Assembly (NCBI GenBank): GCA_045837725.1
Contig: JBEWZL010000246.1
Location: 124,001-188,000 of the forward strand
Direction: 5' to 3'
Origin: Vermamoeba vermiformis
Taxonomy: Eukaryota
Length of the DNA: 64,000 nt
Shown: piece by piece, positions 1-64,000 of the stretch
Layout of the letters: every line of letters starts with the position of its first letter
Numbering within the stretch: the first letter of the stretch is position 1
Made by a program: the position numbers and the translations under genes
Notes under the pieces: model-generated
What the model was told of the DNA's origin: nothing
Database searches by the model: none
What the model saw: the letters and a program-made list of their open reading frames with translations, nothing else

Positions 1-1286
1 TCGTATGTATAAGCTGTTAGACGCAATTTATTCGCATATAGATGTCTTATAATATTCATTGTATAGGAATCCGCGATTGAAAATTTGTTGGATCCGACAC
101 ACCTTCAATTCGTTCATGAAGGCCAACAAGGTGACGTCATCGGACCTCGTAATGTGAACTATCCTGAAGGTACGTAGCACGCGCCTTTTTTCGATTTCGA
201 ACGAATAATCAATTTAATGTAGCGTCTGTGGCTAAGATCGAAGAGACTGGCATTGAGGGTGGATTTTTGGGCCGAATTACATCGGACAAAACTGTCAAAA
301 AGACGAACTATTTGTTAGAGTTTGAACCTCCCTGCACCGTTAGATTAGAGGTACAGTCTATATTGTTTCAAAGACTAAGCTAATTGTTGTGGCATTAGGT
401 CAAGTTCCCTAACGGCACGTGGAAATTTCACCAGATGCATTACTTGATTCCCGTTCAGCACAACAAAGTTAAAATGTTGTTGCGCAGTTTCAGAAATTGG
501 CTCAAATTTATTCCTGCTTCAACATTTGCTGCGAATAACTACGCTGTGTTATTGCAAGACATCGGAGGTAATGACGGTATATTAAAGGGTGTTAAAATTT
601 TGTCATTTTCAAGCTCGCACCAATTGTAATGTATTTTTCTCAGTGCTATTATCGCAAAAGAAAAGACTCGACCAAGGCTCCTCGCGTTGGAATTTGCCTG
701 TGCCAACTGATAACATGGCAGTGCGATTTAAGAAGTGGATTGACGAGGCTCAAAAGGCACACCCCGTTTGGTTCAAGTACGGGCTTATTGTTATTTTAAT
801 AGTACCCCTCGCTGATAGTATTCCCTAGGAACTTTAACTCAACAATGAAAAATCCGAGCGTTGAATTGACGCACGACATCGAAGGTTCGTGAAAAAAAAA
901 TGTGTTCGAGGTGAAGACTTTTGTTACTTATTGTTCTAATTATAGATCTTGGGGATTCAAACAAATGTTGTGGTTGTGCTAGCAGTGACATGTACGCATG
1001 TGATGACACCAAGACTCTTCAAAATGTCATCGACAAAGAGAAGAAAATTTGGCCAAAGTCGACACAAGACCCGCCTGGCGCATTGGGATTCAAGTTCTTG
1101 GCCGCGATGAACTTTGTGAAAAATATTGCAATTCTATTGGTCATTAGTTTTGCACTGTATTTCTTGGCCGTGAAGATGACGTGGATGCCGGCCAAGTCTA
1201 ATTCAGAGTTGATCATTTACAGCTTCGTCATTGCATTTGTCAGCGTTGCTTCGTCAAAGATATCCAACGGAAATGGTAAACATTAG
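1..1286 (+). CDS. Rieske non-heme iron oxygenase, catalytic C-terminal part (pheophorbide a oxygenase/Tic55-like); 5' end lies outside the window; multi-exon; two C-terminal TM helices
   Basis: The exon from 67 reads ESAIENLLDPTHLQFVHEG, matching the mononuclear-Fe motif ExxxDxxHxxxxH. Later exons give LEFEPPCTVRL, VLLQD..LLSQ and PTDNMAVRFKKW. GT-AG introns; stop at 1284-1286. Confidence 0.8.
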
Positions 1287-1471
1287 ATTAAAAGCCACTA
1301 AACTTGTACGAACTGTAAATGTTATTTTTTCTCGCTCGTTGTCTTTGCAGCGGCTTTTGCAGCATTTTTAGCCAGAATGAAATTTCGCGTCACGTGATCG
1401 AACCACAGGACAGGACTGAATAAAACAATTAATATTTCTTCAATCACCGCAGCACCACCTTGCATTTAATC

Positions 1472-2376
1472 ATGGAACATGACGTCGTAATGACGGATTT
1501 GGCTGACTTCGTGTCTTATTTTCAGGTAAGATTTGGATATAGAGGACGTTAGCATATTATCTAGTAAATTTAATAAATTAACGAAATAATTAGTCGCAAA
1601 TTTTATTTAATTATCGCACAGGATTGGGTTGACGTCCAGAATTTTCTATAATTTTTCTGCTCCAGAAAATCTACATTTCTGACTACTTTTAATATCAAAA
1701 ATATGGAATAATAATTTATTAAGCTATTTGCCACTAGGAACTACTGGATCCGCTTCTCGAACAAATATTTCGAGATTTTGACGAGTCTTTCAATGGCAGA
1801 AGCGATACAGCGATATTAAGAACTGTTTGCAAAAATTTTCGAAGAATTATAGACACTTCAATACCGTATTTTTGCCTCTACAGAACTTTAACGGATGCGA
1901 TCAAACAGCACAACGAAAAACCGTTTTCGTCACCATGGCTCACATCATATCAATCCAATATTCATTCAGTATTATTTCAGCCAAAGCCTGTGCTTAAAAA
2001 TTTCACCGAACAGCACGATCTACCGGAAGATCCAAAAGACGAACCATTACTCGCCTTAGAAATTTTATTATCGACAATTAGAGCCAAAAAGTTCGTGCAA
2101 TATCATTACCCGAATCTATCACCACATATAGAAGTCATATATATGCCATTTGTAGAAGATTACGTCTCATTTTGCGCATGGTCCTGTTTTGTCCTAACAA
2201 TTCCGACGAAAGCAAGAAGATTTGGAGGGAAAAAAATATTGTTCCAATATAGAGAATATTCCGTGTTTATTCACTTGGAAGATCAAGATCTGGCTGATTA
2301 TTTGGGTCTTTCCGCACTGGATGTCGTGATCAACCCTGATCCTCAATTTGAGTACCTTCCAAGTTACTCGTTGTAA
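1472..2376 (+). CDS. F-box-like protein; possibly the 5' part of the downstream WGR-like gene
   Basis: ATG at 1472 and an intron at 1526-1737, then ELLDPLLEQIFRDF...ILRTVCKNFRRII (F-box-like) running into ORF 1990-2376. The GTAAGT donor at 2373 (phase 2) does not match the acceptor at 2452 (needs phase 1), so linkage to the next gene is unresolved. Confidence 0.45.
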
Positions 2377-2452
2377 GTATAGATGTTCTAGCTCTTAAAT
2401 TAATCCAATTACATTTAAATTTAAAATATCGGAGGAAATTTATTTATTTTAG

Positions 2453-5018
2453 TCCTAAAATGGCGGTTGTTAATGTTTAAACATTATAGCCGCCCGCAAT
2501 TAGAAACGAAGATTGCACAACTTTTAGATGATGATTTAAGACAAGAATATATTTATAGAGCGACAGATTACCCAGATCTAATTGCAGACGGGAAGATAAT
2601 TCCTTGCACAGACAATTCCCCGAAATTACTCAAATATTCTCCGAAATCATTGATAGCAGCGCTACCGACACTACCAAGAGCGTTATATTTATTAGCAACG
2701 GATCAAAACGGAGATTTTTGGAATAATTTGTATTCATGCTACGACCTCATCGATCGATTCAGAACGAATTCAATCCACAAATCAGCAATACTAGCTGTAG
2801 TGTCGAACAAATACAAAAACTCCGAAGTCGGAGAAATTGTCGACATTTTGTGCCGATCAGCGGAATATTTAAAGCCAGACAAGATTTATTTTTACACGCC
2901 AAAAGCTGAAAAAATCGTTTTATTCACGCTTAAAATTCGAGAGCTAAATGTGGACTATTGTTATCGATACGACGAATTAGACAAAGTTAATTATCAACAG
3001 TACGTATGCTCAGTTGTTTCATGAAAATCAACTTGTAATGAAATTTCCTTTTTAGGATTACCGATGAATTCGATGAAGATATTGCAATACTTTCGGTTCA
3101 AAAAGATCTGAATTTTCCAAAGTTGATAACGCCCCAACAATTCAAGATCATTTTAAACGATTTTTCGGACCATTTCTTCAAGAATGAACCCGTCAAACTG
3201 CCAGTGCCTCCGCCACTCAGAGACGGAGCAAAAAATCTTTTGAAATCATCGTACAATGACGTAGATCCATCCGCGCAAATGAAATCAGCGACAGTTTATT
3301 CGGAAGAAAATTATTATATGGACGATGGAAAGAGCAACAATAACAACGATAATACGAATCAAAACAATCGATTGATTTACTCTTCGTGCCGTAGAACGCC
3401 TTCATTAATCTCTGATAGAGACCATTACTCATTATTTCAAATTTTGCAAGTCGATAACGGCGACCAGAAGGACTATTTTTTTCACTTGCGGATCGGTCGC
3501 TTGCCAGTCTGGCGTAGCAGCAACGAGCACTTTGTTCACACAATGAAAGTATCTCTTGAAGAAGCAAAGGCACTCTTTGACTTTTGGTACGTATTAAATT
3601 CCGTTTGCATTACAAGCAGCTGTCAGCTGTAATTGACAAGTGACACTTTGACACCGTGAAAAATATGATGACACGTGTCAAACTTACCAAATTTCAGTGA
3701 TTATTTTTAACAACGTTATTATTATAGGTCGAGATATTTTACTAGAAAAGGGCTTCATTTCACCACTGAACCGAAAACAGTAAGTTACTTGGTACTTTAA
3801 CGAATTTGTTTTTCTAATGGATCCAATTTAGTTGAAAACTGTGTTGCACATCGAAAGATTACCGCACTATCTCGAGTTACTTCGCAAAGGAGAATTTGAC
3901 GTTTCTCTGACCGACGAATTGGTCCAATTATTCCCTTCAGTCCTAGCGTACCTACTCAAAACTGAAGTTATTGAAAGACAACACGGCCCTCAAGAAGCTG
4001 TGAAAGTTATTGACGTAACTTTTGAACAAGGCACGAAATTTCGAGTACATAAGAGCGTGCAATTGTGGGACAAGAAGATCGAATTGTTTATCAAAGCCAA
4101 GGACCCAATCAACGCATTTTTAAGCTACATCATGAGCTGTCATCACGCTTTTCCAAGAAAATTCCCGGAAGAACTCTACGCGAAAATGATGATGCAACTT
4201 GAACGCGACAAAGAATACGAAATGCAAATATCAGCCGATCAAATGATTTTAAGCAATATTTTCAAATCTGCAAATATCGCTTTAGAGCCCAATCGCGAGG
4301 CCATGCAATTGCTCAACGAATTAGTCCAAGACGCTAAACGCACGTGCCAGAGCAATCATCCGGACATACTTCCTATTAAGGAAATTTTTGACATTATCTC
4401 AAATGATGTCAGAATCGAATTCTTGCCCAGCGAGCATGAAGAACGGAAGCTTATTTTCAATAATATCCTATTTGGCGATTCTAAGCTCAAACCGACCGAT
4501 GAAATCGCCGTATGGAAAGTCCATTCGAAATTCATTACAGGTAACAGCCTTAATAGACTACGAAATACTGAATTTAAATTAATTATTTTTTAAATTTCAT
4601 AGCGGATCCGAATAATTGGTATTGGACTGAACTTAGACAGCCGTTATGGCTGCCAATACTATTGACAAAAGGAGAGTTTCCAAAGTCAACTTTAGAGCTC
4701 TTTATTAACGATGAGATACCTCCGAGCACTGTATCATTGTTTTGCCAGATAAAGAAGCACTGGATGCAGCAACGTGGGGGACCTCGCAGCTCACAAATAA
4801 CAACAGCGACTGTTCATGGAGGAGATATAGTTCCAGTGAAGTATATAGTGCTTAATAATCACGATAAGCGTGATGATGCGAACGCAGATGTGCTTGTTCG
4901 GTTTTTGAATCTGTTGGATTCGAGATCGAACCGGATCACCGGCCAATTTATCGCCGCTTGCTGTAATTATTTTGCTCAATATGCTAGCATACTACCACCT
5001 AAGAAAGAGCGTATATAA
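2453..5018 (+). CDS. Multi-exon protein with a degenerate WGR-like domain followed by a helical/TPR-like region
   Basis: Phase-compatible exons join ORFs 2467, 3123, 3832 and 4662. HYSLFQILQV..YFFHLRIGRL..SLEEAKALFDFWSRYFTRKG resembles the WGR domain pattern. Confidence 0.5.
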
Positions 5019-5283
5019 GTGATGAAAAATTTCGACAAGACCGGTGCCGAACGGACTTATACACGACGTTCGAATATTGGCGGTACAATAGAATAAAGCA
5101 TAATCCCAGAGAACTTGAATGAAAGTCGTGTACAGTCGTTCAGTCGGGCTCTTCCGTTTTAAGTTAAGGCCTATACAGACTTCTGCACGCAATCTGGTGG
5201 CAATCTCGTAACCGAGAAAATCCCTTTAAAATTTTATCGGGACGATCTTTATTAGTTCGGCAATAACGCCTTCAACAGAGTGA

Positions 5284-7125
5284 TTATCGAGCTTTAACAA
5301 TATCATCGTAGTCAGAGATGGCGAGCTGGATCTCGTACATGTCGATCTTGCGACCGACGTTGAGTGCACTGAGAGACTTGCCGCTGCGAGTAGCAGGTGC
5401 TTCAGATTCGTTGAGCTCAAGGCCTCGCTTGTTGTACAAGTAGCCGTCATTGCAGAGGACTACATTGTAATAACGATAATCGTCCAGAGGGCACTTGCAA
5501 TGTTCTGGCAACTCATCGCCATTGTTCTAAAATTTGAAGCATAATTAGCACTGGCTACTATCATAAACAACGTTGTCTGATAACAAATGAAAATTTTTAA
5601 GTAGATCTACTCACCACTTCGTTATGGATAATGTCAGCGATCATCTTCTTATAGACCGTCATTGCTTGAGGCTTGTCAGCGAAGTACAAGGTTTGTCTAG
5701 TTTTCGGAGAATTTTTGTCCGTTTTTAAGTGCTCCATCAGCGCGGCACGCTCGTAGATGTAGCCGTCATCAACGACCACAGGGTCATTGCACAACACACC
5801 AGTGATAGCGCACTTGAAGATGTCGGGCAAGAAGACTTTCTCGAGCTTCTTGAGCTTTTGAAGAGTATCGTTCTATGAGTGAACAAAGGGTTAGAACTGG
5901 TCATAACGGATCGGATCTGACCCGCACTTACTAAGTTAGGGAAGAGCTCTTTGTTCTGGTTCATGAAGCTAGCGTACATCATAGGAACAATGCTGTATAG
6001 ATATCAGTACGCGCTATGTATAGACATATTACAAGCTTACCATTTGGCCAGATATTTGTCGCAATCGTGATGTTTGCTGGATCTCGCGAGATCTTGAGCG
6101 GTTTTCTAAAGCGATTGAATAATCTATTTAAATGAAATACCTCGAATACTTACACCCTAAAAAGAATATAATTAATTACACTCGTACCGTCGAATCGATG
6201 ATGCTTACCCTCTCGTCTTTGGCCAGAACGTTGGCGCCAGCTTCTACCAACATTTTAACGACTTCAATGAACCCGTTGTCGGCAGCTTCATGCAAGGCAG
6301 TCTGTTTAACCAATGCGATTTAAGTCTATGTAACTGGTGAAGCGAAGGATATTACTTACGCGCTAGAAAAAAAGTTAGATTCGTTGGTTTGTGGATTTAA
6401 AGTACTTACTCCCTGTTGAGTAGAATAAAGAATAGAGTCGATTGATTAGCACCTTTCTAACGTAACATCGAGGAAATTTTACCTTCTAAAAACACAGATT
6501 AAAAAAAAGTTGAACGAAAATCGGATGTGGTACTTACAGCCTGTTATTGAACAGAAAAAAAAAGAGAGATAAATTAGTACCGTGTTAAATCGATATATTA
6601 TGAACGAACGTACGTTGGCAACGTTAACATCAGCACCAGCAGCAATGAGAGCTTCAACCATTTTATCGACGGTGATCTCATTATCTTCGTCTGCTCCACA
6701 AACGCCGATCAACAAGGTCTTATAGCTCGATGATTAATATATATAATGACTTCGCTATCTCGTAGAGTTGAAACTTACTTTCTGTAACGTGGATGAAATA
6801 AATTAGTTTACCCAAATTAGGAAATCATTTAAGTGGATACTTACACCGTATTTCTATATTGTTGGAAATAACAGAATAATCAATTAGTTACATGGTTGAA
6901 CTCATTAGGTGCACGAACTTACGTCCTAAATAATAATCATTATTTTTGAACAATACATAACTAACCGTTAATTTACGTACCTTTTTATTAACATCGAACT
7001 TTTCAGCGATCATCTTTTTCATCGTCTCGAATGATTCTTTATCGCCATGGTGGCATCCAAACCAAGCATAATCCGACCTGCGGAAGAATGTTAGTTCTCA
7101 ACTCTTTCAACAGTACTTCGTACAT
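5284..7125 (-). CDS. Ankyrin-repeat plus tandem U-box protein (putative E3 ubiquitin ligase); 16 coding exons, 8 of them internal microexons
   Basis: Exons (minus): 7125-7124, 7077-6981, 6925-6923, 6853-6845, 6781-6779, 6718-6614, 6540-6538, 6485-6483, 6412-6410, 6362-6360, 6301-6209, 6156-6154, 6105-6041, 5992-5932, 5872-5615, 5526-5284. Splicing gives ...[15 protein letters not shown]...[51 protein letters not shown]..., then U-box LPDIFKCAITGVLCNDPVVVDDGYIYERAAL..SPKTR and a second degenerate U-box LPEHCKCPLD..NDGYLY. Confidence 0.88.
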
Positions 7126-8265
7126 TATCGTAGCGTTTGAATAGGCAATACTAGTAGCTTGTGGTGTTGATTTAACTTCAGCGATACAAATAATCTCGGC
7201 AATACCTCGATAAATTGCCGCAATTAAAATTGATAAATTCATGAATTTGTGGACTGGATCCAGTCCAAATATGGAAGAAATGTAGGTAAACTCCACAACG
7301 AGTAACGGATTGATATCTGGACATGGTTCTGCATATTTATGGAATTCTATTCCGCCCGATGCCAGGATTTCGTTCTTCGACTGAGTTAGACGAACAAGAT
7401 GCGACGTAACATATTGCATGCAACGAATAAGGGATCAAGTGTAATGCTAACGCCGATATCGTATATCCATTCCTGCCTTAAAATTGCTAAAACATTTGCC
7501 ACATTTGGATCCCGTCGCAATCTCAAAAGAAACACAATTGGAAACCGCAACGACAGACGCTGTTCTGACACTACTGGCTTAATCATGACGCAAATACGAC
7601 TTAATATACAGCATCATCGCGGACGATCAAGATGGAAAACTTCCGATGCCAAACGGGTACAAGACAACTTGCTGAATAAAAGAGCTAAACGATAGTATTA
7701 GCGTTACTCGAAACTCATTTCAAATGGATCCATTCGTGGCCGCTTAGTATACTTCTGATCATTGATCGATTCGATCAAAAGCCTAAGCTCGGAATTTAAA
7801 TTCCATAGCGATCCTGAACGTCGGATCTGCTGCAGCTAAGCTATTAAGTCAATATCCCCACAATTAATCGGAACGTACGTACCTTCTAAATAAGGTAATG
7901 CCAATTTATTTTATCTGATCCAAAGAGCCATTGGAATTCGAGATTATCACCTCAAGGGACCTTAGTGACATTGATCCTATCATTGTAGCACCTAGGTAGT
8001 CTTAATAAACCACATTTCGTTTCGGTTTGAAATTATCCACATTTGGTTAATTAAAATTAAACGAAACTTGTGGATCCTTAGCACGACTCTTCAAACAGAA
8101 GATTTACGTCCACAATTAGGAATCTATTATAGAATTCCCGCTCTGTAAAGCAGGGGCGTAATTTTCTCCAGGGCACTGGCCCTGATTGATTTTTCAGTGA
8201 TAAAAGGCGATCAATTTTTCTGGTCATTTCATCCTCAAATCTAATCAACAACAACACACCTCAAT

Positions 8266-8528
8266 ATGCCTAACTGCGAGAACTGCGGCGGTGGTACTTC
8301 CAAGCCTCACACTGTAAGCATCTGCTTTTTGCCACAGATCAAAATTTAAAATTCGACAACCGATAAATAAAAACGATAACCTTGACTAAAATATGAATAA
8401 TCAAACAGGTTGAATGCAAGAAAGGTTGCACGATGAGCGTCTGCGCTCCCTGTGGTACCACTCCTCAAGCCAGAATTGGTGTTAAGTGCCCCAAGTGCAA
8501 CTCGATCGCTCACTGGGAGAAGAAATAA
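8266..8528 (+). CDS. 55-aa stand-alone 8-Cys RING-like zinc-finger protein (2 exons; absent from the ORF track)
   Basis: Exons 8266-8313 and 8409-8528 (GTAAGC...ACAG, phase 0) give MPNCENCGGGTSKPHTVECKKGCTMSVCAPCGTTPQARIGVKCPKCNSIAHWEKK*. Confidence 0.75.
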
Positions 8529-8710
8529 GTGCGTCATGCTTTGTTCGACGCTTAGATATGTCGATCTTTTGTACTTAAGTTATTTATAAATAACGGCTCG
8601 ATTTAAACCGGAAATTCATTATTTACCCGGATTAGTTTCGCAACGGTCAAAAAAAATAACCAAATTAGCTTCATTAACTTACGTACAAGCAGTATAAACA
8701 ATGCAACTGT

Positions 8711-9409
8711 TTAGTCCCAGTCCAAGCTCTTCGTACGGTAAGCCTTCAAACCGATGTACGAAAGGAATCCAACAGGTCCAAACATCATCGTCAAAAACAA
8801 GCAAGGAGCCACAAACCAATGGTTAATATTTTGCTTCTTAGAGTCGTTGAGTATCCATCGACCAACGAAGAGGTCAAATGCCGCGAAGTGGACCTAGATC
8901 AGGACGGAAGGTTAGGAATGGAGCGGATCCCTAGTAACGGAACACGAAATTTCGCGCGTACCCAACCAAGTAATACGGCCAAGTTTTGAGAGAATAAGGC
9001 ACGAACTCCAGCAAGTGTTGCAAAGTCGCCCATCTGTAAGCCGCCTTCAAAAAAAGTGTCAATTCAAAAAAATCTTTCTAAATATTCAATTGGGCTTAAA
9101 AATAGATTATAATGATTACAATATTATTTGTAAATATTGTCGCTTTAAATCACGTTAAAACTAACCCTTGGCCAAAGTATTTCCCAAAATGACGGAGTAG
9201 TTGAATGCATGCAATAGAGGCGTGTAGAGAGTGATTTTTCGGGTTATTTTATGGTCAGGCGCAAAGGTCATAGCACCGAACGCGACCATATTGCTAATTG
9301 GAAAAAGTTTAGATTCAATCTGAAAAAATATTTTACTTAGTCGATGTACGTACACCAAGTTGCTCGCTTTAAAAGCTTGAGGTGCGATAGAGTCTAAAAA
9401 TGCTTGCAT
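8711..9409 (-). CDS. ABA4-like / DUF4281 membrane protein (4 exons)
   Basis: The spliced product contains the ABA4/DUF4281 signature LGWVHFAAFDLFVGRWILND..INHWFVAPCLFLTMMFGPVGFLSY. ATG at 9409, stop at 8711-8713. Confidence 0.8.
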
Positions 9410-10099
9410 TTCGTTGTCTCGTTTGTACGATCTGTCAGTTGTTGATTGAAAAAATCGACTCTTCTTTTTTTCAGTCCAGTGAAGGGACGTCAAACATACC
9501 TGAACTCAGTGTGCACCAGTACACAAATGGCAAACGCACAGAAATATTGATTGCAGCGGCAAACCAACGAAATACTTTTTCGGTACGCGTACATCCGTTC
9601 CTCGGCAGCCGGATTTCCATCATATTTCACCTATACCGTTGTCAACGTCTAAAATTCAATTATATTAATCATTTCAACCATTCTATCGACGTACTTGCCT
9701 ACTAAATACCCAGGTAAGCAAAAATCTTTTTGCAAAGCTCCATCCGAATTTTAAAATCGAATAGAACAGTTGTAATGACTTTTCGATGCTTTAATCAAGT
9801 TCACTATCTCCCTTACCCCATGCGCCATATTATTAATAATTTTTAGGCATGCTTCTGGACTAGATCAATCGTTCCAACGCGTAGTTCGATTGCCCTCTCA
9901 TACTCGTGGTCTATACCGGACTATTCGTACTACCGAATACAATTCAATAGATCAGGGCTTGCTAATGAAGTAAATTCCATTTGACATCAAATGATAGCAT
10001 CGGGCCACCCTAGTGGTCCCATGTATGTCTCTCTAGTTTGTTTCCAACGGTTCAAACATTACAAATTAGATTTACTCTGAAGCACATACGAAGCCCGTA

Positions 10100-11715
10100 A
10101 TGGCTTTAAGGTTGAATGTTCTCTTTCTTGCTTTGGTAGTGGTCGGATTCACGACCAAAACTGCTTTGGTAAGACACTTAATTCATTTTCAACAAATAAC
10201 TGTTCTCTTTTATTAATATAATACAATTGATATTAGGCAGCTGAACCAGCATGGCTAGCCGGCAAGCCAATGAATCAATGGTTTGAAATTAATGGCACGA
10301 GCGGTGCTGCTGGAGCGGTTTTAAATGCTTGGGGCAGCTTAATTCTTCGTGAAGATACGACCGAATTATTTGTTGCTGCTAGTGGCGGTCACGGCGACTC
10401 AAGCGACAATCGAGTTGTCTCGATCAAGTTGACTGACGATCAGCCGCAATGGATCATACGCGCCGAACCAACGCCTGTTGAGCAACGAGTAGTTGATGTA
10501 GCGTACTATCTCGATGGCTTACCTTCATCTCGTCATAATTATCAACATAACTTTTGGGTCCCTGCCATCAACCGAATCATTATGTGTGGCGCCAGATTTA
10601 CTTATGGATCTGCGTACACGTTTCTCACAGTCGACGGATTCAATCCAGAGACGAACAAATGGGACCCTCAAAACACTTGGCCTAATGTTACAATCAGCTA
10701 CGGAGTCGTTCGTGAACGTAACAGCAGTATCATCTGGACGAATGCGCTAGAGCGAGTAGATCTCGAACAAAGAACGATAACACTGCCCATTACTAGCACC
10801 GCTAACGTTGAAATGCGCTGGCCAGTAGCTCACGATAGTCTTCGCCACCAGTTGTTTTCATTGCAATGGGGCGATAGTCAAGGATACGGCACAGGTACGG
10901 ATCAAAGTTCTATTATAGAAACACTAAATCTATTTATAAATAAAATAATATAATATAAGAATATAGTCTATATCGCCTTTAAATCTTAGTTTAGTAATAA
11001 CAATAATTTTAATCAGACACGAAATTTCTTGATCCCAAACATCGATGAAAATAAACTAACGTATTGCTGTTAATAACAAACAGGCATTCAAGCGTCGCGT
11101 ATTCCGCTCAACCCGGGCAACACACAACTCCAAGTCACGTTCAAGAGCAGTCAAGCAGTCGACATGTTCAGTGCTGAAATGCCGACCTATGCAGCCATGG
11201 ACTACGATCCCATCAACGACCGATTTTTGTTCTACAACGGTCAAGGTACTTCTGCTGGTCGTATCTACGTCATCACTCCGAACGATGGCAATGAGTGGGA
11301 TATGAGTATTCTGCCCTTAGACGCAGGATCCGCTACACCAGACGTAGTACCAGCGTCAGGCATCAATCGCAGATTTCTTTATGTGCCTGGACTCAACGTG
11401 TTCGTAATGATGCCGCTTCAAGAAGGCAATATCTGGTTCATTCGTGTCGGTAACTTCGGTACGTATCAAATGACATTTTTGACATTTTGACACTTTGACA
11501 CTCAGTACGAACTTCAACAATTTGACATGTACTAATGCTAACCTTTAGAGCAAATTCCTCAATCGGCGCCTTACGTCGCGAGTCCTGAAGTGTCAACTCC
11601 TCAGTCATCGAACACACCGACAAGTTCGAGCGGCCCTAAAGCTCAAACAAGCATTGCTCATCAATTGGCCTGCTGCGCTCCTTTGTTGGTGCCGTTGGTT
11701 AGCTTCGTGTTTTAA
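10100..11715 (+). CDS. Secreted, probably GPI-anchored beta-propeller-like protein, copy 1
   Basis: Signal-peptide exon (MALRLNVLFLALVVVG...), 4 exons. Motifs ASGGHGDSSDNRV, YYLDGLPSSRHNY and MDYDPINDRFLFY; S/T/P stalk and a hydrophobic C-terminus. Confidence 0.75.
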
Positions 11716-12033
11716 TACATATATTATTAATTTCGATAGATAAATTGTTCTAATACACTACTCAGGCTTTAAAATTGGCAATTCGAAATACTGGATCGAC
11801 TTCAAAGTTGCTCAGAAGTATCGTACTCGAGTTGACAGACATGACTTAAAGGCCTATCGCTCTCATTGATAAGCATGTAGATTGACCTGTCGCGAAATTT
11901 CCATTTTTCATGACAGATTTTGCTTTCAGTCCCGTGCTGGTCCCATGAAATCTGTTAATCTAATTATTTCTGTGCTTCAGTTTGACATTATTTTTTTCTT
12001 TCGCGGACGTTGCAGCAGCAAATCGAAGTTCAA

Positions 12034-13366
12034 ATGACTCTTTGGCGTTATTTCCTTATCGTTGTTTTGGTCACCGTTGGTTGCATCTCCGAATCTGCGT
12101 CGGTAAGCCTTAATTGATTCTACTCAGCCTTAGTATCGTTCAATTACTAATATTTTTATATAAATAATAGGCAGCTGAACCAGCATGGTTGGCAGGCAAG
12201 CCAATGAATCAATGGTTTCAGATCAACGGAACGAGCGGCGCTGCTGGAGCCAATATCGTTGCTTGGAGCAGTTTTATTCTTCGTGAAGATACGACTGAAT
12301 TATTTATCGCTGCTAGTGGTGGTCATGGCGACTCTTATGATAACCGAGTTGTCTCGATCAAGTTGACCGACGATCAGCCGCAATGGATCTTGCGCGCCGC
12401 ACCAACACCTGTTGAACAAGTCTTGCCAAACGTACCTTACTATCTCGATGGCTTACCTTCATCTCGTCATAATTACCACTACACGCATTGGGTCCCTGCC
12501 ATCAACCGAATTGTTTTGTGTGGTGCGCGAGGAGTGTATGGATCTGCTTATGCTTTTCCTACAGTTGATGGATTCAATCCAGATACGAACAAATGGGATC
12601 CAGCTAATACTTGGCCTAACATTACCGCTGGCTCGTACGGAACCGTTCGTGAACGAAACAGCAGTATTATTTGGACGATCGGTTTGGATCGCGTGGATCT
12701 CGAAGCAAGGACTTTAACTAGTCCAATTACTAATAAGGCTAATGTTATGCTCCGCTGGCCTGTTGCGCATGATACACTTCGACATCAGCTGTTTTCATTG
12801 CAGTTTGCTGATGGCCAAGGCTACGGCGATGGTAAGTAATTACGTTTCTTACTGTCACGCCTCGTAATTATGGTTAGATCACGTGGCGCGAAATTTCATT
12901 TTTTTTTCTGCCCGAAAAATGCTGACAATATGACCAACGGAACTGACCTATTAATAGCCAGCATTCAATCGTCGCGCATTCCGCTTAACCCTGGAGACAC
13001 GCAGATTCAAGTTACGTTCAAAAACAGTACCGCACTGCAAATGTTCAACGACGAAAAACCAACGTACTCAGCCATGGACTACGATCCAATCAACGATCGA
13101 TTTTTGTTCTACAATGGCCAAGGTGCTTCTGCTGGTCGTATCTACGTCATCACTCCGAACGATGGTAATGAATGGGACATGAGTATTCTGCCATTGGCCG
13201 ATGGATCCGCCCTGCCTGAAGCTGTGACGAGCTCAGGCATCAATCGCAGATTTCTTTATGTGCCTGGACTCAACGTGTTTGTGTGCATGCCGCTTTCACA
13301 GAGCAACATTTGGTTCATTCGTGTTGGTAACTTCGGTACGTATCAAATGACACTTTTGACACTCTT

Positions 13367-13398
<32 letters not shown>

Positions 13399-13595
13399 CT
13401 TTTGACGCGTACTAATGCTAACCTTTAGAACAAATTCCTCAATCGGCGCCTTACGTCGCGAGTCCTGAAGCGTCAACTCCTCAATCAAACACGCCCACAA
13501 GTTCGAGCGTACCAAAAGCCACTACTAGCAACGCAAATCAACTTGCAGCCTTCGCTTCTTTGGTACTTCTTCTTAGTTTCCTTTTCGTGTTATAA
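12034..13595 (+). CDS. Secreted, probably GPI-anchored beta-propeller-like protein, copy 2 (tandem paralogue)
   Basis: Same exon structure as 10100-11715 and high protein similarity to it; signal peptide MTLWRYFLIVVLVTVG. Confidence 0.75.
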
Positions 13596-13905
13596 CTTTC
13601 GATCACCGAGTGAGAACATAAACTTTACAATTAGTTTGGCTTTTTGATGTAATGTTTGCTGTCTCTTTGAATCATTGACGAAGCAACGCTGACAAACGAA
13701 ATGAAACCAACTCCAATCCTCTGCACCAAGAGCATAATGAACCGATTCAATCACCGCTCTACCAAACCAAGAAAATTGTGTAACTTCTAACAATTTCGTG
13801 CGACGGTCAAACAATTGTGCCAGGAAAGAGCTAGAATTTGATAACTCGATTCGCTTTATACAATATACTACAGAAAATATATATACAAGATTGTACAACT
13901 GGCGT

Positions 13906-15397
13906 CTATGCAGTGAGAAAGCCTTCGTCTTCCTCGCCTTCCTCGTCCTCTCTTTCCTCTTTAGGCTCTTGTCCCCAAACTACGACGCCATAAATCTGGG
14001 GCATAAGCTCCTCCAGGCGATCAATAGAGATGACAGCCATCTGCCAGGAGCTCCTGTCCCTTTCGTAGTGGGGATACTGCGCCGTTCCGCGACGTTTGCC
14101 CATAGGACCAGTGATAGAACTTTTGTTACGCGTGGCCAGCCTCCACTGTTGGAAGTAAAATTTAGGTCGATCGAGACGGCACCCATTCACCATTCGGTCC
14201 CAGTCATCTTCTTGCCCTGACTCGAGATAAAGATCCAGAGACAAGTTGTCTTGTCTGGCGATTATGTCATTTTGGGGCTCCGTTCTGAATATAACCACAG
14301 CTGGGTCTTCGTTAGGGCACTGAGACGCTAGGTCTTCAGCCCACTCACGAGCTGCAAACCAGTCATCGCCCAAGTAAAACGCACCAGGTCCTTCTAGTGG
14401 CATGAAGTCCGTACGACGTGTTGAAGAAAGCTTGAGACATCGAATGATGTTCAATGCATTTGACCACGTGGTGCCGTGGTACATAAGGAAATAGCCTCCG
14501 TTCTCGGCTTCTGCCCATAACTCTTCAAGAGCCGTTTGCAGTCTGCCTTCAAAGCCAGCAACAGTTCTGGGCACGTTGAAGACACACAAGTCGTCCCTTG
14601 TTTTAGGATGCACATCTGGAGTCACTTCCCCGACGTATGTCCAGGTAAACGGGGCAGATGTGCAGCGGTTTGCCTGAAGGAACCGAGCGTTACCCAAGAG
14701 GACAGAGACCTGGTCAAGAAGATTTGTATGGTCGCCCATCTTTTTCACAGCCTCGACGATGCGTCGAGCACCTTCAGATGTAAAACAAAAGTGTTGGGTG
14801 AGAAGATCTTCCTCATCGGCGAAGGAATCCGGCAGAGAAGCCATCTTCATGTTTAAAAATATGCTCAGTGCATATAAGTCCTCTTCATGATGCCGAAGGC
14901 GGACAAATTGCTTCGTAAGCCATCCTTCGACCTAAGTACGAAGGTGAGAAAAAGTTTTAGATTCGCGATTCGAATTGTGTAAAGCAAATTTTACGTTAAT
15001 TACCTTTTTGGCATCGATGCCTGCAAGTTCGAATTTAGCTAGAACAGGGAGAGCCCATGAAGGGGTACCTTCATCTTCAGAAGACTACAAAAAAACCGAA
15101 TCAGTACGAATCGCGTCGACCACGACCTTTAGTTTGCTTACCATAATCCTCTGTGGTACGCTGCTTTTCGAAGGTGCTAATGAGACCTCCGTCGGGGCTT
15201 TTTTGTGCTGAACAACTGCGTAGTTGACCGAATGTTGACCACCTGCGAATTTTAAAAGAACCGGATTTCGTGCTCCATTGAGCAATACGTTGATAGGAAA
15301 ACCAGCGTTACTCTGTGGAATGGACCTGGCCATAAGGAAGTTAGTTAAACTTAGTCTTCACTCATTTCAGTACTTACCGAATAGATGCTTCGAGCAT
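13906..15397 (-). CDS. DUF3990-like / ADP-ribosyltransferase-fold protein, copy 1 (5' end uncertain)
   Basis: The large last exon has MYHGTT...TDF...GAFYLG..AAREWA..PAVVIF..WDRMVNGCR..ITGP..WQMAV. Upstream phase-0 exons join in frame (VEGWLTKQF; SSEDEGTPSW). Confidence 0.65.
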
Positions 15398-16106
15398 TTG
15401 TGGTAGCGGTTATGTAAGTGGGTACAAAAAATGCATCGAAATAAACCGGTACAACAACAATTCTACCTGTTTTTGGCCATCAAAACTGGTTTGGCAGGTC
15501 AAAATCCCGTCTGGGAAGGTGGATGCGTACGGTGAGTTACCAGATGCGCTTTGGGAGACGTTTAGGTTGAGACTCTTACCCCGGGGGTAACTTGACTTCG
15601 CTCTAAATTCTTATTGTACAGATCCTGGCTATATATAATGCTAAATCCGACTACTTAATCCCGATATCCGGTACTGTATGACGAGCTGTCTTTGTGAATC
15701 GTTTTCAACTTTGCCCTTTTGCTTTCATCCGCGTACTTTTTCTTATAAAATACCACAATGGCGACAAGCATGTTATTTGCAGTATGTTGCAAACACTCGC
15801 CGAGTTAGAGCTCCGCTTGCCAAACAATTTAGTTTGGATTTATTTCGCTTTATCTGGTTACGGCAGCCCGTTACAACAATTTTCTACACTCTATTTGTCA
15901 TTAATTATGCAGTAAGTTTAAATTTTTTTGGCGCAATACAGAAAAAAATTAAATTTAATTTCATACGAAATCTGTGTCTAATTCGCAGTCAGTTTAAAGC
16001 CAGCGTTTAAGAATGCGTTGCCCTAAAGATCTCAGTATTTGTATACATGCTTGGATCTTGATTCGCGAATCCAACATCCAATCCGTTTATGAAAATGATA
16101 GACAAA

Positions 16107-16258
16107 CTCATAAGCATGCCAATGAACACCGTCTTTCTCACGAGTTCAATAAGCTCATCCCGCGAGAGGCTCATTTGCTGCGGACCTTCTCGCTTTCGTG
16201 ATTCGAAGTGCTTAGCCAGCTTGGTTCTAATGTCAAGGCTTGCCGATATATCTATCTA
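16107..16258 (-). pseudogene. Degenerate duplicated fragment of the neighbouring 6PGD-like gene
   Basis: Direct nucleotide similarity to 18214-18360, for example ctcataagcatgccaatgaacac and ttagccagcttggttctaatgtcaaggcttgccgatat. No start codon or remaining exons. Confidence 0.85.
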
Positions 16259-16287
16259 AACTTATCAATGCTTGCTTCGTCCTTGCG

Positions 16288-17540
16288 CTATTTGACTTCT
16301 CTAGGCTCTTGTCCCCAAACAACGACGCCGTAAATCTGGGGCATAAGCTCCACTAGGCGATCAATAGAGAAGACTGCCATCTGCCAGGAGCTCTTGTCCC
16401 TTTCGTAGTAGGGATGCTGCTCCGTTCCGCGACGTTTGCCAATAGGACCAGTGATAGAACTTTTGTTACACGTGGCCAGCTTCCACTGTTCGACGTAAAA
16501 TCGTCGATTGAGACGGCACCCATTCACCATTCGGTCCCAGTCATCTTCTTGCCCTGACTCGAGATAAAGATCCAAAGACAAGTTGTCTTCTCTGGCGATT
16601 AAGTCACTCTCTGGCTCCGTTCTGAAGATTACGACAGCCGGATCTTCACCAGGGCACTGAGAGGCTCGGTTTTCAGCCCACTCACGAGCTGCAAACCAGT
16701 CATCGCCCATGTAAAATGCACCTGGTCCTTTTCGTGGCCTGAAGTCTGTCTGGCGGGTAGACCTGAGCTCGAGTCCTTCAATGATGCTTACAGCATTTGA
16801 CCACGTGGTGCCGTGGTACATTAGGGAATAGCCTTCGTTCTCAGCTTTTGCCCGTAAATCTGCAAGTGCCGTTTGCAGCCTGTCTTCAAAGCCTGCAACA
16901 GTTGTAGGCACGTTGAAGACACACAAGTCGTCCCTTGTTTGAGGGTGTACCTCTGGAGTTACTTCGCTGACGTATGTCCAGGTAAAAGGGGCAGATGAGC
17001 AGCGGTAAGCTTGAAGGAACCGAGCGTTATCCAAGAGGACAGAGACCTCGTCAAGAAGAGTTGTATGATCTCCCATCTTTTTCACAGCATCAATAATGCG
17101 TCGAGCACCTTCAGGCGTAAAACAAAAGTGTTGGGTCAGAAGATCTTCCTCATCCGCGTAGGAATCCGGCAGAGAAGCCATCTTCATGTTTAAAAATATG
17201 CTCAGTGCATATAAATCCTCTTCATGATGCCGAAGGTGGACGAATTGCTTCGTAAGCCATCCTTCGACCTAAGTACGAAGGTGAGAAAAAGTTTAGATTC
17301 GCATGTAATTAGTAAATTTAAAGTTAATTACCTTTCGGGCATCTATTCCTGCAAGCTCGAATTGAGATAGAATTATTTGAGCCCATGAAGGGGTACCTTC
17401 ATCGTCGGAAGACTACAAAAAAAGTGATAAGTACGAATCGCGTCGACCACTACTTAGCTTACCATAATCGGTTGTGGTAACGAGCCTTTCGCGAGTGATA
17501 ATGAGACCTCTGTTGGTTTATCTTTTTTTCTCAGCTTCAT
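16288..17540 (-). CDS. DUF3990-like / ADP-ribosyltransferase-fold protein, copy 2
   Basis: Near-identical paralogue of 13906-15397 with conserved introns. ATG at 17540 (MKLRKKDKPTEVS); motifs MYHGTT and GAFYMG. Confidence 0.68.
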
Positions 17541-17618
17541 AGTTGACGGGATGTTGACCAAACTGCAAATTTTGCTGGAAAAAAATTTATTATTGATTTA
17601 AAAATTTAGGGAAATGGG

Positions 17619-17639
17619 GAAAAAAAAAAAAAAAGGGGG

Positions 17640-17673
<34 letters not shown>
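17619..17673. repeat. Poly(A)-rich homopolymer tract
   Basis: Long A runs interrupted by G runs between the 6PGD-like stop and the start of DUF3990-like copy 2. Confidence 0.9.
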
Positions 17674-17677
<4 letters not shown>

Positions 17678-17712
17678 ATTGTAAACTAAGAACAAGGTTT
17701 CACCTATAGAAG

Positions 17713-19454
17713 CTAAGCCGAAGGTGCTTTATCCCACTCGGTATGAACAGGTTTCTGCTGCGGATCATCCAATCGTTCGTACTTGTGATTGCCAAAATAG
17801 TCAAGTTGCGCTTCCATCAGATTGATCGGTAATCGCCTAAATGCCACGAACTTTAGTAAGTTTGTAGTAGCCGAGACCCATATGACAATGATACTTACAC
17901 TTGGGTGAAGCTGTCAATGTACGATAAGGAAGCAGACAACGAAGGCATGGGTTCGCCTTGCGACACGCCCAGTACAACTGCACGACGAAGAGAATTAAGA
18001 TGCTCGTCGATCCATTTGGTGATTTGAGGATGCTCGAGCAAGTTGAATTTGTCCTTGGGCAACGAGTCAACATCGCCCTTGATCAACAGATCCGTGATCG
18101 AATCGATGGAAATGATGCACCCTCTGCGCCATATGATGCCACAATCTCGCAAACTGACGTTCCAATTTTGCGCTTGGGATGCTTTTACGATCAAATTGAT
18201 GCCTTGCACGAAGCTCATAAGCATGCCAATGAACACTGTCTTTCTCGCAACTTCAAAAAGCTCGTGCGAGAGGGTCATTAGCTGTGGAACTTCTCGCTTT
18301 CGTGATTCGAATTGTTTAGCCAGCTTGGTTCTAATGTCAAGGCTTGCCGATATGTATCTATAGTTAAGCGCAGAAGTAATAGTGGGGCAAGGTATGTGCT
18401 GCTCAGATGCCTCTTTGGTCGTCCAAACACCAGTTCCTTCGCTATTGTCCACATCTTGGTCGACCTTGTCAACGACTTGGTCCAACAAGAAATGTTTGCC
18501 CGTCTTCTCGTGTTCATCGAGAGTCACCATGATCTTGCTAGTAATGTCTAGTAAGAAGCAGTGCTTCAAGTGCGGATCCGTCTCGCGCCACTTGTCAATG
18601 ACTTTCTGAATAGTCTTGTGGTCCATATTGCCTACGTAGCGAAGAAGCGAATAGACCTCAGTTATTACCGACATCATGCCTTGTTCGATGCCTAAAGACA
18701 ATAATTAGCAACTAAAAAAATAAATAAGATGCTGATCCACGTACCATTGTGAACCATTTTGACGTAATGACCAGATCCGCGAGGACCGATGTAGGTCACC
18801 GTCTGTCCGACGTCACTCTTCGCAGACAACAGCGACAAAATTGGCTGGACTAACTCGTAAGCCTCCTTCGTGCCACCAGGGCTGAAGCTAGCGCCGTGGC
18901 GAGCAGACTGGTAGCCACCACTAATTCCGGTACCAACGAAATGAACGTCCATTTCCTCCTTTAGCCATCTCATTCGTCGTTCGGTCTCTTGGTACCACTC
19001 GTTTCCCGCATCCACGATGACGTCGCCTGGCGAGATCCAAGGCTGCAATTCTCGCAACACTTCGTCCGTAGCTTTGCCGTGGCTCAGCAGTAGAATGAAT
19101 TTTCTGAGTAATACAAAAATTAGTCGCAAAGTACCCGGAAAGAAATTGGATCACGCATAAGTTATTCTTTACTTGTGGTCAGTCGTACCTTGGTAGTTTT
19201 AGCTTCTCACCCATCTCGCTTAAGCCGGCACAATCTTCGAGCTTATATTTTCCTTCTCCTTCTTTCTCCGCTTGCTTCAGCAGGTTCAATACTTTGTCAT
19301 GAGATCTGTTGTAAACCTTAAAGAGGGATCAATTAGAATACGTATTCCTTCTTAATGACGTGCTTACCGCTACTTTAAGACCTTTTTCAGCCAAAAGCAA
19401 GGCAACATTACTGCCCATGGTACCAAGTCCTATGACACCAACATCGCACGACAT
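17713..19454 (-). CDS. gnd: 6-phosphogluconate dehydrogenase family protein (atypical active site)
   Basis: VGVIGLGTMG, YNRS, DAGNEWYQETERR, GTGISGG, SPGG, GSGHYVKMVHNGIE, IWRRGCII and C-terminal EAQLDYFGNH..HTEW; 5 exons. Confidence 0.9.
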
Positions 19455-19880
19455 TATAGTCTGTCTCTTCTATCTTTGATTTTAATTAACTAATGAAAAA
19501 TATTCGCAAATTGCCGAATATATGATCAAATTTATAGTTGCGTTCAAGGTTCACTGATATTTCCGAGTTCGGATCGCGGCATCGTGACTTTAATTCCCGA
19601 AAAGCAATGGTCAAAATATACCATAAGAAATCCACAATAATATCTCGATTATTAAGATATTGTGTCTTAATCAATTTTTTTGAAGGAGATCTAAAAAAGT
19701 CTTACGGCCCACGGCGAATTGACCTCCGCTTCATGCCGATTCCGCGCTGACGGACGCCACGCACCAAGGTAAATGCAGCCTTTGTAACAAACTAAGACCT
19801 GCTAATAAAATTAATAAACGATAAAACCATTGACGGTACAAAAAAAATTTAACACCTATTATTATAATAATTACAACATA

Positions 19881-20519
19881 ATGCAAAGAATTATTATTAC
19901 CTTCATTTTACTTGGAGCTGTTGCATTTAATGTAGCAGATGCGACTTGGGTCTCGCAGCGCCAGTGCGACTATCTTAATAACACTTTCGGCGCAGCGAGT
20001 GTTCAAAATGGCAATTGTGTCCAAGCGGCCAATCCTAAAGATGGCTATTTGGCTTATTCCTGCACTGAATTTAATTTTGTAACATTAATTTGCCAAGATG
20101 CGGCTTGCCAAAATTGCAAACAACGAGAAAATCATCCGTTAAATCAGTGCACTGATATCTATTCACAAGGAAATGGAAGATATTTTTATCAGTGCTTCCC
20201 AGACGATCAGATCGACTTCGAAAAAGTGATCGACTCGCAAAGCTACCTACTCCAATCGTTCTCTTACGGCGATTCAATCACCAAACCTTGTGATGCCAAA
20301 CCTACCCAAATATTTGTCAGTCCAGTTGATACTTGCTTCCCCCAGCGAAGAGACAGAGGATCTTACATTACCTGCAGCGGATCAGAAGTCGAATTTAGAC
20401 AGTACGATAATATCTCCTGCGCCAATACACCGGTTAGAACATATAGAAACGCGTTAGATAAATGCTATAGTGTTGAAGACAAGCTTGGGGAAGTTCTCTC
20501 TTGTGTATTAAGGAAATAA
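19881..20519 (+). CDS. Secreted cysteine-rich protein
   Basis: Single exon with a signal peptide (MQRIIITFILLGAVAF) and regularly spaced Cys in two internal halves; architecture similar to 52636-53253. Confidence 0.75.
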   Translation: MQRIIITFILLGAVAFNVADATWVSQRQCDYLNNTFGAASVQNGNCVQAANPKDGYLAYSCTEFNFVTLICQDAACQNCKQRENHPLNQCTDIYSQGNGRYFYQCFPDDQIDFEKVIDSQSYLLQSFSYGDSITKPCDAKPTQIFVSPVDTCFPQRRDRGSYITCSGSEVEFRQYDNISCANTPVRTYRNALDKCYSVEDKLGEVLSCVLRK

Positions 20520-21103
20520 AACGGTAACGAATTAACACCTTGAAAAGTCATTTTTATGCAACGAAAAGCTTCATAATTTAGCTCTATTTCAAGTATAAGG
20601 TTTGTAAATGCAGTTTGATTGCGAAGTACTCACGTGCGGGAACATCGTTTGTGCACTGCAATATTCACTTGAATGTTCTCACGAAGACGGCGCTTGTAAC
20701 CAAGGATTAGTACCATGCAATCTCCAAGTAAACTTCATTGCAGGTTACCTTTTGTTAGCTTGGATCTCGTGAGCGACTTCGTAAAATAAAAGACGCGTAG
20801 TGATTGATTTTAATAAATAGTGTTTATTGGTCGTAGAAATGACCCCAGAGTATGTCCGCACGAACAAGAAACCGTTACTATTATTATTGATAACAGACTA
20901 TTATACAATTCCCTCTCAATCCGAAGTTGTATAATAGGCTGTCGTCAATAGGTCGTAGAGAACGTCATTTCCGATCCGATTAGACTTACCATGAGTACCA
21001 TTAGTGACAAGGCCAATGTAGTGTTCAATATGGGGTTATATGTAACATAAGTCCTCGTATCACGGCGCTGAGTTGGTTAGTCAGCCTATGAACAAGTCTA
21101 TAT

Positions 21104-22488
21104 TTACAGTTTGGATACGAGGCGGTGAGCAACGTCGTGGTGTACGTTGGGGACAGGGCGGGGAAGAGGCGAGCCCGAGCGAAGGATTGGATGTGGGAAG
21201 TGTTGTTGGGGTTGAGGATTGTGGTAGTTGAAATCCCAGGGAAGATCCAACAACTCGACGTATCTCTTTGAATCGAGTTCGTGGACCATTTGTCGTAGTT
21301 CGTCTTCAGTTTGTCTATGCACGTCTGTTTTCCAATAGCCAACACAGCTCATCCAGTAGTCGATCACAAAATTCTTGACTAGCGCAGAAGGGATATAATG
21401 CTTGACTATCGTGCCAGGCTTAGCGAGGGGTTGCGCGGGAGGAGGTGGAGGAGGAGTTGATTGGAATCGGCGCATTTGACGCGGGCTTGTATTGCCGCTC
21501 ATTTTGTTAATACGAAGCAAATTGTGTTCGTTTTGTTGGTGCTCTTGCAAAGCAATAGCGTATTCTATTTGATCCTTTTGATGTTGGGTGACGCAGTGAG
21601 GTGACGATACGCGTACGCAAAGCCACAAGCAGTCGGTTGGTTTAGATTCGGGAGACAAAGGGGGCTGGATGAAGCCAAAATTGATGGCGCGGAAGCCCAA
21701 ATTATACAAAATGGCGTGTCTAAATATGATGTATTCATTAGTACGATGTCATGAATAGTAAAAAAAGCAGAATTTCAGTTTGATCAAAAGACGTTGCAAA
21801 GATTTGCGAAAAAAGATTTTCAGACTTGCAATGATGCTTACCTTTCACGAGGATTCATTACGTCTTGATGACCGACAGTGAGTTTGTTCGTTTCCAAAAA
21901 GAATCCGTCGACACGGGGAAGATGACGGAAGATACGGGCGTCCGAGTCTCCGATCATTTCGGCGCTGTTAGCCAACAGCTTGGAGAGGCCCTTGCCACGA
22001 GTGCGAGGGTCAACACAAAAATAGGAGAGAAGAATCGTGTTTGAGCTGATGATGTATTCGAAGCAGCATCCACCGACCATTGGTCCAAGAGGGCCCATTC
22101 TGCGAGCGCGTTCTCGTCCAGCGGTCTCGTTGGCTTCAATAGGTGATTCAGAGTTATTAGTTTCGTTAGAGTTGATTGCCTGGGGCTCATCTTCAGTGTT
22201 GCTGGCGGGATTTCTTTCAAGACCGCGGACGGAGACTTTCCTTGTCACGGGCGCAGCTCTTCTTGATGTAGGAAGATTCTCGAAAGCGAGTACCACATGG
22301 CCAACAACATCTCTTGGGTTCGGGTCGCAAAGAGCGTCAATCCAAACGTCGATGGGATCAAGTTCATCGGGAATGACACTGAAGTTAGGCACGAGGAAGT
22401 CATTGTAGAACTTCCTCAATAAGCGCTCATCGTAGTGAGTTCTTAAATCGACAAAGGTGAAGTTGTTGTGACTAATAACTGATTGCAT
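21104..22488 (-). CDS. GNAT-family N-acetyltransferase-like protein (2 exons)
   Basis: The acetyl-CoA motif A is present (LLSYFCVDPRTRGKGLSKLL), followed by FFLET, RHAILYNLGFRAINFGFIQPPL. One intron (~21720-21841) joins ORFs 21838 and 21104 in frame. Confidence 0.8.
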
Positions 22489-23525
22489 TTGGGTTCAAAA
22501 ATTAACGGTTCTGGAGTGACGATACTAGTATAGAGTAAAGCTGTCAAAAACAAAATTAGTATCATGGCGAGGGTCACGGACCCCAAGGAGATCCCTCTTG
22601 AGGGAAGGGAGAAGTGCCTCCAAGGTAAATCCTGGTAAAGAGAAAAAAAGAAATAGGGCTAGAAAACTTGTTTCTAATACCCCCCCAAGTTAGTATTAGT
22701 GTGACCATCATAGTATTATAGTATGTATAGTATAGTAAAGGTGATAAAAATTATTTGGGTACTTACCTAAGCTAAAATATAAATTATGTTTGATGCGAGT
22801 ATTTATCATCTACGTTCCGTCGTTACACCGCGTTCCAGGGTTGTATCAACGGCAAACCGAGGTTGCAATAAAATAAATATACAAAGTTATTTTACAGAAC
22901 CCGAAGGGCTGGAGTGTGTTTCAAACGAAATTGAAATAAGGTTGAAATGAAAGTTATTTTTCCGTGCCTTTTTATTGGCCAGGTTATTTTGCGAAGGATT
23001 CCTTCGGAGAATATTTTCGCAAGTCAAAATTCAGCGGTTAGAATTTTCATTTAAAACCACACCGTTGCGAAAACAACACAAGAAAAGGCAAAATATTTTT
23101 AATCAGAGCAAAATATCCGTCGTATTTCCCTTGAACTTAAAAACTCTGGATGCAGCTTTTATTTGTTTTGCAATTTTGTTAAAGGACGCGGAGTGTAGCG
23201 CACGCCGCTCTAATGTGCACAGCTTTTGCCATTCCTCTCTAAAATTCATTAATGGTGTACGTTTACTACGCAGAACATTGGTTATGTTTCACCGCACATC
23301 TAACCACATTGCCGCGAACCTTTTTAAAAGGTAATGTCTAATTTTCTAGTCAATGTTCGAGTTTCGTGCAGGCTGAAATAGGTTGTATTATAACATTATT
23401 TCACAAATATTTTTATTTTCGATCGGCGGGCAAATGGCGCCGGGACAATCTGACAGCTAGAAAGCCTCCCTAGTTGTGTGCTACCGTTTTATTTTTTTAT
23501 CTGCCACAAACACAACACCACTACT

Positions 23526-26351
23526 ATGATGCAAAAACTTCTGTTCATTGTTTCTTTGCTTGGCGTTGTCTGCGCGTACGATCTGTTGGAAGATCTGAAA
23601 AACTGCGGTGTTCGTTCTTATTACTACTACGGTCTAGTGTCAGAGTATTATTTATCTTGTAATTCTGATGATTATCGCGTCAAAGAGGTATGGTAACAGA
23701 ATAATTACTTGCAGTTATTGACTCGATTTATTTTAGATCAACATAGCTTATAATAATAATAATGTCGTTCGCAAACGCTTCTTTCCGGGCAATGGGATAG
23801 AGTCTATGTCCTTCAGGCCTGAGAATGTTAACATTTCACCAGTGGATTACGAGTTTATTTTGGTTAACGGTATTATTATGTCAATTTTTTCTTGGTATTG
23901 TGTCCTCAATATTCTTATTTGTTCACAGAAACAAGAGTTTGCTACCGCGCTGAATTCGGTTATGACTCACAATGCGCCTACACCGTCTACGAGATAACGT
24001 GCCAGCCATTACCCACTTGGAAGTATCCCTTGCTACTTACAGGAGGCCAGGTTTGCCCAACGGCGGTAGATGTAAATTGGGCTTGTATCAACGTTGGTTC
24101 TTCTGCAAGTAGACAGTGTCAAGAGCTCCAAGTTACAAATTTGTTCGAGACCGTTGTCACAAAGCCTGCCCGCGTGATAAACGGTATGTTAGCTTGATCT
24201 TGTTAGTACGATCAAAATAATAATATATAGCGATTATATTCAGGGTTCAGAGTGAATGATTGCGAAGGAGCTGTTATTCCCGTCACGAATGATTGGATCA
24301 CGGTCCGAGAAGGCGAGGTCGATCTTGTTCCGGCTGAAACAAAGCAACAGCTGGTTCCTGTTAACAATACCATCAAGTTCATTCAGTTGGTAAGCTTGAT
24401 GAGTTATTCCGCATTTCAAGCTTTTTTTTCTAAGAAGTTCTTGGCAGATGGTCAGCGTTTGCCCAAGAACTGCCGTTGCGATCAATGATCTAATCTCTAG
24501 TTTGAACGCGTTCATAAGAGCGGTTGACTTGCGCACTTCATACATTGCCTTGACAGTATTTGACGGGGCACTTGATTACGTTGATTTTTTGCCCTTCACT
24601 AACAAAGCGGTAAGTAATTGCAGCATCATTATCGCCTTGTTCGTAAAGCTAACCTCGTTAATTTTGCAGGCCTTGATTAATTCTACTATTGCAAACTTAA
24701 CAAATTATGTGTTGCGGGATGACACGTGCAATGTCCGCCAATCCATTGCGAAGAAATTCTCTGAAGTATCCGCTCATGTCTATGGTCAACCTTGGGATAC
24801 CCTGAACTTCGTTATTTATACTGCGACTGGTGATCTGGTCAACTACATCCCGAACGACAACAGTAAGATCTGTTAATAGGATCGTATTTGCCATAATACT
24901 AACATACGTTAAGCTGTTGTGATTCCTATTAACAGAAGAAGAGATATTTCTACCTACGTAATCGGACAGAATCTTCCTCCTTCTCAAAACTCGCTCTTTC
25001 GGGCTCTTGGCGTACGCGGCCTGTTTAATACTCAGGACCTTGCTACTACCACTGGAGCATTCACAGATGTCGCTAAGTCCATTAATGCATCGAGTTCTGG
25101 ATTCAATTTATTCGGTTATTGCTCCGCTTCTCGTGTTGGCCAAATTAACGCCAAGTACGGCTAAGTGCAAAGCTTTGCACCTGCACTAGGACTAATAAGT
25201 TATATTAGGCTCTATCTTAAATATAGAGGCAGATATGGATCATCCACTATTAATCCTGGAGTTACAATCATGGAGCAAAAATACAATGCTTCGGAGTTTA
25301 CCCCCGGTTGTACTGCCAATCACGCCAGAGATTTTTGCAGCCCTTGTTCGACTGTAATTGATCACCTTCACATTATGTGCTACGATTGTTTCAATCAGTC
25401 GTCTGTCGCGTTGTCGGACGAAACCGAGTATGCTCAAGTACGTCACTTACTCTCCTAACGATGGCACGTATTTATAGGGATTATAGGTTCTCTTGCGAGT
25501 GCCCGCCAATGGTCGCAATATTCTCCACTTGCCAGTCCCCAGCAGTGGCGCTCAATTCAACGTTTATGTTCGCTTTGGAGGTGTCAGCAATCCTTTGCTG
25601 TACGATTTCAAGTTCTTAGCGGTATCGCAACCGACCATCGAGCTGCCTACCGCTAACAAGGGAGATCTTGTTGGTGTTTATATTGACTGGAATGGCTACG
25701 CTTATGATGGTAAGTTACTGTCCTGTAGCTGTCGACTGTCAAACTGACATGTTAATCCTAGCATCTCTCGGCATTGCAATTGAAAGTCCGAGCTCATCTC
25801 CATTGACGGCTCCCCTTAGTCAAGCTCCTATTACCGCGCCAGTTCCTCAACAGGAAACACCAGTTAGCCAACCTTTGTCACCCATTCCGGTGTCTCCTAT
25901 CGCTGTAGAACCAATCACTGCACCAATTCCTCAACCTGAAGTCCCTCAAAGCTACAATCCGGTCTCCAGTTCTCCTTATCCCATTTCGTCGCCGGACTCG
26001 TCTCCGAACGGATTTGTTCCGATCGGTCAATACCCCGTTGCCGAAATGCCGGTCTCTGCACCACTGGGTTACAATGCTCCAGTAGACAGTGCACCAATTG
26101 CTTACTATCCGCCGGTCACTCAGCCAAATGAAGCGCCTGTCGCTCAACCAGTGGAATTTTCGATCCCAACGCAAAGCGGTAACTGGCCCGTTAGTGCTCC
26201 TATCGTCCAAGCAAGTCCTGATAGCGCCCAACCGCAGTCTGCGTCAGGAGCTGCAGCCGGCCAAAATTCTACCGACGAAAACGTCAGTACTGGAGTTACT
26301 GTTCAATCCGGCTTGATCCTTGTTTTAGTATCACTCTTTGTTGCATTTTAA
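23526..26351 (+). CDS. Secreted/GPI-anchored surface protein with a possible degenerate vWA-like domain and a Pro/Ser-rich stalk
   Basis: Signal peptide MMQKLLFIVSLLGVVCA and many GT-AG exons. IALTVFDG, LNFVIYTATGD and YVIG segments are vWA-like; P/S/A/V-rich stalk and hydrophobic tail. Confidence 0.6.
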
Positions 26352-26491
26352 TTGCCGTTATAATTCAATGTGCATTAAATAGTATTTCAACTTCAGTCGG
26401 GTTGGGTTCGCTTTCTTTGATCGCTTGTTACGATCAGTTTTTTTCTCTGCTCAAAAGACGAAACAACAGCGCTCCAGTTAACCTCACCAAA

Positions 26492-28762
<2,271 letters not shown>

Positions 28763-29078
28763 GTAAGTTTATCCTTGTATAAATGTGTTAATAGTTTAAA
28801 ATAAACTTATTGTTCCAAATAAGATTGCTTCTCGGTAGAATTTGTTTACACGATCTGATTGTAGCCCTAGTGACCGTTACAAACTATCTTTTTCCCGCGG
28901 CAACTTTTTTTGATTTCTCAGCTCTCGAGCAAGACCACAGTCGGTAATATATTATTTTGAACAAGCCAGGTTGGCATTTTTTTGCAAGATTCGGTCCGAC
29001 TCTTTTTTGATCTTGCGAGAGAATTATTAAATTTGATCGCTGCTAATAAAATTAATTATAGGACCATAGGCGATTTAA

Positions 29079-31469
29079 ATGTCAGTTTCAACGAGAAACC
29101 AAGGACTCGTCAAGCTTGAGCCCGAATCTGTTTCGACAGACGAAGCGCCACGAAGAACAAGCCCAAGAAAAAGGAATATATCAATAAAAGAAGAGGAGTA
29201 CGGCGATGCCTTTTCTCACCAAAGATCTAGAAAGAAACAGCGCATCGCGCCAGATTCGAGCGACGATTTTCAGTTGCCTGATTCAGAGGACTACAGAGAG
29301 TCTCTGAATGAAAGCAGCTCGTCAGATCTTATCGACGATGAATCGGTGGCCGATGATTCGAAGTCAGAGAATTTTTCCTCGGGCGGCAACGAATCTAGCG
29401 GATTAAGTTCTGGAGAACTCGACTTTCTTCTGAACGAGAGTGAGGACAGGCAACAAAATGCAATTGCATCCATGGAGGGTGACCATGATTCAGTCATACC
29501 AATTAGTACTGATGAATCGCTATTCTCGAGCAGTCAGTCTTCAGAAATTGCTGTTGAGAATTATAATGAAGTCGTCGCGAAGAGCTTGGCAGTAGATAGG
29601 TCAAAAGAAGGAAAGCGATTAAAGGTAAGTAATTAATAGATGAAAGCTAAGATTAGCAAACAATCTCCGTATTAGCCAGATTCGTCGCTCGAGTTTGTCG
29701 GATCTAATTACAGTTACTAATGACTTATTTTTCAGTGGTACTCAATACACGGCATTGATTATATCCAACAATGGGAGAAAGTAGAAAGCAATATAAGAAG
29801 TGGATCGATTGCCAAAACCCTCGAAGATCTGTTTTTATTTTCGGACTACGCCAAAGATAACGCTCAGATATTTTCAGCGGATAGAATGGACCACTCTGCC
29901 TATCTAAATCGCATAGCGTAAGTTCCGCCAAAACTATTTTAGTAAATAGCTTCGTTTTTGACTCCGAAGCAGATTTGGCTGGAGAGTTTTTATTCAAGAG
30001 CAAGGACACAAATTGACCGAGGATCAACGCGTACAAATTCTCGACAGACTTACCTCATACGCTGTAAAGCCATTTTTAGACGTAGCAGTTTCGATTTGGA
30101 AATACTCGTTCAAACCACACGAGAAGGTTGAACAAATGGTACGATAAAATAAGAATAGAATATTCAAATAATAAGTACCAAGGATTTATATACTTTGTAG
30201 GATTTGGAGGATCTGGTTGCCATGTGCGAGCAAGGAAAAATTGACGTACCGAGTCAGATCGAGTACTTGTGGACGGTAAAACGGCTTCGTGAGGAGAATA
30301 GAAGATTTGAAAGTATGATCCTTTGCTGTGCTATGGGCGAGTTCTATAAATACAGATACAGCATGAAGTCACGTGCTGTTCATTTGGCTCTTTGGGAGAA
30401 CGCTTTACATCAGCGATACGTCACGCATTTATTGACGTTGGCAACAAGACCAAAAAAAGAGATAACAGATAGTTCATTGAAGGCAATGGAGATGTGGCAG
30501 ATTGTCTCAAGAATTGCAAGCGATCCGCATCAAAACGTTAAGAATGGCTTGGAAAAAACCGTCTCAAAGGATTTTGTAACATGTTTCGTATTATATTACG
30601 TAATATGTTATACTTCTCCTGATTATTTCGACATTCTCCGACAAAAGTACATCGTAAGTCCACTAGCAACGATAAGCTGAATTTTTTTTCTAACTGTCCA
30701 GAAATTCTCGCGCACTTTGAAAATGGAATTTCCGCTAAATAAGGCGCTGGATTGCATTTTGAACCCGAGACTAGCCACTTTTATCAAACTAGCTGCGGGT
30801 GGACATTTATGGCTTCAAGAAACTGTTCTGCAAAGACTTTTGATGATGAAAAATTCCTATAATGACGTACACGGCCTATTCCAGATCTTTGGATATAAAG
30901 GTAAGACAAAATATTTCCAAATTTGGAAATAATAATCCTTTTTTTTTTAAGAACTTTGGGACGTGGCACTCGCCAGTCTTACAGCAGCGTCTGAAAACGG
31001 GGATCAATGCGATTTTATGGTCGAAAATGTGCCTTCTCTACGTAATTTATCGACTACAGCGCAGTACATGTACATCAAAATGATCGAACAGCGAATCCGA
31101 GCGACCGAGAAATTGTCGCAGCACATACAGAGAGGACTTCAACGCATTGGAGAAATTTGCCGCCCAATGCAATTGCATTTAGAATCGTTGGGGTATGCAT
31201 ATCAAGCATTTAATAAGATGAGAGAAGAACGTGTTTCGAGGGAGAATTTGCGCGTGATCCGCAACCACTTGTTCATGCTCAAAAAAGAAGGCGATTGGAA
31301 GCGCATAATCAACACTGTCATACGTAATTGCAAGCCTGAGCATAAGAAGAAATATCAACTGTTGAAGAAGGAGGACGGACCTGAAATTGAGCCAGGTACA
31401 AATTGGATTGACGAAATATTCGATAATTGTATGCCGGAATTCGATATAAGTGTTGATAGCGATTTCTAG
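29079..31469 (+). CDS. Uncharacterised multi-exon protein with an acidic, NLS-containing N-terminus
   Basis: Long ORFs 29079, 30204, 30717 and 30963 are separated by GT-AG introns; PRKR/RKKQR basic motifs; no family recognised. Confidence 0.55.
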
Positions 31470-31705
31470 TAAATTGATTACTGGACTTGAATGCATTGAC
31501 TTACCTGCAGCTGCCGATCAATTAAACTTAACCAAATTTATGTATACTACCATAAATAAATAAAAACTAACTTATTCTAATGCTTGATTGTATCCGATTT
31601 GCATAAAAATTAGAAAGATCAAATGAAATTATATAATTTTGTATGGCACCTTAGTATCAATTCCCTAAGTTTCATAACATTTACTAATATAGAACATGAA
31701 TCGAT

Positions 31706-33547
31706 TCAAAACTGAGAAATAGACCATTTGCTTCTATAAGGCATTTTGAACTGATAACCGCCAGGAACGGATGTGTTCGGAGTGACCGTGACTGGCAACC
31801 AGATGTACGTCGCGTTGAGCAGTCCTCCAGGTCCTATCATATTAAATTATTCATACGCACTATATTAATATATATTTTAATGTACCTGCGTAGTTCCATC
31901 GGTCTCCCATGTAGATCGGCAAAACAGATCCGTCGTTCAAAGTGTAAGGCAAGACATAAGCTGATTGAGAATCGAATGTAATGCTATCACCTATATAATA
32001 ATTTATATAGAGTATATTGAATATTAACAGGCGTTTTTGATTTACCTGAAGGGTTTCCAAGCGAGATCCAATCAGCGCCAATAATTGACGGGCCGTCAGC
32101 GACAAATAATTCCGCGGCATTAGGATCCCAGCCTATAATATCGATTATTATAGTACTATAAATTATTAATAGTTGTTGAATACGTACCAGACAAGTGCGA
32201 GGTCCATATATAATAATTTCCTTTGTACTTGAACATTGCTTGACCTTCTCGGGCCTCTGTATAATAAAATATTAATTTAAAGTCTTAACAATTGAAAATA
32301 ATCCAATAATTTTAACAGTAATAGCAATTTCTACAATTTTCGAAAGATATAACGAACACCGGATTCATTCAATTTTATCTCTAATAGATCGCTTATATCA
32401 TAGTATTTATGAGCAATATGGATATGATTATAAGGACATTATTTATAAGCAATAGAGTCCATAGTAAAGAATTTCTAACGTACCGCCAATGAAACTGACG
32501 AGCTCTTTCGAGGTCAAGTAGTCGTCACTCAGCAACGAAATGCCGACAAATTGATTGACGACTGATCTGATTAAATATGCGCGGCCGTCATCATCTTGAT
32601 ATGTGGTCATGTCATAGCTTCCAATACTAGAGTATAACTAAGAATTAGCTCTCGAGATCCGCTACCTGACAACAATTTAAAATTTCAAATTCATTAAGGC
32701 GAATAAACCGCAAAATAATATTTATAGATATCATATGAATAGCACAAATATTTTACGATGCTTGGATTGATTTGGGCAAAAGAAAATTTTGTATGGATTT
32801 GAACGACTTACCCATCTGGTTTGTAAGCATGAACGAATTTGAACGGACCAATAGGAGAGCTCGATGTAGCAACTCCAACATGAGGCGAGGTATATATGGC
32901 GTCATCTAAGTGAATATACATGACGTATTGATGCGTGTACGGATTTTTCATTACTTTGGGTCGCTCGATCACAAATGGGCTGGGGAAGGAAACGCCAACA
33001 ATATCGCTTTGTCCTAATACCTGTAATATATATATGAATTATAGCTATTTGCAAACAAAGGCCTTAATTTTACTGAGGATAAAAATGGATTCGGTTGCAA
33101 CGAATTTTTTTAGGTGCAAAACGATTAAAAAGCAATAAGCTATTTAGATATAATTCTAGTACTTACCGAGCCTTCAAATTTCCATTTCGTCAAGGTCTTA
33201 TCCGTAGTTGAATAACAATTGACTCCATGAGAAGTCAAATTATCTGTTTTCTTTGACTCGCCGTACCAATAATATACGCCATTTTCTTATACAAATTTAT
33301 TAATAAAATTAAATTAATTGTAATACGACTTACCTATTAATAAGCCCATTCCGTGAGCCTCAATACGATTGCCATCCTTAAAATTGTATTTTAATTTAAG
33401 CTCCTTTATTTAATTGCTGAAAATTATTATCATTTATATGCTTACTGTATCAAACCATGGCGTGCCTGGATAAATTATTTGGGCGGATGTCTCGTGATAG
33501 ACAAATCCAAAAATCGTCAATATGATACAAATCTTGATAGATAACAT
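31706..33547 (-). CDS. Secreted glycoside hydrolase family 43 (exo-beta-1,3-galactanase-like, GH43_24 type)
   Basis: Spliced motifs: PGTPWFDTDGNRIEAHG, YYWYGE, VIERPKV, VGVATSSSPIGPF, SYDMTTYQDDDGRAYL, REGQAMFK, SHLSGWDPN, TFDSQS, YMGDRW, ATYIWLP; signal peptide. Confidence 0.88.
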
Positions 33548-33714
33548 GGAATATAAATGGATATATTACAAATACGATATATTATACAAACACTTAGTAA
33601 AAAGTGTCAGTCGTGTTGCATCTCGTTCACAAAAATCTTTTAACTGGAATTCTATTTCAAGTCAATTTAAATAACACAAGCACAAGACTTAGTGTAATAA
33701 ATTAGTATAGCGTA

Positions 33715-35182
33715 ATGGGCAACAGTCAGCCTGGTCCTGATCCGAATGTCATGCGAGTCTTTCTTGCTTCTGACATTCACACGGATGAGCAAGAAAATTG
33801 GGATCTCGTCAAAGAATGGGCCAGTAAATTTGAAATTACACCAAGTGATGTACTTATATTAGCGGGTGATATATCACACCGGTTAGATATTATAGAAGGT
33901 ACGCGTAATTTTAAAAATAATTATTAATATTTTATGACAATCAAACTTTTCCGTGACATTTCCATGTTAACTTATTTATGCTTATAACATAATATAAAAT
34001 AATAATAATATGCACGATAACTCTAATTCATTTTTAATTAGAAACGTTCACCACATTGAAGCAAGTCTTTACCACAATTTTTTTCGTGCCTGGCAATAAC
34101 GAGCTGAGGCTACGTAAAGAAGAATACGAAAAGAAAATATTCAAAGACTCTGTACATAAATTCCATCACGTTTTAGACTTATGCAAAAAATACGGTACGT
34201 GGATCCGGATCGAAAAATCATTTCAACGCTTCCAGAATTTAAGATTAACTATGTATTCATATTCGTAGATATTATTACCGAGCCTAAAGTCATGAATGGT
34301 GTTTTAATAGCTCCTTTATTCGCATGGTACACGCCTAACTTTGAAAAATCGTGGAAGGGCGATCCAACTCATAGGGTACGTTGCAAAGTCATTCTTTGGC
34401 ATATATAGCATATATATTAATATAAATGTATGATTAGAAGCGATGGCTTGATTTTTATCGATGTCATTGGCCTGAACATTTGAACGACGAAGAAGATCCG
34501 GATTGCGTAGCGAACCATTTTACTTCTCTAAATGAGGGTACATAAGAATGGCTTATAAAACATCAAATATAATCTTATACTAACTGATTTATAGAACATT
34601 TGAAGAAAGAATATGCGGCAGAGTTTATCATTAGCTTTAGTCACTTTTTACCGCGAACTGAATTGTTGCCGCCAACAATGTTATTGAAGAATAAGACGTA
34701 AGTACAATATAATAATTTCCGTACTATTGTCATATGATCCTGTTTTCGATTTTTTCTTTCTGGATGTACCTTCGTGTAACGAATGAAGTTGCATTATGTA
34801 GCCGTACGATCAGCCATTAATTATATCATTCCGATAGTTTGCCTCGTGTAGTGGGCTCACCAGCAATTGAAGATCAAATTCGTCGCTTAGGCAGCAATAT
34901 TCATTGTTGCGGACACACGCATATTAATGTAGATAAAACGATCAAAGGCGTTAGGTAAGAAATGTATTTTCTATTAGTAGTGTATTAATATTAGTATGTA
35001 GGTATATTCAGCATGCATTAGGGCATCCAAATGAACGAAAAGCAGTTTGGCGGATGCACGAGGCTGAATATGTACCTAAAGTTATCTATCATACACCTGT
35101 AAAGGCGTCAAATAATACTAATAGTGTCAATAATAACAATGATAATGATGCACGCGATGATAGTGATGTTTCGGATGAATAG
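33715..35182 (+). CDS. Calcineurin-like metallophosphoesterase with a putative N-myristoylation site
   Basis: SDIH, ILAGDI, VPGNNE, SFSHFLPR and CGHTH metal motifs across the exons; N-terminal MGNSQ. Confidence 0.88.
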
Positions 35183-35425
35183 ATGTAAATAAATTAGATT
35201 AAATCCGAAAATCGGATCAACTAGGTTTGAGATTTAGTCGTATTGTTATGTTGTCAAACAACGCTTATATTACCTTTCAAAGATTGGTATTGCACGAAAT
35301 GAGTTTTCATCCTTTTTTGACCAGATGCGTAAAGATTGCGGAACTCCGGTACAATAAATTTTATTTTTTTTCTTTCAAATTGCAAAGAGATTACAACACC
35401 TCTTATAATATTATAATCAGAGTTC

Positions 35426-35671
35426 ATGGGCGGCTCATTTTCCTTCCCCTCCTTCTCGGCTCCAGCACCCACTCCACGATCTGCAACAGCCTCCACAACC
35501 GGTGCTCGTCCTGCTCAGAACGGCTCAGGTGGTGGTGGTAGCGGAGCTAGAGGCAATCCCTCTGCATATGCAGGATACGCTGAACCTGAAGCTGGACCTG
35601 GAGGTGATTCAGGCTATTCCGAACCACCTGCCGATGATAATTTGGCCGCTCCCGTTGTTAGCTATTATTAA
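35426..35671 (+). CDS. Small low-complexity Gly/Pro/Ala-rich protein
   Basis: GC-richer ORF (MGGSFSFPSF...) in AT-rich flanks with a downstream AATAAA; no family recognised. Confidence 0.5.
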   Translation: MGGSFSFPSFSAPAPTPRSATASTTGARPAQNGSGGGGSGARGNPSAYAGYAEPEAGPGGDSGYSEPPADDNLAAPVVSYY

Positions 35672-36470
35672 AGTATGGATACAGCATGCTGAAAAATTCA
35701 AGCATTTAGTGTTTACAGTTTTGTCTCAATTTTAGGTGTAATAATAAAGATGTACTTGCAGGATTTACTAATTTTTTGTAGTTATGTTTTTATTGGAATT
35801 CTGAACCACTAGCGAGCTAGACAATGCAGTAAACATAAGACCGAGGTATTTTCGGTCGGTAACACGAATTCGATTTAATTGAATTTGGTAGATTTGGGTC
35901 GAATCTTGCGACTTTCTCGAGACAAACTCCCAGATCTGCGGTTTTTTGCTATTTGTTTGCCATACAATACATCCTACATGAGGTCTAAAGATAACCAAAG
36001 TGTAATTAAAAAATAAAGAAGACTCGGGAAAATACGAATTTCGATCGAATGCCGGATTGAAGCTTAACAATACGTCAACGACGAGTTGTCAAAGAAAAAT
36101 AGTCCACTCTAGTGCCCTGCGAAGCTTTATAAAAGGCAATAAATCAGCCAAGCAATTCGCTTGCTCGAGCGTCTTGTTTTTTGCTATTGATCTAAATACT
36201 TGGTGTGTTAAGAATGAGAATTACGATACAATGTTACAGAAGGCTATACTGCAGGTCTACGGCTGGCTTCGTTGTCTTGGCGGCCTGGGCGGGACCCGTT
36301 TATGTAAATCGGGCCGGACTGGAAAACGGACGCCCGCCTGGGCACGTGTAGTAGACAGGGTAAAAATGGTTCGCGTCATTTAAAACGTATTCTTTGTCGG
36401 TAAAACACCATCTTTGTATTATATTTTCTATATTATTCATTGCTCATCGTTTACGTTTTACGAGTAAACG

Positions 36471-39400
36471 ATGGAGGATCTAGATGACGAGCAGATATGC
36501 AAAGTCTGCCGCACTGAAGGAACGCCCGATCACCCGCTGTTCTATCCGTGCAAATGTAGAGGCAGTATTAAATATGTACATCAAGATTGCTTGGAGCAAT
36601 GGATTCGCCACTCCAAGACAACCAAATGCGAAGTAAGATTGAACAATAATTACCCGGAGAACGGAGAAAATATTTTTAATAATTATACGGGAAATGCAAT
36701 ATTATAATAACATGGAAAACGGTCATTATATGATTTTTTGGTTCAATTTAAATTTTCTGGATCCGACTCGAATGTTACTAGCGTTTACATGCGTATTAAT
36801 AATCGATTCATCCACAAGTTTTACGTTAAATAATTCATACTAATAATATTTCATTATTATAGCTCTGCAAACATTCTTACAGATTTACTCCAAGTAAGTT
36901 ACAATTTTTCTTTTATTCTTCCGAGATCCATTATTACAGGGCAAAGAGAAAAATCTATACAATATTCGCGGCCATTATTTTTACATTTATTAGCTAACTT
37001 TTCGCCCACAAGTGGCTTGATCTGACAACCAAGACTTCTTCAACTAACTTTCCATATTATTCCTAGTCTACGCTGAATCCACGCCTAAATTCGTCGGATT
37101 TATGCCGTTCATTACTGCGGCTCTACGCAAGACAGTCAGTATTGTGCCTAAAGGCTTGAGGCTGTCAGTTGTTGGTCTGACGTGGCTGGTCATATTGCCG
37201 CTGATCACTTCTATGGCCTGGGAAATGTATTTTGGATCCACGGCAGATATACTCGTAAATGTTGCGATAAATAGTGGCAATATCTCGCTGAATAACGGCA
37301 CCATCGATGCCGCAAAAACCAACGCAACGAATTCAAACGGTACCAAGCCCAATGATCACGTGCCTATTTGGGACATGTTTTCCGCACTGATGCATGGAAC
37401 ATTATTCAAAGGATTTGTGTCTAGTACTGGACAAGCTGTCACCGTGCCAATGCTGTAAGCTTTGCATTATTTTTTCATTTTAAAATCAATAATAGCACTC
37501 TTATTCTTCGCGAAATGAATTAATGACAACGCGAAAATCAATATTATTTGGTCGTGCAAAATAATAATAGAAGCGTTATTTTCATTGAATTCAAACTACT
37601 AGGCCGTGTCAATTTCAACTAATTTTTCTTCAGTTTGATTGCAATTACACGATTGATATTAATAATTCTAGTATATTGAAGACGGTCAAGCTAATTTTTA
37701 ATTATTATTCATAGAGCCAAGTCATTCGTGGCACACAGTTTCTTCGGTGCCTTTACCATGGCGTCAATTTTTGTCATGTTTCTAGGCTTGTTATCGCTAT
37801 TTGAATACATCAAAAGTTTGTACCGCAACGAAGCCATCATGCGTCGATTGGCCGCGATGCAAGCACGACAAAATAACAACGGGGAAGATAACAACGGTAA
37901 TGCTAATCAAGCTGAAGACAATCTCGAACAAGAATTGATTGAAGAGGCTGCTGCGGCTGAAGAGCAAGAAGGAAATCAAGAGGAGGCTATGGGATTCGAT
38001 GAGTTGCGTAAGTTTTTTTTCGATTTTTATCCAAACCTGTTTTTGATACGTCAATTTTTTTGGCCTTATTTGGATAATATACTATTCTTTTTAATTACCA
38101 TTATGATCGTGAAATTTCACTCGATTAATAATTTGCTTGCAGTTGGTGTGAGCGGCTCCATGTTCCAATTTGCAGGCATTGTAATTTGCGTCATTTTGTT
38201 CCTCGGAGCTGTGATTGGTGCATTCGTGTTTATTCCTAATTTGATTGGCCGAGTAGCTTTATTGGTAAGTACTCGAATATAACTAACTTTAATTATAATG
38301 ATCCTAGTTTTTTGTAAAATTAAATGACTTGCTAATTTTATTCATTCGTAGAACCCGGATCTAAAACAAGGATTAAAATCCACGACTAATGAAGTGATTC
38401 AATATTTGATCCAGCCAAAATCTTCGACAAATGCTACGGCAATGGCACATGACAGCGAAACAACGCTCGATCATTTAGAAAAGTTTAGTCAAAGTCTTAC
38501 AGCACGAGTTTTCATTGGGTATATCGTACTCCTATTAATGGGATTCTTGTGGTTGTGCTTTATCTGGACGATTAATGCTGTTTTTGGCTTGTCCATTGGC
38601 AAAGACGCGATGTACAATGTCGGTCGATTTGTGCGAAGACGAAGAAGAAACGCGGCTCAGAATAACAACAACAACAATAATAATAACAACGCTAATCAGA
38701 ACGCTAATGCCGAACAAAACAACCAACAAGTCGTAGAACAGCCGCCACAAATTGATCAAAACAACCAAGTTGACGTTAATAATAACAACGAGCAACAAGA
38801 CCCTGGTCAAGTTCAACAGGAGCCAGCTGTCAATAACGGTACGTTTTCATGAAAAAGGATTGATTTTGTCATTTCATGAAAAGCTAATTGCGATTCGCAG
38901 GTGCAGAGCCGGTCAATGGGAACAATAATAATCCACAAGAAGACGTTATCGAAGTTGAAATTTCATTCACGAGCATTCTCGAGTCGACAGTAGTGCTGGT
39001 TCAATTCATTTTCGTTATTCTCAAAGTCGTGCTGCTCATCTTCGTCAATATCCTGGCACACCCTGCTTTCCTCGGCTTTATACTGTTGAACGCTGTCACC
39101 ATGTTCAATCAGCCTGAGACCATCACTTTCGAGAATCACAGCCACGATATTATGCCCGCAGAGACCGTGGCAGTGGTCGAGCATGACGAGGCCGTGGAGT
39201 ACAGTCAAAGCACGAACAATGTTAACAGTACTGCGGAGGCGATAGTCGAGGTCGTTGTGAGTAACATCACGCAAGCAGTGAGCAATGTGACAGGCGTCAA
39301 ATCGGATTCTTTGTCGACAACTAGTCCACATTCAACTCCATTCCCGCACTATTTGACACTCATTTTGGTACGTACCATGTTAATCTAATTTAAATACATA

Positions 39401-41604
39401 GGCTAGTCCATAACATTTCAAATGAAACACTTAAATAATTTAAACAATTAATAACTAGACGAATGCAACGACGTGAATTTTATTTATGCCGCTCTAATTA
39501 TGATTAAATTTGAACGGTAGTTTTCTTCTCGTCTCTAATGTTCTTATTATTTGCAGTACTGGGTGATCGGCTTCATATATTTGCATCTGTTTTGGGTTGT
39601 CGTGCAAACAATCCGACGAGTGGGCAGGCCAGGCATTCTGTGGTTCTTAAGAGATCCAGACGATCCGAACGAACATTTCATCCGCGATTTGGTCACCAAG
39701 CCGATGTACAATCTCGTGCGCGCTATTTTTATCTCAGTGGCTTTGCACACTATGTTAATCTTTGTTAACTTGACTTTACCACTGCACGTGATCCAACTGA
39801 TCCAAGATCGTGGTAAGAAAATCGAAACTTGATCTCTAAACTAATAGAATAGTATCAAATGAGCATAACATAGAATGATATAATATTAATAGTAATATAG
39901 TGGTAATTAAGTACTAATATGGAATTTCTGTTCAGGCCTGATTGCGTACAAGATTTTACCGTTCAATTTCCGATTCTACGAAGCGTTCACTGAAGTAACG
40001 TCATTCGCATTATTGATCAATTACTTCGTGCCGTTATTGTTCAAATATGTCAAGCCGAAGGACGCAGTCATGTACTTGATCCGCGAGTGGTTCGCGTTTA
40101 TCGGAGAATTATTGGAAATTACTCCGTTCTTGTTGCCTACTCACGCCAACAATGCCGTCGTACCGAATAATAATAACAACGTTAATAACAACAATGAAGA
40201 TGCGAACGACGAGAATAATAACAATAACAATAATAATGGACCTCAATTGCAAAATGTTGGTGCGCTGCCCAAACCGAGCTTTTATGTGCTAAGAGTAAGT
40301 CTAAATATGATTTTTATTAAATATGTATTCTAATGTTTATTTAGATTATCGTATTTGGCTTGGCTACTGTCGGTTATTTAGTGCTCATCAATTTGATTCT
40401 CATTTGCTTGCCTCGTACGGATTTTAAAAATGTGATGAAATTTCATCCTAATAATTGATTATTTTATAGTCATATTCGGACGTCTGATGATCATTTTTGC
40501 CACGAGAGTGTTGAACTATTTGATGGACAAGCCGAACCCTCCTGCAAGTAAGTCACGGCCATATTTAATTATTATTATTATTGCATCATTGGTATTAATA
40601 TTTTATGGTCTTAGTTGAATCAACAGCTGCCATTAACGATCTTTACGCGTACTTTTTTGGCGTGGTCTTTGTCAGCGCTGTTTCATCGGGCATTGTGCTG
40701 CTAGTCTCGCTTTATAACCGCATGCACAATCGTTTACGAGCCAATCAGCAGCTGCGCCAATTCGCCTTTGAAATCAACGGCACGATCGTTGTCAAGGCCC
40801 TGTTCGTTGTGTGGCGGTTAGTGGCTTGGTTGGGCACGTTGGTCGCGGTCTTCTTTGTCATCCCGCTGTTATTTGGCATCGTCATCGACTTTGCCTTGCT
40901 GATGCCATTCAGAGTGACCAACTATCAAACAGCTATATTCTATCCATTAGGCGTAAGTACCGCTTAAACTTGGTGTTGTACGTGGATCCGGATCTAAACT
41001 TTTTATTCCGTAGAACTACGTTACTGGTCTTATAGTGTTCAAGACATGGCACTCAATGATGAAACTCGAGCTCGAGACTCGATGGTTTGCAGTTTGGACG
41101 CAATTGCAAGCAGACAATTACCTCAACTTGACGCACTGGTGGGTGTTGCTGATCTTGCCGCTGACTAAGTCCCTTGCCACACTGTTGTTCGTGCCGTATT
41201 TCTTTGCGCGTGGTGTCATCCCTCTATTTGGTAAGTATACTACTAGTACCTCCAAATATAACCAGATCCTTTGGAACGGACCTAAAATTTTTACGGATGT
41301 GCTGATTTTTTGCTTGAATATGATTATTAATATCGATATATTAGGCCTATCAACAGTTATTGAAGCAACAGTATTCAGATTCTCGTTTATTAGCTTTGCG
41401 AGTCTGCTTTTGTTAGTCACTTTGACACGAATGGCCGTTGTGTTTTTGCGCAGATTGCATCAGAAGATTATTGACGACAGATACTTGCGTGGCATGCAAC
41501 TGCATAATTATGAGAACGCTAATCAGCAACAACAGGCTCAACCTCAAAATGACGTCGCTAACCAACAAATTAATCCGCAACAGAATGATATCGCTGTTCA
41601 ATAA
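36471..41604 (+). CDS. MARCH6: MARCH6/Doa10 RING-CH membrane E3 ubiquitin ligase
   Basis: [40 protein letters not shown]-domain [15 protein letters not shown]; many TM segments; C-terminal [12 protein letters not shown]. Confidence 0.95.
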
Positions 41605-41888
41605 TGAGGATCAAAAATTGTAATTCATTTGCATGTAAATACAACTTTCTTTTTTTAATTCAATATTCAGAGACGAATCTGATACTCAAGCTACTTCTGT
41701 GGCGACACTTACCGAAGAATTTTGCTCACTAAAAGGAACCTAAACTTGTGCTACTTTTCTCGCCTGTTCCTTTGTTTAAAAGGCAAAGTAGCGGAAAAAT
41801 GAGAAGTTTATTTATTTTTTGTTCAATCTTGTCACCACTACGTAAATTGAGAAGCAATTATCTAAATATTGGCCACGTGTATCCAGTA

Positions 41889-43788
41889 ATGGAAAGATTA
41901 GAGAAGATAACAACGAGGCTGTCGATCGAAAGGAGCTTCTTTCAAAATATTAATTATTTGGTAATTCCATTCACTTAGAGTTTAGCTAATAGCAAGAAAA
42001 TATTAATCAATAAAATTATGAACAGTCTATATCGCCCTCTGGGTCGGACATTGAGGGATCGCTGGAAGATTATTTTCAATCATTATCCTCGCTATCTAAG
42101 TAAGCCATCTAAGCGCAATAAATAATAAATAAATATTTATATCTAGATTTATGCATTTACGGGTCAATTCAAAGGCAATGAAAGCTGCAGCGGCATCCGA
42201 TCGAATTCTGACTCTCTTCGCTACAACGTATTATTTGGTTAGTATAATTACCAGAATGCGTTATTAAAAATATATTTCAGGCCCCTCTTTCGTATGGTCG
42301 AGCTGACAAGGACCGAGTGCAAAATGAAGATCAAGGATCTCAATTGGCATCCTGTGCATCCAGACATATTAGCAGTACGTATTTGATTTATATATATCTA
42401 TGTAATATGGACGCGAGGGTGCGAGTCCGAAATCGCAATTAGCTGCCGATATCAGATCTCACCAACAATAATTTCGTTTCAGAATTTGTTATTAACAATA
42501 ATTTATTTTAAATAGGTCTTATTTTTAGATCACATAACTGTATACAATATTAGCAACAACGAGCTCAATCAAATTTGTTCGCTTCAACTGAGCCATGCAA
42601 TTGAGTGCCGATGGAATAAGCGAGGAAATGTCCTAATATGGTGCGTATGACCCGATTAGTTCTAATTATATCTTAATAAATCAAAAGAAAGCGTATTAAC
42701 TCCCTATTAATATGTAGTACAACGAACGAAGAATTAATTGCGTACGAGTGGCAATTTAATGATGAAAAAACGAGTAATATTGATTGGAGCCGGTTTAAAG
42801 TACGTTAATTACAGTAATTAAATAATTTATGTACATATTAGGACTAATATGCCTTTTTTTTATTGTCAGAAACATGAGTTAATCACGTGCCGTTCAATGA
42901 AAAATATTACCTTTTATGGCAATGATAACTATATTTGGACCTATTCTACGCCGAATTTGACAATACCAAATAAGGAAACATTAGTCGCGTCGAAAAAACA
43001 CCAAAACAGTCTCGACGACATGATTAGACCGAAAGAGGGTAGCAAGCCACTAGGAATATTAGACTCATTGACAAATATTTCCAGTAATTTGTTACTTCAA
43101 GCCGAAGAAATTCAAACGGAGAGCGATGAAATTACAAAAGAATTGCCGAGAATTCATTTGATCAGATTCGACGAGGCTGCGAGCAGATTATACGAACTAC
43201 ATTCAATAGAGCATGCTAATATAACACCACATTCGATGATGGATTATAATGTAAGTATTATTCATGCAAATAACATTGCTGTAATATTAAAATTATTTTC
43301 AGGAACAAAAAAGAATATTGCTCATCGGATCCAAGCAAAAAATCGACCTGTTTGATTGCAATAATACCGAGAATTCCCCTAAGTATATTACTACATGGGT
43401 AAGTCAAGCTCGTTATTTTACGTTGTTTGCTCGGTCTCAAAATACTTCAATACAGGATCTGCCGTTAACATTGCTTGGCTTGAAATGCGAGAAAAATCAG
43501 GTGATTTTGTTCTTAGGAGAACAACAAGGCTCTAACAACAACAACTCGTTCTTATCATTCGATACATCGAGGAAGTATACCAACTTGGAACTATGGCAAA
43601 TTAAATTGCCTATTATGGAAAAACCAACGACAGCGCCACAAGAAGTTATCCAATTAAATGTTAAGAACGAAAATAGTGCCATTTTAAGTGCTATTCAGAA
43701 CTTGAAATTGTTCGTCGAAGATCAGTTCAGCCGCGTCAACGAGCGATTAGACAGAATTGAAGCTACGCTTAAAATCAACAAACAATAA
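41889..43788 (+). CDS. WD40-repeat plus C-terminal coiled-coil protein, WDCP (C2orf44)-like; start uncertain
   Basis: Exons encode IKDLNWHPVHPDILAVL, CRWNKRGNVLI, IHLIRF, VILFLGEQQ..SFL and a terminal coiled coil (LSAIQNLKLFVEDQFSRVNERLDRIE). Confidence 0.5.
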
Positions 43789-44082
43789 TCATTGAGGCAA
43801 TAAATCATATTATCGAGCATTATTGATCGATCGCATTTCGAGCCGCATCACGACAAATCTTGTTCCAGGTATGCATCGAGAGCGCAAGGAATGGGACTAT
43901 ATTGATAGAGCTGGTCGTTGCGAGCGATATTTTTGACTATTTAGTTAATTTTTCAAAAATGACCCGTTTTTGTACGAACCTCTTTTTTGTAGAACTGTGG
44001 CATTTGAAAGTAGCTATTTTGTCGGCAACCACAACAGCATTTTTTGGTATTATATATATATTTTGTAGTCGTATAACATTCA

Positions 44083-47000
44083 ATGTAAGTAAGCGGAAGC
44101 AGATGCTTGGATCGCGATCTGCTTTCATCTTTCGCCTTTCCAAGAATTTTAAAAAATATGTTCTAGCTATTTAAATAACATTACTTCATTGATATAAATT
44201 TTAAGCCTACCATTCTATTTTTAAATTTGTTTGGGCATTTAAAATTAATCTTTATTCTGAAAATCGAGACTATTTTAATTAGCGCTACTAATATGGTAAT
44301 TCTGTATTAATAATATTATTATAGGGAGGCCATTAGAATACACTATTTGTTAAATGCCGCTTTCAAGCATTTACTTCAGATCTTCAAAGATCGCTTCCGC
44401 CAGAAAACAAACACAGAGTGGACAGATGGGCCAGAGAGTGGCAAATATTACCTTAAGAATATTAGTATGCTCGAGAGGTGCACTTCGGACAAGCGAGCTG
44501 CCGTTCGATCAGGCATTTCTTCGGATTGGGACTTGTCCACCCTCGTGACTGCTATCCTGCATATTGATTTGGCTCCAACAGCCCAAAGAACCAAAGAAAA
44601 CATTCATATCGACCACATTAAAGAAATTCGAAACTACTTGGCGCACTCAACCAGCCAAGAGTCGATCCAACTCGATCAACAAAAGTTCGAACAGTTCTTC
44701 AAACAGCTCAAAGAGGCATTGCTATTCTTCGGCGAGAGTGAAAAAGAGATTGACAAGTATCACAATAGCGATATCAATTCATTCAGCTCGTCTTCAGGAA
44801 CAACAGATCCCGAGTTCACGCGGATGAAGAACGAAGGTGAAGCAGCCGTCAAGTCGAAACAGTTCTCAAAAGCAATAGAGTGCTTCACAAAGGCACTTGC
44901 ATGCACCAAAGTTAGTCAGAACGAACGAGCTGCAGTGCTGGTGCTGCGTTCAGACGCCAGTTTTGAGCTGCGTAAACAACGCAAAGCCAACAATGACACG
45001 AACTTTGATGTTGAGGCAGAGGAGCAGATGTTGAACAAGAGCTTGGCTGATCTTCGAAAGGCACGACAGTTGATGCCCAACATGCCAGACTTCTTCGCTA
45101 AGAAGGCACGAATTATGCTCGAAAAGCGAGACTTCAAGAAAGCTATCAAAGGTACTTACCATATATGGTCAATCATTTTAAAATATTAATGTGACTAACG
45201 CTGCTTATATAGCGTACAATGTCGCCATTGCATTGGATCCGAACAATGAAGAGCTGAAGATCGCACGAGGTGACGCGTTCAACCAAAATGTCAAGGCTAC
45301 TTCCAACGATCCAAGCAGCCTTCCAAGCACAATGCAAGAACGACTCAACACAGTAAGTCCTAAGTACCATTTGAATCGTCTAACAGCCAATAGATGAATT
45401 ACAATCAAGGCACAAAGCTTACAGAAGAGGCAATTGAAAATTTAATTAAAAAGATGGGCGGCGACGATGACGAAGGACACGGCGACTGTCTTCGTGCTCG
45501 AATGTTGTTAGAGAACACTGCTGGTTTGCCGAAGTTTGAGCAGGCGTTTGATTTGTTCATGAAAGCGGCGAACAAAGGCAACACCGAGGGCATGCTCCAA
45601 GTGGTACGTATTCGAACACTATGACTGCCCATAGACTAACCGAGTATAGTGTGTAATGTACAGTTATGGCCAGGGCGTTGTGCGTGATGCCCAAAAAGGT
45701 GCTCAGTGGTTTGAAAAGTTAGCACACTGTCCTATCAAGTCGAAGTACATTCACACTGACCCTTGTAAGTTCTTGCTCTTAAGGTTTAAAAGTCCTAACG
45801 AATATTATAGACGTTGCCAACGGTCAGTTCTCGTATGGCCAGTGCTTGATTGACGGTATTGGAGTTCCTCAAGACACTCAAGAAGGCATTAAGTGGATGA
45901 CCCTCGGAGCTGAGCACGGAGACACCTCCGCTTTGATAACACTCGGCAACATGTACCTCTACGGAATTCACGTGCCCAAGAACGAGAAAAAGGGATTTTC
46001 AATGATGCGTGACGCCGCCTTGAAGGGCTTAGCAATTGCAATGGACAGCGTTGGTGCTTGTTACGCAACGGGCCGTGGTGTTGACAGGAACTTAGTGGAG
46101 GCCAGGAAATGGTTTGAAAAGGCTATCAAAGCGGGCTACCACCAAGCACACAGTAATCTGACTCTCCTTGAAGACATGGAGGCGAGAGAGCCTGACATGG
46201 ATCCTACAGGCATTCCAAATGGTACGTATGGCTTGCAAACACACTGTTGGGCAAGAGTTGACCATCCTCTCAGATCAATTGTCTGCGGTTCGAAAGCTCG
46301 TGGAGGCGTCAACATCAGTTCCGCAAGTTAGTACAATCTCGAATGTTTCGCAAGAGCTCGTTAATATCTACAAATGTGTCACGAATTCAACCACTCCATT
46401 TGGCAAACGAATGCTTGAAGGCTTTTCACACATGTTACGAGCCATTCAAGTCGTCGATTACTGCAAAGTCGATGGCGTTACTGAAAGCACGGCGTTGCTA
46501 TTTGTTGAAGAGTTGTCAGCGGCAGCAAGGATCTCAGAGAAGATTGTATTCATCCCTCAAAGAGACGTCCCTGTGATGACCAAATTGATCGCCAACGCCA
46601 TGCGAAAGGACGAGACTGAAAGCGTTGCATTGTGCCACGCGCTCTTGATGATGCAAAATCCTCAACAGATGCCAACAGCCATGCAGTACTTGCGCTCGGC
46701 GACAAGAAAACACCCAACGTCAGCAATATTGCTCAAGTACTACGCGACTGCTCAAGTTTTGTGTGGCAAGAAAGATGGATCACTTTCATCGTTGACTGAA
46801 GCCATCAAAGTCAGCACCAAGAAAGACCCGTCGTTGTACTTGCCTCAAGCGCAGTGTTATCGCATGCTTGAACAACATCGCAAAGCCATTCCTGCGTACT
46901 TGGAGTGCCTTGAATGCTGTGAACCGGAGTCCTTTGAACGACCGGATGGTAAGCATTGATATTACGGGGATTACAAATACTAACCGTTGAATCAGCTTGC

Positions 47001-47978
47001 TTCGGCTTGGCTGCCAGTTATTTAGCGCTCGGAAAATTGGACGACGCAGAGAAGTATTATCACTTAGGCGTGGAAGCGCAGCAACAACAACTTGAGTGTT
47101 TCAGAAATGAACGAAACAACGTCAAGCAGTACGTTGAGGGCATGTTGATGATGGCAAGGCCAGGCTTTAACAAGACGTGAGTTTAAAGTGTTATATTGAA
47201 CCTGAGTACTTACCCTTATATTTTTAGTCCCAAGGCCACCAAGACACAAAGTACCACGCAGCAGAAGTCCAATGCGAGCACACAGACGACGACGTCTTCG
47301 ACCGGTCCAGAAGAACCAACTTACAAAAATGCTGATAGGCTTGAAAACATGAACAGAATTACGTTGGTTAAGCAGCAGAGACAAGTGTTCAACCAAATCG
47401 CTTCTCAAATGCAGATGGGAGTGACACAAGCAGTGTCTGTGGCACCACCAAGAGCGTCAAAGTATTCCAACGAAGCCAAGAAGGAAATTTTCTTAGACGA
47501 CATGGATTGGACTGCGGACAAGGTGTACAAGGGCTGTTTTATGCGCGCTACTGTAATCACTCGCGCTATGAAGATGGCCTCGTACATCACCATCATTGAA
47601 GACGACAAAGGTACAAACGAGCCTGAATTAATAGCAAAATAACTATTAGACTGACGCTAATTAATTAATGACGTAGGCGAGGCCATGCGAGCTGCGTTCT
47701 ATTTTGACATTTCGTTGAATGTTGGCTCAAAGATTATCATCTACAACCCTTACATGCGCATTGCAATGAACGACGGACAGCCAGTCATTCGCTGCGATGA
47801 TGCTAATGCCGTTGAAGTTGTTGCCACGCCTTACACTAATGTCTGTTGGTACTGCGGTGTGCCTGACACCGAGAAGAAGCTGAGCAAGTGTTCGAAGTGC
47901 CCGGCGTACTATTGCTCCAAGGACTGTCAAGTTAACGACTGGAAGAAGCTCAACCACAAACTTATCTGCTTTAGCTAA
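44083..47978 (+). CDS. DZIP3-like HEPN domain + TPR + Sel1-like repeats + TPR + MYND zinc finger protein
   Basis: WDLSTL..IKEIRNYLAH (HEPN RxxxxH); TPR KNEGEAAVKSKQFSKAIECFTKAL; Sel1 repeats LGNMYLYGIHVPKNEKKG and ACYATGRGVDRNLVEARKWF; MYND CWYC..KCSKCPAYYCSKDCQVNDWKKLNHKLIC. Start codon is split AT|G by intron 44085-44324. Confidence 0.82.
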
Positions 47979-48287
47979 TTGAAATCGCAGTTCGTTCGTC
48001 GGCAAGATTTTTTTCTTTCCTCAACAATCAAGAGGAACGATGAAGGAGAACAATGGCAATAAGAAAACGGTCGCTAAAGATGAACAATAAACGCGCCACG
48101 TTACCAGCAGCAGCGATTGAAGTTGCACCAAAAATTTTCACGATTCTAGCGGAATAGCTCTATCCAGCACTGGCAATACAATCACCGTTAGAACGCAATA
48201 TGATGCAAGATCAATTTGGAATTTAATGCATTGAACTTTATTTGACACGTGTCACAAACGAAACGATCTCAGAACGGAGATGCATTC

Positions 48288-48990
48288 TTAGAATTCAGAT
48301 TCCGAAGCAATTTTCTTCCACGTGGGACGTTCAGATACCAGGTTCCACCATCGAGCAAAATTCTTGTAACTGTTGAGCAGATCCACGTACTCTTTGTCGA
48401 GCTTGTTGTAGAGCAAGAAGGTAAAGGGCATGTAGACTATATCTATAAAGACTAACATTAGAATCAAATAGACTTTAAAAAAGAATGTCCGTAGACATAC
48501 CAGCGAGAGTAAATGTGTCGCCGACAAAGTAAGTGGATGTGGCCAGGTGACGATCAATAACTTCAAGAGCGACCTTCAATCTGTTGGTAGCATCACGCGC
48601 CTTCTCCATGTCACCTGCAAAACCAAACATCTTCGAGAAGATCAATTGCATCGCGACGTCTTCCACGGATCTGAAGTACGATTGTTCGACCGAGATCCAC
48701 TGCTCAATCAGAGCACGAGTACGAGGATCAGCAGGGTATAGAGTGCCTTTCTTATCATATTGAGAAGCAACGTATCGTGAAATAGCGCGGCTCTCGAAGA
48801 GTTGGAGATCTCCATCTTGAAGAACAGGGATTCGACCAAACGGATGTCGAACGAGAGGTTCAGAAGTCTTGAGCTGGTTGAAGGGTACGATGATCATATC
48901 ATATTGAGCTTCTGCTTCATCTAGTGCCATGAGTGCGTAGCGTGTGTGAACGGATCCACGAAGACCAACGAGTTTGAGCTGCTTTGACAT
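48288..48990 (-). CDS. Glutathione S-transferase (Phi/Theta-like), 2 exons
   Basis: HPFGRIPVLQDGDLQLFESRAISRY, YFVGDTFTLADIVYMP, RWWNLVSERPTW. Confidence 0.92.
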
Positions 48991-49524
48991 TATGATTGGT
49001 TGTTGAGTGCTTGTTTGGTTTGAATTAATACAAACTAACCTAACAATATCGAATATTTATATTTTCTTAATTACCGCCTTCGATTCCATTTATGGTAAGG
49101 AAGGAGAACCAATGTTCAGAGAAAAAAGCGCCGCTGTAAAATCTTTCCTAAAATCCCCTTTCGATCTATAAATATTGTTACTCGAATCATCCTTAGCGCC
49201 GCCAACGGCTTCCGGAAGACAACAAAGAACACAATCGCCAAATCCACAAACTGACGCAGAACCTCTGGTTCTCTAAGTAATAATAAACAATTATTATACC
49301 CTACTAGGCCTCGTCACATTAAATGACGTTCTTGTCAACGGTGTAAAGATATGAATTCATTTTTTCGCTGAATTGTTTTTATTCCGAGCAAACGTAACCA
49401 CAGCCCTAGTTATGGCTTCTAAAAAAGAGCTAACACAAACCGAACCACAACTGGTCCCGTCGGATAACATTACTTTTCTCTTTTATTTCCGAAAAACCAG
49501 GATGTACCTCACACAGCGCAAAAA

Positions 49525-52358
49525 ATGACTTCAATAGATCAAAAACGAAAGTTTGATATTTCAGCAACAAACGATTCAGATGAAGCAACAGAACCTCAAA
49601 CAAAAAAACAAAAACTCGATCTGACATCCAACAACGACCAAAAATCGTCAAAAAATCAGCAAAATAACGACAATGTAGCTGAAAGTATTGAAGTGCAACT
49701 AGAACTTCCACCAGAAATTTTAGTGTCAATATTTTGTCAACTTGCGCGCGCAGATCTTTCTTGTGCAGGAGCCGTTTGTCAACATTGGTGGCTTGTATCG
49801 AAAGATGAATCATTGGCTTGGTTTCCTCTGAAAACTTTTACCTTTTTAGAAGACACTTATGCTTATTCAATGTATTCACTGTGTGTGTCAGGCGTGAGAG
49901 AGAAGGATCTTTACTTTCCTAACTCGCACCCGGACCGAAAGAAGCTTTATCCCAACGCAGGACCACCAGTTAAACTCAAATCCATAGAATGTCAAAAAGG
50001 AGCGTTTTTCGCAATCGTATGTCTTGCCCAACGGATCGTACTTTCGTTCAAAATTTTTATTGACCGCAGTTTAAATAGCTCACCGACAAACAAGGAAATT
50101 CCGCGGCACTTGCTCTTGATGAAGCCAGTCCCAGATTTAACGAAAACCTTATGGAAGCGTTAAACCACACTGAATATTTTCGGCTCATTTTGTCCGGCGT
50201 TGTGAGCAATAATTCACCAGGCTCGCCAGAATCTTGGAGATATTATATCTCCTATGAAGCAAACTTAAGCAAGTACGTCTCGTTTATTAAAACGTCACCT
50301 CGCTCATGAGTTAATTTTCTACATTGCAAAGGGTTGAACAAAACATTAGAGCAGGGGAAGGAGTTGCGATAGCCATACCATTCAGACAAGTTGCACTGCA
50401 AAAACTTTTGGAGAAGTATCAAGATCCAACATCAATCGACCAATACTTCAAGCCAACGGAGTCTTACTTGCCCACTGTACGTAAAATTCAATCAAACAAT
50501 TACTACGCATTAGATATTTATCTTCATTTCTAGGTTCTTCCTGCCATTACCGAACAGCCTCAATCGTTGACAGGTGTCAAATTGCACAACTATCAAATCA
50601 ACGCAATCAATTGGATGGTCACTACCGAACAAGAGGCTGATGAGAGTAAGTGATTAAAATAAGTCTCAATAAGATAACCCTTCATAACGCACCTGCATTG
50701 TGACAGAGTTCGAAGTGTCTCCGCTGCTTGACACAGGAGTGCCGAACATTTTGGTGAAGTACACGACGCAAGAAGAGAAGCTCGTGTTGTTCGAAAACGC
50801 AAGTGAACACAACTTGGCGTTCAAACCGAAAGGCGGAGTGCTCGCTGATGAAATGGGCCTCGGCAAAACCCTTGAAATGCTTGGCTTGATACTTTCAAAT
50901 CCAATGAATCAAGCGCCGAAGAATGATCCGTACTTTGCGACCAAGGCAACTCTAGGTAAGTAGTCTAGCGCTAAATGACAAAACGAGGCTTAATCTATGA
51001 CCTTTAAGTGCTGTGTCCAAACCATCTTGTTGACCAATGGGTGAAAGAGATTGAAAAACATTCAGAACCAAAATTGAACGTGATTAAAATGCCAACAATT
51101 GCACAAGTCAAGAAGATCAGTTATCAACAAATCATCGATGCTGGTAAGATCTTACCTTGAATGCAACTAAAATAACTTCTAACCGTTCATTAGATGTTGT
51201 TGTTGTGATGTACAACTTGCTCAAAAACAAAAACTATCTTTCGTACCCGAGTCACGGCTCACAAATCAAAATGGACGCTGCAGTACCGCACGATCGCATT
51301 GACCGCATCGATAAATTGCTTGAAGAGCTGAAGGACAAGTCGCCTGAGAAGATCAAAGGAGTGATTCTTGATCACTTTCATTGGCACCGCATTGTCATGG
51401 ATGAAGGTCACGAAGTCATTGGCGATGAGTTCACGATGGGTAGGACTTTCCTAATTTGGTAATTTTGTTCGATCGAAATTAACTTGGCGTTCGTAGATGT
51501 CATCAATTATTTGCAACGAACATTCTCGTGGTACATGAGTGGCACTCCTTTTCCTAAAATGTACGTAGCATTGTTAGTCGGAAGGAAATATTAATTGTTC
51601 CGCTCTGTCAATAGACAGGCACTAGAAGGAGTTAGAACGTTTTTGGACATTTTTGTAGAGCGAACAATTTCTCTTCACGACGACTTCATTCCAGGACATG
51701 ATAAGTTTACTCGTGACAATTGGGTTGATCATTTTTGTCGGCCTTTGACCGAGGTTTGCGTAGAGTAAGAAATTTCAACCATGCGAACAGATGTTTTGTA
51801 ATCTCCTGACTCTGATTTTTTTAATAGGAGCGTGTTGAATCAGTTTTTGATGGATAACTTGGTCTGGCGCAATACCAATGTAAGCTTTTTCGACTGAGGC
51901 TTTGTTGATGGCGTCCTAGATGTTATTTTATTTTCCTAATTTTGCGTGATATCGCCTAACTAACTCGATGTCTCAGCAACGTGTACAAGAAGAACAAAGC
52001 ACTCAAGAAGTTCAAAGCCGATGAGTCAGACGTGCAAGTGATTCTTTTGAGCTTGAGTAAAGCTGCGTCAGGAACCAACTTGATTGAAGCGAGTCACGTG
52101 CTCTTGATGGGTATGAAATTTCATTAGCCAATCATTTTGAAGCCCACTAATGCTATGATTATAGACCCAATGACAGGCACAAAAGAAGAAGCACAAGCGT
52201 ACGAGAATCAAGCGATTGGACGAGAACAACGACAAGGTCAAACTAAGCCAGTGACAGTGGTGCGGTTTGTGATCAAAAACACGATTGAACACGAGTTCTA
52301 TATTCGCAACACTGGCCAGTGTGTTGAACAGAAGTCACTCAAAGCTCGTTCGAAGTAG
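49525..52358 (+). pseudogene. F-box + SNF2-family (Rad5/SHPRH-like) ATPase gene with an apparent internal deletion (pseudogene or assembly gap)
   Basis: F-box LPPEILVSIFCQL..VCQHW; helicase motifs GGVLADEMGLGKT, WHRIVMDEGH, SGTP, SGTNL and QAIGR. The region between WRNT and motif V is missing, and the exon phases across 51880-51976 are incompatible. Confidence 0.65.
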
Positions 52359-52635
52359 CGGCTTTGGTACTTTGATCGCAAATAACAATAACAATTAATT
52401 GAGCTTTATCATAAATCGGGATTTAGCCAAAGACACTTTTAAATAATCACGCATATAAATTCTTCGGTGAAGCGCACGAAAACCCGCTGTCTTATTGCCA
52501 ATAAAGTTCTTGGCCGTTTGTGACATCGAAATATACAGGGATAGGAGCTAATATAGATATTAATTAGCGCTCTATTGTAACAAGATGTTCGTTAACCGAA
52601 TTCTAGCACAATAGTCACTGGCCGTAAAAATTTAT

Positions 52636-53253
52636 TTAGAATCCAGTGCAAGTAGCAATAAAAGGTAAGGGGAAACTAGGATGCATGGTGCATGTGTTAG
52701 TGGGGATATTGACAGACTGACCAAGCTGTTGGCAATTGGCACCTTGGTAGAGATTCAGCGTAGCGGATCCGTCTTTGGAGCAGGAAATGTAGACCGATTG
52801 GTAAGGATTAGAAGATGAATAAATGACGCTATTATGGCACTGATTGATAGACGAGGCTGCAATATAATATGGATCTCCGGGGCAATCTTTTTCCATGTAA
52901 AATTGCAAAGTGCCGTAGCTCGATCCATAGACAGAGTAGTCGGGAGCGCCAGAAGAGCAAGTAAGATAAAGATTCTTATTGCACTCGCCCATAGACTGAA
53001 CGATACCCACTTTGCAAGTAGAGCACGTCGGAGATCCTCTGCAATTGTATTCGGTGTATTCTGAGCCTGAGCAACTGCCGTAGTTGGTAGATCCCCATAA
53101 ACTGTAGCAAGATCCAGTAAAGTAGGTGCCCCAGCCTTCAATAGTAGTGCCGTTGCATCTTCTATTCAAAAGCCAAGTAGATTCGACCGACGAGATCGAG
53201 GCAAAAATAAAGACGGCGGAGAAAATGAGTGAGGCAATCGAAAAGATCTTCAT
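52636..53253 (-). CDS. Secreted cysteine-rich protein
   Basis: Single exon with a signal peptide; the mature N-terminus TWxxxRxC and the Cys spacing are shared with 19881-20519. Confidence 0.75.
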   Translation of the reverse strand: MKIFSIASLIFSAVFIFASISSVESTWLLNRRCNGTTIEGWGTYFTGSCYSLWGSTNYGSCSGSEYTEYNCRGSPTCSTCKVGIVQSMGECNKNLYLTCSSGAPDYSVYGSSYGTLQFYMEKDCPGDPYYIAASSINQCHNSVIYSSSNPYQSVYISCSKDGSATLNLYQGANCQQLGQSVNIPTNTCTMHPSFPLPFIATCTGF

Positions 53254-54176
53254 TTGTGGTTATCTGTTTCTAATTTTAAGTAAATTAAATTCGTTTTTAT
53301 GCCTAAACCATAACTTACATTCTTTCAATTTCCGTCTTTTGAGGTCTTATTAATTTTCTTATTTTCGTTTTGGTGCGCAAAACGTCAGTCGCCTCTTTTG
53401 CTTTCGCAATTTTGATTTTTTGACGGGACAAATTGTCCGGATTGTTACATCCAAGCGTCCCATTATCACTTGGGGCTGCATACAACCTGATAATATTCGC
53501 GTTAGAAAGGATAGGATCAGTCACGGTTTTTTTGGTAGCTAAAACATTATTTGTATTTATTTGTTTTTAACGCCAAGTTTAGTATTACCGTTTTAACTAA
53601 TGGATAGCACACCATTACCACTTATAGAGTACACTCGACTTGAGCGTTCGTAACTTGGATCGCAGCGGTGCAGTATACGAGATTTTGTTTGTACAAGCAA
53701 GTGAAGAATGTTTAATAATATTACTATTTAACGCGATTCGAAAATCGAAAATGGGAATCTTATTATTAGAATTTTAGTGGTTGACAGGTAAGATATTTTG
53801 ATCAGATATTTGTTTTCACGTGAAAAATTCAAAATAATGTCGGAGAAACTACGCGCTCGAGCAAACTTATTAAAATAGATTTTTCTGGCTATGAAAATAA
53901 TAATAATAATTGTGTTAGAGCAAAATTTATACTAATCGATTAAATCATCTTCTGTAGCCAGCATTATTTTAATAACCAAGTATAATACTTACAAATGTGC
54001 CCAATTACTCTATTCTGTCTTTTATCATCGGCGACTGAATAGTTTTACGCCGCGAAAGTTCCAGAAGATCACGACCGGCAAACAAAATACCGTGCCGGCC
54101 GCGTTTTTTCCCTTATTCAGCCTCGTTATTGTAAATAGAAGCGTATTAATACCATACCGCATATTTATTAAGAATA

Positions 54177-55562
54177 ATGACAACACGGCACAGAAAAAAG
54201 AAAGAAGCAGATCCGAAGAAAGAATCTGGCGGCGACAGCTCAAGCTCGTCAAAAGAGCTTGGAAAGGGAGAATTTAGAGCAGGAATAATTCGATATACTC
54301 GAAAAGCAGGCCACGTAGCGCCTGTGAGACTCGACTTTGGATTTCAAGAAGTCCGATCGCGCGGGATTTGGCTCTCGCTCATTATAGAATTCGTTGGAAC
54401 ATTACTACAAACGTTTATATCATGTGGTACTGTAATAGCGGCACTTAACTATGGATACAACCCACCTACAGTAGCAATAGCGATAATTCATACAATTTTA
54501 ATACCAATATTTATTTATGCGACCGCTGCAGCTTCAGGTGGTCATATAAATCCTACTATATCCATGGCTACTGTAGCTACGAGATTAATGTCTCCTACAA
54601 GGTAATTACTTTCAGATCGGATCTTCGTGTCACGAAAATAAATCTTATTAATAAATTATATAAAATAGGGGAGTGTTGTATATATGCGCACAAGCGGCTG
54701 GAGCTATTGTAGGTGCTGAATTTATTAAATTATGTGTTGGTAAGTATACCAAATTTGGATGTGCCGATCTGATCGAACTTTACACAGGCCCGGAAGTAGC
54801 AGCAGCCACACAAATAGGAAGATGTACAATAGGCGATAAAATGAATCCTTGGGGCGCATATGGATTCGAAACAATTAGCACTTGGTTCATGTTATTCATC
54901 GCTTTCGGAACCGCACTGGATCCGCGTCAACGAGAAGTTTATGGCCCAGTATTACCTCCTTTTATGATATCTGTGTGCATTGGTACGTATTTCGACTATA
55001 TTTAGGTTACACGTCCATTACATCGGGAAATTTACGTGACACCCAAATTTGACACTTTGACACGTGTCACGTAATTTTTTCACGGCCAATTTTTTTGCAC
55101 AAATCAACGAGAAAATATCTTTGGCAATACAACCCCTTTTACGCAAACGATATGTGAAGTTTAGATTAATCACTTCAAAAATTATCGTACTGACCAACCC
55201 CTGCAGGCATGGTCATTTTTATCGGCGGTGGAATTATACCAGGCTACAGTGGACCAATCATGAACCCAGCACGATGTTTCGGTCCTGCAGTCGTAATGGA
55301 CAATTTTGAAGGGCAATTAGTGTACTGGTTCGGACCTCTCTCCGCGAGTATTTTGACAGCAGTTGTTTATTGGGCCGTGCCTCCGCAACACGTGGCAATT
55401 TGTCAGCAAAAGAAAGAAGAAAAAGAAAAACAACGACAGCTGCACCATCACCAGCACCAACATAACGGTCATAATCATCACGATGCTGACGGAAATACTG
55501 AGGGTAATACTGTCACTATTGATATGGAATTAATTAATGCCGAAAAGGAAACTACTGTGTAA
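54177..55562 (+). CDS. Aquaporin/MIP, X-intrinsic protein (XIP)-like
   Basis: SGGHINPT (variant first NPA) and MNPARCFGPA, the XIP-type NPARC motif; EFVGT; YWFGP; His-rich tail. Confidence 0.9.
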
Positions 55563-55699
55563 TATAATGTTAAAAATTTTAACTCCGAACTTCTCTTGAT
55601 TCACCAAATTTCAGAAAGCATCCAATCAAGTTCGACTAACTTAGTTAAAAATGGTTAAGTGTTCTTCGCAACAAATTGCTAGTAAACTTTCGCACTTTT

Positions 55700-57187
55700 T
55701 TATATCATGATAGTTAATACCCCAAATAGTATCGTCATCAAAATATTGACGCAGGTGATTGAAGATCCAGATACGGCTGTACCCAGAACAGCTTCGGTCT
55801 TGCAACCATAAGCATCAGTAGCAGTCAATGTCTGGGTCTTTGAGTCGTAGTTGAACGTGAACGGTTCGTTGGATCCGACAATTGTTTGAGAATCGGAGTT
55901 GAACGAGGCATCATCTGTAATTATGAAAATTAAGAATAGCCTTAATAATATGATATAATAGAGTAACTTACTAACAACGACATCAAAGCTCGTTCGTTTG
56001 ACAACACAGTTGTTCATCCATGTTTCGAGTGTGAAGGTGCCTGATTCGCTCATTGTGAATGACGAGCCAATCATGCATGTGCGGCTGTTCTCGGTTCACA
56101 AGTGTCAGTCAGTGTCGATCAAACTGACAAGTGCACCAAGTCCCCAACACTGTACTTGCAAACGCTTCAGCAGGTTGCGAGTCAATCCATTGGGCTGTTG
56201 ACACTGCCTGATCGACATCAAAGTTCAAACTGATAAAGTACGCGAATGCTACTGTCTGACCTGCGCAATAAACGGTGATTGGCAATAATATCACATGCCT
56301 GCTTTGAGACTGAACGTCTCTGCCGATGTACTCAGCGTGAAACAGTCTAGATTATTCGCCGCTGTCACTGCGATTCGACCGTACTAGGCATTCGAAGGTA
56401 AGTCATTTGATCCAGATCCGTACTAGAATAACAACGACAGCGTTAAATTCGTCTCAAAATGTCTTATTAAATAGCAAGAAAGTACGTACTAGATTTGATA
56501 ACGATCAGCGACACTTTGTGGGTGCACAAACACTTGTACTGCCCATAGACTGGAGGTCCAATAATTGATCACAACGTCGCTCTCTGCTTTAATAAACTGC
56601 ACCACACGAGCCCAATTCGCTGAAGGGCCTTCATAGAGATAATTACGTTAGATGACCAAGAGTCACGAAAGACAGTAATAGAACTTACTGCTTGGCACGT
56701 AAAGTTGTTGCCAAAAGGTAACGTTGTATTGAGCCAAATTGAAGGTATTCCAATGCCCATGTTCTTGAGGCAAGATAGGTCCTGGGCCGTCTACCAACGT
56801 CTCATTGTCTTTTCCGCAAGTGCGTCTCAATTTTCCGTAGTTGTTGCTGAAGTACTCTCCGTTGACTAAGGGTGCCAAGTAATAAGCAAATGCTTGTTGG
56901 TCTGCACTGATAGGCCCGATCTCCAGTTCAGTACTATCAGGCGCCCAATGCCATTGAAATCCGCTGAAATTAAAAGAAATCGTCTGGATCTGATTGTCGC
57001 TGTCAACGATAGATCTGTTATAATATCCAAACGACTGGCCGTTTAAGTATATTGGCTCGGAATATGCATCTGCTCCATTAGTGGGCACTCCATCGAACAG
57101 ATCGACACACGGAACTGCCGTTTGCGCAAAGCAGCTGTTGCCGAACAAAAATAACACCACAACACTGATCAAATACAGTTTGTCCAT
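55700..57187 (-). CDS. Secreted/GPI-anchored uncharacterised protein (multi-exon; some junctions uncertain)
   Basis: Signal peptide MDKLYLISVVVLFLFG. Exons can be joined through 56640-56490, 56423-56385, 56346-56299 (GC-AG donor) and 56074-55700; hydrophobic C-terminus. Confidence 0.55.
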
Positions 57188-57382
57188 TCGTTGGTATTGT
57201 GTTGTGCAATAAGATGAGATAGCTGGTCGATAATTTGGTTTTTTTTAGCGTTCACAAACGAACGGGACAGTCCTGTCTCACTGAAATTCCGGTAGTCTTT
57301 ACCGGTCGCTAATGTTACTACGTACAGTCGACACGGGGCTTGAATAAAAATCATTCTAAGATGAGCAGCGCAAAGAGTGTAT

Positions 57383-59006
57383 TTATGCTAACAGAGCAGC
57401 AATGAAGATCCATACGACGGATCCGAGTAAACGAGAGACATTTGAAGTGGCACTCTTTGGGGCCTTAGTAGTAGAGACCGGCGGTAACGCACAAGTGAAT
57501 CCGTCTCCTTGATAGCCTTGTTTGCATTGACATGAATAACCGAACAGTTCATCGATGCAATCAGCATTTGCGTCGCACTTCTGAGCTGTTGTTGCGCACT
57601 GGTTCTGAGGAATGAACCAGATGTCTTTTAAAAGAGGAATAAATCTATCGTCAAAAGATCCACCGTGAATGTAAACATCGCCGTCAAAGTTCAATCCTGA
57701 TTGCGATGCGAATCCACCAACCGCAGGACGAGTAGATCCAGCTTCGCGACGAGTGACATACACTCCTGGAGTATAGGACTCGGAGATGTTGCCGTAAAGC
57801 AGCTTGAATTGGTTAAGAGTGACGTTGTACAGCCAGATCGTTTGCATGCCATAGTTGTAGCCGAATCCAGTGATGAGCATGAATGTGCCGTCTCTGCGGT
57901 TGATGAAATTTCCCATACTTACAGAAGGTATGTTGTCGGGGTCAAAGTCATTCGCACTAGCAACATTTGGCGGGACTACGCTGAAATTACCAAATTTGTG
58001 TTTCCACGTGTCAGAGCGAGTGTCGTACATCCAAAGATCACCCAAATTGCCCTCGCCTCCGTAGCACCATACTTTGTCATCTTCGTCAATATCGCAGTTG
58101 GCATCGTAAAATCCAGCGAAGTACGTAGCGTTGCTCGAAGCATCTCCAGAAGGTATTTTATCGCCCGAGACGAATCTCCACAGCTTTGAAGTGGTGTTGA
58201 AGTGCCACACATTGTTGGCGACGACGTTGTTTGTCATGCCGCAGATGAGCCATAAATTGTTGTGCGAGTCAGTCTGCAAGTTGCCTCCGCGGTTTCCAGG
58301 CCACACGTCAGCAGCAGCTTGTCCGGGGTTGGCGCCAAAGCTCGCACTTTGACTTTCATTGCTTGAGCCTTGAATGCGAACCCAATTCCATGAAGAAGTG
58401 TTGAACATCCACAGCTCGCTAAACTTGTTTAATGTCCAAATGTTATCGTTCGAGTCGATAGATGTGCCTGCATATGCCAATTCTCCGGGACAATTCAGCT
58501 CGGACTCAACTCCGATTTCGCCAGGGTTGTAGTTGTCGTCGCTACTGGTGTTTGCCGGCTTCCAAACCCAACGGTACTTGTCCGCGGTTGGATTGTAATT
58601 CCAAACGCCAAAACTGACATAAGGAGTGCCCTGGTCATCATAATTAAAGTTTCCGCCGACAATCCACAAAGTTTTGTTCGAGTCCATCAATACTGCTGCC
58701 CAAGCTCTGGTACCAACGGCAACATCGCTTGTGAACCACACACCTCTATCAGCAGCAGAGAAAGGTTCATAAACGGCTCCGTCGCTTGCTAAACAAATAA
58801 AATTGAATTTAGCGGTTGGGATGAATGTTTAGTAATTCAGAATCTTTTGATATATATTTAATTATTTTTAATGCTGTCTATTACGAATATTACAAGATAT
58901 ACTTACTGTAGTTTGCGGGAGCAAGCCAAATCTGCTCAAACGAATCAGCCGAAGCGATACCAATCGCCAAGCATGAACAAAGTACAATACGCAATATATT
59001 TACCAT
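57383..59006 (-). CDS. Kelch/galactose-oxidase-type beta-propeller + EGF domain surface protein
   Basis: Signal-peptide exon (ATG 59006); repeated D.nn.lWl.GG...lW.fnt motifs; EGF CDANADCIDELFGYSCQCKQGYQGDGFTC; hydrophobic tail. Confidence 0.85.
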
Positions 59007-59420
59007 GTTGATTGTGGTAATGTATCTCAAATCTCAATGGGAGAATGAATTTTTTGTTTCTACTGTCAATAGCATGTCAACGAAAGCTTTTTCAGCCAAT
59101 CCCAATCCCAATCTTCATTTCGGAGATTTCATTAGATCGATCGATCAAAGAAAGCAATTATCTGAGGTTATTGTGGTTATACCTCTTACTGCTTGTTCTG
59201 CGACTGCACGGATTCGCGTAGTGTTGGAGGCTGAAGGAAAAGTAACAATTACTTAACCGAAGATAGCAATCGTAAATAAATATATATAATAATAACATCG
59301 ATGGATGTATTCTACTACTACTAAAACAATAATTTATTTTGGCAAATTAAACACAAGCGGTGCGTTGATTTGACGATCGCTTTGACTCAAACTGGAATTG
59401 CGATACCTCTGTAGGGTTTC

Positions 59421-60877
59421 TTATTTCTTCCAAGTGAGACCAGTAGTGTGGTATTGCTTAATATAAGGAGCAAGCTAATAAAAATTATCGAGATCAGAAC
59501 GAGGGTACGAAAATCCAATAATTAATACAGTGGCTACTTACAGATTTCAAGAAAGCGTTGAAAGAAGTAGCCCATTGAACTTGAACTTCGTCCCTATAAT
59601 AATTACGCGTTAGTATTCAGGTCGTTACAAAACTGAAAATTTTAGCCGCCGCTACACGAAGCATAGGAACGCTTAAATTGTAAACTAAAGAGATTAATAT
59701 GCCTGACCATATATCTCCTTTGCATATAGTACGATACTTACTTTCCCTTTTGATCACGAATAACTCTGTTGGAGTAGAACTCGGCAGATCCTCTGTTCTC
59801 TTCGACGAAAGGAACAGGAGCGGGTTCCTAGTAATATACTCGTTAATGCTCTAGTTCCGAGGCATATCCATATCTCTATTATAGCAATAATAGAGCTTCG
59901 ATTCAAAAAACAAAACGAGTTGTCAAGATCCGAAAACAGAACTTCAATCGCAATTACAATTTGAATATTTTAGACCCTCGATATTAATCAATGCCGTTTG
60001 TATGTATATAATACTTACGACGAAGACCCAAGAGAAGACGGCGCCGTTGGCCTCAGCAACAGCTTGCAACAATTGACCGTGCTTGTGGGCGCGACCAGCC
60101 TTCTCGTGCACAGCGGTGATTTGACTGCACAAATCAATCACGTCCTTGAAGAAGGCTTGGAGATCGTTCTGATTGGCTGGTTTCTTGTTCTCCGAGGCAC
60201 GACCGATCGCGGCTTGGAGGGCATTGAGAGCCTTCTCGAACAAAGCGGCCTAAATAAATAAAAGTGTCAGACGTTGTCATACAATATTCTAGTACTAATG
60301 TATTAGCTGTATAGGTATGAGCAATGTAATAATTAATTCGTTAGCACGAGCAGCAAATAAAGTCGTAAAGTATGCACGATGACTACAAGCAAATAAAAAC
60401 GACAATTTTAATATGTAAATTACGTATATTTATAATTGTGAAATTTGAATTGAACGAAGGAAAGTAGAAACCAAAAATAAATCTGATGAGAAAAATATCT
60501 TTTGATTACAACTGCTGACACCGCAATAAAATCAAAAATAATTTTATATCGTATATTTTTAGAATAACTACGAATTTTCTTTCATAAATATCAAGTAGAA
60601 ACGAACTTGAATTAAATATTAAAAATCAACAAATCTGATATTTTCTTACTTGTTGAGCAACTTCTCCGCCAATCTTGTTTGCAGCTTCGAGGAACTTAGG
60701 AAGGTGATCAGCAACAAGATTTCCAAACTCCTTGGAGGCAGCTGAAGAGCCACCAGAAGATGAAGATGAGGCAGCAGAGCCAGAGCTGCCCTTAAGCTTG
60801 CCCTCAATACGAGTGACTTGTTGCTCGACCTTAGCGAGCAATTCTTCGAGTTTCTTGACTTGAGCGTCGGCTGACAT
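59421..60877 (-). CDS. CAP: Cyclase-associated protein (CAP/Srv2), N-terminal half only (oligomerisation helix + helical folded domain)
   Basis: KIGGEVAQQA, KKP, FSWVFVEPAPVPFVEE..SAEFYSNRV, QWA and LAPYIKQYHTTGLTW, followed immediately by KK-TAA at 59421-59423. Confidence 0.85.
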
Positions 60878-62158
60878 TGTGTTTTGTTGGCGAGAGTTGG
60901 TTAAAATGTTCTTTTGTCGCCCTGGCGCACGAAAAACACGTTTTTCCGTACATGGAAGGAGGGAGAAAAACATATTTTTTTCTCCCAAGGGAGAAAAAAC
61001 TTTTATCAATTTTATTCGCATTATAATGTTAGGAGTCACGTGTCGGAGTCACGTGTTGACGGTTCACTGAACATAGTGAATCGGTCTAAAACTCCTTGGA
61101 TCTCGCTTTCTCCTCCATGTACCTGGGCGACAAACTATTCTACGCTCCTCGGGAGAAGGCTTTTCGGTCTCGGGTTGATTGTTTCCCTCGCCAGGGCTCG
61201 GGAATGCAATACAAGCCCTCGACGGAAAAACGCCACTTTTCTCCCTTGGTGCGTAAATAACTATTTCCCGCTTGTCTGACCAACCCACCACAACCACAAG
61301 CCCGATGTAATTTTGCTTACTTGTAGCACTGTGATGCTGTTAAGCTTGCGAAGTGTTTGTATGGCCCTTAAGAAGTAGATTTGGCTACAAAATCTAATTT
61401 TTCAAAGAATGACCAAAACGATATTAGACCACTAAATTTATATGTCTTAGCGAGCGTTAAGTAATCTAGCCTTTAATCGGGTAAAAAACGAATTTGCCTA
61501 TCAAAAGTTGAATTTTTGAGCGTCAAATTTCTTGCAAGTAAAAAACCGTTGGGAGTGGCTTGTTACGTTCATGTTCACTTGAGCAAGTCATAAGACTTTG
61601 CATATAGACCTATATAACCTATTTATTAACGTTAGGTAAGTTGGCAACAATTTGCACGTATCTTTTGGCGGTTAATCTATTAATTCACTTTGCGTTACGG
61701 TATCGAGCTGAATTTCAATAACGAATTGGCTGCTACTAATGTACTATCTCGTGGTATATCAATTTATTGTTAGCGTATTGCACCATTGATTCGATCGGGC
61801 TGTTGTGACGTCAAGCCGATCTTTTTGTGCTGAAAATTAAATTTAAATGAAGAACGGCACATAATTTCGCTTATATAAATACCCGAGATAGTACTTTAGT
61901 GCTTCTTAATTATTTATGAACGAGCTTCGCGGTTGAAAAACTGATTTGCTATTTCACACCCGAAACCCTAAAGCACGTTATTTTAAATTAATTAATTATT
62001 TGTAACATAAAAGCTCGATAAAATTTCTAATCCACCTATTAAATTCTTGCATTAAAATAATAATACTGTCGATTTTTTCTGGATTCGGCGCTAAACTCCA
62101 TTTTATTTAGATCCCTCACTAGAGCCCTAAACAACGAACAGCCCTACATATAGTAACC

Positions 62159-63569
62159 ATGGCTGAGCAACAAAAGCACGTATTAGAAGCCGTGGCAGTC
62201 AATCCCAATGACGGCCAGATCACGGGTGAAGTCCCTGCGGCTATCGTGACCACTTATATTACACGAATTGAGCCCTTCGTAATTTGGATGGAACGAAGAG
62301 GTCTTCGTGCTAGCAACTTTATTATGGAGTTCCTTGGTGTATTTTTCTTAGTGTTTACTGTCGGATGCAACGTTGCCGTTGGTTCTGGCTTGGCTCCTCT
62401 TTCTATTGGTGTTATTCTTTGCTCTGTAATTTATTCTGGTGGTACGTATAATATTTGAAGCCTATTCTTAATTTTCAATACAGATCCAACGATATTATTT
62501 AAATTTCATTTAATTTTATTGTTTTCACAAGCCATTTATTATCAAAAACAGCTATTGATACTGTCATTATTTAACATGACTTATTTGCTGCCACAATAAC
62601 TTCTAATTAAAATTGATACTCCCGCGTGTTCTAGGCGGCACCGTTCAAATAATTTAACCAGCAATACTTGCAATGCTATATTAACAATTCACTTAAATAG
62701 GTTACGTGTCTGGTGCTCACTTCAATCCTGCTGTTTCATTGGCTGTTTACTTGCGAGGTCGTAAAATGTCTTTGTACAACACTCTCTTCTACATGGGTGC
62801 TCAATTATTGGCCGGTGTTGTTGCTGCTTGGGTAAGTCATGCTCATTAGAATCTATATTAACGCGAAGTATCGTTATTAACTTTTCTTTTCGGTAGATCT
62901 GCTACGGTATGTTCGGTATTGCCTGGGCCCTTCCTGGACCTACTCTTCCTCCTTTCTGGGGTCCCTGGAGAGTAAGTAACAACTTGATATTAAATACATC
63001 TCCAAACCGTTCGCTATAACGTTATTCGAATTTTCAATTTCGCGTTCAGTACATCCGTAACTAACGACCATTTATTTGTTCAATAGGCTTTGGTTGCTGA
63101 ATTCTTCTTCACCGCTGCTTTGTCTCACGCTGTCTTGCACACTGGTACTCGTCAAGACAACAACAACTTCTACGGTCTTGCCATCGGTTTCGTCGTCTTG
63201 GCTGGTGCCTCTGCCATCGGCCCCATCTCCGGTGGTACGTAACTATATGCTTAATACGTAAATACAACACGGAAATCTAATTCAATCGTTATTCAGGTGG
63301 TATGAACCCCGCTGTTGTCACTGGTTTTGCCCTCGTTGAGGCTCTTGCTGGTAACTCGTAAGTATCGATTGCAAGAGTTCTTAGTGTTCAAGTACAAGGG
63401 TACTAATATATTAAATAGTTACGAGCCTAATGCCAAATGGTTCTGGCTCTACTGGATCGCCGAAATGTTGGGCGGTGCCTTCGCTGCTGGTCTCTACCGT
63501 GCCATTCACTTCAGAGAGGACTTGGCTCGCTCTTACGCCAACCTCCCTGGCTCTGGCTCCAATGTCTAA
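62159..63569 (+). CDS. Aquaporin/MIP family channel (second NPA followed by Val rather than Arg)
   Basis: EFLGVFFLV, GGYVSGAHFNPAVS, AEFFFT, YGLAIG, GPISGGGMNPAV, WLYWIA; 6 exons. Confidence 0.92.
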
Positions 63570-63877
63570 GCTGTAGCCGAAAATTATTTAAAAACCAAGT
63601 TGCTGTGGATGTGCAACAGACAAAAACATCAGATCTGCAGCATCTTGGCGAACTGTTATTTATATTAAATGTTGTTAAGTTATTATGATAGTTTTGTTCA
63701 ATAAACTTCGTTTTTGCGAAGCTGCCTGCATTTCTGCATCCAGACAAGAATTCCCGCCTAATAAACTCGATCCAATCAAATTGCAATTAAAATAGTTGCA
63801 AAACAAGAACACTAGTTTAGATAGAGGAGGTTTTTTATATTTATTAATATTTTTTCGTCATTAGAACTAACACGCGT

Positions 63878-64000
63878 TTATTGTTGGTTGGTGCTCTGCT
63901 CGACGGTGTGGGGTTGTTCGTTATCTTCTTTGGGCTTGTGCACTTTAACAACATCAGGAAGAGGGTGCTTGGGACCGCGCTTGCCTTGAGGATCGGAAGG
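63878..64000 (-). CDS. RPS3: 40S ribosomal protein S3 (uS3), C-terminal end (partial)
   Basis: PSDPQGKRGPKHPLPDVVKVHKPKE matches the eukaryotic RPS3 C-terminal DPxGKxGPKxPLPDxVxIxEPK; stop at 63878-63880. Confidence 0.85.
   Translation of the reverse strand, partial: PSDPQGKRGPKHPLPDVVKVHKPKEDNEQPHTVEQSTNQQ

Follow-up and report, generated by a model that had tools for sequence, protein, structure and literature searches.

Codon-sized microexons predicted in the ankyrin hairpins of a U-box ubiquitin ligase gene

Ankyrin hairpins form the binding face of the repeat. Single-codon exons within ankyrin-coding sequence have a described counterpart in the truffle, where the nank-type NACHT-ankyrin genes of Tuber carry several 3-bp exons per gene (Iotti et al. 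2012, Fungal Biol 116:261-275; PMC4986451, PMC9815663, PMC3689799, PMC10197012, PMC13449251); the available portions of these accounts speak of "tens" or "dozens" of mini-exons, report their alternative splicing and describe the genes as an expanded family. Human RPS24, according to the accessible parts of the sources, contains a run of three microexons (3, 18 and 22 bp) which are alternatively spliced (PMC12207440, PMC11162997), and a single-nucleotide exon is given for Fusarium CYP621A in the available text on that gene (PMC12940212). The conserved coding microexons of plants, as far as the accessible sections of the survey go (Yu et al. 2022, PMC8831610), measure 15 nt or less, complete conserved domains and are pervasively misannotated; about 50% of them are multiples of 3, with flanking introns that tend to be removed late ("detained").

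The present work describes a gene of a short-intron eukaryote on the minus strand of a 64-kb window (the whole stretch of DNA that was analyzed, in which all positions below are counted), whose three ankyrin loops are almost certainly encoded by eight predicted microexons, seven of them one codon long. The array is probably real and included by default. The explanation favored here, with good confidence, is that of an intact 16-exon U-box ligase gene in which the microexons are genuine, splicing is intron-defined and proceeds stepwise, all eight microexons enter the default product and no recombination system is at work. The first-pass annotation of this locus was aware of no description of such arrays; here it has to be corrected, since the truffle ankyrin genes are a published precedent in the available parts of that literature. 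The gene structure is rare and of a known but obscure kind, encountered here in a U-box ligase and apparently in a lineage other than that of the truffle.

Anatomy and homologues of the gene

A chain of minus-strand open reading frames at approximately 7419-5284 can be joined as 16 exons, all of them in frame, into an open frame of 1248 nt (415 codons), and a scripted splice of the modelled exons gave this frame only with every part joined. All 15 introns have canonical GT-AG borders. The putative first coding exon, A (7124-7419, 296 nt), has an ATG at 7419, an open frame and a GTACGA donor, and just its last 20 residues or so align with the homologue P0054. Exon B (6981-7077, 97 nt) encodes the helices of the first, capping ankyrin unit and ends in ...VNKK, whereas the helices of ankyrin repeat 2 are found on exon C (6614-6718, 105 nt), which ends in ...VNVAN and carries a match to a hairpin profile at 6664-6614. 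Exon D (6209-6301, 93 nt) encodes the TALH... helices of ankyrin repeat 3, and its open reading frame (6176-6319) reaches 35.5 bits on the Pfam Ank family PF00023, for which the cut-off is 21.1. The last ankyrin helix is encoded by exon E (6041-6105, 65 nt) and a linker by exon F (5932-5992, 61 nt); exons B, E and F all align to P0054. The U-box domain follows on exon G (5615-5872, 258 nt), and exon H (5284-5526, 243 nt including the stop) encodes a second, degenerate U-box-like module. The predicted product has three ankyrin hairpins ahead of a U-box and of a second, degenerate one. The gene would be of the expressed type and would specify a small E3 ubiquitin ligase whose substrates are likely bound by the ankyrin hairpins.

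The U-box identity proposed in the first-pass annotation is supported: exon G matches PF04564 with E = 8.3e-11 and 42.3 bits, the cut-off being 21.4. A HMMER search with the U-box returned 679 matches at E <= 1e-3, the majority with two U-box stretches, and a U-box was present in 123 of the 124 matches scanned. Taken alone, exon H has no Pfam match; its counterpart in the alignment with P0054 is the second module of that protein. The N-terminal open reading frame at 7039-7434 belongs to no Pfam family, and hence contains no NACHT domain. P0054 (396 aa; 83.9 bits on Pfam Ank_2) is the sole full-length homologue found, with 32% identity over 293 residues (E = 3e-43). It is also the single homologue to cover the ankyrin part: among the 150 HMMER matches listed it alone aligned significantly past the U-box region (E = 4.9e-41), and P0019 offers a short ankyrin match of 44 residues in a protein of different overall domain layout. 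P0054, P0152 and P0154, members of one cluster, lie on contigs of 1308-1740 nt, while two shorter members, P0151 and P0153 (72 aa; contigs up to 271,752 nt), read through into ...VS... exactly at the position of the G-H intron. The short contigs and this read-through suggest that the three full-length sequences are apparently derived from mRNA.

A word-based protein search with P0054 recovered mostly generic ankyrin proteins, P0054 alone among the 120 listed having a U-box, and the same type of search with the U-box exon gave no match. Protein collections including NCBI and UniRef hold nothing above 51% identity to the U-box exon, and no relative emerged from four contig scans, three with P0054 (metagenome, genome and viral contigs) and one with the U-box exon (metagenome contigs). 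In the 64-kb window the hairpin profile detected one such gene and no further ankyrin-coding DNA, and Rfam detected no RNA family. As a separate observation, a 6PGDH-like exon in the window has no protein above 37% identity in collections that again include NCBI and UniRef; its best match is Planoprotostelium fungivorum at 36%, with fungi next. These identity ceilings for the U-box and 6PGDH-like exons show that the DNA does not come from T. melanosporum. The atlas clusters of a neighbouring gene are a mixture of Cnidaria, Mucoromycota and Ascomycota.

A decaying or silent gene, whose structure would be a relic yielding no functional protein, is a highly improbable explanation. In its favor, the protein collections contain nothing near-identical, and on 5900-7200 no reads were placed from two RNA runs labelled with the same species or from one further run; these runs provide no test of expression or splicing, however, and none of the five runs found by a sequence-word search contained half of the words. 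A single unspliced contig of 255 nt (6066-6320), from one run, is probably DNA. The open frame across 16 exons, the 15 intact GT-AG introns and a U-box above the Pfam cut-off argue against decay, and eight tiny exons with perfect signals would not be expected to outlast it under neutrality.

Microexons and introns of the three hairpins

Direct reading of the minus strand, together with a script, reproduced the coordinates and flanks of all eight microexons in the first-pass annotation, as well as its assignment of the helical cores to ordinary exons, which measure 97, 105 and 93 nt and flank the microexons. In hairpin 1, m1 (GAC, 6923-6925; TTTAG/GAC/GTAAGT) encodes the conserved Asp, m2 (AAATACGGT, 6845-6853; TATAG/AAATACGGT/GTAAGT) encodes Lys-Tyr-Gly, including the conserved Gly, and m3 (AAA, 6779-6781; TACAG/AAA/GTAAGT) encodes Lys. 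Four microexons follow in hairpin 2, namely m4 (GCT, 6538-6540; AACAG/GCT/GTAAGT) for Ala, m5 (AAG, 6483-6485; TTTAG/AAG/GTAAAA) for Lys, m6 (GGA, 6410-6412; AACAG/GGA/GTAAGT) for the conserved Gly and m7 (CGC, 6360-6362; TCTAG/CGC/GTAAGT) for Arg, and the conserved Gly of hairpin 3 is supplied by m8 (GGT, 6154-6156; TTTAG/GGT/GTAAGT). Together, the seven 3-nt microexons and the 9-nt one account for 30 of the 1248 coding nt. m5 stands apart from the others both in its weaker intron side (GTAAAA) and in its consensus exon side (AAG). The acceptor of m5 is a tandem, TAGAAG, and use of the second AG would produce a zero-length exon and drop that Lys.

The 11 introns of the loops, recomputed, measure 55, 69, 63, 60, 73, 52, 70, 47, 58, 52 and 48 nt in order and are all phase 0, in keeping with the range of 47-73 nt given previously. 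They come after loop positions 2, 3, 6 and 7 in hairpin 1, after 3, 4, 5, 6 and 7 in hairpin 2 and after 5 and 6 in hairpin 3. Retention of any one of them leads to a stop or a frameshift, which identifies the loop segments as introns rather than coding inserts. Their sizes and signals agree with those of introns in other genes of the window. Nine of the 11 contain a YTRAY branch motif; introns m7-D and m8-E have none 8-45 nt from the acceptor, and intron B-m1 has a single one, 42 nt from the acceptor. The first-pass annotation had placed the introns at specificity residues, and the part of this claim that stands is their concentration in the beta-hairpin loops, where 11 of the 15 gene introns fall within 72 of 1248 coding nt (P = 2.6e-11). 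The microexons are not purely specificity residues, because four of the eight carry conserved structural positions (D, G, G, G) and the others variable ones.

The clustering of the microexon sites is more than chance. The pattern AG-NNN-GTAAGT occurs seven times on both strands of the whole window, and six of these occurrences lie in one stretch of 800 nt on the minus strand (6154-6927). Counted by donor, an AG stands at -5/-4 of 6 of the 7 GTAAGT hexamers in 6100-7000 minus, as against 1 of 65 elsewhere (binomial 1.8e-7), and 200 Markov-1 simulations produced a mean count of 1.5, a maximum of 5 and no cluster within 800 nt larger than 2.

The codons so delimited are those that an ankyrin hairpin would call for. 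On a hairpin profile built from 54 canonical windows out of 119 ankyrin proteins, full inclusion scores 79.8 bits and ranks first among the 256 combinations of inclusion and skipping, whereas the form with no microexons scores 42.8. Each single skip falls below full inclusion (62.1-76.9 bits): omission of m1 to m8 in turn gives 70.4, 72.5, 76.9, 69.7, 67.6, 62.1, 66.1 and 72.1 bits, the loss of m6 being the largest. None of 2000 controls, same-length variants with random intronic codons, reached 79.8 bits (mean 46.5, sd 3.8, max 63.9), and therefore the identity of the codons matters and not loop length alone. Since the profile is made from canonical repeats, these scores show that inclusion yields a canonical loop, not that inclusion occurs in the cell. 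The period of approximately 33 residues, with GxT(P/A)LH 7 residues after (D)VN, is obtained with the microexons only. The T-to-T spacing of 33 residues from TALH reported earlier was reproduced; the preceding spacing is 39, and the corresponding values in P0054 are 37 and 34. In the alignment with P0054 the gaps are confined to the helices and none falls in a hairpin loop, while each of the three hairpins retains the G of GxT. Inclusion is supported by the rank of 1 in 256, by the failure of all 2000 random controls and by these gap-free loops, and the earlier reading that the microexons rebuild canonical ankyrin hairpins is borne out by the same results.

These results weigh on a rival explanation, according to which the microexons are unused, the loops are long introns of 262, 312 and 103 nt that leave shortened hairpins, and the sites are decoys, relics or intermediate ratchets. 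Direct B-C, C-D and D-E joins do keep the frame, this is the form that an ordinary gene finder would predict, and an intron of about 200 nt exists in the aquaporin gene of the window. The explanation is nevertheless very unlikely, given the clustering of the AG-NNN-GTAAGT sites, the score of the skipped form (42.8 vs 79.8 bits), retained codons that are ankyrin-consensus residues which no random set could equal, and a homologue, P0054, with full-length loops. Moreover, by the chemistry of splicing, a site that serves as acceptor and then as donor leaves its three bases in the mRNA.

Splicing of the array and its possible variation

Genuine microexons, spliced in by default, would be accommodated by intron definition, in which every short intron brings along the donor, branch region and acceptor that it needs and is taken out as a unit. 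Adjacent introns would have to be removed one after another, because an exon of 3 nt cannot hold acceptor and donor complexes at once; such stepwise removal would resemble recursive splicing, with one codon retained per step. A GTAAGT donor follows 7 of the 8 microexons but, in the same gene, 1 of the 7 ordinary exons (Fisher 0.010); with six introns from two further genes included, the latter count becomes 2 of 13 (0.0022). Every donor has 5-7 of 9 matches to CAG/GTAAGT, and that of m5 (6/9) is like the rest. The perfect intron side of the microexon donors may compensate for an exon side that is constrained by coding. These donors, and the loss of score on each single skip, point to default inclusion, and the default product would contain all eight microexons and canonical loops. 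Default inclusion is the weaker half of this conclusion, since alternative splicing of such exons is reported for the truffle precedent.

The conditions at the locus would also allow the microexons to act as cassettes, whereby up to 256 in-frame isoforms tune the recognition of the ligase. All eight are symmetric and phase 0, and as their lengths are multiples of 3, any combination stays in frame; the statement in the first-pass annotation that every skip preserves the frame was verified for 256 of 256. The microexons sit in the hairpins of the binding face, the tandem TAGAAG at m5 could drop a Lys, and such a reading has been published for the truffle NACHT-ANK genes, in the parts of those papers that are available. 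Judged from the sequence, diversification of this type is unlikely. The microexon donors are the strongest in the gene, a better fit to assured inclusion than to regulated skipping; the ankyrin score drops with each single skip, the structural D, G, G, G lie on four of the eight microexons, and loss of these Gly or Asp codons would damage the hairpin. The loops of P0054, P0152 and P0154 are identical and full-length in all three, and the window, with one such gene, gives no hint that a receptor family has expanded. Under the preferred reading of default inclusion some in-frame skipping may happen, and the anatomy would be explained without it.

Diversification at the level of DNA, in which recombination or gene conversion swaps single codons with the introns as homology arms, was suggested by the first-pass annotation and is scarcely credible, the modular layout being all that speaks for it. 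No tandem repeats are found in 5900-7200, no donor cassettes and no meaningful direct or inverted repeats in 5000-8200, and no other ankyrin-coding DNA in the window, while the introns are no more similar to one another than shuffled sequences (mean local score 13.3 vs 12.7; max 22 vs null max 26). The dense introns may rather be an evolved structure of hairpin-coding DNA. As to their origin, targeting to protosplice sites was rejected, as most junctions are not AG/G, and so was a common source, either an introner family or tandem duplication of intron-plus-codon units, on the grounds of absent tandem repeats and no excess intron similarity.

Implications and comparison with known systems

Gene finders and spliced aligners would be prone to join the helix exons directly, giving a plausible but wrong protein that lacks 10 binding-loop residues, and as all junctions are phase 0 such a misannotation would raise no flag. 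Five introns in 312 nt, separated by single codons, are near the physical limit of the spliceosome. Ordered, intron-defined and stepwise splicing is implied, in which the exon-side contacts of U1 and U5 would be provided by a single codon or by the ligated upstream exon, and the array may thus serve as a compact natural substrate for testing this mode of splicing. The question of why ankyrin hairpins are affected now becomes testable, as selection for variability at the splice level or as a mutational bias of intron gain. One may speculate that hairpin codons were made into single exons independently in truffle NLRs and in this ligase, with selection for combinatorial in-frame variation of the recognition surface; this is unlikely, and if true, the choice of substrates marked by a ubiquitin ligase would be set by up to 256 isoforms from one gene. 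In a related reading, an as yet uncharacterised process would seed introns specifically into ankyrin-hairpin DNA.

Literature searches combining microexons with Amoebozoa found nothing relevant, and those with Physarum found no report on microexons of Physarum. Among the described systems, the plant microexons and that of CYP621A are usually isolated or two per gene, and the available parts of those sources describe no run of single-codon exons. RPS24 resembles the present gene in its consecutive microexons, one of them of 3 nt, which escape ordinary aligners; it differs, as far as the accessible accounts go, in its vertebrate exon definition, its long introns, the location at the C-terminal end of a ribosomal protein and its one 3-nt exon, as compared to seven here. 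The schistosome MEGs, reportedly described by DeMarco and colleagues in 2010, are said to be built mostly of symmetric microexons of 6-36 nt, whose skipping keeps the frame and generates variants of secreted proteins. By comparison, 30 of 1248 coding nt reside in microexons here, and the predicted ligase architecture is of a cytosolic type. In recursive splicing, an intron is removed stepwise through an AG/GTAAGT ratchet point, where the acceptor abuts the donor and nothing is left in the mRNA. Abutting acceptor and donor are common to both cases, yet at each step one codon is predicted to be kept here and none at a ratchet point.

The truffle nank genes are nearest. Common ground, in the available portions of their description, comprises multiple 3-nt exons in ankyrin-coding sequence, skipping that preserves the frame and a discussion of recognition-domain variation; here, too, multiple 3-nt exons with canonical borders lie inside ankyrin-coding sequence, all of them in the three hairpins. 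The same sources give the truffle genes an NLR-type NACHT N-terminus, in contrast to the U-box ligase described here, which is without NACHT and has eight microexons in one gene of the window. With this gene, codon-sized exons in ankyrin-coding sequence would be met for a second time, in another protein family and apparently in another lineage than the truffle.

Organization of the microexon array

The putative ankyrin and U-box E3 ubiquitin ligase gene occupies the minus strand at approximately 7419-5284, and its 16-exon model is very probably right. Joined by coordinate, the exons make up a 1248-nt open frame (415 codons and the stop), interrupted by 15 introns of 46-88 nt, all of them GT-AG. 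The ordinary exons are A (7419-7124), the three helix exons B (7077-6981), C (6718-6614) and D (6301-6209), E (6105-6041), F (5992-5932), G (5872-5615), which encodes the U-box, and H (5526-5284), which encodes a second U-box-like module. Exons B and C are separated by microexons m1 (6925-6923), m2 (6853-6845) and m3 (6781-6779), exons C and D by m4 (6540-6538), m5 (6485-6483, AAG), m6 (6412-6410) and m7 (6362-6360), and exons D and E by m8 (6156-6154). YAG stands before each of the microexons, and GTAAGT after it (GTAAAA at m5). The first-pass annotation had listed these eight tiny exons at 6981-6105, and all are confirmed with the same flanks. Its values for the eleven introns flanking them (47-73 nt, all phase 0) are reproduced by the coordinate-joined model, as are its helical-core exons of 93-105 nt (97, 105 and 93 nt for B, C and D).

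Counting both strands, the 64-kb window holds seven AG-NNN-GTAAGT sites, six of which fall in 6154-6927 of the minus strand. GTAAGT is found 72 times in the window, seven of these in 6100-7000 minus, where six have AG at -5/-4, compared to 1 of 65 elsewhere (binomial P = 1.8e-7, using f(AG) = 0.055). In 200 windows simulated by a Markov-1 model, the motif appeared 1.5 times on average and five times at most, and the largest one-strand cluster within 800 nt was two. The three ankyrin hairpin loops, which lie between the helix exons B-C, C-D and D-E, comprise 72 coding nucleotides, yet hold 11 of the gene's 15 introns (P = 2.6e-11). A relaxed scan of the window (YAG-N(1-15)-GT[AG]AGT) gave 19 sites besides the array, and the two inspected in context, 14351 and 16688, lie within ordinary coding sequence; thus, within the window, the microexon array is specific to the ankyrin/U-box gene.

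Microexon inclusion and the encoded protein

Read alignment to the stretch, with four of five retrieved runs, returned no reads from two raw RNA runs and none from a third, which bears neither way on splicing, while a fourth run gave a single unspliced 255-nt contig, probably DNA. Read-through of any of the loop introns leads to a stop or a frameshift (11 of 11), and they are thus introns rather than coding inserts. The 256 inclusion and skipping combinations were scored with a profile of 54 hairpin-centred 33-residue windows, cut in the canonical register from 119 ankyrin proteins, which favours canonical loops by construction and gauges loop restoration, not cellular inclusion. Full inclusion ranks first (79.8 bits), in keeping with the initial proposal that the microexons rebuild canonical hairpins, and omission of all eight gives 42.8 bits. 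Every single skip scores lower (62.1-76.9 bits), the greatest drop being that for the Gly codon m6. When the microexon codons were swapped for random sense triplets of the same introns, with lengths unchanged, all 2000 variants fell short of 79.8 bits (mean 46.5, sd 3.8, maximum 63.9). It is highly probable that the microexon codons belong to the main mRNA, and inclusion by default is likely.

Among the 150 HMMER matches listed for exon G, the full-length homologue P0054 (396 aa) aligns with the model over 293 residues at 32% identity (E = 3e-43), an alignment which extends from the ankyrin part through the linker to both U-box modules. Gaps are confined to the helices, with none in the hairpin loops, and the Gly of GxT is kept in all three hairpins. 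The model has T-to-T spacings of 39 and 33, the latter as the first-pass annotation had counted from TALH to the next T, and P0054 has 37 and 34. The contigs of P0054, P0152 and P0154, all of one cluster, are 1308-1740 nt long, and two 72-residue members of the cluster, on contigs of up to 271,752 nt, depart from the protein sequence into '...VS...' exactly at the G-H intron point. From these short contigs and this read-off we infer that the full-length sequences represent spliced mRNA of an intron-bearing organism; the G-H intron position would then be common to the gene and the cluster. All three full-length sequences carry identical, full-length loops.

Exon G matches the U-box family PF04564 in Pfam (42.3 bits, cut-off 21.4), which upholds the original U-box assignment, and the open reading frame with exon D matches the ankyrin repeat PF00023 (35.5 bits, cut-off 21.1). 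Exon H alone has no Pfam match, and pairs in the alignment with the second U-box-like module of P0054. A HMMER search of exon G against 1.84 billion representative proteins gave 679 matches at E <= 1e-3, and two U-box stretches occur in most of the 150 listed; of the 124 listed matches of 150-520 aa that were scanned, 123 contain a U-box and seven Ank_2. The listed relatives suggest a sizeable tandem-U-box protein family; they are mostly of ~200-500 aa and mostly metagenome records, and the N-termini of the 124 scanned vary (Ank 7, Sel1 2, TPR 1, kinase 1). The Pfam domains, the P0054 alignment and the two-U-box relatives together point to a small ankyrin and tandem U-box ligase as the gene product. 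Going by the established roles of the two domains, substrate would be bound by the ankyrin part and the E2 by the U-box.

Proposed splicing route and possible origin of the introns

Since the introns are only ~50-70 nt, the organism would be expected to define introns, not exons. Acceptor- and donor-bound complexes cannot share a 3-nt exon, and neighbouring introns would therefore be removed one by one, each step joining one further codon to the growing exon. Recursive splicing is likewise stepwise, but here the codon would stay at each step. Late splicing in plants, where introns flanking microexons are described in part of PMC8831610 as often 'detained', would fit such a stepwise model.

The GTAAGT donor follows seven of the eight microexons, compared to one of the gene's seven ordinary exons (Fisher 0.010) and 2 of 13 when the ordinary donors are taken with six introns of two other genes (Fisher 0.0022). 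The sole exception, m5, has a consensus exon side (AAG/GTAAAA). All 15 donors have 5-7 of 9 matches to CAG/GTAAGT, and in the microexon donors the intron side makes up for an exon side that coding dictates. Nine of eleven loop introns carry a YTRAY branch motif at 12-44 nt from the acceptor; none was found in introns m7-D and m8-E, which counts against these two. The 6PGDH-like and aquaporin genes of the window have introns of similar size and with similar motifs. The m5 acceptor (6483-6490, minus) is a tandem TAGAAG, whose second AG would produce a zero-length exon (AG/GTAAAA) with in-frame loss of Lys, a candidate minor isoform. Splice-level diversification of ankyrin recognition through the microexons, for which the truffle nank genes offer a published analogue, is considered unlikely here.

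Compared with each other, the loop introns are no more alike than shuffled controls, with a mean local score of 13.3 (12.7 when shuffled) and a maximum of 22 (null maximum 26), and neither a tandem nor a cassette-like repeat was found at the locus. A recent introner burst and duplication of intron-plus-codon units are thus unsupported, and a DNA-level recombination system, which the first-pass annotation had entertained as a source of diversity, is rejected on the same grounds. The protosplice AG/G is absent at most junctions. With the residue after VN taken as position 1, hairpin 1 has introns after loop positions 2, 3, 6 and 7, hairpin 2 after 3, 4, 5, 6 and 7, and hairpin 3 after 5 and 6. 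All three hairpins have an intron after the conserved Gly, and three further positions recur in two of them, which could reflect introns predating repeat duplication, or parallel gain.

The surrounding window and comparison with known systems

The palindrome TGACACGTGTCA (CACGTG core) has five copies at <=1 mismatch, three of them exact, versus 0.10 expected (3669-3680, 27978-27989, 48243-48254, 50568-50579 and 55058-55069), one of which sits in the unusually long intron (~200 nt) of the aquaporin gene. At three sites ATTTTTCACGG(TGTC) follows ~5-15 nt on, forming a composite motif; the copies could belong to a small repeat element or act as a common regulatory site. The long open frames at 13906-14931 and 16288-17268 (minus; 341 and 326 aa) are close paralogues, the former without a Pfam family at E <= 1e-3, and have DUF3990-like clusters of mixed taxa (Cnidaria, Mucoromycota, Ascomycota) as nearest Atlas clusters by language-model features (0.96); an Exotoxin-A catalytic-domain cluster (0.83) is a lead at most. 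A two-exon gene is duplicated in tandem (10237-11490 and 12171-13415, plus), both copies starting with AAEPAWLAGKPMNQWF, and the scanned copy (10237-10953) has no Pfam family. Nor has the one scanned of two apparently secreted Cys-rich paralogues (19818-20519, plus; 52636-53259, minus), which show a hydrophobic N-terminus and then a TW..R.C.. pattern. HEPN_DZIP3 and TPR, followed by Sel1-like/TPR repeats, occur at 44314-46959 (plus), an architecture usually linked to conflict or immunity-type proteins. Several predicted proteins contain long low-complexity runs of Asn, Glu and Asp (28214-28762, 38352-39388 and 39911-40333, plus), among them a multi-pass membrane protein at ~37048-41604.

The neighbouring genes include an EGF_3 and Kelch membrane protein, the HEPN_DZIP3 and TPR gene and Asn-rich proteins, which to our knowledge are not typical of an ascomycete. 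In collections including NCBI and UniRef, no protein was found more than 51% identical to the U-box exon, or more than 37% identical to the 6PGDH-like exon of the window, which sets the organism apart from Tuber melanosporum.

Tiny exons have precedents, among them consecutive microexons of 3, 18 and 22 bp in human RPS24 (in passages of PMC12207440 and PMC11162997), conserved microexons in plants (in PMC8831610, likewise in part) and a 1-nt exon in Fusarium (in an excerpt of PMC12940212). The first-pass annotation knew of no description of such an array, yet excerpts of PMC9815663, PMC4986451, PMC3689799, PMC10197012 and PMC13449251, which relay Iotti et al. 2012 (Fungal Biol 116:261), report an expanded NACHT-ANK ('nank') family in Tuber melanosporum with 'dozens' of mini-exons 3 bp long, or 'tens' of them the size of a codon, whose alternative splicing varies the ankyrin recognition domain. 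Besides truffle, no single-codon exon array was found in literature searches on tiny or consecutive exons and on ankyrin microexons. A second, apparently independent case of codon-sized exons in ankyrin hairpins calls for an explanation, and it matters both for gene annotation and for the limits of splicing. As far as those excerpts describe them, the truffle genes carry a NACHT domain and tens of mini-exons, whereas the gene described here, in a different organism, is a U-box ligase without NACHT and has eight.
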